Assembly: GCA_030704615.1 (NCBI GenBank)
Contig: CM060731.1
Span: forward strand, 44,516,001 to 44,580,000
Source of the DNA: Takakia lepidozioides
Taxonomy: Eukaryota; Plantae; Bryophyta
Direction of reading: 5' to 3'
Length of the DNA: 64,000 bases
The notes under the pieces were generated by a model, which saw only the letters and a program-made list of their open reading frames with translations, made no database searches and had not been told where the DNA came from. This document shows, one piece after another, positions 1 through 64,000 of this stretch; within the stretch, counting starts at the first letter, position 1, and each line of letters starts with the position of its first letter. Made by a program: the position numbers and the translations under genes.

Positions 1-247
1 CTGTTGGCTGTCCTGCAACTTGCACCTCAAAACACAAGATGCACCCTAATCAAAGCAGCTGGCATGAAAATCTTCAAGACTACCATGTGCAGGCTAGACC
101 ACATATGTTGATCAGCTGCAGCCTTGCTGCACATTACAAGTTCTTGGATGTGTGGGGTATTGAAACATGACATCCTTCCCCCACATGGAGAGATGGATAT
201 GTTGTGGGTTCATAGTTCATAGTTCATAGAATCAGCACCATATTAGA

Positions 248-3075
248 TTGTACTCATAAGACGTTGTTTGCCGTAGCCTTGTGGCCATTGACCCCGCGCC
301 CAGTTTGAGCGGGAACAAAAGGGACAGAACCTACCTCTGTTAGGGGCTGACGTTGGTAGTAAGACTTACCTCCATATAAAGAATTAATCTGGGTTTTCCA
401 GATATCCTCTAGAAATCCCTTCACACAAGCATCAATCTGCTGTGTGTGATTTGCCCAAAAAAAAGGCCTCAGGAGGGCCTGGGCTTTTGGCTTAGCCTCG
501 AGACTTTCAAAGTTGGTAAACAGGGGTACAGGCACAATTCCCTTAATAGATTTGAAGAGAGCGTCTCTTTGGTGAGAGAACCCCGGACAGTGTATCAGAA
601 AATGAATACTGTCTTCAGATTGCCCACACAACGGGCAATTTCACTCTCCCTTTCCTCTCTGCTTCTGTTTGCTGTTCAAAGGTAGGCTTCCTGCCCCGAG
701 TTTAAATTTCAGTCTAGTGCCGAGAGTGGGTAGACCCTTGAGGTCATCCAAGATGTCCTCCCCCATGTCACAGACTGGAAACAAGTTCAGGGAAGTTTTC
801 TGCTCAACTTCATTTTCATCAGACAATCTCATGGCAACAGACATGGCTGAGGACACTACAACCTCTAAGTCAGATTTATCCAGCAGGGTCAAGACTTGCG
901 GATCCAGGTCCAGGTCCTTGAGGATCTCTTCTACTCTCTTCTGCCAGGACTTAGCCTGTTTGACAGGGCGGTCCTGTTTCCAAGATATAGAGTCGATTAA
1001 TTTAGGATATCTGGTGTTGGGCTGACCCCACCATCTGACTTTGAATTCATCTCGTCGGGAGCTTAAGGACGGAATGCCAAACTCACCCCGAACAGCCACA
1101 TTGGCTGTTTTGGAGCATGCTGACATACACTCCTTAAGCACCCCCACTTGAATGGATTCTAGAGACTTAGCCTGGTTGGAGTTATCAACCCATATAGCAG
1201 ATCCGTACTCCAAGGCAGGTCTAATAACGCGACAAAGCATGGTTTTCTTAACCTCAGAGTTGACCCCTCTGCAGTGGAAAAATTTAGTGAGCCCCAGAGC
1301 TTTGCCCTTGCCAGTTTGAACAACTTTCCGGATATGTGCATCCCAATTACAATTGGAGGAGAACTCAACGCCCAGGTAAGTGTAGGAAGGGAGGACCGGG
1401 ATCTCTTGACTACCCCACTGCCACTTAAGATCACTTCCTCCCTCTTCTCTGTCGTTGAATGCTACCACTGCACATTTGCTGACATTAGCCTCTAGCCCCC
1501 AAAGATCAAAGTATCTCTTCGCGCAATCAATCAACTCCTGGAGATTGGTTGGAGTCTCCCCTATGCCTGCGAAGTCATCCGCAAACATAAGGGCTGGTAT
1601 GGTGGTATCACCCACCCTTAACCCAAATCCCTCACTTTCCACATCCTCGAGGAGTTGATTGATGAAAACATTGAAGAGCAGAGGGGAGAGAGTACATCCT
1701 TGAGCTACACCTTGGTCTATGTCAAAGAAGTTGGACTTCTGTCCGTTAACAGTGACATAGCTTTTGGTGTGAGCATACAAGTTGTGGACAACTCTCCACA
1801 TCTTTCCCTTGATCCCACAAGACCAGAGGCGGAACCATAGGCCATCTCTCCACACTGTGTCATAAGCCTTTTTGACATCCAGGAAAAAGACATAAGTGGG
1901 TTTCCCTTCTTTTTTCCTTCCCTGGATAATCTGGCTTAGAGTGAAGATATGATCCACACAGCCCCTGTTTCGCCGAAAGCCAGCTTGGCCTTCGTGGAAA
2001 CAACCTCTAGACTCCAGATCAACCTCGAGACGAGTACTTATAACTCTGCAGAATGTCTTGCCAACAGCATTGAGGAGTGTGATGCCACGGTAGTTCCCCG
2101 GTTCTTCTCTGTCACCCTTCTTGTATAGATTGACAATGACCCCCTTGTCGCCAGCGAAAGGGGATCATTTCAGTCTTCCAGATAAGGTTAAAGAGGAGAA
2201 CTAGGGCCTCTATCATGGGATCGCCACCGTGCTTGATAAGCTCGTTGACAATACCATCAGGTCCACCAGCTTTATATCCATTTAAATGTTCAATTGCTTC
2301 CACAATCTCAGAAGAACTAATGGGAGCATTATAAGCCATTGAAATATACTCCAGTTCATCAGGGCTGTTTTGAATCATAGGAACAGTTTTTCCAACTGTG
2401 TCCCTCCATTCAGCAGAAGACCCCTCACTGTTAGACCTAGAAGTTCTGCCAAGCATACTGTAGTGAGTTTCAAAGGTTTTGACAATGTCAACCGATGAAG
2501 TCACCACTGCACCTTTAGTAGTCTTCAGCGCTTGTACTTGCTGACCGTTTTTCGGTTTGTACAAACGTTGAAGGGCCAACCAGAATTTCTTGGCATTACC
2601 ACCATGGTGGTTTGAGTTTATTTCACTGTATAACTTGTCCCAGTATAATTTCTTCTGAGACCTAACAAGCTGATTGATATCTTTACGGAGCTGGTAGTAC
2701 CTCGCCCACAATTCTCTGTTGGTTTCCAAATTGCAGCACTCTTTATAGAGGGCTCGTCTCTCAGCTATCTTGAGTTTAATCTCATTAGTCCACCAATTAA
2801 CTGCTCTACCGCAGACAATTAGTTTCCTCCCAATGATCTTGTCAGCCACGGAGGAAACGAAACTCTCCCAAGAGTCCACTGCACTTTCGACTTCATTTCT
2901 TGCGTTAACAGAGCGTGACTGAAGTTCTTGGAGCGATTGGACAAAATGAGGGAGAGCCTCTTGCAAGGCCTGGACGTACTCAGCCTTGACCTCCTCATTG
3001 TGGAATTTTTCTATGCGCCACTTCCGAATCGAACGTTTCACAGATCTCTTGGTGGTGGGAAAACACCTTTTGATC
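248..3075 (-). mobile_element. 5'-truncated non-LTR retrotransposon (LINE, RTE/RTEX-like), ORF2 with RT and C-terminal zinc finger, disrupted
   Basis: ORFs 2112..3041, 641..1957 and 254..631 join into one ORF2: KAGGPDGI, frameshift at the C-run ~2140, NYRGITLL, FLDVKKAYDTV, QGCTLSPLLFN, MFADD, YTYLG, then CPLC..HFLIHC. A premature TGA at 641-643 sits where the other copies read TGC. A 16-bp direct repeat tcagcaccatattaga at 232-247 and 3076-3091 is the candidate TSD. Confidence 0.92.
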
Positions 3076-3466
3076 TCAGCACCATATTAGAGTCCGAAAG
3101 AGACTGTCCAAGCTTCACATGAAAACAGTATTGCTATGGGGAGGAGACATCGGACTGTGCATTGGGAATGTAACAGTTGGATTACAAAGTCACAGTCCTC
3201 CAGGAGAAGCAAAGACTAACCATTGATTGTCATTCACAAATGTCTCCTGATGAGAACTCTTGTCAAAGACAAGATGAAATGGTGATAGCAGATCAAACAA
3301 AGATCGGGATGGGTGCTGCTGATATCTACAAAGTATTTCCTCACGAACATGATACAAACACAATTGATCTTTAGACTGACTGGTCCGACCTACTCAAAAC
3401 ACATGTGCAGCACTGGGACCATCTCATACCTCCACAGCCTTCCCAAAACAACCAAGGATGCTGGCA

Positions 3467-4687
3467 CTAGACTGAGACACCCAAGCTAAAATGGGAGGAA
3501 AAACAACGCCCTTCCCAATCGGTGGGGAATTCCGGAGGGCAAGGCGGTAACAATCGTAGTGAGTTCTGGGACACGCTGTATGTCAACGTTACGACATGGG
3601 TGGGTTGAAGAAGAATGAGATCACTTTGTCCTTTCGCCATCCACCACCCTGGCCTGGTAGGAGAATCCCTTAGCTCGGTCGAAGGAATTTCAGCAAGGAG
3701 AATCCGCTCCTCCGCTGCAAACTTACACTCCAATATGACAATGCTTTCATCAGTGCCTCTCCCCAACAGCAAGAGGCGTCCAGAGCACTCGACGAGGCGG
3801 CTGTCCCTTAGACTGCGTGGCAATTGCACCGGAGCTGTGCGCCACACTTCCTCTTCCAGATTGTAGGCCAGCAGCGTTCTCTTATCCAAACCATCGTCAT
3901 TAACGAGACACAGACAGTACAAGACTCCTCGGCACACTGCATGAGAGCACACTTCACCAACTGAGGAACTCATGTAGCCTGTTTGTTTCCAAACGTTTAG
4001 TTTTGAATCGTACACCTGGGTTCCAGGATAGTTCTCATTATCATGCCCCCCTACTAGAACAATCTTGTAAGACTTGGTCGCTTCGTCAGCCACCATAGCT
4101 GCTACCAGTATTGAGTCGATTGGTTCGTGGTGCAATGCAGGCAAAGATTTCCAGCACTTGGTCATGGGGTTCACAACGGTTAGCTTCAATTCAGAAGTGT
4201 GGCTTGCTGATTTCCGGCACTTGGTCTTGGGATCGACCACGGTCAGCTTCATCCCAGAAGCGATTCCAAGCAAGAATTTATTCTCAACCAGACGAGGAGT
4301 CACAGAAGCGAGACAAAGCAAGCCTCCATGTGCTGCTATGACCTCCGGATGTCCTGCTATGACCTGGGCTTTGCCATTTCCGTGCGAGAGTGAAGCGAGA
4401 TTAAGATGATACCACTTGTTGACCGAGGGATCACAAACAAAGCAATTCTCCAGGAACCCATCTTCAAAGAAGAGAAACAACTCAGGTCGTGGTGCGGACA
4501 CCTGCGCACAAATCTCAGAGAAATTGGGAGACAGTAACAGGAGAGCCAACCGCTTACACACTCTCCTCAAACAAAACAAGTAAGGGACCGGCAAGCAAGC
4601 CAACACTCGGTCCAAGAGCTCTGGAGGCAATGCACTCCACAACGTCGCATCCATGTCCTCCATCGGGCCTGCTACCTCCTGCGACAT
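3467..4687 (-). CDS. F-box protein with kelch-like/F-box-associated beta-propeller domain (intronless)
   Basis: Open frame with F-box motif WSALPPELLDRVLACLP...LRRVCK, followed by HGGLLCL, VVNPMTKCWKSLP, YKIVLVGG, VYDSKLNVW and LVECSGRLLL. First ATG is at 4687; a TATA-like AT tract lies at ~4826-4837. Confidence 0.88.
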   Translation of the reverse strand: MSQEVAGPMEDMDATLWSALPPELLDRVLACLPVPYLFCLRRVCKRLALLLLSPNFSEICAQVSAPRPELFLFFEDGFLENCFVCDPSVNKWYHLNLASLSHGNGKAQVIAGHPEVIAAHGGLLCLASVTPRLVENKFLLGIASGMKLTVVDPKTKCRKSASHTSELKLTVVNPMTKCWKSLPALHHEPIDSILVAAMVADEATKSYKIVLVGGHDNENYPGTQVYDSKLNVWKQTGYMSSSVGEVCSHAVCRGVLYCLCLVNDDGLDKRTLLAYNLEEEVWRTAPVQLPRSLRDSRLVECSGRLLLLGRGTDESIVILECKFAAEERILLAEIPSTELRDSPTRPGWWMAKGQSDLILLQPTHVVTLTYSVSQNSLRLLPPCPPEFPTDWEGRCFSSHFSLGVSV

Positions 4688-5639
4688 GGGTGTGAAGGAC
4701 TCAATTCCACCCCCTCGCTGTTTCCTTCTGCTCCGTGCTCTCTCCCGCCCTGCCCTCCTCACGCGCAAATTGCTTCGTCCCCTCTCTGGGCCATTGCGTG
4801 ACTCACACGCACAGTTGAACGGGCCATATATTTAAAAGCGAGATAGGGAATCACGGAATAACCTATCTAGTAAAGTGTTCCGTTGCATAGGTATACCCAG
4901 TGTATGTAATATAAAGGATGCATGCCAAGAGTAGTGAGAGAGAAAGAGAAGGGCCGGGGATGTGCTCCAGCCCTCTTCTGTGATGGCGCAGACGGGCGTA
5001 GTCAAGTCATTGTCTGCTTCGTGCAGTGAATGGCCGGGAGGCCAGACATCATGCACCAGATTGAAGGGCCAGTCTGTGGAGTTGAAATGGGCACCCACCT
5101 TCGAAATGCCTGGCCCGAAACCCTGGCCTCCAGAATTTGCAGTGAAAGCGAAGCAAGGGATGGAGAGAGAGAGAAGAGTCCGGACGAAGCCAACGTAAGT
5201 GAGAGCCGCTTTCCCTTTGGATCTCAAGTTTTTCTGCTGTGGCGATTCAGGCTCCATATTGTCGTTGACCCATCTCAGCAGAAACTTCACCCATAAGCTG
5301 AGTTTGTGGTCGCATTGTAACTGTATATAAATGTGAGTGTAATCGACATGTTCGTCCTCCTTCCATTAGCTCCATCTGCGTGTCATGCAATTGCAACGCA
5401 ATGGAAGATAGGTACGTAATAACATCGATTGCTTGCCCTCTGGGATATGATGGTCTCTTTCTGGGCAAATCCACCAGGTTTCTCGGGGTGACAGTTGTAA
5501 GAGGCCAGCTCAAACATAGTCCCCGACGTCCCACTAATAATTATAGATTCGCAAGCATTGTAAGCTTACTGAAAACTATTGACCATAGATGTCGTACATA
5601 CTCTGGTCCCTCCCAGGCAGGGCAGATGTAGGCTCATTG

Positions 5640-6130
5640 ACTGCTCCCTGGTAATGTTACCATGACTTGCATTTGAGGTTGTAGTTCTCACCGGATCTCC
5701 ACTTACCCGCCAGGATATAGATCTTATTTACCTTCCGCATGGCCAATGACAAGCCTATTATTGGGAATATTCCCACTGTTGCTGTAAGGGCTGCTACAAG
5801 AATCATGCTAGAAAACACTTTGTTGATTCTGGCACTCCTGCTCCCAGTCATTCGCAGGGATGAGGTTTTGATTGCACTAATTCACACACACAGATGAAGT
5901 ATACAAGTGCCTACTTTTACCATATTTGGACTCGGTGCTGCTGTAGATCTAGGTTGAGGTAATAGCATTCCCTGGTAGACATTATTGAAGTCAACTGCTG
6001 GCAAAGTTCTCATGGTCTTCCAGTTTGTGCACACAGGTCAAAAAATGAGCAAAAAATGGCTGTGGGAGTTCTTCCCAGACCCTTCAGAGTGTTGGGACAA
6101 AAGGTATGATAAGGTTAGGCAGGTTGTGAA
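5640..6130 (-). pseudogene. possible decayed kelch-repeat fragment
   Basis: KIYILAGKWRSGENYNLKCKSW resembles a kelch blade; there is no long intact frame. Confidence 0.25.
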
Positions 6131-6715
6131 TAGATGTCAGTGATGTTATGACCGAAGTTGCAGTATTAGACAGAATTGTATGTTCAATTGCTCAGATGCA
6201 TGACAATCTGCTTTGTAACCTGTAAAAGAATCAAAAGCAAATCGTTTGTGTCTCTCGGTAATCTGTCTTCCTTGTTCTTTGAAAGCAAGTTGTAGCCGGG
6301 CTGTTGTTGAAGTTCTGGCTGCTCAGCTGTCCCCTTGTGGGTTTCACAGAGAAGTACAAGGCCACGCTTCAGACATAAGGACACAAACGAGATCTTTTGG
6401 ATTGAGAGTTGGTCAAACGCACCTTGGGTGAACACACAGCTTGTGGCCTTAATGCAAGGTTGGGAACAAACTGATGATGGCTCTAATGTTGATATCCATC
6501 ATTGGATAGTGTCTTGGTTATGATTTATGGTTGCCAAACCTGAAGATAGAATTTAGAATTGGTGCAGTAGAAATGAAGTAGTCTGTACTAAAAAGCGGTT
6601 AAAAAGCCTGTTTAATATGTAGCTAGATGCCTGTCCTCCTGAAGATGTGTTCCTTTCATGTAGGCAGGAGCCTTGAGATGTGTTGCTTGCAACTAAGAGT
6701 TCTGAGTCCTGCAGA

Positions 6716-9700
6716 ATGGCAGGGTTGAATCAGGTACAGATTTTTGAAGAATCAAGCACCTCCATAATCACCACTGGTCTAGGAGGACCAAGAGAGGGAA
6801 TCGGCAGGAACCACTTTGGCACTTGTGCGGATGTTAGGGCACTATCTAAGGCAGGACAACTGAAAGAAGCACTGCACATTCTGAACCAACAGGGCGTTCG
6901 GGCTGACTCCAACACTTATGTCTGTGTCTTGCAGGAGTGCATCAAGGTGAAAAGTGGAGCAGAAGGAAAGCAGGTGCATGCCCACATCATCCAAAGTGGA
7001 TTCAGACCAAACATTTTTCTTTTCAATACTCTTGTCAACATGTATGTTAAGTGCGGGAGCTTGGTGGATGCACGCCAAGTGTTTGACAAAATGCCTGAAC
7101 GAGATATGTATACTTGGAATGCAGTAATATCAGGATATTCCAAGCATGGGTGGGGTAGGGAGGCTTTCCAGATCTATCAGAAAATGCTAAAGCAGGGGGT
7201 CATGCCCAACACTGTCACATTTGTTTGCATTCTCAATGCGTGTGTGAGCCTAGGAGACCTGGAGGAGGGCAAAAAGGTCCATGCAGACATTGTCAAAGCT
7301 GGAGTTGCACCAGATATCATTCTGGAGACTGCCCTTGCTGCTATGTATGCCAAATGTGGAAGCATAAAGGATGCACGTCAAGTATTCGACAAAATGGCTC
7401 AACGAAATGTGGTCACTTGGAACGTCATGATCGCCGGATATACTCAGCAGGGTTGCAGTAGGGAGGCTTTTGCAGTGTATGAGCATATGCAAGGGGGAGG
7501 GGTGATGCCCAACAAGGTCACATATATTTGCATTCTCAAAGCATGTGCGAGCCTCAGAGCCCTGGAAAAGGGCAAAGGGGTTCATGCTGACATCATTAAA
7601 GCAGGAATTGCGTCATTTATTAATTTGGAGAATACGCTTATTGATATGTATGCCAAATGTGGGAGCATGAAAGATGCATGTCAAGTGTTCGACAGTATGT
7701 CTAAACGAAATGTAGTCTCATGGAATGCCATGATTGCAGGATATGCTCATCATGGGTGTGGGAAGGAGGCTTTTCAGATCTATGAGCAAATGCAAGGGGA
7801 AGGGGTGACACCTGATAAGTTTACGTTCACTTGTATTCTCTATGCTTGTGCCAGCCTAGGAGCCCTGGAAAAGGGCAAAGACATCCATGCCGACATAGTC
7901 AAAGCTAAGATTGCTCCAGATACCATTCTGGGGACTGCCCTCACTGACATGTATGCAAAATGCGGGAGCATGAAGGAAGCATGTCAAGTGTTCGACAGTA
8001 TGGCTCAACGAAATGTAGTTTCGTGGAGTGTGATGATCACAGGATATGCTCAGCATGGGTGTGGTACGGAGGCATGCCAACTCTATGAGCAAATGATACG
8101 GGAAAGGGTGATACCCGACAGGGTCACATTCATTGGGGTTCTGAAAGCATGTGCAGCCATGGAAGCTCTGGAAAAGGGCAAAGAGGTCCATGCCCACATT
8201 ATCAAAGCTGGAATTGTGCTTGATATAATTCTGGAGACTGCCCTCGCTGACATGTATGCCAAATGTGGGAGCATGAAGGATGCACGGGAAGTGTTTGACA
8301 ACATGACTGAACGAAACATGGTCTCATACAGTGCAATGATCACCGGATATACCCAGCATGGGAGGGGTAGGGAGGCTTTCGAGATCTATGACCAGATGAC
8401 ACAGGAAGGAGTGATGCGCGACACGGTCACATTCACCTGCATTCTCAATGCATGTGCTAGCCTAGGAGCCCTCGAAAAGGGCAAAGAAGTCCATACCGAC
8501 ATCAACGATTCTAAAATTGCTCTGGATATCATTCTGGAGACTGCTCTTGTTGATATGTATGCCAAATGTGGGAGCATGAAGGATGCATGTGAAGTGTTTG
8601 GCAATATGGCTAATCGAGATGCAGTTGCGTGGAACTCGATGATTGCCGGATATTCTCATCATGGTTGTGGTAGGGAGGCTTTTGAGATCTATGAGCAAAT
8701 GCTACTGGAAGGGGTGATGCTCGACAAGGTCACTTTCACTTGTGTCCTCAATGCATGTTCCAGCCTAGGAGCCCTGGAAAAGGGCAAAGAGGTCCACGCT
8801 CACATCATCAAAACTGGAATTGCTCCAGATATGATTCTGGAGACTGCCCTTGCTGACATGTATGCAAAATGTGGGAGCATGGAGGATGCGCATCAAGTGT
8901 TCAACTACATGACTGAACGAAATATCGTCTCATGGAACTCCATGATTGCAGGGTATGCTCAGCATGGGTGTGGTAGGGAGGCTTTCAAGATCTATGAGCA
9001 GATGACACGGGAAGGGGTGATGCATGACATGGTCACATTCACTGGCATTCTCAATGCGTGTGCCAGCCTTGGAGCCCTGCAAAAGGGCAAAGTGGTCCAT
9101 GCTGACATCAAAAGTTCTGGGATTGCTCCAGATATGATTCTGGAGACTGCCCTGGTTGACATGTATGCCAAATGTGGGAGCATGAAGGATGCATGGAAGG
9201 TTTTTGACAATATTGCTAAACGAGATGTGGTCTCATGGAGTGCAATGATCAGAGGACTTCATCGACAAAATGCCAATCACACCGGATACTTCTGTGTGGG
9301 GGGCCTTACTTGGTGCATGTAGAATGCATGGCAATGTAGAGATGGGCAGACCTGTGGCAAAACGCATTCTTGAGAGTGATCCACAGCACACTGCAGCTTC
9401 TGTGCTGCTATCAAACATCTATGCTGCAACTGGTAGGTGGGATGATCAAGCAAAGGTGAGGGAAATGATGGAGGAGAAATATGTAAGGAAGGAGCCAGGG
9501 TGCAGCTACAATATTGATTTGGACAATAGGTGGCACTCTGGCATTTCACTTGTAGACGACAAATTGCATCCGAAAATTGATGAAATCCATGCTGAACTCG
9601 AGAGACTGTTGGAGCAGATGAAAGAGGCCGGATATGTGCCTGACACGCAGTTTGTATTGCATGATGTGGAGGAGGAGCAAAAAGAGTTTTCACTTTGTTA

Positions 9701-9911
9701 TCACAGTGAGAAGCTAGCCATTGCTTTTGGGCTTATCAGCACTCCACCTGGGACCCCAATCCGTGTCATCAAGAACCTTCGTGTCTGTGGTGACTGCCAC
9801 ACAGCCACCAAGTTCATCACAAAGATTGTTGATCGAACAGTTGTTCTACGGGACACCCACCGCTTTCACCACTTTCCACACGGGGTTTGTTCCTGCGGCG
9901 ATTACTGGTAA
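6716..9911 (+). pseudogene. PLS-class PPR protein with E and DYW deaminase domains (organellar C-to-U editing factor), frameshifted by an internal deletion
   Basis: About 8 L-S-P triplets at 303-nt period (MYAKCGS..ARQVFD.M..RNVVSWNAMI.GY). After WSAMI (~9249) the sequence jumps to EDFIDKMPITPDTSVWGALLGAC in another frame. ORF 9270..9911 has the PG box, HSEKLA, KNLRVCGDCH and terminal CSCGDYW. Confidence 0.9.
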
Positions 9912-9993
9912 AGCATGCAACACGCAGAAAAGAGGCACTCATTTTGCGGAAAGGTGAAAACTGCTGGCCCCTTGGATTTTGGCACGAAAGAAA

Positions 9994-10411
9994 TGTACTC
10001 AGAAGACGTTGTTTGCCGTAGCCTTGTGGCCATTGACCCAGCGCCCAGTTTGAGCAAAGGGACAGAACCTACCTCTGTCCAGGGGCTGACGATTGGTAGG
10101 AATCTTACCTTGTATAAAACATGTCCCTTGTTTTCCAGATATAAATCCTCTCTAGAAATCCCTTCACATAAACACATCAATCAGCTGTGTGTGTGGTTTG
10201 CCGCAATAACTAGGCCCCAGAAGGGCCTGGGCTTTTGGCTCAGCCGCGAAGACTTTCAAAGTTGGTAAACAAGGTACAGGCAACAATTCCCTTATAGATT
10301 TGAGGAGAGCGTCTCCTGGTGAGAGAAACCCCGGGCAGTGAATCAGGAAATGAATATTGTCTTCGGGTGGCCCACACAACGGGCAATTGCACTCTCCCTT
10401 TCCTCTGTTCA
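9994..10411 (-). mobile_element. 3' fragment of the same LINE family as 248..3075
   Basis: Colinear with 250..680 (gacgttgtttgccgtagccttgtggccattgaccc; GKGECNCPLCG..IHFLIHC). Confidence 0.9.
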
Positions 10412-10798
10412 AAGGTTTTGTCATGAAAGAGTTGAATCACATGGAATGATCTGTGACATTGAATGCACATCTGTAGTCTGAGCGGCCTAAGGTGACGATC
10501 ACAATTAAATCAGCAAAGAAGTCAGGGAAACCTTATTGTACAGGAGTTTGGGCTGATGGCAGAAGGGGAGAAGCCATCAATTGAATCCTGAGATTACTGG
10601 ATTTGCAATATTTACCCTCCAAAAGGTCAAATTGTTGCGAAGTCTCCACAGTTCAGAAAGTTTGCAATCCCCCCGATATCTGACAGTGGAGGTTTGAGGC
10701 TTTTCACACTTAACTTGTATATTTTAATAAATCAAAAGAGGTTTTCAGTTTCCGGACGATTAACACTTTCTATGAAACAGCTGTTCTTTATGCTGCAG

Positions 10799-10930
10799 AT
10801 GCTTGATGGAATTGAAACTTGTGAGTTGATCAGAGGGTACTGGAGAGATCAGCATCCTCAACTGGTCGAGATGAATTTTGAAGGGCACAATGCTATTACA
10901 GCCAATTTCTGAAGCAGGTGGATGCAATGC
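10799..10930 (+). pseudogene. possible response-regulator receiver-domain fragment (hybrid histidine kinase-like)
   Basis: MLDGIETCELIR...NAITAN resembles receiver MDG.E..R.IR...IIA.TAN. It follows a cag acceptor and stops immediately afterwards. Confidence 0.3.
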
Positions 10931-11902
10931 ACACTAGACCACCGCAACCAACTTTAAAATCCTTGTTCGCAAGGGCCTCATAATCAGATCTCCTGAATTG
11001 CCCGTTGCAAATTAGGGGATGCCCTTTTTGTGGGCCTTGGGACATGTGGACCCGGGCATGTGAATCCTATGCTGACCATGAAAAGCCAAATATTCAGCGA
11101 AGGGAGAGGAGATCAGTTTGCCGCCCTTGAAAGCTGTCCAAGTGGCCCTCCCCTTGGGGTTGACCAGGGTTGACCGTGGGACCAAAGCTTGCAGAGATGG
11201 TCCAATGGGCCCATTTCAAGGACTGTGGATGCTCCATGTGGCAGCCTAAAGCTGTGTGAAATTGGGATTGTAACCCTTTTGCTAAGTTATTGCAAATTTC
11301 CTGATTTCAAAGGCCCAAAACGGGCTACAGGGCGTTTAAGGGTTAATATGAATAGGTATATGACGTTTTTGAACTGTCAGGATTGCCTCTTGGGACGTAA
11401 AATTACGCTCACTTGGTAAAACTTATCTTACATATGCAGTACTAAAGCTGAGGAACATCCGCCTCACATCCAAGGGTGGGGTTTTTGCAGATCTTTCCCA
11501 ATTCTCTTACAAGTTTGTCAGCAGGTGCAGAGAGGGGGCGGTCACTTTTGCTCTCTAGATTTTATAAGGCGTTTGTCGTGTCAGGTGTATGTACGTATGT
11601 ACCCTTTCTTCAAAAAGTCAACAAAGGCACCGGGCGTTGAAGAGTTAAATATAGTTTTATGCCACTCCTCACCCAGTCCAGTCACAATCTCCACGAACAG
11701 CTTTGACATGGATCGAGCAGGAAAGCGCACTGATTCAGTAAACGGAAAATTTTCTGTTTGCACAGCTTTCATACTACCTCCCATGCTCCATAGCTGAAGC
11801 AATATCTCTCCCCTCTCGAGGTTGATAAAGAAGCACAAGGGCTGACAGCTTGTCATTGTGGATTTATGGCCCCACACACTAGTACTACTGTGAACAGCGT
11901 GT

Positions 11903-12118
11903 GAACAGCGATAATGATATGATATTTGTTCAATGTCCTGTAGATCTCTCAATGCCCCGAATGTTGAACGGCGATAGAGTTATGATATTTGTTTGTCACC
12001 AAGTGGGTTGGTTGAATCTGCAGTAGATCTGAGTCTGAATGGCCTGAAACACTATAGAACAGCGATAATGATATGATATTCGTTTGTCACCAAGTGGGCT
12101 GGTTGAACCTGTAGATCT
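11903..12118. repeat. three imperfect copies of a ~45-65 bp unit
   Basis: gaac(a/g)gcgata...atgatattygtt...gtagatct at ~11903, ~11966 and ~12057. Confidence 0.7.
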
Positions 12119-12509
12119 GCACATGCACATGCACCTTGATTGGCAAAGTACGATGCTTATGTCAGTTCTAGACTCTAGTGCCTAAAAAACTGCCTTGGTC
12201 TACTCCTCCTTTATGTTTGCTAGTGCTGGTTTTCAATAAAGCCCTCCAGGGATTTGCCTATCACGGAGGAAGCATGTGCCTTACAACGTACAATGTCTCA
12301 TCGGGATGCCTTGAGTAGCATCCAAGCCTTCTCTTACCTACAAGTTACAACACTGCGGCCCATCCCCTCCATAACAAGTATTAACAACAAGCGGCTCCCA
12401 AGAGGCTGGGGTGGGCCCTGCCTCCCTCGGAAGAATGTTCACTCTTTGTCTTTTGTTGTTCTTGAACAAATACGTGCAGCGGGAGAGACGAACCTATCGC
12501 GAATATGCC

Positions 12510-12740
12510 AGTGACGGCGACGGAACGCGTGGACGGACGCACGGGGATGGATCCCTAATTCTGGACACGTCGTACTGGTGAGCGTGACGAGGCGGGGAAC
12601 GAGCGGCGGTGGACGGTCGCGCACGAGCGTTCACGTGAGCAGGCCACGTGAAGAAGCCCCGCGCTGAATCGCGGCCGCGCACGCCTATTCGCGGTCGTGC
12701 TCGGCTGATCTCCTGAGCCTTCACGTGCGTCCACGTGGCC
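12510..12740. promoter_or_regulatory. CpG-rich island with clustered G-box/ABRE cores
   Basis: CACGTG at 12632, 12645, 12722 and 12732, plus further ACGT/ACGCGT cores in GC-rich DNA. Confidence 0.55.
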
Positions 12741-12961
12741 CACAAGATCCCGGAGCTTTTGAGTTGAGAAGGTTTCGCCATTAATAGAGGATTTCGCCAG
12801 ATTGCCGAGAATTTCCTCTTTGAGAAATATGGTGGGGACCGTACGGTGGCGAAACTGCCAGGTGGCAGTCGTACATTCCCAGTGTGGATTCTGCGGCGTG
12901 TACAGCGCTGTGGGCTTCCGTTGCTGCGTCTTTCTTCTCTTGCAAACTCTTCTCTTTGTCC

Positions 12962-12996
12962 GTCTGTCTGTCTGTCTGTGTGTGTGTGTGTGTGTG
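12962..12996. repeat. (GTCT)n(GT)n microsatellite
   Basis: gtctgtctgtctgtctgtgtgtgtgtgtgtgtgtg. Confidence 0.9.
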
Positions 12997-15900
12997 GAGG
13001 TTTGCGATGGTTTCATTGTATGGGGTGGCGGAAACGTGGTGTGAAGAGGGATTGCAAGCGGGAAGCTTGGGCGGATGGGCATGAGGACAGAGCAGCAGAC
13101 TTCGGTATGACATTTGAACACGAGAGTCGTGGGATCGAAAGCAAACAGACCTCTGGTTTCTTTTTCTTGAACCGGGATTTGGGTCGTTGAAACGGTCTGC
13201 TATTGGTGATCGAATGGACGAGTTTCGTCTATCAGATTCCCAGGTTCTCTGAAACTATCAGATTTACAAATCGGTCCAAGTCTGTTGCGATCCATGCACT
13301 GGGATATTGTCAAGTGGGTGATCACTTCATGACTTAGCTTCACCTGGAGATTGAACCTGTAGTGGTCACGAGTTTATGGGTGGTGGTCCAACTTGACAGT
13401 CAGGGAATCTGGAAATGTGTTCAGTTGTAGATTAAAATATAGGACTTGGAGTAAAGGGAAGGGAGGTGGCAGTTTGAAGTTTGATGTCTTGGGTAGGATC
13501 GATCGTCGGCAGTTTAGGGACGAGGAACTCTCGCAGGCTCGGGTTATACTTTTGACGTGTGCTGCGCACCTTGAACGACTAGGCTCACAACCTATTAGTC
13601 CACTGAGCTGACTTTCTTGGGTTCTCGTGTTTGCAAGGGATCTTCACGCAAACGGAGTTTCTACATTGGAAGTTACGATGGCAAGCTTCCGGTGGACAGT
13701 TTCGGTGCGGCACAAGTTCGTGTGGACAAATTTGGTGCCGTGCAAATCTTGGACCCTCCCTGCTCCATCGGTTCTTCAATATCACTGACAGCGGATACAA
13801 CAATCACTGAACAATCCAAATTCCAATCGATCGCCAGCACTCCAGCGAAGTCACAGTCCACGTCCCACCCCAGTGTGGGAAGACCTGTGAGTAATTACAT
13901 CATCGCATAATTTGTTCAGCATTTCAATAGGGATCAAGCACAGAGCCAGTGCTGAAGTGGACCTAACTGCAGAGATTGATTCACAAGTGGTTTCTTAAAA
14001 GCCGTTTAGAAAAATGTTCGCCGTTTCTGAGTCTTTTGCGAACTGGCAATATGTCCCATCTTCGTAAGAAAACAGCATATCCATGTACTTGCAGATCGGT
14101 GGTTGATTAGCAGCATGGTACATGGACGATGGCACATGCCATTTCGCGCGTTTAGCAAGGCTATGAAATGGCCGCCACAGGTTGAAGATCCTCGAGCAGT
14201 CCTGACTTCAGGTTACGCTTGAGAGGAGTGAATCTTGACTGAGCACTTGGTTATCTCCAGCTACACGGTGCATGGAGCAGATAATGCTCTTGCACTGATT
14301 CAAGTCACAAAGTCTATTAATTCTGCGTACGTACAGGATGTCCAGGAGTCACTATTCGTAGCCTCAAGTCACTCAACACCAGCATCTTCAACGGCATGGG
14401 CAGCTGAGATCTCACCCACAACGGTACCTCGACAATCAGAAATACCGCCGTGTACAACAAATCGAATAGTGTCTCCAACAGTATCAGGTGAACCAGGGTG
14501 CTTACCACCCCGACTGTCCGTAACCGGTAGATCGCAGTTGCTGGAGCCGAGATACCCAGCCGCTGTTTTGAGTCGGCGAATGGAGGAGAGGCAATGGGTG
14601 AGAATCGTCTGATGCACATATCAAGGAAAACTTGACATCAACCAACGTATAATTAAGATATGAATGATCGCTCTTGTATTCTATTCAAGGTAATTTAGGC
14701 TGAACAACCCATCAGTTAGAAATCGGCCATTGGTATTCTATCCGATGTGCACAAACACTTCGAAGCTTCAATTGATCTGCTTTCGGCCAGGGCAAGCTTG
14801 GCCTCCAAGATTAATGGTGAAGTGCTGCTGCACAGATTGACAAATTGTAGATGCCTGTAATGTCGAGGCCGTAATTTGCAAGTTCCTCGCGATTCAGATT
14901 ACGAGGAACTATTCCCAGGAGGGAAAAATAATTGGACAGTTAGACTCGGGATAGATGAGGGTCCAGCGTCCCAAGTGAGTTTTGGATACTGACACCACAT
15001 TACATGTAGTCATAATTTACAATTCTGCATTCTGGAAGAACTAACCGACTAATCTGTGCTGCCAGTATGCAGCTGACTCAAGCTCGTCCTCTTCCGGGCC
15101 CGGAGAGCATGTCCGCAACTATGTCATTTCCCCAGAGGTAACCTCCATCAGCGGTTACATTCTCTTTATTGTCGTCCTTGCTCTCGTCCTTAAAAAGGTA
15201 AATTTTGGGACACTGGGTTTCCAGACTAATTTTACTTCTCAACCAGTCAATCCGAGATTTTGGCAATCGCACCCCTTAGTCTCTCATCCATGATCGAACC
15301 ATTTTCTTGATCAGTAGAAGGCAAGCTCAAAATTACTACATTGAAGTTGATAGATCATCATGGTAGACACTCGACTGGTGTATATGATGTAGCTCCTCCA
15401 GCTCATTCAGGCGATCAGATTTCGAGCAGGTGACTGAGTCTTGAATGCTCGCAGGTTGTTAACTATATATGGGTCTCGCTTATTCAGTGAACTTTTCTAT
15501 TTAAATGATTGACCAAGAAACCGAACAGAAATATTGACAGAAGTCCGTTCTCATATGGATCCATGAACGAATCTAGAACTGGTCCTCACTCCCTCTTCAT
15601 GCATGATTTTTTTCCGTCCTGAAGTGCAGAATTCGCAGGAAACCGTCCGAAGGCTCTCAAACTCTCTCAAATGTGCATCCAACCGATCGCATAGGTTACC
15701 TTCTACATTTCTGTCAAGTCTGATGAGTTATGATCTACTACAAACAGGGAGTTGACAGTCCAACTTATCCCACTTGAACCATATTTGAATTCAGGATCTG
15801 CAGAGACCTCTCAGTCTAGTGACTGATCATAGCAGTGCTCAACCTTAGTTCACCTAGCTGTATGTGAGCTATCCATGTGTATGAATCGAGGAAAGTGTTA

Positions 15901-16047
15901 TTGAGGTTCAGCGTGGATATCACAGGTCTTTGACGATTTCAAGAGCCGCACTGGTGTGTGAGAATTCAGATTAATTCTGGCAATTTGCAAGTCGCTGGAA
16001 ACTTGATTGAAGCACGTCGAGTATAGTATGCAGTCGATAATTCGAGC

Positions 16048-16837
16048 TTGATTGTCGTGCACATGCAGCAGGATCTGATCTGGGCGAGCGCCAAGCAGTA
16101 CTGCGGCATGGTCCTGGACCTGGAGAGCCGCGCGTGGCTGGGCACGGCCGTGCTCTTCGTTGCTGCGGACCCGGGCCAGCACGCGTCGCACTACCCGCGA
16201 TCGGAAAATCGGCCTGGGTCACGTCCCTGTTGTCGGTGGGCCACCGCCGGCAAGTTCTTGTGCGCAACAGCAAAGGCGAGACGCACGTGGCGGACGTGCT
16301 GCTCACTTCCGGCGCTGTCGGGCTGGCGTGCCTTCGAGTGCACACGTGGCAAAGCACGTTCGGACTGGCCTACTTGAAGCTAGTGACCGGCCCCGGCAGT
16401 CTCCCGCACCGGGTGTTCGTCGACGTTTACCCGGACGACCGGGTGTATCTTCTAGCGTATGACCGGCTATCCAATTTTTTGTTTTCATCCAATTGTTTTT
16501 TCTAATTGTTTTTTTTGTAACGATTTTTCGCAAATTTCCAAAAAGAGTGTACGCACGTGTGGGCAGGTATGAACCGAGTGGGGCGGCGGGAACAGTAGCA
16601 GAAGTGCGGTCGAGGCCGGGCATTGTGCTCAAGACGAAGCTTACGTGTGTGCAGCTTGATTTTGCAGCAGGGCAGCTCGGAGGGTCCATCAAAAAGGCCA
16701 GAGGGTTTTTGGGAGGTGTGATTGTGAGGGCAGATGGGCGGTGGGCTGGATTGGTCACTCTGGATGACCAAGAGCAGGATTCCATCTGTTATTTTGCCAC
16801 AGCCGGCAATGTCTACCGTTTAGTAGAGGAGCTGTGA
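16048..16837 (+). pseudogene. possible trypsin-like (Trypsin_2 fold) domain gene lacking the catalytic serine; frameshift ~16180 and probable intron ~16466-16566
   Basis: GC-rich, coding-like frames: CGMVLD..WLGTAVLF, GLACLRV, DDRVYLLAY and GFLGGVIVRADGRWAGLV (cf. G.SGGP....G..VG). A T-rich intron-like stretch ends in ggcag. Confidence 0.35.
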
Positions 16838-17799
16838 AAAATTGGCTGGTTTTTGGAACCTATACAGATCACTGAGGGCATCGATAGAGTCTGTCTTCAA
16901 CAGTGGAACTACGATGATCACCTTGATGGAGGTAGAATTTTGGACCCAGATTGTAATCCGGGTCTGCCTGGAAGGTGAAATTAGCTGTATTAAACTGTGC
17001 ACTAGAGGCTCCTTCCAAGTTACAATTGGGGAAGTGCAAGTAGTCCTACAAATTATCCAGACGGTTGTGTAGACGGTTGTGTAGGGCCAGGCTCCCGGTT
17101 CATTTCGAGGTGTAGCACTTGGTAGTGCAACGAAGGGAGAAAGTTATTTACTCAAGTACCTAAGAAGTATTGTAAAGTTCGATTGGAAGCCAATTCCATG
17201 TACAGGAAAGTGATGGTATGAAGGATCCACAGTGACTGCACGTCCATGAGTATATATGCTTGTCATTTGACCGTGTAAGTAGTCTCATCTTTATAAGTAT
17301 CGTATAAAACCGTCGCTCTCTTGTGCCTGAATGGCCCCATTTGACTTCATTCACAAGTAGTTACACCTGTTTTAAATTCGGTGGGAAGAAAAGTAGGGGC
17401 GATCTGGCAATTATAAACGTGAAGGTGGTGACAGATTTGTGTGCCCCGAACACCGGAAGTTCCAAAAAACCAAAACCAAAACCTATCGCGATTATACACG
17501 AGTAAAACGAGAAAGGAAGAATGAGAGTCATGACAAAAGCAAAGTCTCAAGCACCAACAGCCTGCAGCAAATCAAACAGTTGTGGATGACCATTTCAAAG
17601 ATGGTGGGAGGCGAGATAAAGCCGTCCCAGCCACCTCCGAGGGCCATGATTGCCCTTGTGTTCGTTTGCATGATGAGTAGATGTACGTAGAAAATTGTCC
17701 AGCTGTCGATGAAGACATCGAGTCCGAGATCTCATGAAGTGTTTTTTATTTTTATTTATTTTTAGAAATCAAGTTTATATTAAACAGCGAACACACACG

Positions 17800-18476
17800 T
17801 CGATGATCTTGCCATCCTAGCCCACAAACCCCATCGTCTCAATCGACAAGTAGAAAAATTATCTCGATTTAACCAATGGTCTGGCATGGAGCTAAGCCTT
17901 CACAAATGCACTGTTACCGCAGCCACCCATCATAGCAAATTCACCAAGGCCACTTCTGCCTCACACTGTAAACTACATATCCATTACTAGAATAAAAATT
18001 TCCCATTTCTACAACCCTACACCTATCTAGGTATCCAACTTGTTCCCTCTCTTGAATGGTAGACCACTATGATCTCTAAATTAACTGACAGCAGCATAGC
18101 CCTCCTCAAATCTCCAGTCTCCATCCGCCCCAAACTCTCCCTTATCCAATCTGTACTCAAACCACAAGTCCAATATTCTTTTTACACGACACCCTTCTCC
18201 CTCCCAGATATTAAATTAATTGACAAACATTTCATCCAACTCACTAAACGTATTTGCGGTGTACCTACCAGCACTCCCAACGCTCTTACCCAACTCCCAA
18301 CTGATAGCTACGGCATCGGTACCATCCCACTAATTACCTCATATGCCCGCACCCTAGGCACACAACTACAAGAAGCACTCAATGACCCCGGCCGACTATG
18401 ACTTATTTATAGGGGACTCCTTCAATTCTTAGCTACTAAGTACAATGGTCTTTACTCCCTGCCAACCCTTCATCCC
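17800..18476 (+). mobile_element. non-LTR retrotransposon RT C-terminal/thumb fragment (a different family from 248..3075)
   Basis: WSGMELSLHKC, PYTYLGIQL, LIQSVLKPQVQYSF and YGIG motifs, with stops. Confidence 0.7.
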
Positions 18477-19544
18477 TGTCGAACGGCTTTTACTCACCCA
18501 TCCCTTCGCTATCCGAGGTGGGAACTCCAAGATAGAAGAGTTGGATACCTCTAAGCACTCAGCCCGCTCAGAACAATCAGTCATGACCTGCAACTAATGT
18601 ATCATGGTAGTGCTTCCTGGTTGTATTTCTTCTTGCCTTCATGTTAGCAAATTTCTTTACCGTGTATACTTAAGCATTTAATTGCTTCAGTATCTATCAG
18701 GTTCCATTCACTCATCCATTCATTCCACAGCTTCACTTAAGTCTCTCTACACAATGTGATTGTATCGAATGAGTATCAGATTAAGATTTAACACATGTAT
18801 CAGGCCGAAGCCATGGTGTCTCTAGTCTACCCTACAGTATATCTCTACGGCTTGCATGTAACAACATCAACAGATCGTCTCTCCTCCTTCACCATGTTTT
18901 CCCCTCCAGCTCCAGACATACTCCCGCTGATCTCCTCTCCTAATGGCCCAGAAGCGCTCCCCCAAGAAGTGTCTCTCATGTCGCTGCTCTGCTTAATTTA
19001 TCTGCAAGCTGTTCTAACCGCCTAACTAACTAACTGTCATCTCAAGACAGGATGCACTTTCCCTCTGTAGATATCATTCCCACACAGACATTCCTTGCCA
19101 TGATAACCGTTCCCTATGTATGCTGTGACGGGCTGTGTCATGCTGTGTCAGGCTATGACTGTGCCGAGCTGTGATTGGCTGTGTCGACTGTGACTGACTG
19201 TGTAAAATTGTGCCGGGCTGTGTCAGGCTGTGATAGAATGTGATAGACTGTGACTGACTGTGACTGACTGTGACAGGCTGTGATAAGCTGTGTAGGTTGT
19301 ATCAGGTTGTATCAGGCTGTATCAGGCTGTGTAGCGCTGTGCCAAACTGTGTTAAGTTGTGCCAGCCTGTGACTGACTGTATGAGCCTGTCTACCACCCC
19401 TAAGGCCTGTGTCGGTCTAAGTCTACCATCCGCAAGTCTGAGCAAAAATTAAGGGTACCCCACAGAACCCGTAAAAGTGTCTAAGTCCCAGACAGCCCTC
19501 TAACATTTACCCCTCCCCCTCTCAAAAAGCCGTGTCCTCACGGT
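18477..19544 (-). mobile_element. Ty3/gypsy 3' LTR (~18477-19505) with polypurine tract and end of pol
   Basis: The minus strand reads gaggacacggctttttgagagggggaggggtaaaTGTTA (pol end, PPT, LTR start). The putative other end is tgtc at 18477, where the LINE frame stops. A ~10-bp ggctgtgtca/ctgtgact array lies inside at 19120-19400. Confidence 0.65.
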
Positions 19545-22500
19545 TTACTGTTTAGGATCAGCAAACCTTTCTTTCTCCTTCCCCTTGTCTTTTTCCTTCT
19601 CTTTGGACTTGTCTTTGTCCTTTGGCTTTGCTGGTGAGATGGCTATGACATCAAGAGCCTTGTCTTTTGGTTTGCGGCCCGCCTTCTTTCTCTTCTGCGG
19701 CGTTCCCTGAGCATCAGGCTCCTTGGCAGCCAATGTTGCTATGTTTCTTTGGTACTCTTCGTCAGTCAGAGGCGCCAACATCTCAGCATTATTGTTCAAA
19801 TATTTCATATGATGTTCTTGAAAGGTCATGTGCTCCGGTGGGCAGTCAAGGTAGCAGCCACAGTCTCTGAAGTGAGAAGGACTCCAGTCCTTCAATATCC
19901 CTGCAGTATACATGGTTGGATCATTTGCAGGGTCCGACCACATGTCAAGATAGTCTGGAATACCGCTCAGGTGATTTCCTTCCATAAGCACATATTTCGT
20001 GTACCTGTTAAACAGGAGATAAATCCCAACCCACCAAAGCGCGAAGTGAGTAAGATGCAAGTAGCATAGAATGAAAAAAACATAGAATGAAATGGCTGTG
20101 AGAACTGCTCCAAGGACCTTTCAGGACCACACGACTGCTCCGGATATGAATGTCGTCAACGCCATTCAAAACATTCCATTCAATGATACTGTAAATACAC
20201 CCTAATCCACGTGAATGCAAACTCTCGTTTTGGAATGACACAGACATAGAAGTGAATGTCGTCATCGACATTCACTTTGGATTTGTGAATACACTGCTAA
20301 TCAAGCCTAATGATTTCTCAAAAGAGGCAAAATCATTGGATGGAAATCAGAAACTCGACTAAGGAACCCTCCCCAAAAACTCAATGGACATTCATAACGA
20401 ACATAACACCGAGGACCTCATAATAACACTGGATGTGAATGGCGTCAACGCCATTCACAAAATTACCAACAAGGAACCAATTAATTAGCTCCCAATCCAT
20501 GTAAATTCAAATTGTCGCTGGTGAATGACACAGACATAGAAGTGAATGTCGTCAACGACATTCACTTTGGATCTCTGATAACACAGCTAATCAAGCCTCA
20601 AGATTTCTCGCAAGAGGCAAAAGCAATGCAGAACAACTGAATGTCTGCATTGACATTCAGCAAACTGAAGTGAGGAACCCTCACTGTAAACTCTATGGAC
20701 ATTACAAAAATTTACATAACTCTGAGGACCTCTCAACAACTCTGGATGTGAATGTCGTCAACGCCATTCAGGGACATTATCAATTCTAATCAGGGACACT
20801 ATAATTACACCCTAAGCTCCTAATCCAGGTGAATTCAAATTCTCGCTTAAGAATGACTCAGACAAAGAAGTGAATGTCGTCAACGACATTCAATTTGGAT
20901 CTATGATTACAATCCTTATGAAGCCAAATTATTTCCCAAAAAATGCAGTAGAGTTTCTAGTATGATATTGCACCTGTACACAACTCGCATCATGGCCCAC
21001 TCTCCTCCAACCTGACTGTCAAAGTCGTTGGACCGTAAAATGTTACCATCTTTGGAGAACTCCCGGAAAAAACAGTATCTCCAGGTGAGACCTCTCCACT
21101 TCCTTATGTATGTCTTCAATGACATTTGGGGAGGGGAAACAATCGAAATGTTCAAGTCCTTCAAAGTCTGATCCAGCACAATGACGGCGTGCTTTTCGAG
21201 CTGCAAATTGTATATTTGTCAGTATTGCAAATAAGATACTCATCACATAATTGAAGAAAAGAAAACGGCTTATTTGAATACACACCTGACTCCAAAATGT
21301 AGCCTTGTGGAGCCAGTTATCAAACACCAAATCACTGATTCCTTCCACCTTTGTGCCAGGCTGTATGGTGCTCTTTGGGAACTGATTCAAGTCCTTTACT
21401 GTCTGATCTGAGTTCCATATCTCCAGCCACCTTATTTTTGTTTGTGGGTCGACCATGAATATGGCCAACCGGTGCAATTTCTCCTGCTGCATCTCCGGAT
21501 GCACATGCTTGTCATAGTGAGATTTGATCTGCTGAAGGAACTCAGAACCAAGTCAAGGATCTACTATTCTAAGCTGCTTTCCGAAGGCGGACATCAATTT
21601 GGTTCTTCGCATTTCAAATTCCTTCTTTATTGCTGCTTCCACACCCTTTGATGTCCTTAGTTCCTCTGGTGTAGTGCGGTAATATTCGGATTTTCCCTTC
21701 TCAGCTGCCTCTGCCAGTTCTTGCTGCATTGATTCAAATAGTGATTAACACCGAAGGGACTACAAACATGTATTCGAAAAGTAAACTGAGTACAGACTCG
21801 GGCTTACCGCATACATGTACTCCAGAAACGCCTCTCGAGTCAAAGAATATCAAGTGCCTGCAGCTCTTCCTGTTTCGCACTTCTTGATTATATTGGGTGG
21901 GAGTACTGTCCGAAAATCATCCAGCTTCATCAGACCACTCCTCTGAATTCGGAATAGTGTGTGGACCAAGCTTGTTGTCATATGCGATTTCTCTGTCAAT
22001 CTGCAAAAACATTGGAAACATTGCATTCCTTAACACTGTTTTTTGGGATTAACAAGACACTACAGAGGGAATGAAATCTCTAGGATGACTTACTTGTTCA
22101 CGTCGTGCATAGCTGTAAGAAGCCTAGCGATGTCGTTTCCTGGATCCAAAACCATTGCCTCCACAGCAACATGCTTGTCTTTGTCTTTTGCATGGTGTTT
22201 CTGGATGTATCCCATCCATGCCAGCAATCGGTAGTTGCCGTCCCAGATATAGAACATGTGGTTGCAGAATTGCTGGGTGTTCTTTCCCATCATGAGGCCC
22301 AGCTCGAACTCCTCATTGGCATCTTTCCAGCACTCATCCCAGTTATCACTGATCTCTGGAGACACTAATGTGCTTTTCCCATTTATATCCGTCAGTGACA
22401 CATAAAAAACTTGTGCACCAAGTCTGTATCCATGCACAAAATCACTCTCCAATTTTGTTATGTCATGGGAAAGAGGTGGACGCACAACAGGCATAGATAT

Positions 22501-23976
22501 CATCCGGCACAGAGGGATGTCCAGACGCCCTCCAGATACGAGCATGTCCCTTATAACCTCCTGAGAGTTTAACTTATGGAATGACATGAGTTCTTTCACC
22601 TTGTCAAGGTAGTGCACTTCAGATTCATCTGCTTCATCTGTATTCTCTGAACTTTTTCCAGACTCGTCCCCATCTCCAGATCCTTTCCCCTCTGATCCTG
22701 TAGGCTTGGACCTCACAGTTTTCTGCACGATGCCATTCAAATCTGACTGAGTAATTTGCAAATAGTGAACGGCGGTAACGACCATCACTCTGTCTCGAAG
22801 AAACTCACAATGAATGGTATGAAACAAATTCAGAACCATCTACACGAGCAAAGCTGATCCTGCCGAATTCAAAACAAAAGCGAGAGCGATAGCGAACGGC
22901 GTTAACGACAATCACAAAAGATAAGGACCTGCAGGATCGGTGTTGTGTAATGACATATATGTGTAAGTGATTGGCGGCAACGACATTCAGTATAGTTTAG
23001 GGCGGACAGTAAGTGCAGATTATTCAGATTGACTCCATTGTGATTACCGTTGCAAGCATTCACGGTTTCATGTCTATGTCGAGAGTACTTTCCAATCGAT
23101 ACTCTACCTGAATCTACAGTATGGTCTTCAAATCTTTGATTGGCGGTACCGCCTTTCCACTTCTCTATCTGTTCAACCTCATACAAAGAAAATGCATTGC
23201 AATACATTATGACTGAATATGCCGACCCTCACTCTCTCTTCAAACACATAGGTAAATAAATCTCTTGAGGAGAATCGAATGGCGTTAACAACGCTCGCAA
23301 TTCAATAGACTTCAATCACATGTTCCTGCTAAAGAAGGGAAGAGGAAGGACTGCTTGAAAGACAATCAGACAGACTGTATGATCTGAACAACGGTGATTG
23401 ACGGTACTGTTAGTCACCCACTCATTGTGCTGTAAACCCTTAACAGAGGAGTAGAAAGCAAATCACCGTTGTTTCGTGGTGATGGTCGGTAGCGACAATC
23501 CCTTTCTGGGACATTCCACTCAATCTCTACGCAGATCTTCAACAATGAAATGTAAGTTAGAGAAAACTTATTGGCGCCTTCTTAGGTTTTGAAATTGGAT
23601 CCCCTTCTGCAGCTTTCCTCTTCCCTCTCACATCTGCTGGAATTTCTGTCTGCTCTAGGGTTTCTGGACCTTCTCCCGGTTCAACGTTCCTCGTGCTTCC
23701 ACCTCCTTCAGTTTCCCTGCAAGTCATCTCTGCATCCACAGGCTGGTTTCCAACGCGCACTGTTATCGCCGACTGTGTCACAGCCGCTGCCTCAGTCTCG
23801 GTCTGCTCTTGTGAATCAGTCTCCGCGTTCACCTGCTGCCTTGGCCCTGTGTTCTCCAACAAACGACGCCTCGTCATTTGCTCTCTTGCTCTGCGTCTCT
23901 CTCTAAGGGAAGTAAAATAAAGAAACTTTCTTTTCTTTCGTATTGTAGAAGGAACCCTCTCTAGCTTGACTACCAC
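19545..23976 (-). pseudogene. multi-exon transposon-associated gene with a ParB/Sulfiredoxin-like domain, partly decayed
   Basis: Exon-like frames at 23557..23976, 22090..~22740 (IPLCRMISMPVVRP..DITKLESDF..GY..FYV..FYIWDGNYRLLAW), ~21790-22000, ~21286-21660, ~21043-21204 and 19545..~20005. Several have GT/AG boundaries; some contain in-frame stops. Confidence 0.6.
20142..20910. repeat. ~290-330 bp tandem repeat (about 2.6 units) carrying 7 palindromes
   Basis: TGAATG(T/G)CGT-CA-ACG(A/C)CATTCA-type palindromes at 20147, 20250, 20435, 20540, 20749 and 20871, plus a variant at 20637. The copy at 20540-20567 has perfect 13-bp arms. Confidence 0.9.
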
Positions 23977-24868
23977 TCTCCCTCTAAGCGCGAAAAGTAG
24001 AAAAACGAAGTGACTCCCGATTTCTTGCGGGATTGCGTGCGTTGTTGCTTGTCTCTAGAAGCATCGGATTCCTTCTCGCGTGACCGTTACACATAGTCGT
24101 TCCCTTATTAGTGCACATGCCAGCAATTAGTGTACAGCTGTTCGTATTCAGTTATCGATGTCTGACGTGTGTCGCCCAAAATAAACGGCGTGTTCTTTAT
24201 TAGAACGGTTTCAATATTTAAAAATAACAGCGAATCCCATAAATCTTGGCGCACAGTCTTAGGCAAATATATGTAAATGAACGAGAGTTTGATGACAAAT
24301 TTTGGGATATCATACACGGTCATCCTTGTTAGCCAACCCCACGTTCGTTTCACATTTTGAACTTTCCAGGTGCGCATGATCATTGGTAGTAGTATAAAGA
24401 TGCATTTACTTAATCTGCAATCTCACCCTCAGATCCTGTGGCATGCTTCCAGGAAGTCGGCTTGTTATTGTGTTTATTGATGAGGTTCTGATTAACGGTT
24501 TAACAGCTGCCGACATTGCTCCTAGGGATACTCTGACCACTGGGCCCACAAGAAAAGTAATTAAAATGGACGGCTGCATATCTGGAAAGAATAACAGAAT
24601 ATGCACAGTCGTCGTCTGAGCTTCCTCCGCCATATTCTCTGCTCATTCTTCAACTGTGTTCTGGAGACATCAGTAAACCGATTTACACTAGGTCTGCGAT
24701 AGCAAGGTATCAACGTACACGAGGAAGGAAGATGGCTTCCTCTGAAGCGGAGTTCTTCTCTGACGACAAACCAGTGCCGTTCTCCCAGGAAGTCCTTGAC
24801 AATGGATTTGCAATTGTTCTGGAACATGTCTTGGCTACCCGTTTTCAGCTTCAGAATGGCTCCATCTT

Positions 24869-27800
24869 TTGGAAAAAGAGGTGTACGATTTGAAAGGGAA
24901 GTTGTTGAAATACTCTTTCCAAAACCGTGATGAGACGGCTCATATCAGCCAGTGGAGAGTGCGCCTTGGTCGATACAGAGTACTTGGAGAGCCTCGGCGA
25001 AAGTCCCTTGGGTCATATGTGACGCCCGGGACTGCTACTTCAGTCGTTGAAGACAAGAGGGAGGTGGTGGTGAAAAAAGAACAGACGTCCTCCACTCCAA
25101 TCGTTGAGCTTTCGGATTCGTCCGATGATGACATAAGTGAAATTCCAAATCCAGTCCTTCCTACTGTGGTTGGAGAAGCTGATGTAGAAGAGATTTGTAG
25201 TGTCATTCCAAAATTACGGGCGATGGGAAGAATGGCTGGATTCAAAAGTGAATTGCGAGGAATTGATTGGGAATCTTTGAAGCAGGTGCCTGTGAAGTTC
25301 TTGCCAGAGACTTTTGATGGCGATATCCTATTCGAGCTGCCTCCTCCTCCGCGAGTTGGAGGTGTAACAATCATGATGCATGGAATGGACAAGAAACACG
25401 ACGGGCACCCGTGGTGCAGAACAAAAACATCCAATATTCAGAATGATGACAAGCTTGTTTTCAGGAGAACAGTTTGCAATGGACACCTTAGGTGTGATAA
25501 TTTGAATTGCAGACACTTTCTTCAATCTAGGGTTCATAATCAAAGCGAATGGGAGGGTCTGGCGGAATATCCATTTCAGCCTGGGACTGCCCCTCCACCG
25601 GCAAACACTTTCGTTTGCAAATTCTGCAAACTTGTGCCATCCTGCCTAACGCTCTGCGGAGCAAGAATGTACTATGTTGTCCACCGTTTGAAAACAATGA
25701 CAAGAGCTTGTGTGCATTTCGGATTCCATAACCATCCTGTCTCGAAGGGGGATTACAGGGAGAGTGTTGAGACAGTATCGAGGTTGATTAAACAGGAGTT
25801 CGGGAGAAACCCATCCGCAACAACATCTGCAATTGCTCTTGGCGCAAGCAAGTCCTTCTTGGAAAGCCATATTTTGAGTGAAGGGGATTCTGTGGGGACT
25901 AAACATGACGGTGCAGCATTGGACCTGGTCATGGATCATTTCTCCACTTTGAGTTCACCTAACATTCGGCATCAGATCAATGCATTAATAATGGGCTCTG
26001 GTATCAGAGGCTACATAGACAACATTTTGGAGTTGAAACGAGTGAGCAAGTACGATTACATCCAAGAGAATGTATTCCCAGGTCAAGGTGCCATCAAAGT
26101 GTTTCTTTTCAAAATGTCGACTGTTGGGGAGGGCAGTGGGGTTAGCCTCGTGAAGCGGATGCAGAAGACTGGGGACTTGCAGAACTGTTTTCTTATGTTT
26201 GATCATGTGAAACGAGTGAAGGATTGGACGACAATGGCTTGTCATGTCTACGATCCAGTGTACCAATGAGTTATGAAAATTGCAATTTGTGACATGCAAT
26301 CCGAGGATACGGAATCCCAGAAGCTCATGTGGAATTCCCTGATACGTGTCATGGGCTGCCATCTCCAAAGTTCGCAGGTTTCATGGCGGATAGTGCTCAA
26401 GCAAATTTCAATGTTGTTTGTATTGTCTTCGGATCGGGCGACCCAAAAGTGCCAATGCGAGGAAGAGAGCGTACATGTCTATTCCATTGGACACAATCTC
26501 TGGAAAAACATACAAAGTCGGACATCAAACCAAAGATGCAGACTCAGCACCGTAAATTGTGCAAAGAGTACAAAGATGCTAGAACAATGAAGGAGGCGGA
26601 CACTTTGTTCCAGACAATTCGTGCCTGGTGGTTCTCTTCTGGAGCTGCATCACTTGAGAGTATGAGAGCATTGGAAGATTGGCTGGCGTTTTGGCACTTC
26701 CGGTATAGACAGTGGGGAGCAGCCATGCCAGTGGTACGAGGCTTATATTTATTGCTTTATTCATACATTTACTTTCCATTTTATTGTGTCCTTGCTTTCT
26801 TTATGTTGTTTTCTGTTCACTGTTTTGAAGTGTGGTTCCGCACTTTGCAGAACATGTCCATTGAGGAAATGGCGGACATGCCATCTTGCAATTTGGCAAA
26901 AATTGTGCACAACGCATGGTTGCAGCAATCTGGGAAACGAGGTCGGGATTTGTATGTAGCAACAACAGATGATTTGATACGTGCCTTGCAACAACAAACC
27001 CGATACCGTGATTTCTTACGAGGGGGTTGGTGGCAAGGGTCCGGACAAATGGGAGTTGATGTTGCGTGCTGCAAACAGATCTGGGGATCCAATCAAGATA
27101 GCACGGGCGGTGAGCATGTATGCCCAGGGAACGGCACTTGTTTCTAGAGTTCCACATCTTGAAGGGGAGGAGAGATTCGGCTCCTGTAAGAGGAAATTGA
27201 ACACTCCACCTGGTTCGGATTCCGATTCCCACAGGGGAGATCGTGATAACTTCTCGAAGCCTCGTGTTCCCCTGCATGACAGCTTCATGTCCAGAACTTC
27301 CATTGTGGAGGAACCTCCAACACGACGGCAAGCTCCAGCATCAAACAGTGCCACTGAAATGGTGCAGGAGAGAAACAACCCCCTTGATGTGCTTGAGTCC
27401 GCATGCCCCGACCACGTTTGGCACATAGAACGCACAAGTGTAGGGTCTCGTGTGAAATGTACAGCGATCAGGGCAACTAATTTCGAGAAGTGCACTTCAT
27501 CTATATCCAGAGGTGGTGCCCGAACTCCTACTCCGACTTTCACGGGTTTGATGCGTCCATACGGTCAACCAGAAGCCAAGAACCACAAGTTCTGGTTCTG
27601 CGCAAATGATTGTCCCAGATGTGTGCATGGAATTGTGCGTCCTTCCGTAGTGATGAAGCCATCTCCTCCAACCGTTTGGCCCGTGAAGGTGGGAACACAT
27701 CTCAGCTTTCAGGAGATTGAAATGCTGGAGGAGGTAGGTTTTTCCCTTGCGAGACAATCCCAACTCCATGCATGTGCTACTACTTCTGCGTCCTCCCGGG

Positions 27801-28234
27801 TCCCCCCGACAAATCGTGACTTGCGGCCAACCAAACGAGATGGAAAGCTCGTTTGGCGTTTCCCTCCAACCGTTGAACACTTTGGCAAAGTGGAGTCCGC
27901 AAGAATGCTCCAAGCTCGTGTTGGAAGCACCACGGAAGTACCCGATCCAGGATATGGTCGGGTATTCACAATCATCACTTCCACATCTGCTGTTCATGAT
28001 AGGACCTACGACATCACGGTTTCCAATTTCCCCAATTGCACATGTCCTAATTTTGTGAATATGCTATCAACCAGTTTGGGCAAGAGAGGTAAATTCATAC
28101 CCTGCAAACATTTGTATTTCATATTTTTGAAGATGATGGTTTGCGATCCCAAACGTGACAACTTCATTCACCAAGCCACTATGAGTTTCAATGAGGTCGA
28201 TACTCTATTGCAGTGGGATACAACACATGGGTAG
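24869..28234 (+). mobile_element. Mutator-like (MULE) transposase gene: GCM/WRKY-like zinc domain, DDE core, SWIM finger; disrupted
   Basis: DGHPWCRTKTSN..CNGHLRC..C..CKFC..HNHP; LMFDHVKR (D); GFMADSAQA (D); CLFHW (CxxH); SCNLAKIVHN (expected E is K); SWIM CTCPNF..PCKHLYF. There is a premature TGA at 26267, frameshifts at ~26357 and ~27025, and a probable intron at 26733-26850. The coding region probably begins upstream at ~24400. Confidence 0.8.
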
Positions 28235-28429
28235 CATCAACCATTGTTATTTAAGGTCTTCTCATGGCAGCCTTTATGGCGCACACTTTGTGAGGATATT
28301 TTCTCGTCCTCGTAATTGTAAAAGTGAAACAAGCATTTGTAATTGCACAATGTTGGATGCTACAATTGTAGGCCTCATGGTAGTCTTGATTCTATTTAGG
28401 CAAGACTCCCTGCATTAATTCCACGGTCT

Positions 28430-28585
28430 TAGGACCATCATCGGTTATAGGCGGCGCATGTTAATGCTGACGTGGCAGATGACGGACAGTGCCACGTCAT
28501 CATTTGCCGCCACATCAGCATGCTGACATGACGCTCACGCCACGTCAGCCGGCGTGAGAGTACGCTCACGCGCAACGCTCACGCC
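28430..28585. repeat. subterminal-like repeats (TGACGTGGC/GCCACGTCA, ACGCTCACG) downstream of the transposase
   Basis: Several direct and inverted copies of these motifs in 150 bp. Confidence 0.5.
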
Positions 28586-29208
28586 ATTGCGTCGTTGGGA
28601 ACCTCCGCCACAGGTTCGGGTATCACATGCACAGCAGGGATTTCCTTGGACAAACTCTGCATCTTTGGTACCACTGGTTCCCTGACCAAGCCAGAGTTTT
28701 CATAGAGAAGGTCACCCTTCTCAATTTCTGCCACTACCTGCTCTGTAGTGGGAATGTCCAACCCTTCCCCTTCCACAGCAATAGGCTCTGGTGTAACAGC
28801 ATGTACTAACTGAGTGATTCCTGGCACAACTGAGTCAACTGGCTGTGGTGGTTGTGGTACCGAGGTGACTTCTTTCTCCCTCTCCAAAGGCCGTGCTTCC
28901 AGCAATAATAGCCCCCTGTGTTGCTGCTCCTCATCCTACACAAGCGCTATAGAGACATCATCCTGTGGTTTCCTCATAGCTAGTGGATCTGCCACTACTG
29001 TTGCATCCCGCTTCTGCCTCTTGGACCGGTGTTGCCCCTCCAATCCTTCTTCACTATGTGAAGAGCCCTGCTCCTCAATTGCAGTGGTTGCTGTCTCAAA
29101 CACTCCCATCTCCTTGCGTTCACGCGCATCAAGCAAACAAGAATCCATGATAATTTGAGCAATTATCGGGCCAGACACAATGATCGGAGATTTAGCAGCA
29201 GTGCCCTG

Positions 29209-29830
29209 CACTAGAAGAAAAACGCGGAATAACCACTCTGTTAACCACTCATTTTGAGTGGTAAAAGACACTAAACCACTCTGGCCGCAGAGTGATGAAG
29301 AACCAGTGCATTAGGACAAGTGAGTGGTAAAAGACATTACGTGGCACCGGTGGTTAAGGACAGTGGTTCGAACCACTCACGTCCGGGTCCACCTGTTAGC
29401 TGACGTGTCACAGTGGTAAATTAACCACTGTGACATGTCAATGACGTGTCACTGAGGTAAACCAACCACTTATGACGTGTCACAGTGGTAAACTGACGTG
29501 TCATAGTGGTAAAGTAACCACTTCCGTTTTGTAGTGGAGACGTGTAAGCCGGTGGTCCGTGGATGATATTGGAGATTATGTCGACACGTGGCGACACTCT
29601 CAGCATGGACACGTGTTGTGTGTCAGTGCTACGAAATGGATGGAGTGAAATTCAATGACTTCCGAAACCACTTGTTGAGTGATCTCAAAATGACTCATAG
29701 AGTCATTATATGAAAACGAAGAATATACAATATCACTCACAGAGTGGTTATGTGAGTGGATGACGTCTCTCAGCAGGTCATTGGAATGATTACCCACCGC
29801 CAAATGTATTTAGTATCAATGTGCGCGCCA
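29209..29830 (+). mobile_element. CACTA-like terminal/subterminal fragment
   Basis: CACTAGAAGAAAAACG at 29209, followed by dense ACCACT/AGTGGT and TGACGTGTCA repeats. It truncates an unknown minus-strand frame (28579-29208). Confidence 0.5.
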
Positions 29831-30048
29831 TTGACAAACATCATCTTGTAAGATTTTTAGTTGCAGAATTTGGAGTAGAATTCATGAACCTTGTCATAAG
29901 TTCAAACGTCCTTTTTGTATTACCAATAGTCACGTACGGGATAATTTGGGATTGCACTATTTACATATTGTATTAGGATAAGAGAATAGAGATAGTATAC
30001 ATTAATTTTAGAAGATAAACACCACAAAGGAAGGAGTAGTGGAGCAAG

Positions 30049-33000
30049 ATGGCGGACAATGAAGAAATGGTGGACAACGCACACCCTACTCATCAAGCCA
30101 ATAATGAGACGGTGTGGATGATGGAGCGCTTACACGAATTGCAGAATGTTCTTGTCACGACCCAACAACAAAACAACGTATTGATGGAGGAGCTTAAACA
30201 AGTGAGACAATCGACCGCCTAGGGACTGGTTGTTGGTGGGTCGGATACGTTACTGCAAAAGATGACCAAGACGTGCAACGTCGAGCCGTATAAAGGAAGT
30301 TGCGTCATGGGAGTGCTAGAAGGATGAATTTATCGAATGGAGGTACATCTGTCATATTTTCCTACATCAAGCGATTTGGACCACGGAATGTTCATACGAT
30401 CTTTTCTACTCGACAATGCTTCAACATGGTTACAGACATGGGAGAGAAGACAGATTGCAAAATAAGAACCTTTACTATGGAGCACATTGAAAGCGGGACT
30501 GCTCCAACAATTCAAGGCAGTATATGCTGTTACAACTGTTCGAATGAAATTATGGAATTTGGAACAACGCAGGAGTGTGCAAAATTACATTGAAGATTTT
30601 TTGAATTTTCAGGTCCAAATCGAAGACATGAGTCATGCAGAAGCTTTAGATAACTTCAAAAGAGGATTGAAGAAAAAAATTCAAGGAGAGATAATTTTAC
30701 GCAACCCGGTTGATGTCCACGAAGCAATTTCATTGGCCCAAAAGATTGAAGGGACGCTACCAAGATACGACGAAGGTATACACGTTCCATTGAACCAATA
30801 CGGACCAACGCCTATGGAGCTTGGAAATCTTCAAAGACGGGATCTTCCAATACTCTCAAAGAAATAGGTCGGAAATCAGATATAGGGAAGATAACACACA
30901 ACGGCGAATGAAATTGAATGACAAAGATGTGACCTCATTAACATTCTCACAAACAGAAAGACAAACGGAAAGTAGAGAACGTTACAACTGTGGAAAATAC
31001 GGACATCTTGCGGCTAACTGCGGAAGTGGAAAGTACAATCGACAAACTTATCGAAGACCTCTTAACAGTTGAAGGAGAGGAAAAGATAACGAACATCACA
31101 ATAAGCAGGAAAACAAAGACAACCAGTAAGTAGACCTCGCTGTCTTACTAGTTCTACAAAGAAGAGGAAATGCGAGGGGCCCTACAAGGAGAAGAGACGC
31201 AGTTAATTGTGGCAGATGGAACCTTGGAAGGTATTCATGTGAGAGTGTTGATAGACCCGGGGGCAACAAAAAAATTCTTATCTAGAAAGGCTGCCTTGAA
31301 ACTAGGACTCCCATTAGAAAAGGATGAAAGAGATGAAGTAGAAATGTCAAATGGACATACAGAGGCCATTGAGACACTACCTAAAAACATAGAGTTGTCG
31401 ATTGGTAAATATAGAGAAACCTTAGAATGACGAGTGGTCAGACTGGCTCGATATGACGTAATATTATACATGCCTTGGATGGAATCTCACAACCCTGATG
31501 TTGATTGGCGTCGAAAGATAGTTGAAACCCAGAATTGAAAAATATGGAGAGATCGAGTGAGGACACCATATCAAAACCTACCATCATTTGTTATAGGTAC
31601 TACAGCTATATGTAAGAAAGACGTATTATTTGTAGGTTTAATAAGAGACGTGAAAAATCCAAAAACAGACATGAGTGAGGTCCATTTAGAATTACAGAAT
31701 GTATTGAAAGAGTTCAAAGATGTTTTTCCAGATGACCTACCAGCACGGCTTCCGCCAAAAAGAAGAGTAGATCATAAGATTGAGGTTGTTCCAAGTAGTA
31801 TTCCTTCTTGTAAAGTCACTTATCGATTAGCACCAAACGAGTTGGTAGAATGTAAGGCTCAAGTCGATGACTTACTATCTAAAGGCTTTATAAGACCAAG
31901 TGTATCCCCGTATGGAGCGCCGTTGTTGTTTGTGAAGAAAAAAGATGGAGTAATGCGCATGTGCATTTATTATCGAGCACTCAACCAACAGACAGTGAAG
32001 AACAAGTACCCGTTACCACGCATAGACGATCTATTTGACCAACTGCGAGGAGCAAAATACTTTACGAAACTTGATTTGAGGAGTGGATACAACCAAATTC
32101 GAGTCGCTGATAAAGATGTATATAAGACCGTTTTCCTCACTAGGTATGGATATTTTGAATACATGGTTATGCCATTTGGTCTCACCAATGCCCCAGCCAC
32201 ATTCATGGGCCTCATGAATGATATCTTCCGCTCATTCTTAGATAAATTTGTGATAGTCTTTTTAGATGATATTTTGATCTATAGTAACAGCCTTGTCGAG
32301 CATAGAAACCACCTCAAACAAGTATTACAAGTTCTCCGTGAGAATCAGCTATATGCCAAAGCATCTAAATCTGAGTTTGGAAAACAAGAAGTAGATTATC
32401 TTGGGCATCGCGTGAGTAGGAAGGGAATTGAGATAATGAGTGAAAATATTGAAGCTATTCATTAGTGGATAGCCTCTGAAGACATTACCCAATTAAGGAG
32501 TTTTCTTGGTCTTACCGGATTCTACAGACGATTTGTACGGGCATTCTCAAAGAATGCCCAACCATTGACAAATCTTTTGGGCAAAGGATGGAAGTGGGGT
32601 ACAGAAGAAGAGTTAGCATTTCAGGTCTTGAAAGATGCGTTGCTTCATGCCCCGATCTTTAAATGGTATGATCCGACAAGACTAATCAAGCTCTCGGTAG
32701 ATGCGTCAAACTCAGCAGTGGGTAGGGTGTTACAACAGAATAGGAAGACGGATGGCACCCAGTGGCATATTTTTCTCGCAAATTGTTACCTACGGAACAA
32801 AATTACTATACAACCGAACGAGAAGAATTGGCTATTATTTTGGCTACAAAACATTGGAAGCACTATCTTGGAGACAAAGAGTTCATAGTGGAGACAAACT
32901 CTAAATCGTTGGTGTACTTGGAGACAAAGAAAGATCTATCAAAGAGACAGATTCGTTGGGCGGAGTGGCGACAATAATTTAACATGAAGATCGTCTATAT

Positions 33001-34667
33001 GGAGGAAAAACGGCAATTGGTGGATGCAATGACAAGGATGCCGCGCATGAACACATTGACCCCTGATGAACCTGCATTGAAAACAAAAGTCTTGTTTGAA
33101 ACTCATGATACGGCGATAGCAGGACATGTTGGAGTTGAAAAAACATTCGAACAACTAAAACGAACATTTTATTGCCCGCGGATGCGAGACGAGGTGGAGG
33201 CGTACGTTCGAAGTTGCATGAAATGTCAACAAAACAAGTCAACAAACCGCAAGCCAGCAGGTCCTTTACAACCACTATCAGTACCAAACAGACTTTAGGA
33301 ACATATGAGCATGGATTTAGTTTGTGAGTTACCTCAAACCTCATCGGGATACGACACTATAGTGGTCTTTGTAGACAAATTGAGTAAGATGATACACATC
33401 CGTCCCACTAGAAAATCCGTCACTGCACTTGAACTAGCTTGTTTTGGAAAAGCTTATTTGGTCTTTTTAAAACCAAATTAGCTATATCAACAGCCTATCA
33501 TCCGAAGTCAGATGGACAGACATAGCGAGCGAATCGGACAATTGAAGATATGTTGTGGTGACGTTAGAAGAACAAGAAGAGTGAGATTAGTAAATACCAT
33601 TGGTAGAATTTTCATATAATAACTAAACGCGTCAACGAAAGAAACTCATTTCTTTTTAATGTATGGTGAACACCCAAATATGCCAACAACTCTTACAAAG
33701 TTCAAGTTACCAAATGATAAGTTATCCAAGGTAGCCGTGACTAACGCATTTGTGCAACAAATTCGACGGGGAGTACGTCAAGCTAAAGAAAAGCTGATGG
33801 TTGCCCAAAATCGCCAAAAGCAGTATGCAAATGTACGTCGACGGGATGATGAGTTTGCAGTTGGGGATCAAGTGTGGTTGTCTACAACCGATTTACACAT
33901 CATTGGATCGCGAAAACTAGGGGCATGGTTCATTGGTCCTTTTTTTATCATTAAACGTATTGGAGCAGTAGCATACAAGCTGCAGTTACCACCACATATG
34001 AAGATCCACCCGGTGTTTCACGTTTTTCTACTATGTCGTTACGAACCTCGACCATTAATATTTAAAGATAATCAAGAACCGCAACTTTTACTAGAGTTGA
34101 TAGACGGAAATGAAGAGTGGGAGGTCGACCGTGTTCTGAAAAAACGCACATACAAACGAGTGCGACATGAGGTGTTGGAGTATTTGGTTTTATGGAAATG
34201 ATTTCCATTATATGAAGCTACCTGGGAACCTGTGCAAAATCTCGCAAATGCTCAATTGGCAATCCAAGCATTTGAAAATTCGAACAACGAGGACGTTGCT
34301 TCAAAGAGGGGATGATTGTAACATGGTATAATCTAGATGGAGGAGGTAAGTTCCTTAGAAGTTTCCAAAATAACTAGGAAGGTTCCTAGGAAGTTTGACT
34401 TGAGGCTCTCAAATCAAACCTATAAGATATTTATATTATGGAGAGTAGGTCAAATGTTTGATAAAGTCATATTGTGGAAAATATGTCAAACCTAGGAAGG
34501 TAGACTTTAGGGAAGTTTTGACTTGAGGCTCTCAAGTCAAACCTTTAAAATAATCATATTGTGAAGGGTATATAAACATGCAATGAAAGCCTAGAAAGCA
34601 TCGAGTTGTTTTGGGAAAAAATTGAAAAATACTTTTATTCTAGTTTGTGTTGATCCTGGGTGTTACA
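30049..34667 (+). mobile_element. Ty3/gypsy chromovirus, decayed, 5' LTR missing; 3' LTR 34317-34667
   Basis: gag (GPTPMELG, YNCGKYGHLAANC), PR (VLIDPGA), RT ([20 protein letters not shown]), RH (VDAS), INT (HDTAIAGH, SMDLV) and chromodomain (EWEVDRVL..YLVLWK..ATWEP). PPT aaagaggggatga; LTR TGTAACA...TGTTACA. Confidence 0.93.
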
Positions 34668-37665
34668 CGTAACATTTCCAATGTACGAAATACTCAAGAC
34701 GTTTATACTTGATGCGAGAGTCTAGGACTTCGTCGACTTCATACTCGATTTCCTAATTGGCGTCGATTGGTGGAGGTGGTACGGAGACTCTCCCTGGAAT
34801 ATTCGATAGATGATACAACTCCAATAATGAAATATGAAAGACTGGATGGATGCGCATACTTCGTGGGAGTTCAAGCCGAAAACTAACCTGATTTATTTGT
34901 CGAATAATTTTGAATGGTCCCAGGCGTTGATAATCCAACTCCTTTGATGGTCACGAGGTTTATAAGTCATATCGAAGAAGCCACACACAATCTCTCACCT
35001 TGAACTGGGGTTGGAGTTGACGATATTGATCTGCATACTCCTTGTATTGTTTTTGAGCTTCCGCGAGACGGAATGCAAGCTCCTTGTGAATCGTAGCAAT
35101 ATGAGTAGCAAAGTTTTCTTCAACAGGGCTTCCAACAGTTTTCATGTGAAAAGGATTTGCTCGAGGATGATGACCATAATTGGAAAAAAAAATAAAATGA
35201 AGTTTGCTTGGTCGAAAAATATATAGTGTTGTTGTAGGCAAACTCAGCTAATGACAGAAGGTCCGTCCAATTATCTTGGTGATAATTTATCGTACAACGA
35301 AGATATTGCTCCAAAATCTGGTTTACGCGTTCGGTTTGACCATCAGTCTGTGGATGATTAGTTGTAAAGAGGTTGATCTTCGTATCCAATATGTGAAATA
35401 ATCTCATCCAGAAATTTGATATGAACTGTGGTCCTCGATCAGATACGATGTCCTTCGGGAGTCCATGAATGCGGTAGATATTATTGAGGAAGAGTCTTGC
35501 AGTTTCCTCGCCTGTAACCGTCTTATTACATGGAATGAAATGTGTCATCTTCGTAAAACGATCCACAATAACAAGGATTGAGTCGGTGGTCTTCGAAATT
35601 GGAAGGTTCGTATTAAAATCCATAGACAAGGACGACCATGGACCCTTGGGAATGGGTAATGGTTAAAGAAGGCCGTAAGGTCGATGTCGTGGTCATTTCG
35701 CCCTAGCACATGTGTCACAAGATTTTACAAATTCTTTCACGAGTTTCCACACCTGCAGCCACTAATAGTCCTTGGATATCAATTACAGTGTTTTGTTGAA
35801 GTCAAAATGTCTTGCAGCCAAAAGATCATCGATTTAGTTGATTTTGTAGTGTCGTGGCAAATTGGTCGCTCTTCAGTGCTTCCTGAATCTCATTTATGAT
35901 CTCTATATCGTCATAGGTGGACATGGATAGCATATTCAATTGGAGATTTGTTGGTTTCAAGATAATGGAGTTCTGTTGGTCAAAAGCTGTGTCCCCTTCT
36001 TTTGGCGCAAGATACGATCGTCGAGAAAGAGCATTTGGTTTTCCTTGAAGATGTCCGGGACGGTAGATAATAACAAAATCAAACCTTGCTAATGACATAC
36101 TCCATCTCGCTTAACGTCGATTCAAAACACGAGCACTCATAAAATACTCGAGGTTTTTGTGATCGGTATAGACAGTGAGCTGATGTTTAGTTCCCTCTAA
36201 TAGATGACGTCACTCCTCAAAAACATCGATAATCGCTAAAAGTTCTTTATCATGGATTTCATAATTGATCTCCGCAGCGGAAAATTTGCGAGAACGAAAA
36301 CCAACAGGGTGAAGTCGGCCATCTGTACCGTATTGAGAGAATATCGCGCCAAGTGCAAAGTTCGATGCATCTGCTTCCAAAAGAATGGTTTAGATGGGTC
36401 TGCATGTACCAGTATTGGAGCCGTCGTAAATGTCTGCTTCAGTCTTTCAAATCATTGGTCAGCCTTCTCGTCCCATACAAATTTGTCCTTCCCTATAAGT
36501 CGTGTCAATGGTACAACAATTTTGGAGTAGTCCTTGATGAAGATGCAAATCTTAGAAAACATTGTACATCTCGGACCGAAGTTGGTTTAATCCACTCAAT
36601 GATGGTTTGTATTTTCTTCTGATCCATAAAGACTCATTTGTCGAAAATAATGTAGCCCAAAATTCGACTTCAGATTGGTGGAAAAGACATTTTTCCAACT
36701 TGACATATAGTTTTTTTTTCCTCAATTTATCAAGGACAAATCATACATGGCGACCATGTTCTTTTTCATTCTGTGAAAATATCAAAATGTTGTCTAAATA
36801 GATGACTACAAAGTCATCTAAAAATTCTCGAAAGATATCATTCATCATGTGTTGAAAAATTGTTGGAACATTTGTAAGACCGAAAGGCATAACACTGCAT
36901 TCAAAATGTCCGTACCTTGTGTGAAAAGCAGTCTTTCATTCGTCTCCTTCTTTTATTCGTACAAGGTTGTAAGCTCCTCTCAAGTCGTCTTTGTGAAAAA
37001 AATTGCTCGTCCAAGTTGTTCGAGGAGTCCGAAATCAGCGGTAGTGGGTAACGATTTTTTATAGTGACTTTGTTGAACCCACGATAGTCCACACACATGC
37101 GTGACGATCCGTCCTTCTTCTTCACAAATAAGATACGTGCCAGCTCCGTCTGAGATAAATTGTAGATTGGGCCGAATGGTGGTTGAGCTCTTTCTTGCAA
37201 CTCAATTGCACAATCATAAGGTCGATATTCTGACAACATGTCTGCATTTTTCTTCTCGAAGACATCCTTGAAATCTTGATATTGAATGGGTAATGTCGAA
37301 GTACCTTGGTCTATTGTGGTCTTGATCGGAGTCGCATAAAGTACAAATGTCGCATCTTTCTTCGTAGCTCTCATGAAGGCTCTAGCTCCAAAAAACAGGG
37401 GTTGAATACCTTTGGTGCTTTTGCATTTTTGTCTTGCCAAATTTTTCGTGATCACCAGTCGATGTCAGGATTATGAAGTACAAACCAGGGAGGTCCAAGG
37501 ATCACAGGATTCGTTGGAGACTGGATGACATTAAAAACAATCTGTGATGCTTGATTTTTAAGCTTCACTTCAAGGGGTCGAGTTTCATGGTCAATATTTT
37601 CTGATGCTAACGGTCGTCCATCGATGACTTCAACAGGGGCCGGGAATTTCTTTATTTGAGTCATT
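34668..37665 (-). mobile_element. second Ty3/gypsy chromovirus pol fragment, truncated in its chromodomain by the + strand element
   Basis: PR end ([17 protein letters not shown]), RT ([15 protein letters not shown]), RH, INT (SMDFNTNLP, HPQTDGQTERVNQ), [10 protein letters not shown] and EYEVDEVLDSR..YFVHWK. Confidence 0.92.
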
Positions 37666-37669
37666 CATG

Positions 37670-37889
37670 GTGTCTCTCTGAGTGGGAACTATGGATTAGA
37701 GTGATTACTAATACCACTGGAGGAATTCATACCACTATTACAGTAATATATATGTGACTACTTATACCACTATACGAGTGGTAATTATGTGCATTTGGCT
37801 ACTCCCACAGTTTTAAATTATACCACTATTACAGTGTTGTGCAAGTGATTATGAACATGACTAGAGGAACACATACCACTAGTGTAGTG
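37670..37889. mobile_element. CACTA-like right terminus with ATACCACT subterminal repeats
   Basis: Repeated ataccact motifs ending in ...agtgTAGTG at 37889. Confidence 0.5.
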
Positions 37890-38169
37890 AAAGAAGTACC
37901 ATTGGGGATTCAAGCTCCACAAAATAGACTAGAATCCCAGAGAGTTAAGTGTTGGAACACTGTCAACAAAATCCAGCCATGCAATGTCGGGGGGAGTCTC
38001 AAAGAAGAAGGCCGTTAAGTTTATACCGAAACCAACTTTGGCAGGCAATGCTCAATAAAAGTCTGAGCCTAACTTCTACACGGCGTCTCCACATGCATGC
38101 TAGGAACACTGAACTACTTTCCTGCCTTCTTCTCACTGCCAGCAAAGTCTATGCCCGGGCGAACGAAAT

Positions 38170-38445
38170 CTAAGCCCTCTTCATGTTCTTCTCTGGCCAA
38201 AGACAATTCAGACCGACGACATCCTCCAACATTGTTTGCGGTGGGACCTCTTCCTCGTTAGGGTGAGGCAAGACACAATTGGCAATATAGATATCATTCA
38301 CCTCAACCCGCCACAATCCTTCAGGTATAACACGACAGTGATTTGTGTCTTTGCCAGGCACACCAGTGACAATTCCACAAGCAGCCCTGTGTCGTGGTAA
38401 ATGAGGATCATACAGGCTGATTTTGTCCTTCAACTTAAACTGCAC
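38170..38445 (-). pseudogene. En/Spm (CACTA) TNP1-like C-terminal domain fragment
   Basis: AACGIV..G..HCRVIPEGLWRVEVNDI..LPHPN..LEDVVG..LWP pattern, typical of CACTA accessory proteins. Confidence 0.55.
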
Positions 38446-39319
38446 ACAGCACCCACCATAAAACCCACATTAATCAACCCATGAAGACTTACATGTACAT
38501 TGAAAACTAGATAATGAGGACCGTCCAGTATAAGCAATCACTCAAAGTGCAGATTACTTTTGGTAGCATAAGAATATTTGCCACTATGGCAAGGGGTTGA
38601 TATTTGGGGGTTGCCTTTGAAGGCGCCGTAGTTGGTGCACTGTCGGTGGCAATATCAAGAGTGGCTTTCTCAGCCTGCAAACATCACGCCCAACACCCCT
38701 TAGTAGCAATGCATCTACTAATAGTTTGAAGTACCCAACATGTAAATGGCCACATTGTACAGAACTGATAGCCAACAGGTGCATGCATGCTCACCTCTAG
38801 TACGAAAACTGCTGCATAGAGAGGTGCCTCCAGTTGCAGCCTAACACAAGCCCCTCCACCCCACAAAGTTAGCAATTATGGAAAATAAGGTCAACCGGGC
38901 AACGAGCAAGGTCGGCAGTTCGTGAACGCATACAAACCTTGGTCCAACGTGCCAAAAAAAATTTGGCATCCAATGGCGTGAATGCATGGAATGTCATGCT
39001 CTGGTGCCCTAGCAATGTCCCACATCCATTCAGTATTAAAACCCTAACACATGTTCTAACCCTTTGAAATTTAATCCATGGGTCAAGCCATACATAGTCC
39101 AATTCGTAAGCCATTCATCTTTCTAACAAGGTTTCCAGGTCATTCACATTTAGGAAAGAACCTTGGTTTGATATATAACATTTACCACCATATATGCAGA
39201 TTGTAAACTCATCACAAAAGCAGATTGCAGGTCTGGAGATAAATCTCCGAAACCAGGCTCAAAGCATATCAGGTTAAAAATGAAACAATCAGCCACTCAT
39301 GCCTTAAGTTCATGAAGTT

Positions 39320-39680
39320 TTTACCTCGGTTGTCCCACCATTGACTGGGGTCAGAAAAGTATTCATTCCACAGCTTCTCCTCGTCTCAGATGTTACCTGT
39401 TTTTGGATACTTCCTTGTTGTCACATTGGCAGTACCATGTCAAAGTCGCTCCAAACTATCAAAGGCTCACTCAACCAGCTAACTTGCAAAATTCAACATG
39501 AAAATTTAGGGCCGATTCTGATAAGAGGGAAAAACAGGGTGAAATGTGTTGAAGAAGGTGCTTTCATTACCAGTGCCTGAGTTTATCATTGTGCCGCTGC
39601 TGCTGCGGCTTCTAGTTGACCAGTCACCATCTACCCATGCAGGTTTCTTGTAGCTATTGATCCATCTGGTACATTTCCAG
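39320..39680 (-). pseudogene. fragment resembling OSB-family (organellar ssDNA-binding) PDF motifs
   Basis: WINSYKKPAWVD (end of a PDF motif) and, downstream, EEKLWNEYFSDPSQWWDNRGK. Confidence 0.55.
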
Positions 39681-40272
39681 CTTTGGTGATGCAACCATGC
39701 ACCTCCGATGCCCTTTTCCAGGGCTGCCAGGCTTGCACACGCACTGCAAACGCACACAAACATGATGTGGTCGAACTTCACCCCTTCCCCCATCATTTGC
39801 TTTCAGGTCTCCAAAGCCCCATACAGCGCCCCTGCTCTGCACACCCTGCAAACATCACATTCCACAACACCACATCTCATTCAGCCATAGTGTTGAACAC
39901 TCCCTTGGCATCCTCAATGCTACCATATTTGGCATACATGGCCACCAGAGCAGTGTTCAGGATGACATCTGGAACAATTGCAGATTTGATCATGTCACCA
40001 GGGATCTCTTTGCCCTTTTCCAGGGCTGCCAGACACACTGCAAACACACACAAACCTTATGTCGGCGGGCTTCACCCCTTCCCCCATCATTTGCTCATAG
40101 GTTGGAGCCTCCATCCCGCACCCTTACTGTGCATACCCCGCAAGCATCGCACTCCACGACACCACATCTTGTTCAGCCATAGTGTTGAACACTCCCTTGG
40201 CATCCTCGATGCACCCACATTTGGCATACATGTCCACCAGGGCAGGGGCAGTGTTCAGAATGACATCTGGTA
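39681..40272 (-). pseudogene. PLS PPR fragments (about two triplets), frameshifted
   Basis: VDMYAKCGCIEDAKGVFNTMAEQDVVSWSAML and AMYAKYGSIEDAKGVFNTM, same style as the 6716 gene. Confidence 0.85.
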
Positions 40273-40294
40273 ATCTGACAAACATTCTCCTTTT

Positions 40295-40563
40295 AGAATT
40301 GTTCTAGCAAATGCCCCAACCCTACTGACTTAGAGGCTGTAGTGTCCAAAGCCATGTCCGTTTCCAGAAAATTGTCTGATGAAAATGAAGTTAGGCAGAA
40401 AACTTCCTTGGACTTGTTTCCAGTCTGTGACATGGGGGAGGACATCATGGATGACCTCAAGGGTCTACCCACTCTCGGCACCAGACTGAAATTTAAACTA
40501 AGGGCATGAATCCTACCTTTGAATAGCAAACAGAAGCAGAGAGGAAAGGGAGAGTGCAATTGC
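40295..40563 (+). mobile_element. internal fragment of the 248..3075 LINE family
   Basis: Reverse complement of ~640-880 (LFPVCDMGEDIMDDLKGLPTLGTRLKFKL..KQKQRGKGECNC). Confidence 0.9.
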
Positions 40564-40624
40564 ACCCAACTCAACTTATCACACTAGTTCCTATGATCAA
40601 TTGCATCTGCTACAGACAGGCATT

Positions 40625-40970
40625 CACCTTTTTGCCTCAGTTGTCCCACCAGTTACTGGGGTCAGAAAAGTATTCATCCCACAGCTTCTTCTCATATCTG
40701 TTACCCCCCACCTGTTTTGGATACTTAGGGATGGAACGACTCTAATAGCAGGGAATTCAGGTGAAATATGTTGAAGAAGGTACCTTCATTAGCAGTGGGG
40801 CCTTGTTTTACTAATCATTGCGCTGCTGCCATTGCTTTTTTTCAGTTTACCCCTCTACCCACTCGTAGCCATTGTGCTATTGAAGAAGGTGCCCCCCCTT
40901 CCCCCATCATTTGCTCAGCGCTCTCCAAAGCCTCCATCCCACTTCCCTGCCATGCATACCATGCTTCCAA
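40625..40970 (-). pseudogene. second PPR + OSB-like fragment (local duplicate of 39320-39800)
   Basis: EKKLWDEYFSDPSNWWDN*GKK, preceded by a PPR-like MEALESAEQMMGEG stretch. Nucleotide similarity to 39329-39620. Confidence 0.6.
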
Positions 40971-40984
40971 ACACCGTAAATGAT

Positions 40985-43900
40985 CCACTGTAGGTTTATG
41001 GCCCGTCTATTATTCATAGGGTGTCACTCCATTGTGCACTCGAGAACCTGAACGGTTGAGTACGTAGGTTGCAGTTTGGACTACCTCCCCGCAATATTGC
41101 AAGATCAATCACTGGGCGTGTAGCATGCTACGAATAGATTCAACGAGGGTTCTATTCTCTCGCTCTGCTGATCCATTCTGCCCCGGGGAATATGGGGCCG
41201 TGGTCTCATGGTGATTCCCAGCATCATCGAAGTATTTGGTGAACTTGGTGCTCAAATATTCGCCTCCCATGTCACTACGGAGCTTGTTAATTTTCACTAC
41301 ACCATTTGGGGGGGGGGGTTAGTGACGCTCTAGTGACGCCCCTGGCGTCACTAATGGTGATTTTTCGGCCCCGCGGAAATCGTAAATCTGTGACGCCTCA
41401 GCATCGCAATGGGGCCGTCGCAGAATGTAAGACTTAATGTGACGTCAGGGGGGTCGCAGATCCAACCCCCCTGAAAATTCCCAGTGACTGCGACGCTCCG
41501 GGCGTCACAAAATGGCCATACAGGGAATAAATGAAATAAAATCGCTTTTAAAATGCAACGCCATGGGGATTGTTGTTTGGGGCGTCCCATTTGAGGTTTT
41601 TTTGAATTTTGAATTTTGAATTTTGAAAAATGACGGGATCCACATGGTAAAAAAAAGGCGAGATTGCGCATGGCTCAAAAAATGGCGGGACACACATTAG
41701 CCACGTAGTGTGAAACCTAACCCTTCAACATGTTTTTGCAAGTAGCCGACACATATTGAGTTCTTAACTCATTCAACATATTGTTAGACAAATTTGAACT
41801 TAAGACCTTTAGATTATACACATAGTAAGACACTTCACACTAACCAACATATCGTTTGCCAAACTTACACACAAACTCATGATTTAATTCTACATAATAT
41901 AGTTCATGCGAGCGTTGCTCGTCACGACCTTAAAGCGATACTCCTCGCGTCGCTCAAATATAAGCGACGCCAGAGGCGTCACTTTTCCTGCATCCTCTAC
42001 TCTAAAAACCAAAAAATGATCAAGTCATTTGTAGTGATGCCTACAAATGACTTATCAACAAGAAAAACTCAAATGCGACGCCCCGGACGTCGCTAAAAAT
42101 GACTTAGCAAAAACAAAACTCAAATGCGACGCCTTGGACGTCGCATTCAAAATGCGATTTTTTTTTTTTTTTTTTTTTTTTTATAATAATTTTTAACTTT
42201 TTGGTGCTTGATGTGACGCTTTTGCGACGCCAATGCGTCGCATACAAAATGCGACGTTTTTTTTAAAAAAATAATAATAAATTAAAAAAAAAGATTCCCT
42301 TCTCGGGTGCTTGATACAACGTTTTTGCGACGGCTAGGGCGTCGTATTAAAAATACAATTTTTATTTTTATTTTTAATTTATTTGTTGCGACGCCTTCGC
42401 AGATGGGCTGTGACGTTTTTTTTTTTTTTTTTTTTTTTCGTCTGTTGCGACGCCTCAGAGACTTGACCAAAATCCACATAAAAGTGGATTTTGGTAGCTA
42501 GTGCGTCGCAAGCCCGTCGCAAGATGGGGACGCTGCGGGGGCGTCGTAGGGGAGAGGCGCCACGGGGGTAGGCGTCGCAAACCCCCCCTGTGGTGTTTGT
42601 TCCCAGTCTCTCTCAAAACTGCACCTGCTTCAAGCTGCTTGAAGGAATCGAAGACATTTGATTTCTTGCGGATGCAATACACATAATGGTACCCACTGAA
42701 ATCGTCCTTCAAAAGAACAAAATACCGGGCCCCTCCAAATGAGTTGACACTCATGGGCCCACAAATATCAGTGTGAAATAATTCACTAGCTTTTTGCGCA
42801 CGGAATGCCAGTGAGTGGACTGGGAACGGCTGCTTGTGGTTCTTCCCAAAGACACAACCTTTGCATAGGCTAGGCTCATAGTTGGCTGCAAGTTGCAGAC
42901 CTGTAACCATATTGTTTTTTACCATCTGGAGCATCATGTTGGTGTTGACACGGCCGAAACACTCATGCACACACTCAAGCTTTTGGCAACAGGCATTTTT
43001 CCATTGGGAGGTGGATTTGGATTGGTCAGGGCGACATTGGCCTTGCTTGTGGGCTTCACCACCCTCAGCTGTAGGACCCATACAATTTGTCAGACCGAAT
43101 GCCAGTCAACACAACTTTGCCTCGTCCTTCTTGCAGGCTAGTGAGAAAACATTCCCCTCGCCTATAGCTGCTTGACCTACTAAAAAGTAAAGGTCATTCT
43201 TGAGCTTTGGTACGTAGAGGACGCGTGACATCGTTCTCTTTTCCCAGTTACTATCAACCAGACACTCGATCACAATGTTGTCGGCACCACAAACCCAAAG
43301 CTTTGTGTTATCGGCAATCATAACTGGCCATTTGCATGGAGGAATCTCCTGAAGAGTATCAACCTACTCCAACTTATCCGTCATATGCTCAATGGCACCA
43401 CCATCTGCATACCAAGTGATGTCACTATTGTTGCTAGAATTGTAGGTGATCGTAACAAAGGCAACACTGTCAAATTCTTCGGAGGCGATGATGTTTACTT
43501 CGCTCTTAGATTTCTCATCTTGTTTCTTCTTTTCGCACTCCTTTTCCCATTGACCTTTTGCGCGACAATAGTTGCATCTGGTTCGCTTCTTAAGCTCAGC
43601 GATTCGCTGGGCTTGCTTAATTTTCTCCTTAGCTGTGGCATCCTTTTGCATGCTACTATTGCTTGGCTAAAGAAAAATGTTTTATCATGACCTCCTTCCT
43701 CAGATACGTCATGTATGCCGTTGTGACCTTCCTCCTTCAGCAATCGGAGGGTGAGGTTTTCAATGGTCTGCTGGTCGGCGAGGACGCTGTCCCATGCAGA
43801 GGCCAGATGTCTGTAACTTTGTGGCAAAGTTCCTATAATCTTGGTCATGACAGCTTGGTCTGAAATGGTCTCTCCAAGATCATTGAGCTGGTTCGCCATG

Positions 43901-44435
43901 ACCTCAACAATGGTGATGTGGTTGGCAATGTTGTCATCAGATTTCATGCGAAAATCAAAGAACTTTTGATGGAGCAGCTGTAGGTTTTCGGTGGCGTTCT
44001 GCTAATGCACGGTGCAGAGGCGTCGCCACATTTGTGGGGAGGTCCTGCTAGTTATCAACTGCCGCAAAAACTTAGTATCTACAGAAGAACAAATGATGGA
44101 TTGGCAAATACTATCTTTATCAATCCACTCATCCTCATTCTATGCATCCTCTCTAATGGCAGTCCCGACAACTATATTATATAGCTTCTTGGCACGAAGC
44201 ATGACACTCATATGAAATTTCCACATGCTAAATTCTCTCCGTTGAGCTTGTTTACTTTGATCAGGTCCCGAGCTGGATCTTTCTAACTCCCATCTCTCCC
44301 TTAAAGATCAGATAGGATAAAAATGACCACTACCCAGAAACTATGACTCAACGGCTACCAATGGAAGTCAAAGAAAAAAAAGGTGTTGATACAAAATCTA
44401 TCTATGGAAGCTGCAAAGGCCGTGGCCCCATAACC
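40985..44435 (-). mobile_element. Ty1/copia retrotransposon (gag-PR-INT), 3'-truncated, decayed
   Basis: PBS-like GGTTATGGGGCCA at 44423-44435; gag CNYCRAKGQWEKEC; PR WYADGGAIEHM; GAG-pre-integrase (CKGCVFGK); INT FHTDICGP, LRSDMGGEY and QNGSAERENRTL. RT is absent. Confidence 0.92.
41295..42595. mobile_element. non-autonomous CACTA element inserted in the copia integrase
   Basis: Termini CACTACA... and ...TGTGGTG, 3-bp TSD TTT, GCGACG/CGTCGC subterminal repeats. Removing it restores ETGNK-INKLRSD. Confidence 0.9.
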
Positions 44436-45099
44436 TATATTAGAAATTATTGACGAGGATAGACTTGCACGAGTCAGGAATGCCGCGCAAAGACTTTGTT
44501 TATTCTGATTCAGATCACAGGAACTAAATAAAGCTGGACTCACACTTTGCACATAATGAGATACAAGTCTAACACAAGATCAGAGACTATATACCTAGCT
44601 TCCATACCTTAGCATGAGTAAAGGCAGGAACAAGATATGAGTACTGTTCACAGCTACTGGAATGACACATGATCTGAGATCGTGCTTGGCTATGAGTAAC
44701 AGGAACACTGGGCACATGCAGTAAGTATAAGTGGCTGAGTCCTGTAAGCGGCGGAGCTTGAAAGTGGATCGTGGCTTTTTCTAGAACATGAGTATACTCT
44801 ACAAGTAGAATGCCAAGTGCAGGTACATGTGATTTCTAAGTTTATATATGGAGCCAGCGAATGTCCATACACATCTGACCTTCCACAAATGCCACATGAT
44901 TGCTGTTCTGGATGCTTCGGAAACACAACATTTGATTTTTTTTTTGTTTGGTTTGTCTGTCATAGTTAAGCAATAAAACAAGCAGGGTAAAGGGCCTTGG
45001 TTCCATGTTTGGTAGAAGCTGGTAACTATTGGCCAAATTGTCTTAGGAGCTTTGAAAGCAGCGTTTGCAAAGAAGCGCTTACGGAAATTCCAACCATTG

Positions 45100-47128
45100 T
45101 CCCACCTTCAAAATTATGTAACTTGTGATTTACCACAAAAAGCTTGTGCACTACCTTTGGATGGCTTAAGTTTGTCACATATTGTGGTCCAGATCAATGT
45201 CCAGTTTTCATGCTGAAAACCATAGTTTGACCATCTTCCATCCCACTTACCCTCCATCGGTTAAGGATCCAGGGAGGCCCTATAAGCTTTTTTGCAGAGT
45301 ATGTGAAGAAGGGGTCGAGGCAAAGTCCCAAGACCATTCTGCAGGATCTAGCTCCAGGTTTGTAGCGGACGGTCGAGAATCAAAACAAACGTGTTGTTGT
45401 TCAACCAGCTGATCACCAAAGGGCCGATGGTGGGCATGGGTTGGGGGTTCATGTCTTTTTGTTTGCTTGACCAATGACAGATCCTGAACAAAGTGGTAGC
45501 AAAGCATGAAATGAAGACGGGAGCTGCAGAGGTCAGCTGCTGAACAAAGGTGGTTGGGTCTACCTTAAATACATAGGCTTCAAAAGAAACACCATTATGG
45601 ATGGATCCCATGAACAAATAAAATTTGTCATGATTGGTGAGTGTCCATAATTGGGGTCCGATTCCATATAGGCCCATGATGTGCAAAAGGTTCTTCCATG
45701 AGAGTGGAATGCTGTCTAAAACCAGATGGTAGCCAGTCCTTGCTCTAACTGCCCCCAACGTATTTTTGAGAGGTTATTTCCCCCTAAATGAGTTCCTTGC
45801 CCATATGTCTTGGATTTGACGAATTTCCTTGAAATCCCGTGCAGACCAACGCCTGGCCTGTCATTTGTGAAGAGGAGAAAGGGTCGAGTTTAGAAATAGG
45901 AGAGCTAGAGGTAATATTGTCTAGGATCAGAAGCTTCCCCCCTTCTGGGTCAATGAATCTTGGAAGCCATTTTCGTAGGAGCATAGTAACTTGGGTTGCG
46001 GGTTCCAAGACTCCTAGACCCCCCCCTTTCTTTGGAAGCAGAGTTGAGCCGAGGATAGGGCTGACCTCCTTTGCTGGTTTGACGTAGCCCCCCATAGAAA
46101 GTTACGGATTAGTTTCTTTATAATCTCTTGGATCTGGATCGCATCTGGGGCCCATGTGGATGCGAAATACCATACGTCATTCATCAAAATCTGGTTGGCC
46201 ACCAGGGCCCTTCCGGTAAGCGTGAGATGTTAAGGACCCCAGTAGGTCATTTTAGATTTCAATCTTGCTAGTACGGCGGGAGCTGGCAATGTTGCTCATC
46301 GAAAAGGTTGATGCCAAAGGTAGTAACCAAGTAGGGTGGTGGCATGTCCTTCAAGTAGCCATTATGTATTCCCCCGAAGTAGGTGGGTTTTGGAGGTCTG
46401 ATTTAAGATCGCGTCCCCCACAAGAACTGTGGTTGTTTTGTTCCAGTTAATGTTGAAACCTGAAGTTGCACAAAATATCTGCAGCGTAGAAGTCGCTTGG
46501 GCAAGGTTCTGACGTTCAGATGCTTGGAGGAGGAGAAAGGTATCATCAATTGAGTCCTTTACCTGGAGCCAATTGTAGGTAAAGTGGTTCCTAATTGAGG
46601 CTTGAATTCTCGGGTTTGCATCCAAAGAGGAAGAGAAATGGAGCTAGGGGGCAACTTTGACGAACAGATCATTGAAGTGGAAATGGTTTGGAAAGGTGAC
46701 CATTGATCAGAACGCGACTGGTGGAGTTGGAGAGAAGGATACTGACCCATTGGCAAAAGTCCTTCGGCAGGCCTATCTTTTTCCAGTGTCTTCAAAAGGA
46801 GATCCCAGCCCACCCTATCAAAGGCCTTCTCAAAGTCTAGAAGGATCCTAGCTATTGCTTGCTCTGTCATTTGCGCATAGGCAGGTGTTTCCTGAGCCAA
46901 AAAGATGTTGTCTAGGATGCATTTTCCTTTAACAAAACCTCCTTGTGAATCAATTCTAATGCAGGTAAGAAGTAAGGGTTGGAGCCTAAAAACAATAGCC
47001 TTAGAAATGATCTTGTAGGCCACATTAAGCAATATAATAGGGCGGTAGTTGGAGATGTCCAGACGGTTCCTTTTTTTGTACATAAGCACTATAACTCCCT
47101 GAGCCAAGGTCCAAGACCATGCCGGCAA
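45100..47128 (-). mobile_element. L1/Tx1-clade LINE ORF2 fragment, decayed
   Basis: SNYRPIILLNVAYKI, GFVKGKCILDNI, LDFEKAFDRV, IDDTFL, SGFNINWNKT and LPKKGGGLGV, with many frameshifts. Confidence 0.88.
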
Positions 47129-49726
47129 AAATGGCCTTTAGTTTTTATTTTTTATCGTTATTTCGTGTGGTTGAGTCCACTAGAATATTTCAACACAAAA
47201 GAGCTTTTGTTGTGAAATTTAGTAGTATGTAAAATTTTCCGCCCTTCTGATACAACTCTCAACTTAGAAAAATCCGAGGGTAAGAATTTTATCTATGGTG
47301 AAGCCAACTCGAAAATATCCCTGACCTGTCAAAGTCCATAATCCATAATTGCCCACGGCAAAGTGACGCACCTAATTCTAGATTGGGAAACTCCATGCAA
47401 TGTCAAGATGAGACTCTTGCCAAAATGCCTCTTTGTGCTTGAAGCGTATGTGTTGTAGGACATGGCAAAAATTTCAAAACAGTGTCTGATATCTTGACTT
47501 TAGCAAGGTTTGTAGGTCTTGCAGACAAACATTTTCTTAACTGGGGTTGGTATCGTGTGAGCATGCTCACGTCAGCACAACCTACGGTCATGGGGGGTTT
47601 ATCTTTTTTAATCCCGGTCATAGGAGTTACATGCTTTCAAAATGGGAAACAAGACCATATATGAACTCTAATTCAGACGTGGTTTCAAGGCAAACCCTAG
47701 ACCTGTAGCGGCGGCAGCAGAGGGTTTCGCTTTGAGAAATCCTTTCAGGGGTCATATTTTCGCCCCACACCTATATAGTAACATGTTTATCATGTATAGG
47801 GGTTATTTGTTCTTTATGTGTTGTGATTATTGCTCATGTGAACAGCTAAAAAAAGTTTTGCAGGTTTTTGAGTTTCACAAATTATCGTTTTGCTGCGGAA
47901 TATTATCCAGGTATTTGTATGCAGAATATACCCTCGTGCTTGTGCTACCTAACCTCCCTTTAACCCCGAAACTCCCGCAACGCTCAAAATGGGCCAAATT
48001 GGTTGTTGAAGGGTGTGTAACTTTTGCAGATGTACGCCAAATTCCCCAAAATTTGCTAGATGCGGCCTATTTCATTTTGTCAACCAATTTCATTACTCTC
48101 TCCCGCCTTGCGCGTGTTGTTGGGTGCTCACTATCCCTTTCATGTTGCCTTTTACTTGCTTTAATGCAGGTCGACTAGAAAAAAAAAATGGGAGAAAAAT
48201 TCTAAAAACTCTACAAAAAAAATTCTACAAACTCCTTCACATGACAATTCCAAGACCTTCCCCCCCTTCCCCTCCTACCCTACATAAACCCACCCCACTA
48301 TTTGACACGTGTCTAGTAATTGCACCCCCCAAATACTCTAATCTGAGCCCACCATTGCTTCTTCCAATGGTGCGCCTATTTTTCTATCTTCCATAAATTG
48401 TGACATTGTCTCCCCCCTCTTTCTAGGTGTCCCTACAGCCCGGGTCCACTCGCCCACTCATCAAGCCCCCCTATTTCCTCTCATCTGCGTGTCCTCCCCC
48501 TCCTTTTCCACCCGCCCCTCCACATCGTTTTGCCATCTTCTCATTTGCTGATTTTCTTTGAAATGAAACTTGGGATACATATTTGACCAAGTGGAAAGTG
48601 ACATAATCTGTTTCAATTTCGGAGATCTTGGTCTTGTTAGAACAAGAACGCTGAAAAATATGTGGAGGATTGATTAATGGACTCACATAAATGGTAAGCA
48701 GATACCCAAATGGACATTCGTACACTGCATGCAGCAACGGCTGGGTTTTTACACGTCTTCCCCCATTGGCCAAAAATTTGGCCAAGGCGTGCAAGGACAG
48801 GTGGCTGGGTATTGTCTGGTTCAATTATCAAAATTACGACTTTTCCCCAAATTACAGGCTTTTCATTGGACTGGGTCATTTTCTTTTCGGAAATGTCAAC
48901 AGACCCCTAGATGTTTAGAGGTTAAACTCAAATAGATGTGATATATTTAATAAATAAATAAAACCAATGACAAGAGACCTAAGAAATGAATTAGATGTTG
49001 GAAAGTCAAAGCAATATGGACCTACTAATAAGTCACAAGAGAAGCATATGCAAAACCAAGCATGCAAGAGTAAGACTTTATGGAAAAATGTTTGCCCATC
49101 TAGAGAATTATAATGCACATAGAATTCTCATTTTTTTTTTTTATCAAAGATCAAGTTGGAATCACGAACTCCTCTCACTACTTGCTTGGTGACTAACACG
49201 CGGCGGAGGGCTCGTAGTACCTGCTGCCTACCCTTCGCTCCGAGAACCGTGTGAACAGAGAGTGCCGCTATGAGGCAGGGAGTTTTTTTTTTGCTTCATT
49301 TTCCGGGAAAAAGCCGTTTTCGCTGCGCCCCTTCCTAGCTCCAAAACGAAGAAACCTTTCCGTAAGCCAGAAGCTTTGCGGACCATAGAACATAGAACTA
49401 GTCTGGTGCATTTCGTTGCACTTCCATATAATTAATGGGCCTGATTTGTGAGCTGTCGCTCTCAGGTATTTCCCTTTAAAAACAGAAAAACATGCTCATT
49501 TAATGGGAGCACTCGATATTGAAAGAGATATAATATATCCCAAAAATTGGAATAAAGTCTCCACTAGTTTGTGAAAAGTACAAAGACAATAAACAACAAC
49601 TTATTGTTGCACCTCAATTCAAGTCGACCATATTATTTTGTAGAACAGATTGTGTCGGCAAAGGCCCATTCCTTATACAATTTAACTGGGGGTTTCTGGA
49701 TGATGAACCTCCACAGGAAGACAAGC

Positions 49727-50932
49727 CCGTACTTACCTAGCTTATTAGGCACTTCCGCACCTAATAATTAATAAAAATGGAATATTATTAGGCAGATTCG
49801 TTTTTATTATTTAGGCACCTCACCTAGGTAATTTCCAGACATTAGGCATGTATTACAGTCGACCCTGGATAAATGTTACATGCTTTTTTGTTATGTCACC
49901 CTTAATGTTATGAAATCTTTGCTATGTAAAAATTACACTTGAAAATGGCATGACTAGAGCGTTATTTGATATGTGTTATGAAAATATGGCTCTCCTCTTT
50001 GTTAGGACACCTCCATAGTTGTTAGATCTTATGCTGAGCCTTAATATAGTGGTTTGAGAAAACATTCATCCTCTGCTTAACTGATTGTTGGAGCGTCCAT
50101 CGGTCTGAAGATCTCAAGGCTTATATGCAAGAGAATCATCCATATATTTGTCTTTCACACATTTCTGCAAATTGCACAACAAAGTTGCAGCTTGCTGAGG
50201 TTACATTACAGAGTCAAGTGTCCATTTTCAGCTCGATTCAAGAATTGGTCTGCAAGAGAGATTCAAGAACATATAAGGGCTGGTGTGCCTGCAGGTCAAA
50301 ATATTGTTGAAGACAAAGTTGCCAATTATGCGTGAACTTGTGGTTTGTTGGTTGTATGAGTCTTGGGTGGAGGTGAAGTGCCAATTTCCAAAGATGATTT
50401 TGTTAAGTTGGAGATTTTGTGGAATTTTACGAGCATTTCAAGATGTCTTTCAGGATGAGGCAATGAGAGCGAGTTTTACATCTTCTTTGTTTTCAAACCC
50501 AGACACCCAAGAGGAAGGAGATCTTGTCATGGAGGATGTTCCAGATGTCTATCTTGATGGAAGTGTCACTGAGAGCATGAGCCGATGTCTTGCAAACATG
50601 CATATTGAGGATGATGATGTTCCTCACCTTAACATTATCTCAGATTCAGAAGATTCCCAGGAGATAGGTTATGACACTTATGAGGATGTAGTTGCATCAA
50701 TGCATGGCCTTTTGGAAGTTTTTTGGACATGAAATTTTAATAAATTTTTGCCATTTGTTTGCATTTTCCCCACATATTTGGGCATTTTGGTAAATTTTCA
50801 CAATTTTCGAGCAATTAGGCACTTATCAGGAATTTTTTCCCATGTTTTTAGGTGCATTTTCAAAAAAAATCTAAATTTAATTAGGCAATTGATTTTGAAT
50901 TAATTATTGCCTAATAAGCTAGGTAAGTACGG
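49727..50932 (+). mobile_element. pogo/Tc1-mariner-like non-autonomous element
   Basis: Perfect 25-bp TIRs ccgtacttacctagcttattaggca at 49727-49751 and 50908-50932. Internal frame 50283..50732 resembles a DDE_1 transposase C-terminus (VCWLYESW..ILLSWRFCGI). A TA TSD is not preserved. Confidence 0.8.
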
Positions 50933-53124
50933 TGTGCCGGCGGATGGGTCCTGCAAATTGATTGCCTTTGACCTGCATGTGCCGGTTGCAGGGCTATCAC
51001 AACCTACTACAGGCAGTTTGATAGGTGTTGACACTCACAGCTGGGTTATTACCAGGTGGACCACCTCTACCACGTCACACTAAAATCCAACATTATCACC
51101 AGCCGATAAGCTCCACGTGGAAATGCTAGAGGAGACCCAGCAAACTCCAGAATTTGGCTTGCCCCACATGGAAGGAGGCTCTAATAATAAGGTCATGACC
51201 AGTGTTGGACCGGTATATAGGTCTTGGGCAGGTATCAACTAGGGTAAGGGTAATGGTATGAAGGATCATACCAGGCAGTACATACAAGGGCAAAACCCTG
51301 GTGGGGTAGGAGACATGGTGTCAAGTTATTTTACCACTAGTGTGAAACTAGCTAGGAAATAGCTAGCTTTTACATATTGACATTTGGAATTGGCCCAAGT
51401 GTCAACCCAGGGGTCAAGGCAGATTCAGGCCCTGGAGTGGTTATCTTCACGGCAAGCGCGGGAGGCTCATCTTTCTCGAGTTGAGCCTCACCGCGCCTAG
51501 CTATGGCGCCGTAGTGTGGATTCCCCATGGCGTGGGGTGCACTTGGCTTGACTTGTATTTGAGTGATGAGGTTATATATGCATGAGTTTATGCTTCAGCT
51601 TTGTGAGCTCGCATGAGCTTGTGCTTGTATTCTTCTTCGTTATCACTCGAGAAAGATGAGCTCGAGTCTGTGAGTGCCAGGTTCGAGTTGTTTTGTAGCA
51701 CTTGTGTTTTCATGAGAAGCAGTTCAGCCTAGAGTGCAGGGATCCGTGCATGAGCCTATCCAAAGTGGATAGAGTGCAAAGGCGAACAGGTTGCAGGTTT
51801 GCAATGGATAGAGAGGCGGGTAGCCTATGTTGAAGAGCAGCGTTGTATAGCTCAACGCTATGGCAACCAAGTTTGGGCTTCTAGTGTGAAGCGGGGGAGA
51901 TGTTGGTCTCGAGTGGGTGAACTGGTGGTCGTCTTCTTCAGCTGCAGGCCAAGTTAAGGAGCTGCAGCAATGTGGAGCTGCGAGGGTGTTAGATGTAAGT
52001 CACAGTTATCGGGAGCTCCAACTTCAAGCTCATAAGGAGGTATGAGTGAAGAGAGATGGCTGATTTCTCTTGTATGCAAGCCAATGCATTTGTGGCTATG
52101 TTGAGTTGGGGGTTTCAATCTGAAACTCCAGCGGTATGAGGGCTCTTGCCATGGCAAGAGCGGGGCTGGAACAGGAGCTAAGAGGTGCGGCAAGGCCAGG
52201 GAATGTGCACCTAGGGTTTCAGAGCTTGGAAGAAAAATTCTTGCACCACAAGAGGAGTGTCTTGTGGCTGGAAATGTAAGCCTTAGGGTTTCAGGAGCTT
52301 GGCAAGGGATGTGGAGTGCTTAGTCTTGTCTTAGAGAGCATCAAGGAGCCAAGGAGCCAAGATAGGGGGCTGATATCTCTTGTGTGAAGAGGTTGCATGT
52401 GTGGAGCATGTATTCAGCTCATTGAAGCTTCCATCTTCAGCTTGGAGGGCAAGCAAGAAAGAGGGAAGGGCTGACTTCCCTTATGTGAGGGCAATGCATG
52501 TGTGGAGCATGCTATCAGCCTGGTGAAGGCTTGCACTTTCAGGTTTGTGGGTGCAAGAAATGAAGCAAAGGAGCTGATTCTCTTATGGTGAGAGTGGGGC
52601 ATGTGTGGAGCATGCCTTCAGCCCATTGAGGCTCTTGTTTTCAAGCTTTAGAGAGCTAGAACGGAAGGTCTAGGGCTGGTTTCCACTTGGAGTGAAAGAA
52701 AAGCACTTGTAGGGCCTATGTGAGTTGGGGTTTCAACTTCAAGCTTGAAGGGAGCGCAACTCTTGAAGCAGCAGGTGTAGGGGGCTGGAATAGGCTCTAA
52801 GACAGATGCTATGGCCAAGGAGAGTGCTTGAATGAGTGCTCACAAGGGCTGGGAACCAGCAGGGCTTGGTTGTTTGCCATTGAGTTTAGTGGCGTGTTTG
52901 GGGAGGCTAAGTGAGAAAGAAGGCTTGGTTTGTGGCAACCACCTCATGGCTTAGGGCTACTATGGTGGTGTGTGGGAGCCGAAAGAGCAAGAATACCTTG
53001 TTGATTTCCTCACAGCCGCCATAGCTCGGTGGAAAGAAGCCTAGAGTCCAAGAGACACAAACCCTAGCTTGGCGTGGCTAAACCCCTTGGAGAAATGGCT
53101 AAACTGCCAGAACGGCCATGGATG

Positions 53125-53600
53125 GAGCTGTGACGGGCTGTCCCTGTGGCCTTGGGGGCTGTGACGGGCTGTGAGGGGCTGTGCTAGTGGCCTTTGGGGC
53201 TGTGCCGGGCTGCGCGGTGGCCTTCAGGGTTGTGATGGGCTGTGCCTAGTGGCCTGTGGGGCTGTGACAGGCTGTGACATGCTGTGGCGAGCTGTGACGG
53301 GCTGTGCCAGTGGCCTGTGGGGCTGTGACGGGCTGTGAGGGGCTGTGGCTTTTGGGGCTGTGACCCTGTGACCTTTATAGGGCTGTGACAGGCTGTGCCT
53401 GTGGCCTTTGGGGTTGTGATGGGCTGTGACAGGCTGTGACATGTGGCCTTTGGGGCTGTGACAGGCTGCGGCCTGTGGGGCTGTGACCCTGTGACCTGTG
53501 TAGGGCTGTGACAGGCTGTGGCCTGTGAGCTGTGTGGGCCTGTGCTGGTCTGTGGTGGCTCGTGTTGGCCTGTGGACGGCTTGTGCTGACTTGTGGAGGC
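53125..53600 (+). repeat. GGGCTGTGAC-type minisatellite in the element's 5' non-coding region
   Basis: Many imperfect gggctgtgac/ggcctgtg units. Confidence 0.9.
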
Positions 53601-54238
53601 ACTGGGACTGGTATGTGGTCTTGAAGGCCGAATTTTGAAGCTCGTGGAGGGCGGTTTGAGGAGTATCTTCATGATATTCCCATGGTCATGCAAGTGAGGG
53701 AAGAGTGGAGAGAAAGAGTGTTGGGATGAGGGCATGCTGGGGTTAGGCATTGCTTTAGCTTCTCTTCCTCATAGTTTTCACCCTCTCATTAGGCCAAGAC
53801 CTTTCCGTAGGTGGAGGCAAGAGTCATTCCGGGTTTGGGCTGGGGTGTCCTTGCAGGAGCAACACCGTGGAGTTGTTTTTGGTGTGGGGGAGTTGTCGTT
53901 CTGATTTCTTGTGTTTGGATCCCCTCCATACCTGCATGCTTGACTGTGCGCCATGCTAGTTTTGTGTGGGCGCTTGTTTTTATAGGTGATTGGTCCGGAT
54001 TTGATCACCGGCCAGTCCTAGAGCATGCTGTCGATGGTGAGGCTGGGGTGATGACCAGCCAGACCATCATTGTTTCTCCAATGATGAGGTTGGAGGTGAT
54101 GACCAGCCAACCATAGGAGTGCTTGCGGTGGATGCAGGTACAAGTGTAGGCTATGTTAGGAACTTAATATTCCAAACCATAAGCCGCAACAGGTTCTCTA
54201 CCCGGTTACCTTGTGGAGAGGGGGTTAGGGACATGTTC

Positions 54239-56800
54239 ATGACCGGTTGAGTATCAACACAGAGGTGCCACTAGTTGCAAGGGACAGTGCCGGTTCGAGC
54301 ACTAGCAATACTAGTGGGTACACGAGACGAGGTGTGCGGTTTAGGCCACCTTCACCTCCTGTGTCTTCTACGGAAGGTCCTGATTCGGATTGTGAATCAG
54401 GAGGACTCATACCGGCAGTGCAAGTTGTTTCTTTGCCATTGTTGTGGGACACAATGGAAGAGATGTATGGAGCTACCAAGGGGCCACGAAGGTACTCTGG
54501 GGTGGTGGGCACCATCGAGTTGGATGATTTTATCCAAGAGTTTGATAGTTGGTGTGATTTGCAGCAAATGCGCAATCCACAACTATTTACACATTTCATG
54601 GCATGGAAGGGGCTGTTTCAGCACCTTGAGGGGCCGCCTATGGATGATTACCATGAGTTCAGGCGGGGGCATGAGGTTGAGATTGAGGAGTGGAGGATGT
54701 ACTGGTCACCCGACTATGTCTCCATCACTAGGGGTACTAGAGCCACGAGGGCAGTGGCTACACCTGCCGCTGCACTGGCAGCTTCAGCAAGTAGCAGTGG
54801 GACTAGTGGGACTGGTGGTACAGTAGCTACGACGTCCACCCAAGCCACTACCGCACCAGCACTAGTACCCGTGCCTGCCTTCAATCCTGTTGTGGAGTTC
54901 TTCGAAGAGTTGAGAGGGAACTACCAAGGGGTGAGGACAGAGAAGTTGCGGAGCTTGCAAGAGTTCCAACGGAAGCCGACCGAGAGCTTGAGGGAGGCTT
55001 TCATTCGCATGAGGCGCTTGATAAATGTAACCCAAGGGGTTACGGAAGCTTAGGCAATCCAATTCTAGTGTGGGATATTGGACAAGGAGCTGAGGAGAAG
55101 GGTGCGGGATGCAACTCTCCTACAAGCGGCCCAACCCACCTTAGCAAATGTGTTTTTGCTGGCAGAGCGGATAGAGCTCAACATGGTGGAGGAACAAGTG
55201 GTCATGTGGGATTTGCTAAGGAGACGCCACGGGGTAGTGGTGCTCCTAGCCAACCACTACCTCAACGTGCTCAAGGCAACAAGGGGGCTTAGGTGAAGCT
55301 CAGGGAATGACAGAGAGGACCTCAGATGCAGGGGTCTCTCCCTTCATTTGCTGGCCAACAACGGGCGGATGTGGTGTGCTGGACATGTGGAGGACCCCAT
55401 GTCAAGAAGGATTGCCCAGAGGGAGGCAAAGGGCCAGCTCATGCACAGCCTGCACAGTTGCAGTGTGGGCATTGTGGCAAGCACGGGCATGGAGAGGCCC
55501 AGTGTTATGGTTTGTATCCTGAGTTGCGCCCAGGCCAGTTCCAAGGGAACAATGGTGGCCGGGGGCAAGGTGGAGCAGCCCAGAGAGGACGAGGTGGCCA
55601 GCCACGAGGTGCAGGCCAAGGCAAGCTCAACATGGCCAAGGACGCGGAGGTCAAGGTGTTGACCAAGGCATGGCCAACCGGCTTCAGCAGCTAGAGCAGA
55701 GGCTCGCTGCCATGACTACAGCTCAGGTGGTACCGGCTCTAAGGCCGGATGGTCCACCTCCTCCTCCTGAGGGAGGAGATATGGGAGGCATGGGATTCAT
55801 GTGTGGAGCAGCACTACCACTAGTGCAGGTGGAGTCTGCTGCAGCCATGACTCGAGGAGCAGCACGAGTTCCTGAGCCACGAGGTGCAGAGGTGGAGTTG
55901 GATCCACAGCGTGGGGAGGCAAGCCGTCGGCTAGGCTTCCTCAGTCATTCACATTGGCGGAGACAGTGTTGACGCCATCCATGGCACCTAGTTCTCGCCC
56001 GACTGTTACCGAGGCGGAGGTTACTATGCCATTGGGGAGAGCTACACGGGTAGCACCACTACCTAGTGTTGCCAAGGCTACGGCAGCTAGTGTGCTGCTA
56101 GGAGTGGCCACATCTGTGTGCCAGGCTCCATTGTTCTCGGCTACCATGATTGCGATGCCGGGGGTAAGACCAGCTGAGGTGTTCAGGCTGGCAGCTACAC
56201 TCTGTGAAAGTGGGGAGGTTACTTCATCTACTGCGGAGATAGTGGGAGGTGTAGTGCCGGAGGGATCCTCGGATTTGAGGGTCAAGACTGCCACGGCGGC
56301 GCCATGGCAAGCTACAGCTGCCAGGTTGATGGAGCTGCCAGCTAGGCCAGCCATTGAGCGCGCCATGGTGACACATGGAGTTGTCATGTTAGACAACCAG
56401 GATGGCATTTTCTGTTTGAGTGGACCGGCAGGCAAGAGGTACCAGCCACTGCGGGTCTTGTTGGACTCGGGAGCTCAGCCATTGATGCTAGGCAGAGCTG
56501 CTATTGCAGGCTTGGGCCTCACGGATGCGGATATGGAGCCTTGTCCTTTCCAGATACAAACGTCTCTGGGAGGATCGGAGCAGGCTCGGGGCATGACACG
56601 ACGTGAGTTGGCTATCAGACTACGGCCGGATCACCCTACAGATGGCTCAGTGATGCGAGCCAAGGCCATTGTGACAGACGTGGTCTCATACGATGTCTTG
56701 GTTGGTGGGGCAGTGTTGTACCCCATGGGCTTCACCCTGGATTTTTGGGAGGAGTCAGCTTCCTATAGGCATGCATGGCAGTCAGGGGAGGGCCGGCGTG
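54239..56800 (+). pseudogene. gag (two CCHC knuckles) and aspartic protease of the DNMT element
   Basis: Retrotransposon gag helix FQRKPTESLREAFIRMRRL; CWTCGGPHVKKDC; CGHCGKHGHGEAQC; VLLDSGA...YDVLVG. Contains stops and frameshifts. Confidence 0.88.
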
Positions 56801-57171
56801 TGCAGCTCCCTGTGACGTTCATAGGAGGAGTTGCGGTTGCCCAGCGAGGCAAGATGCCGACACTAGCAGCATTCACAGCGGCAGTGAGTTGGCCTAGAGA
56901 GTTGCTTGAGGGCAACGCTCATTCAAAGGATGTGCCACCTCCGGGAGAGCAGGATGACATGTATGGTATGGCGAAGTTGCCTACCATGGTTGCTAAGACT
57001 CCATTGTGGGGCACGAGCAAGGATTTGCAGCGGGATGCTGATCAACGGGTGCAACAAGCCTGGGTGGAGGCTTTTGTACCGTCAGGAGAGGATGAGAGTG
57101 CGGGGATTGCACCAGGACCACCTCAGTTGTCTCCATTGGACACCACACCTATTGTGTGGCAGTATCCGGAT

Positions 57172-58110
57172 GAAGGCATTTGTCTTCTGGACTTGTTTGG
57201 CGGGATCAGCACCGGATTGGCTGCTGTGTTACAGGTTCGGCGTTACCTGTATGTGGAGAGGGATGAGACTGCGTTTCACTTCGCCATGTTGCTCAGTTGG
57301 TGCAGCGGTACCCTGAGTTGTTGCCGGTGTCTGCAGTTTGTGGATATCAGCAGGCCTTGCCAGCAAACATTTCGTTGCTGGGGGCGCAGGATTTGGAGCG
57401 GGTAGGCTCCATTGATCTGGTAGTGGCAGGTTGGCCCTGCCAAGGGCATTCATCCGCCAGGCATGGCAATGGATTGCGAGACTCGAGGTCGGGTCTGTTT
57501 TGGGAGATGGTGCGGGTTTTGCGCATCTTGCAGCTTCATCAAGCTGTATCTCCAGCATACATCTTGGAGAATGTGCCACTGATGGGCGATTCTCGGGCCA
57601 GGGTGATGGCCAGTGTGCATCAAGTCCGATCGTGGCTTGGGTCAGCAGTGTTGCTAGATGCAGCTACAGTGGGGTCACGGGCTCATCGTCCACGGCTATG
57701 GTGGACTAACTTGATGCCACCCGCACTGCTCAAGCGTGCATTTGATGGGGTGCAGCGGCCAGCACATCTCACAGTGGATAGCATTCTGGACACAGGGAGG
57801 CAGTCTCAGCGTGTGAGACACGATGACCGTTCGCCTTTGGCAGTGGTCAACAAGGTGGGTCAACCACGAGCAACATTACCTACACTGCTCAGCTTCCCAG
57901 GATCGCATGCTTTCCGGGATAGTGGACATGGCCTCCTGTGGGATGCTCATTGCAGCAGTTAGTGGAGCCTAATGCTGACGAGCGTGAGCGGGCAATGGGT
58001 TTTATCACTGGTACCACGGCGGTGTCGTCTCTTTCTGAGGCATTACGTCGTCAAGTGTTGGGGCAAGCAATGGATCTCAATTGCTTGACCTGGATTATCA
58101 GCTTGGCTAT
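57172..58110 (+). pseudogene. C5 cytosine DNA methyltransferase domain, DNMT3-like, inside pol
   Basis: Motif I LDLFGGISTG; II YVERD; IV DLVVAGWPCQG; GLRDSRSGLF; VI ILENV; VIII AHRPRLWWTNL; IX EPNADERERAMGF; X RRQVLGQAMD. Frameshifts at ~57290 and ~57950. Confidence 0.93.
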
Positions 58111-59029
58111 GGCTGAGCAACGCAGAGTGCGGAGTACTTTCCCTCGATGGTCTCTCTGCCTATCGAGACGGTACAGGCAGTGAGTGGGGGCGAGCATGTT
58201 AGGACCACGGGGTGCATGCATCCATGGCACACGTGGGAGGTGCTCGAGGTTTAGAGGGAGTTGGCAGCCAAGGCGACTGTGATGGATGAGGTTGGGGATT
58301 CTTCTCGGGTTGAGGAGGTCCTCAAGGATGAGATGATGGGGCAGGATGAGGCCTTGTCATTGACTGAGCAGGCAGGGAGTACTGCTCAAGAGGTTGTGGC
58401 ATAGCAACCACGGGACGTGTCCTCTACCTCTAAGTCTGTTGGACTTAAGGTTGCAGTTACGAAAGGCAATTGGGAGCCTGACATTGGACCTATTGTCACT
58501 AGAGGAGAGAGACGACGTATACGGCGGTTCCTGAGGCTTACAGGAATTGCTTTGCCTCTCGTGCTACGGTAGATGAGCATGAGAGACATGTTCAGGTTGT
58601 GCATCGACCGGGTTTGGTCAATAGGGATGCGGATGGATTGAGTCGCAATCCATGCACGAGCCAGCAGGATGACACTGGAGCTCGGTGGGCATGGTGAGAC
58701 GGACAAGGAGATGGTGCCGGGATGGCATGCATCTGCCTTTTTTGTGTATCTTGGCATCGGGAGGTCAGGTTGGACCTACAACAGGGATGACTGTAGACGG
58801 ATTGTCTGAGGACCCTGAGGCTAGTGATGAGCCAGGTGGTGCCAAGATATACATAAGGATTCGGTTGTGTTGGACTACCTCCGCACTGGAGACACGGTAG
58901 TTAGTGTGACTGCCAAGGAGAGGGATCGGATCCTACAACGAGCCAAGAGGTTCAAGTGGGAGGGGATACACATGCTTCGAGTGTGGGAGGATGGTCGGTG
59001 AGATTGTGCCTCACCCCACACAGCGTGCC

Positions 59030-60288
59030 ACGGTTAGTGCGGCATGCCCATGAGGAGTTGGGGCATTTTTGGAGTGCGACGCACTCACAGTTTACTGCAG
59101 GGGCAGTATTGGTGGCGTGGTATGCATACAGAGGTGCAACAGTTCGTGGCTAGATGCATGGTGTGTGACAGGGTGCGTGCTTCATTCAACGCCCCTACAC
59201 CATAGTTGCATCCTTTACCAATCATGGGATTGGGCTACAGGTGGAGTCTTGACTTCGCAAGACCGTTGCCACCGACTATGCGCCACCACAGATATGTGTT
59301 GGTGATGGTGGAGCACTTCTCCAAGTGGATTGAGTTGGTTCCATTGCCTGACAAGGCTAGTGAGGGGGCTGCGTATGCATTCTTGGATCGTGTGCTTAAC
59401 CGATTTGGTGCTCCAGCTGAGGTACTCACGAACCAAGGGAGAGAGTTTCTTGGGGGAGTTTCAGGCTTTGTGTGATAAAGCCTTGATAGACCACCGCACC
59501 ACTTCTCGGGATCATCCCGAGGCTGATGGCTTGGCAGAGAGAGTTGTTCAGACGGTGAAGAGGGGTTTGCGCAAGTATGGCTTGCAGAGGGACACCTAGG
59601 AGATTGGGATCTTCAGGTTCTTTGGTTAGCCATGGGCTACAGGTTCAGCAAACAAGCATCACTTGCCTCCTTCTCACCATATTTCCTTCTCTTTGGCCGA
59701 GAGCCGGATTTGCCTGTAGCCATTCGTAGGGACACTGCTCAAGTCCTTAACCTTGACGATCCGGACGTGTGGGTACGTGCATGTGATCAGCATGCAGAGT
59801 TGTTCAAGAAAGTCATGCCCATGGCTTTTGAGAACCTTGCCATTGCACAGCACCGTGATACGTTGAGGTATGCCACTATACGTGGTGGAGGATATCGTCA
59901 TGGGGTTCGGAGGTTTAGCCCTGGTGACTATGTTTATTTGCGCAGACTGCTCCTACGACTCTGGATGTTACTGCAAGGCGTGTTATTCTGAGGGTTCAAG
60001 AGGTGTTGCCCTCAGGAGTCCTGATCTTGGAGGGTCGGGATGGCATGACTTGGAAAGACCATGTGCGTAATTGTGCGCCATGTCACCTTCCCAATGTCGA
60101 TGGCAGAGTTGACCCAAACTTGGCAGTGGTACCTGCAGTTTGAGGTGCATGCTCTGTGGGTCTGCCAAAGGGGCAGCCACCATGCTGGTGTGTGATCGAT
60201 GCTCAAGGGTTGACATATGGGATGCTTGACACCACCTCTTGAGAAGGTTCCTGACGGAGATTGGTTGTGTCAACACTGCTTGGGATAG
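59030..60288 (+). pseudogene. DDE integrase with C-terminal PHD finger
   Basis: HEELGHF..YWW..CMVC; WSLDFA; VLTNQGREF (second D is N); HPEADGLAER; SPYFLLFGR. PHD 60146-60288: CMLC..LVCDRC..HMGCLTPPL..VPDGDWLCQHC*. Confidence 0.9.
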
Positions 60289-61510
60289 TGGTAGTGGACA
60301 TGACTGGAGGCAGCTAACAAGACATGGGAGGCCAAGCTCATAGGAGTCAATACATGAGATCCCAAGCTCAAGTTCACAGGTTGCAAGACGACGACTAACG
60401 ATGGGGCAACTCTTGCACCCGGCCTCTTGATCTATTATGTTTGAGTGTAGTAGGGATAGTGGTGGAAGACTTAGTGAGGCTATGGTCACTATCACATCTT
60501 GTGGCTACCTGGACTTAGAGGGACCTAAGCACCAGCTAGGGGGGCGATTGTGTGGACTAGTGACTGCCATAGTGGGCAGCATAGTGGCAGCCTAGTGACT
60601 GATTAGTTGTAGCCTAGTGGTTGGACTAGTGGCTGGACTAGTGGCTGGACTAGTGATATACTAGTGTGTGGCGTGCACATGTGTTGTGTGATTTTGGACA
60701 GCGATGTAGTTGTGTAATGATATGTATGCGTACGACAACTGTCAAGTTATTTTACCACTAGTGTGAAACTAGCTAGGAAATAGCTAGCTTTTACATATTG
60801 ACATTTGGAATTGGCCCAAGTGTCAACCCAGGGGTCAAGGCAGATTCAGGCCCTGGAGTGGTTATCTTCACGGCAAGCGCGGGAGGCTCATCTTTCTCGA
60901 GTTGAGCCTCACCGCGCCTAGCTATGGCGCCGTAGTGTGGATTCCCCATGGCGTGGGGTGCACTTGGCTTGACTTGTATTTGAGTGATGAGGTTATATAT
61001 GCATGAGTTTATGCTTCAGCTTTGTGAGCTCGCATGAGCTGGTGCTTGTATTCTTCTTCATTATCATTGTGTGGACTAGTGACTGCCATAGTGGGCAGCA
61101 TAGTGGCAGCCTAGTGACTGACTAGTTGTAGCCTAGTGGTTGGACTAGTGGTGAACTAGTGATATACTAGTGTGTGGTGTGCACATGTGTTGTGTGGTTT
61201 TGGACAGCGATGTAGTTGTGTAGCGATATGTATGCGCACGACAATGGACTTCTAAAACCTTGGCGAGAAACATACCGGTGGGGTCTTCTTCCTCGCGCTA
61301 TCACTCCAATGCCATGCATGCGTAGGTTGAGGGACAGGATGCAGGGGTAGGGTCTAGGGTAGTATGAGGTTAGGGATACTAACTACATATAGCGTTTTCA
61401 AGAGGGCACTTCAATGAGGATAAGTTACAAGTTGCTAATATGTTTGAAGAGTAGTAGATGAAATGCAATTTGTTAGTTTATGCGCTTAAAGAGTGATAGA
61501 GAAGAGTTAA

Positions 61511-62489
61511 GGGCCATTTGGGATAAGTAGAAACACCTAAAATGGAGCGGGTACCAAAAACGGACCCCTAGAAAAATACATAAAACTAACCATATGTCAT
61601 CTTTATTAAGGTGCTTTGATCACAAGTGGTCCAAATTAGGTCATGTGGTGGGCCACAATGGAACTCTAATGAACCGTTTTAACTCATACATGCTCATGAT
61701 GACACTTTGTCATTTTTGCTATTTTGTGAATTTCCAGCGACCAAAAGCACTTGGAATTCCACATCTCCCTCACCGCTTGTCCAAAAATCATTAGACCAAG
61801 CCGGTGCACCTCTCCTCGTCGAGGGCTTTCCAACGACACCAAGCACCGGGGCGCCCCGTTGCCCCGGGGTTTGGGAGATCTCAACGACGCTACAAAACAA
61901 AAAACAAACGTCTCGCACTTAATGGACAAGTTAATAACCACCGGCGCGCACTTGCACTTTGAGAGCATTATCAAGTCGAGACGGGAAGAATGAATCTTAA
62001 CATGTAGGAGAGGGGATCACATTCCGTGATCAACGATCCCAATTGAGTTTCACCTAGATCAACGATCAGGATTGAGTTTAATCCAAATGGACCTTGAGCT
62101 CCGTTTTCTTTAAGGTGGGAGGTTACTTTAAGGTCAATAAATGGTTATGTTAGTTGACTGACATGGTCCATGTTACTATGTTGTTTGATCACTAAAGTGA
62201 AGGAGGATGCACACTTTTTGGGCACCTTTGGCTCTAGATAAAGTGTACTTGATGTTCAAAATAGTACCCCCTACTGGTCCATTCAAGGTTATTCCATGAT
62301 TTCACATTGAATATTCACCAATATTACAAAATTATTCGGAAATTTTTATTTATTTTTGCATTAAATTTCATTTCTATGTGCCCACATCAGAAAAATATAT
62401 ACAACGACACTGCACACCTGAAACTGTACACATTTCTTAAATGATCCATTTTAGGTGTTTCTACCTTATTTTTCAATATTGAAATGGCC
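61511..62489. mobile_element. possible PIF/Harbinger-like MITE
   Basis: Imperfect inverted ends ggccattt...gtagaaacacctaaaatgga / tccattttaggtgtttctac...aaatggcc. The left end is preceded by TAA. Confidence 0.5.
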
Positions 62490-62613
62490 ATTTGAATAGT
62501 TGAAATTTTAATATGATTTAAAGGGCCTCCATCTTTTTCTTTTTTTCTTTTTTTTCTTTTAAGAGTTAGAAAGAACTACACTAGTGTAGCTGGTACTAGA
62601 CCCTGGCACATAC

Positions 62614-63773
62614 CAGTGTTGGGGTATATTGATTTGTTCTACCCTCAGGGTAAGGGTATACATGATTTTGGGGGTCAAACTTATCCTTACGTAAGGGTAT
62701 AATCTATTTTTTGAAAACATTTACCCTCCGGATAAGGTTATATATAAATTTTTGGTAAACATTTACCCTCAGGGTAAGGGTATTGGGTGCCACATATACC
62801 ATGAGGGTAAGGGTAATTGCAGGATAATGGTACCATATTTATATCCTCAGGATATCCCAGGGTAATAATAAAATAAATTTTTATTATTTTAAATTTAATT
62901 TGTGAATTTTATTAAATACTTATAATAAAGCTTCTTTTTTCTGATAAAAGGGACAGAAGCCCTACAAAAACTTTATTGGAGTGGCAAAATGAGAACAGAG
63001 AGGAGGAAAAAATAACCTCCTAAGGTACTGTAAAGGCGTATCACATGGGGAACACCCAGCACTGGTAGGGAGTTGGGGGGGAAAGCAGGAGTTAACTAAG
63101 AACCACTGGGGGGAGGGAATTGCCAAGGGCCTAACCAAGACGAAGCATTTCAACTATATAACATCCCCGTTATATAGATATGCCTTTTATTTATATTTTG
63201 TTTATATTTTATGTGGCTTACGAATAGCAAAATTTTAGCCCTCATTTATGCTCCTCTAATGGCCCTAAAATATAATAACAAAACAACACATTTGATCATA
63301 ATGAGGTCGCTTTTGCACCATAGATAAGAGAATGGCGGGGTACAGAGGAAAGAGAGTGGCAGAGTGGCGGGGGGCTGCCACTAGCACACACTTTTTCCAA
63401 GGAGAGAGTGGCAAGGACTGGTCTTGGAGCACCAGCTGCAACGAGGAAGACCAACGAAGGGGGGGGAAATAAAAAATAAAAAATGCTAGTGTTTGCCCTC
63501 TCTACTAGCAAATACCACACCTAAACCTAAACCCCTAGTAATCAAATTATTATACCCTTCCTTGTTACCTGGCCATTGAACAGATTTACCCTCAGGGTAA
63601 GGGTATCCTTCGAAATTTCAAACCCCAGGGTATAATCCATTAAGGGTATAACAAAAATAATTACCCGTGGTGACAAGGGTAGGGTAAGGGTATTTTGGAA
63701 TTTCCAGGGTAGGGTATATCCATATACCCTTATTGGGGTATAATGGCAGAAAAAGGGTATCCTCCCAACACTG
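62614..63773. mobile_element. hAT MITE nested in the larger hAT
   Basis: TIRs cagtgttggg/cccaacactg; 8-bp TSD gcacatac at 62606-62613 and 63774-63781; taccctcagggtaagggta subterminal repeats. Confidence 0.9.
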
Positions 63774-64000
63774 GCACATACCAGGCTGGTATGACTTTTA
63801 AGAGTTTATTTAATACCATACCAGTCAGATTTTCACTTTGATACCATACCATATACCATACCAGGCTATTAAATTTACACATCATTTGATACCAGTACCA
63901 TACCGGTTTCAATCATTCAACTGCACCCCAATACCTTTACCCCAGTGGTATCAAAAAACCATGATACCAGTCCAACACTGGTCATGACTCATGACATATA

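Follow-up and report, generated by a model that had tools for sequence, protein, structure and literature searches.

A dead Ty3/gypsy retrotransposon copy with a DNMT3-like cytosine methyltransferase, split direct repeats and a stop codon in a readthrough context in Takakia lepidozioides

The element described here is a dead copy of a land-plant Ty3/gypsy retrotransposon. Its family, which is highly repeated, is of the KnitGypsy-Dnmt3 type. In this family the domains follow the order Gag-protease (PR)-DNMT-stop-RT-RNase H (RH)-integrase (IN)-PHD, the repeats are arranged as A...B-A-B with a 4-bp target duplication, and the DNMT3-like methyltransferase has been kept by selection. From these features we slightly favour an explanation, drawn from sequence, in which the enzyme is made together with Gag ahead of a stop codon that is likely leaky and probably methylates the new cDNA; integration of this cDNA is predicted to proceed by way of a two-LTR circle that is opened again. 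The features of the copy are given below in the coordinates of the window, that is, the whole 64,000-nucleotide stretch that was analysed.

51315-51318, no strand: left target-site duplication ATGG, the same four letters as at 61244-61247
51319-51645, plus strand: repeat A1 (327 nt), starting TGTCA and ending CA, the 3' part of the split LTR; 99.4% identity to A2
51465-51481, plus strand: predicted self-primer; all of its 17 nt are complementary to the primer-binding site (maximum in 47 control windows, 10 nt)
51645-51661, plus strand: predicted primer-binding site (PBS) directly behind A1; a different 17-mer pairs alike in L032 and L045
51662-54228, plus strand: long non-coding leader, which contains a tract of GC-rich tandem repeats at about 53124-53574; no long plus-strand ORF
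54454-55690, plus strand: gag, including zinc knuckles, interrupted by stops and frameshifts; 62% identity to residues 1-248 of Marchantia P0007; Retrotrans_gag E 0.013
about 56350-56770, plus strand: aspartic protease (LLDSGA), from a weak Pfam match (E 0.024) and comparison with relatives
57175-58117, plus strand: DNMT3-like C5 cytosine methyltransferase, motifs I-X linear, frameshifted; from motifs, PF00145 and relatives
58402-58410, plus strand: in-frame TAG, then CAA CCA, a type I readthrough context; ends the Gag-PR-DNMT ORF, the stop being kept in 39 of 40 related loci
58405-58690, plus strand: RT and RNase H remnants; two deletions, one near 58557 and one near 58591, took away about 1.25 kb
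58846-59937, plus strand: DDE integrase (H2C2 finger, rve core; rve E 8.5e-10), frameshifted
60140-60290, plus strand: PHD finger closing the second ORF, frameshifted; from tblastn with the PHD of P0046, and PF00628 in unbroken relatives
60538-60547, plus strand: polypurine tract (PPT) AGGGGGGCGA directly before B1; the same tract precedes B1 in related loci
60548-60737, plus strand: repeat B1, ending GACA, the 5' part of the LTR
60734-60743, no strand: B1/A2 junction GACA-AC-TGTC, a palindromic integrase-type end pair with a 2-bp spacer; GACA-NN-T(G/A)TCA also in 6 related loci
60740-61066, plus strand: repeat A2
61067-61243, plus strand: repeat B2, joined directly to A2 and ending GACA at the right end of the element
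61244-61247, no strand: right target-site duplication ATGG

The element thus spans 51319-61243 between its 4-bp duplications. The order PR-RT-RH-IN, the DDE integrase, the TG...CA ends, the target duplication, the PBS and the PPT are all those of a Ty3/gypsy element, but identical LTRs are not found at the two ends, which are A on one side and B-A-B on the other, the split direct repeats of DIRS/PAT elements. The original prediction of an LTR-type Ty3 retrotransposon is therefore right as to the Ty3-type domains and the DDE integrase and wrong as to the LTR pair: the element works like an LTR element, but its ends are permuted and it is not an ordinary one. Membership of DIRS was considered and rejected, since an rve integrase is present and no tyrosine recombinase family was found in the unbroken ORFs. 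The domain order was read from the remnants in the window together with the unbroken relatives L044 and L049 for PR-RT-RH-IN. The window copy itself is a pseudogene: gag contains stops, frameshifts occur both within the DNMT and behind it, and RT/RNase H is largely deleted, leaving just the beginning of RT, an island of 36 nt and the final part of RNase H; none of the proteins of the element can be made from it. The two RT gaps are filled, by 570 and about 675 extra letters, in the contig of another family member. The CpG observed/expected ratio, 0.51 in the element versus 0.58 in the window, is not unusual and says nothing about self-methylation.

The 17 nt lying directly behind A1 pair perfectly with positions 147-163 of A, an unrelated 17-mer pairs in the same manner in the related loci L032 and L045, and 9 of 14 related A1 copies match at least 13 of the 17 nt at the self-primer site. 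In 8 of the 14 A1 copies TATAAA is found 26 nt upstream of the self-primer, and at the expected site of the window A no canonical TATA was found, which counts against the favoured explanation. Given a PPT before B1 and a predicted primer site after A1, the functional LTR would be B.A, and the A2/B2 junction joins exactly the PBS-defined end to the PPT-defined end. It is likely that the RNA primes itself in the manner of Tf1 from the 17-nt stretch in A, so that standard LTR reverse transcription would yield B.A-internal-B.A.

The complete A...B-A-B plan is present in the window, L032, L055 and L062, and a 4-bp duplication with TGTCA...ACA ends in all five elements having both ends. Moreover, the B1/A2 joint reads GACA-NN-T(G/A)TCA in the seven cases shown out of seven, the outer ends standing face to face across a 2-bp spacer. 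Within L062, B1 and B2 share five element-specific variants, and over five elements no fixed difference between B1 and B2 was found; separate inheritance of B2 was rejected because the two never differ in a fixed way. The repeat plan and these shared variants identify A-int-B-A-B as a circular permutation of B.A-int-B.A. They suggest, as the simplest route to this arrangement, a two-LTR circle cut by the integrase at the internal palindrome: the cDNA ends would join, forming the A/B junction, and the integrase would nick each of the two strands of the internal GACA-NN-TGTC behind CA and insert the product as A-internal-B-A-B. We consider this step a little better than an even bet.

A possible but less probable origin of the same ends is the one proposed for PAT/DIRS-type elements: reverse transcription would include additional switches of template, giving a linear cDNA with ordinary processed ends and no cutting of a circle. 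Such switches would explain why A-internal-B-A-B is the sole form: the mirror form, A-B-A-internal-B, was found in none of 16 distinct 5' ends (a count from which L004, L005 and L037, cut or out of context, are left out), while random cutting of a two-LTR circle predicts both forms equally often, so that the circle model needs an unexplained bias. The arrangement also matches that of DIRS-type elements. Nevertheless, the PPT and the PBS are placed as a normal B.A LTR needs them and the A/B junction joins exactly the ends that they define, B1 and B2 are regenerated from one template, letters of the PBS are kept in the A/B junction of one locus, L041, and no tyrosine recombinase was found, all of which argues for the re-opened circle.

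Some loci depart from the complete plan. Single-B endings were observed in L014 (11605-11718), L023 (6944-7057) and L030 (14373-14486), and could be products of B1-B2 recombination or of one-LTR circles. L041 (12400-13320, the same insertion as L042) is rearranged, with an internal inversion, and yet has a 4-bp target duplication; its A/B junction retains 9 nt of the PBS and 6 other letters. In the window copy, with its decayed interior, A1 and A2 differ at 2 of 327 positions, and B1 and B2 at 7 of 177 plus a 13-nt indel (p 0.011); the larger divergence of the B repeats counts against the favoured explanation, and the pattern suggests conversion of A or a mixed template.

From the perspective of the enzyme, six of the methyltransferase motifs predicted from the letters occur between 57190 and 58075 in the linear DNMT3-like order: I, DLFGG (57190-57204); IV, GWPCQ, with PC at 57435-57440; VI, ENV (57567-57575); VIII, RAHRPR (about 57678-57695); IX, ERERAMGF (57980-58003); and X, LGQAMD (58058-58075). 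They are not permuted as in DRM, are spread over three frames and, as also predicted, lie without introns between the protease and the RT remnant, which starts at 58405. As to the damage, motif I is followed by a gap of 4 codons, and the frame changes near 57270, 57950 and 58140. The main frame, 57267-57959, matches PF00145 in the proposed HMM check with E 1.1e-11 and 45 bits (cut-off 22). The DNMT3-like identity is further borne out by sequence and by modelled fold. Among solved structures, DNMT3A ranks first both for the window frame (E 1.7e-5, versus 0.01 for M.HhaI and 0.03-0.3 for DRM) and for the unbroken relative P0001 (8e-11, versus 4e-7 to 2e-4 for DRM), through which the domain is seen to be colinear with DNMT3A. 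The predicted structure of an unbroken related DNMT domain reached pLDDT 70 and pTM 0.77, and a Foldseek search with the modelled unbroken relative returned DNMT3A first (E 1.4e-17), DNMT3A/B filling the top matches listed. An Atlas search with the DNMT returned generic DNA-methylase clusters.

Among seven natural, unjoined DNMT stretches, dN/dS is 0.09-0.26 in 13 of the 21 pairs, the other 8 being saturated. Saturation affects most dS values; the three pairs least touched by it gave 0.14, 0.12 and 0.10, and for RT the value is 0.04 in the one shared pair. GWPCQG and ENV are invariant across the seven-stretch alignment. By these comparisons, of the kind proposed at the outset, the DNMT is kept under purifying selection, and its catalytic motifs are intact in unbroken relatives.

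An enzyme as abundant as the coat protein, made by way of the likely leaky stop discussed below, would likely methylate the new DNA copies of the element. More specifically, the packaged DNMT may methylate the cDNA before or at insertion, so that the new copy would arrive pre-marked, a step whose chances we regard as evenly balanced. It is rather unlikely, though worth weighing, that in the same element the DNMT acts mainly on host chromatin or serves as a non-catalytic DNA-binding or decoy module, in which case the bulk of it would mark older copies or compete with host DNMT3 instead of acting on fresh cDNA. Expression at the level of Gag would presumably give far more enzyme than one cDNA needs, and the Klebsormidium domain was inactive in yeast, a result that its authors call inconclusive (PMC5890265). 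Furthermore, the PC of motif IV drifts to EC, or is lost, in many distant members, EC being found in 70 of 179 DNMT domains. By contrast, the land-plant group keeps GWPCQG, ENV and the arginines of motif VIII, and the domain sits in a protease-processed polyprotein, which in Ty3 elements generally is packaged together with the RNA; both points favour methylation of the cDNA.

The level at which the enzyme is made depends on the stop codon between the DNMT and RT. In the window, the frame of the TAG CAA CCA continues into RT. The original placing of the DNMT inside pol holds insofar as the domain lies between protease and RT, but the in-frame stop at 58402-58404 separates it from RT, and the DNMT ends the Gag-protease ORF. 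In the 40 related loci with both anchors, this border carries a stop in frame in 37 (31 distinct insertions) and out of frame in 2, and GAG in the remaining one; L040, L054 and L060 were left out of the in-frame count and checked separately. The stop and the letters after it read TAG CAACCA in the window and L001, TAG CAGTTA in L044 and L046, TAG CAATCA in L049, TAG TAGCCA in the decayed L050, and TAG or TAA, mostly with CAACCC, in the largest related family. The sequence UAG-CAR-YYA, which is the type I readthrough motif under the definition of PMC11166343, is thus present in the window and in three divergent groups, the residues around the stop differing among groups; as a background, CARYYA follows 36 of the 7,620 TAG in the loci. 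In four sequencing runs no variant at 5% or more was found at 58400-58411, while 58397-58399 and 58412 do vary.

The search for intact family members, also proposed at the outset, found unbroken relatives, for example L044, in which a 1,369-codon Gag-PR-DNMT ORF, one stop and a 1,047-codon RT-RH-IN-PHD ORF follow each other in frame. Full-length products of the first ORF measure 1,217-1,444 aa and end 65-158 residues past motif X; the Marchantia/Calypogeia proteins P0001 and P0007 end 92-94 residues after it. Because the in-frame stop before RT is conserved, Gag-PR-DNMT is one ORF and, RT lying in the same frame as the DNMT, a single polyprotein would result if the stop were read through. Very probably, ribosomes mostly stop at UAG-CAR-YYA, so that DNMT and protease would be made at the level of Gag and RT and integrase only through readthrough, with many DNMT molecules per integrase in the particle. 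No such break is found in K. nitens P0039 or in P0040/P0211, where DNMT and RT share a frame; the stop is consequently a feature of one branch, and Gag-level DNMT is not needed in all members.

It is improbable that the stop is a true terminator and that RT-RH-IN-PHD is translated from a message that is spliced or begins internally, or through re-initiation. In the largest related family the hexamer CAACCC is one letter off the motif and is followed by an ATG that could permit re-initiation, TAA occurs in 10 of the 31 distinct insertions listed there, and some Marchantia gene models, such as P0002, splice across the region. However, in the window, L001, L044, L046 and L049 the hexamer is not followed by an ATG and moreover varies only inside CAR-YYA; the two ORFs are in frame in unbroken loci; and TAA is found in decayed copies, one transition away from TAG. 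A leaky stop remains the preferred reading.

As regards the family, 104,644 contig records from one run of the host species map to the 10.6-kb stretch with the element, and these records and the gap-filling contig mentioned above indicate a highly repeated family that has members with RT. The copies of the host species were seen as short contigs, and the summed read depth, which is no copy number, is far higher inside the element than in the right flank. A search of longer proteins gave 48 matches among 3,205 candidates, of which, among those named, Marchantia polymorpha accounts for 15 cluster representatives (up to 73% identity), Calypogeia fissa for 2, and Sphagnum troendelagicum and Klebsormidium nitens (44% identity) for 1 each. 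A metagenome scan added 73 related loci, whose resemblance to the Sphagnum protein exceeds that to the liverwort proteins only modestly; those reaching the neighbouring domains have the order gag-PR-DNMT-RT-RH-IN-PHD. A profile search yielded 423 clusters at E 1e-30 or better, and domain mapping of the best 150 of them and of the earlier matches revealed two orders, PR-DNMT-RT and RT-RH-DNMT-IN-PHD, the latter with all five domains in 30 proteins. Names among 20 profile-search representatives include Closterium (PR-DNMT-RT), a Scenedesmus pol (RT-RH-DNMT-IN-PHD) and Calypogeia.

The DNMT tree (FastTree, 185 rows, weak root) was built from element-borne domains and two outgroups, excluding domains below 270 or above 420 aa with the exception of the 225-aa frame of the window. 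It groups the window with Marchantia and Calypogeia proteins (support 1.0), and the RT tree (56 rows) contains a matching land-plant-containing group (0.985). The same main groups are recovered in both trees, which include neither host DNMT3 genes nor DNMT-free relatives, and neither tree puts K. nitens, whose position is unstable, inside the land-plant group. The proteins of the RT-RH-DNMT-IN-PHD order (P0046, P0253 and others) make up a large second group, single in both trees (0.90 in the RT tree); its motif IV reads EC instead of PC in 42 of 83, and no paper on this arrangement was found in the literature search.

The contig also carries genes that speak for its host. An intronless PLS-E-DYW PPR gene (6677-9911) has only land plants among its named best matches: within the best 120, those named are from lycophytes, ferns, gymnosperms and one liverwort, with identities of up to 54% in the lycophyte Diphasiastrum, 35-47% in a conifer and 34-43% in ferns, few bryophytes being represented. 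In addition, an F-box gene belongs to streptophyte clusters; one further homology search with it gave no match. Together, the PPR and F-box genes point to a land plant, probably a non-flowering one, as host. A capture of a host DNMT3 by this copy only, or algal contamination, can practically be dismissed: although the tree covered no land-plant host DNMT3, the DNMT stands at the same place in related loci and in named liverwort, moss and charophyte proteins, the DNMT and RT trees share their main groups, and the contig carries land-plant genes. The family is accordingly neither single-copy nor confined to this genome, the same order recurring in liverworts, peat moss and charophytes. As far as tested, the sequence comparisons place the element as a probable land-plant branch of the described KnitGypsy-Dnmt3 type and not as a separate capture.

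Other features were noted in the window. The PPR gene shows a frame change between its repeat tract and its E/DYW part near 9250-9320, and an inverted, decayed partial PPR paralogue lies within 39620-40273 (about 39.7-40.2 kb). Divergent ORF clusters at 19500-28300 are probably a large DNA transposon; they include a SWIM finger (E 0.01) at about 28.0-28.1 kb and, on the minus strand at 22.1-22.8 kb, a WDGNYR motif without a Pfam match that presumably resembles ParB-like domains. Further decayed elements at 641-3086 (minus), 30466-34201 (plus), 35120-37464 (minus) and 42455-44001 (minus) comprise a LINE (RVT_1 E 4e-34), two Ty3 elements of the ordinary kind that carry no DNMT, and a remnant resembling Ty1/copia.

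The question why a silencing enzyme is kept by retrotransposons has stood since 2018, because the known hosts were difficult to study; annotated members in Marchantia polymorpha, a genetic model with methylation mutants, make it testable. For Marchantia met1 mutants, an up-regulation of TEs on a broad scale is reported (10.1101/363937). The stop codon gives a prediction of dose, much DNMT and little RT and integrase, and the anatomy of the repeats suggests how an element with a DDE integrase may acquire DIRS-like ends, by a route that can be tested. From a practical point of view, such copies are missed by finders of LTR pairs and may enter counts of host DNA methyltransferase genes by mistake. 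More tentatively, a Ty3 lineage reaching across green plants, from chlorophytes to liverworts and mosses, might bring DNMT3 into the particle at coat-protein level via a leaky stop, methylate its own cDNA there and integrate from a two-LTR circle cut at the palindrome inside the LTR. If so, circles, which are dead ends for most LTR elements, would be the normal substrate of this lineage, and methylation would possibly choose which palindrome is cut.

In the literature covered, neither a land-plant report of DNMT-bearing Gypsy elements nor one on their readthrough or their integration from circles was found; most subscription papers lay outside this coverage, as did figures and a 2026 preprint's supplements, which possibly contain land-plant members. 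In the three text supplements of PMC5890265, a term search found Physcomitrella and neither Marchantia nor Sphagnum. Later papers, in the parts that deal with these elements, name only a "streptophyte" Gypsy-DNMT3 (PMC12344493; 10.64898/2026.05.21.726589), and the relevant sections of four others treat only host enzymes (PMC6453930; 10.1101/363937; PMC10952607; PMC9516144).

The closest known system is KnitGypsy-Dnmt3 of Klebsormidium nitens, described as a Gypsy element with a DNMT3-like domain, DIRS-like repeats and Ka/Ks under 0.2 (de Mendoza et al., 2018; PMC5890265). Both elements have an intronless, non-permuted DNMT3-like domain between protease and RT, A...B-A-B repeats and purifying selection, and K. 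nitens P0039 is 44% identical to the window element over the DNMT, the integrase core reaching 62%. They differ in host, an alga in one case and a land plant in the other, and in the Pol ORF, which includes the DNMT in KnitGypsy-Dnmt3/P0039, whereas in the window a conserved stop in a readthrough context separates DNMT from RT. Self-priming, target duplications and a palindromic junction are features of the window that the passages on KnitGypsy-Dnmt3 do not mention (PMC5890265). According to the same paper, SymbioDIRS-Dnmt3 of Symbiodinium likewise combines a DNMT3-like domain with A...B-A-B repeats, and de novo CG methylation by its enzymes was shown in yeast; it integrates, however, by a tyrosine recombinase, while the window has a DDE integrase, 4-bp duplications and no recombinase.

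Tf1/sushi and the plant Tcn1 elements resemble the window element in a primer-binding site complementary to their own LTR and not to a tRNA, but they have ordinary paired LTRs and chromodomains, and the account of them, in the part that concerns these elements, includes neither a PHD finger nor a methyltransferase (Neumann et al., 2019; PMC6317226). Type I readthrough uses the same codon and hexamer (PMC11166343); in the window the site follows Gag-protease-DNMT and does not stand directly behind Gag or coat protein. Among the features of the element, its type, including the domain position and the A...B-A-B repeats, was already known from KnitGypsy-Dnmt3. The retroelement SIRE1 uses type I readthrough before an env-like gene. 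In the circle-junction transposition of the IS3 family and in the LTR-LTR junction cleavage of foamy viruses, a DDE enzyme acts on a circle in which two ends abut across a short spacer; the cut proposed for the window element would lie inside the LTR and not at the joint of the cDNA ends. What appears to be new, as read from the sequences compared, is the land-plant range, the stop in a readthrough context, the 17-nt self-priming site and the 4-bp duplications together with the palindromic junction.
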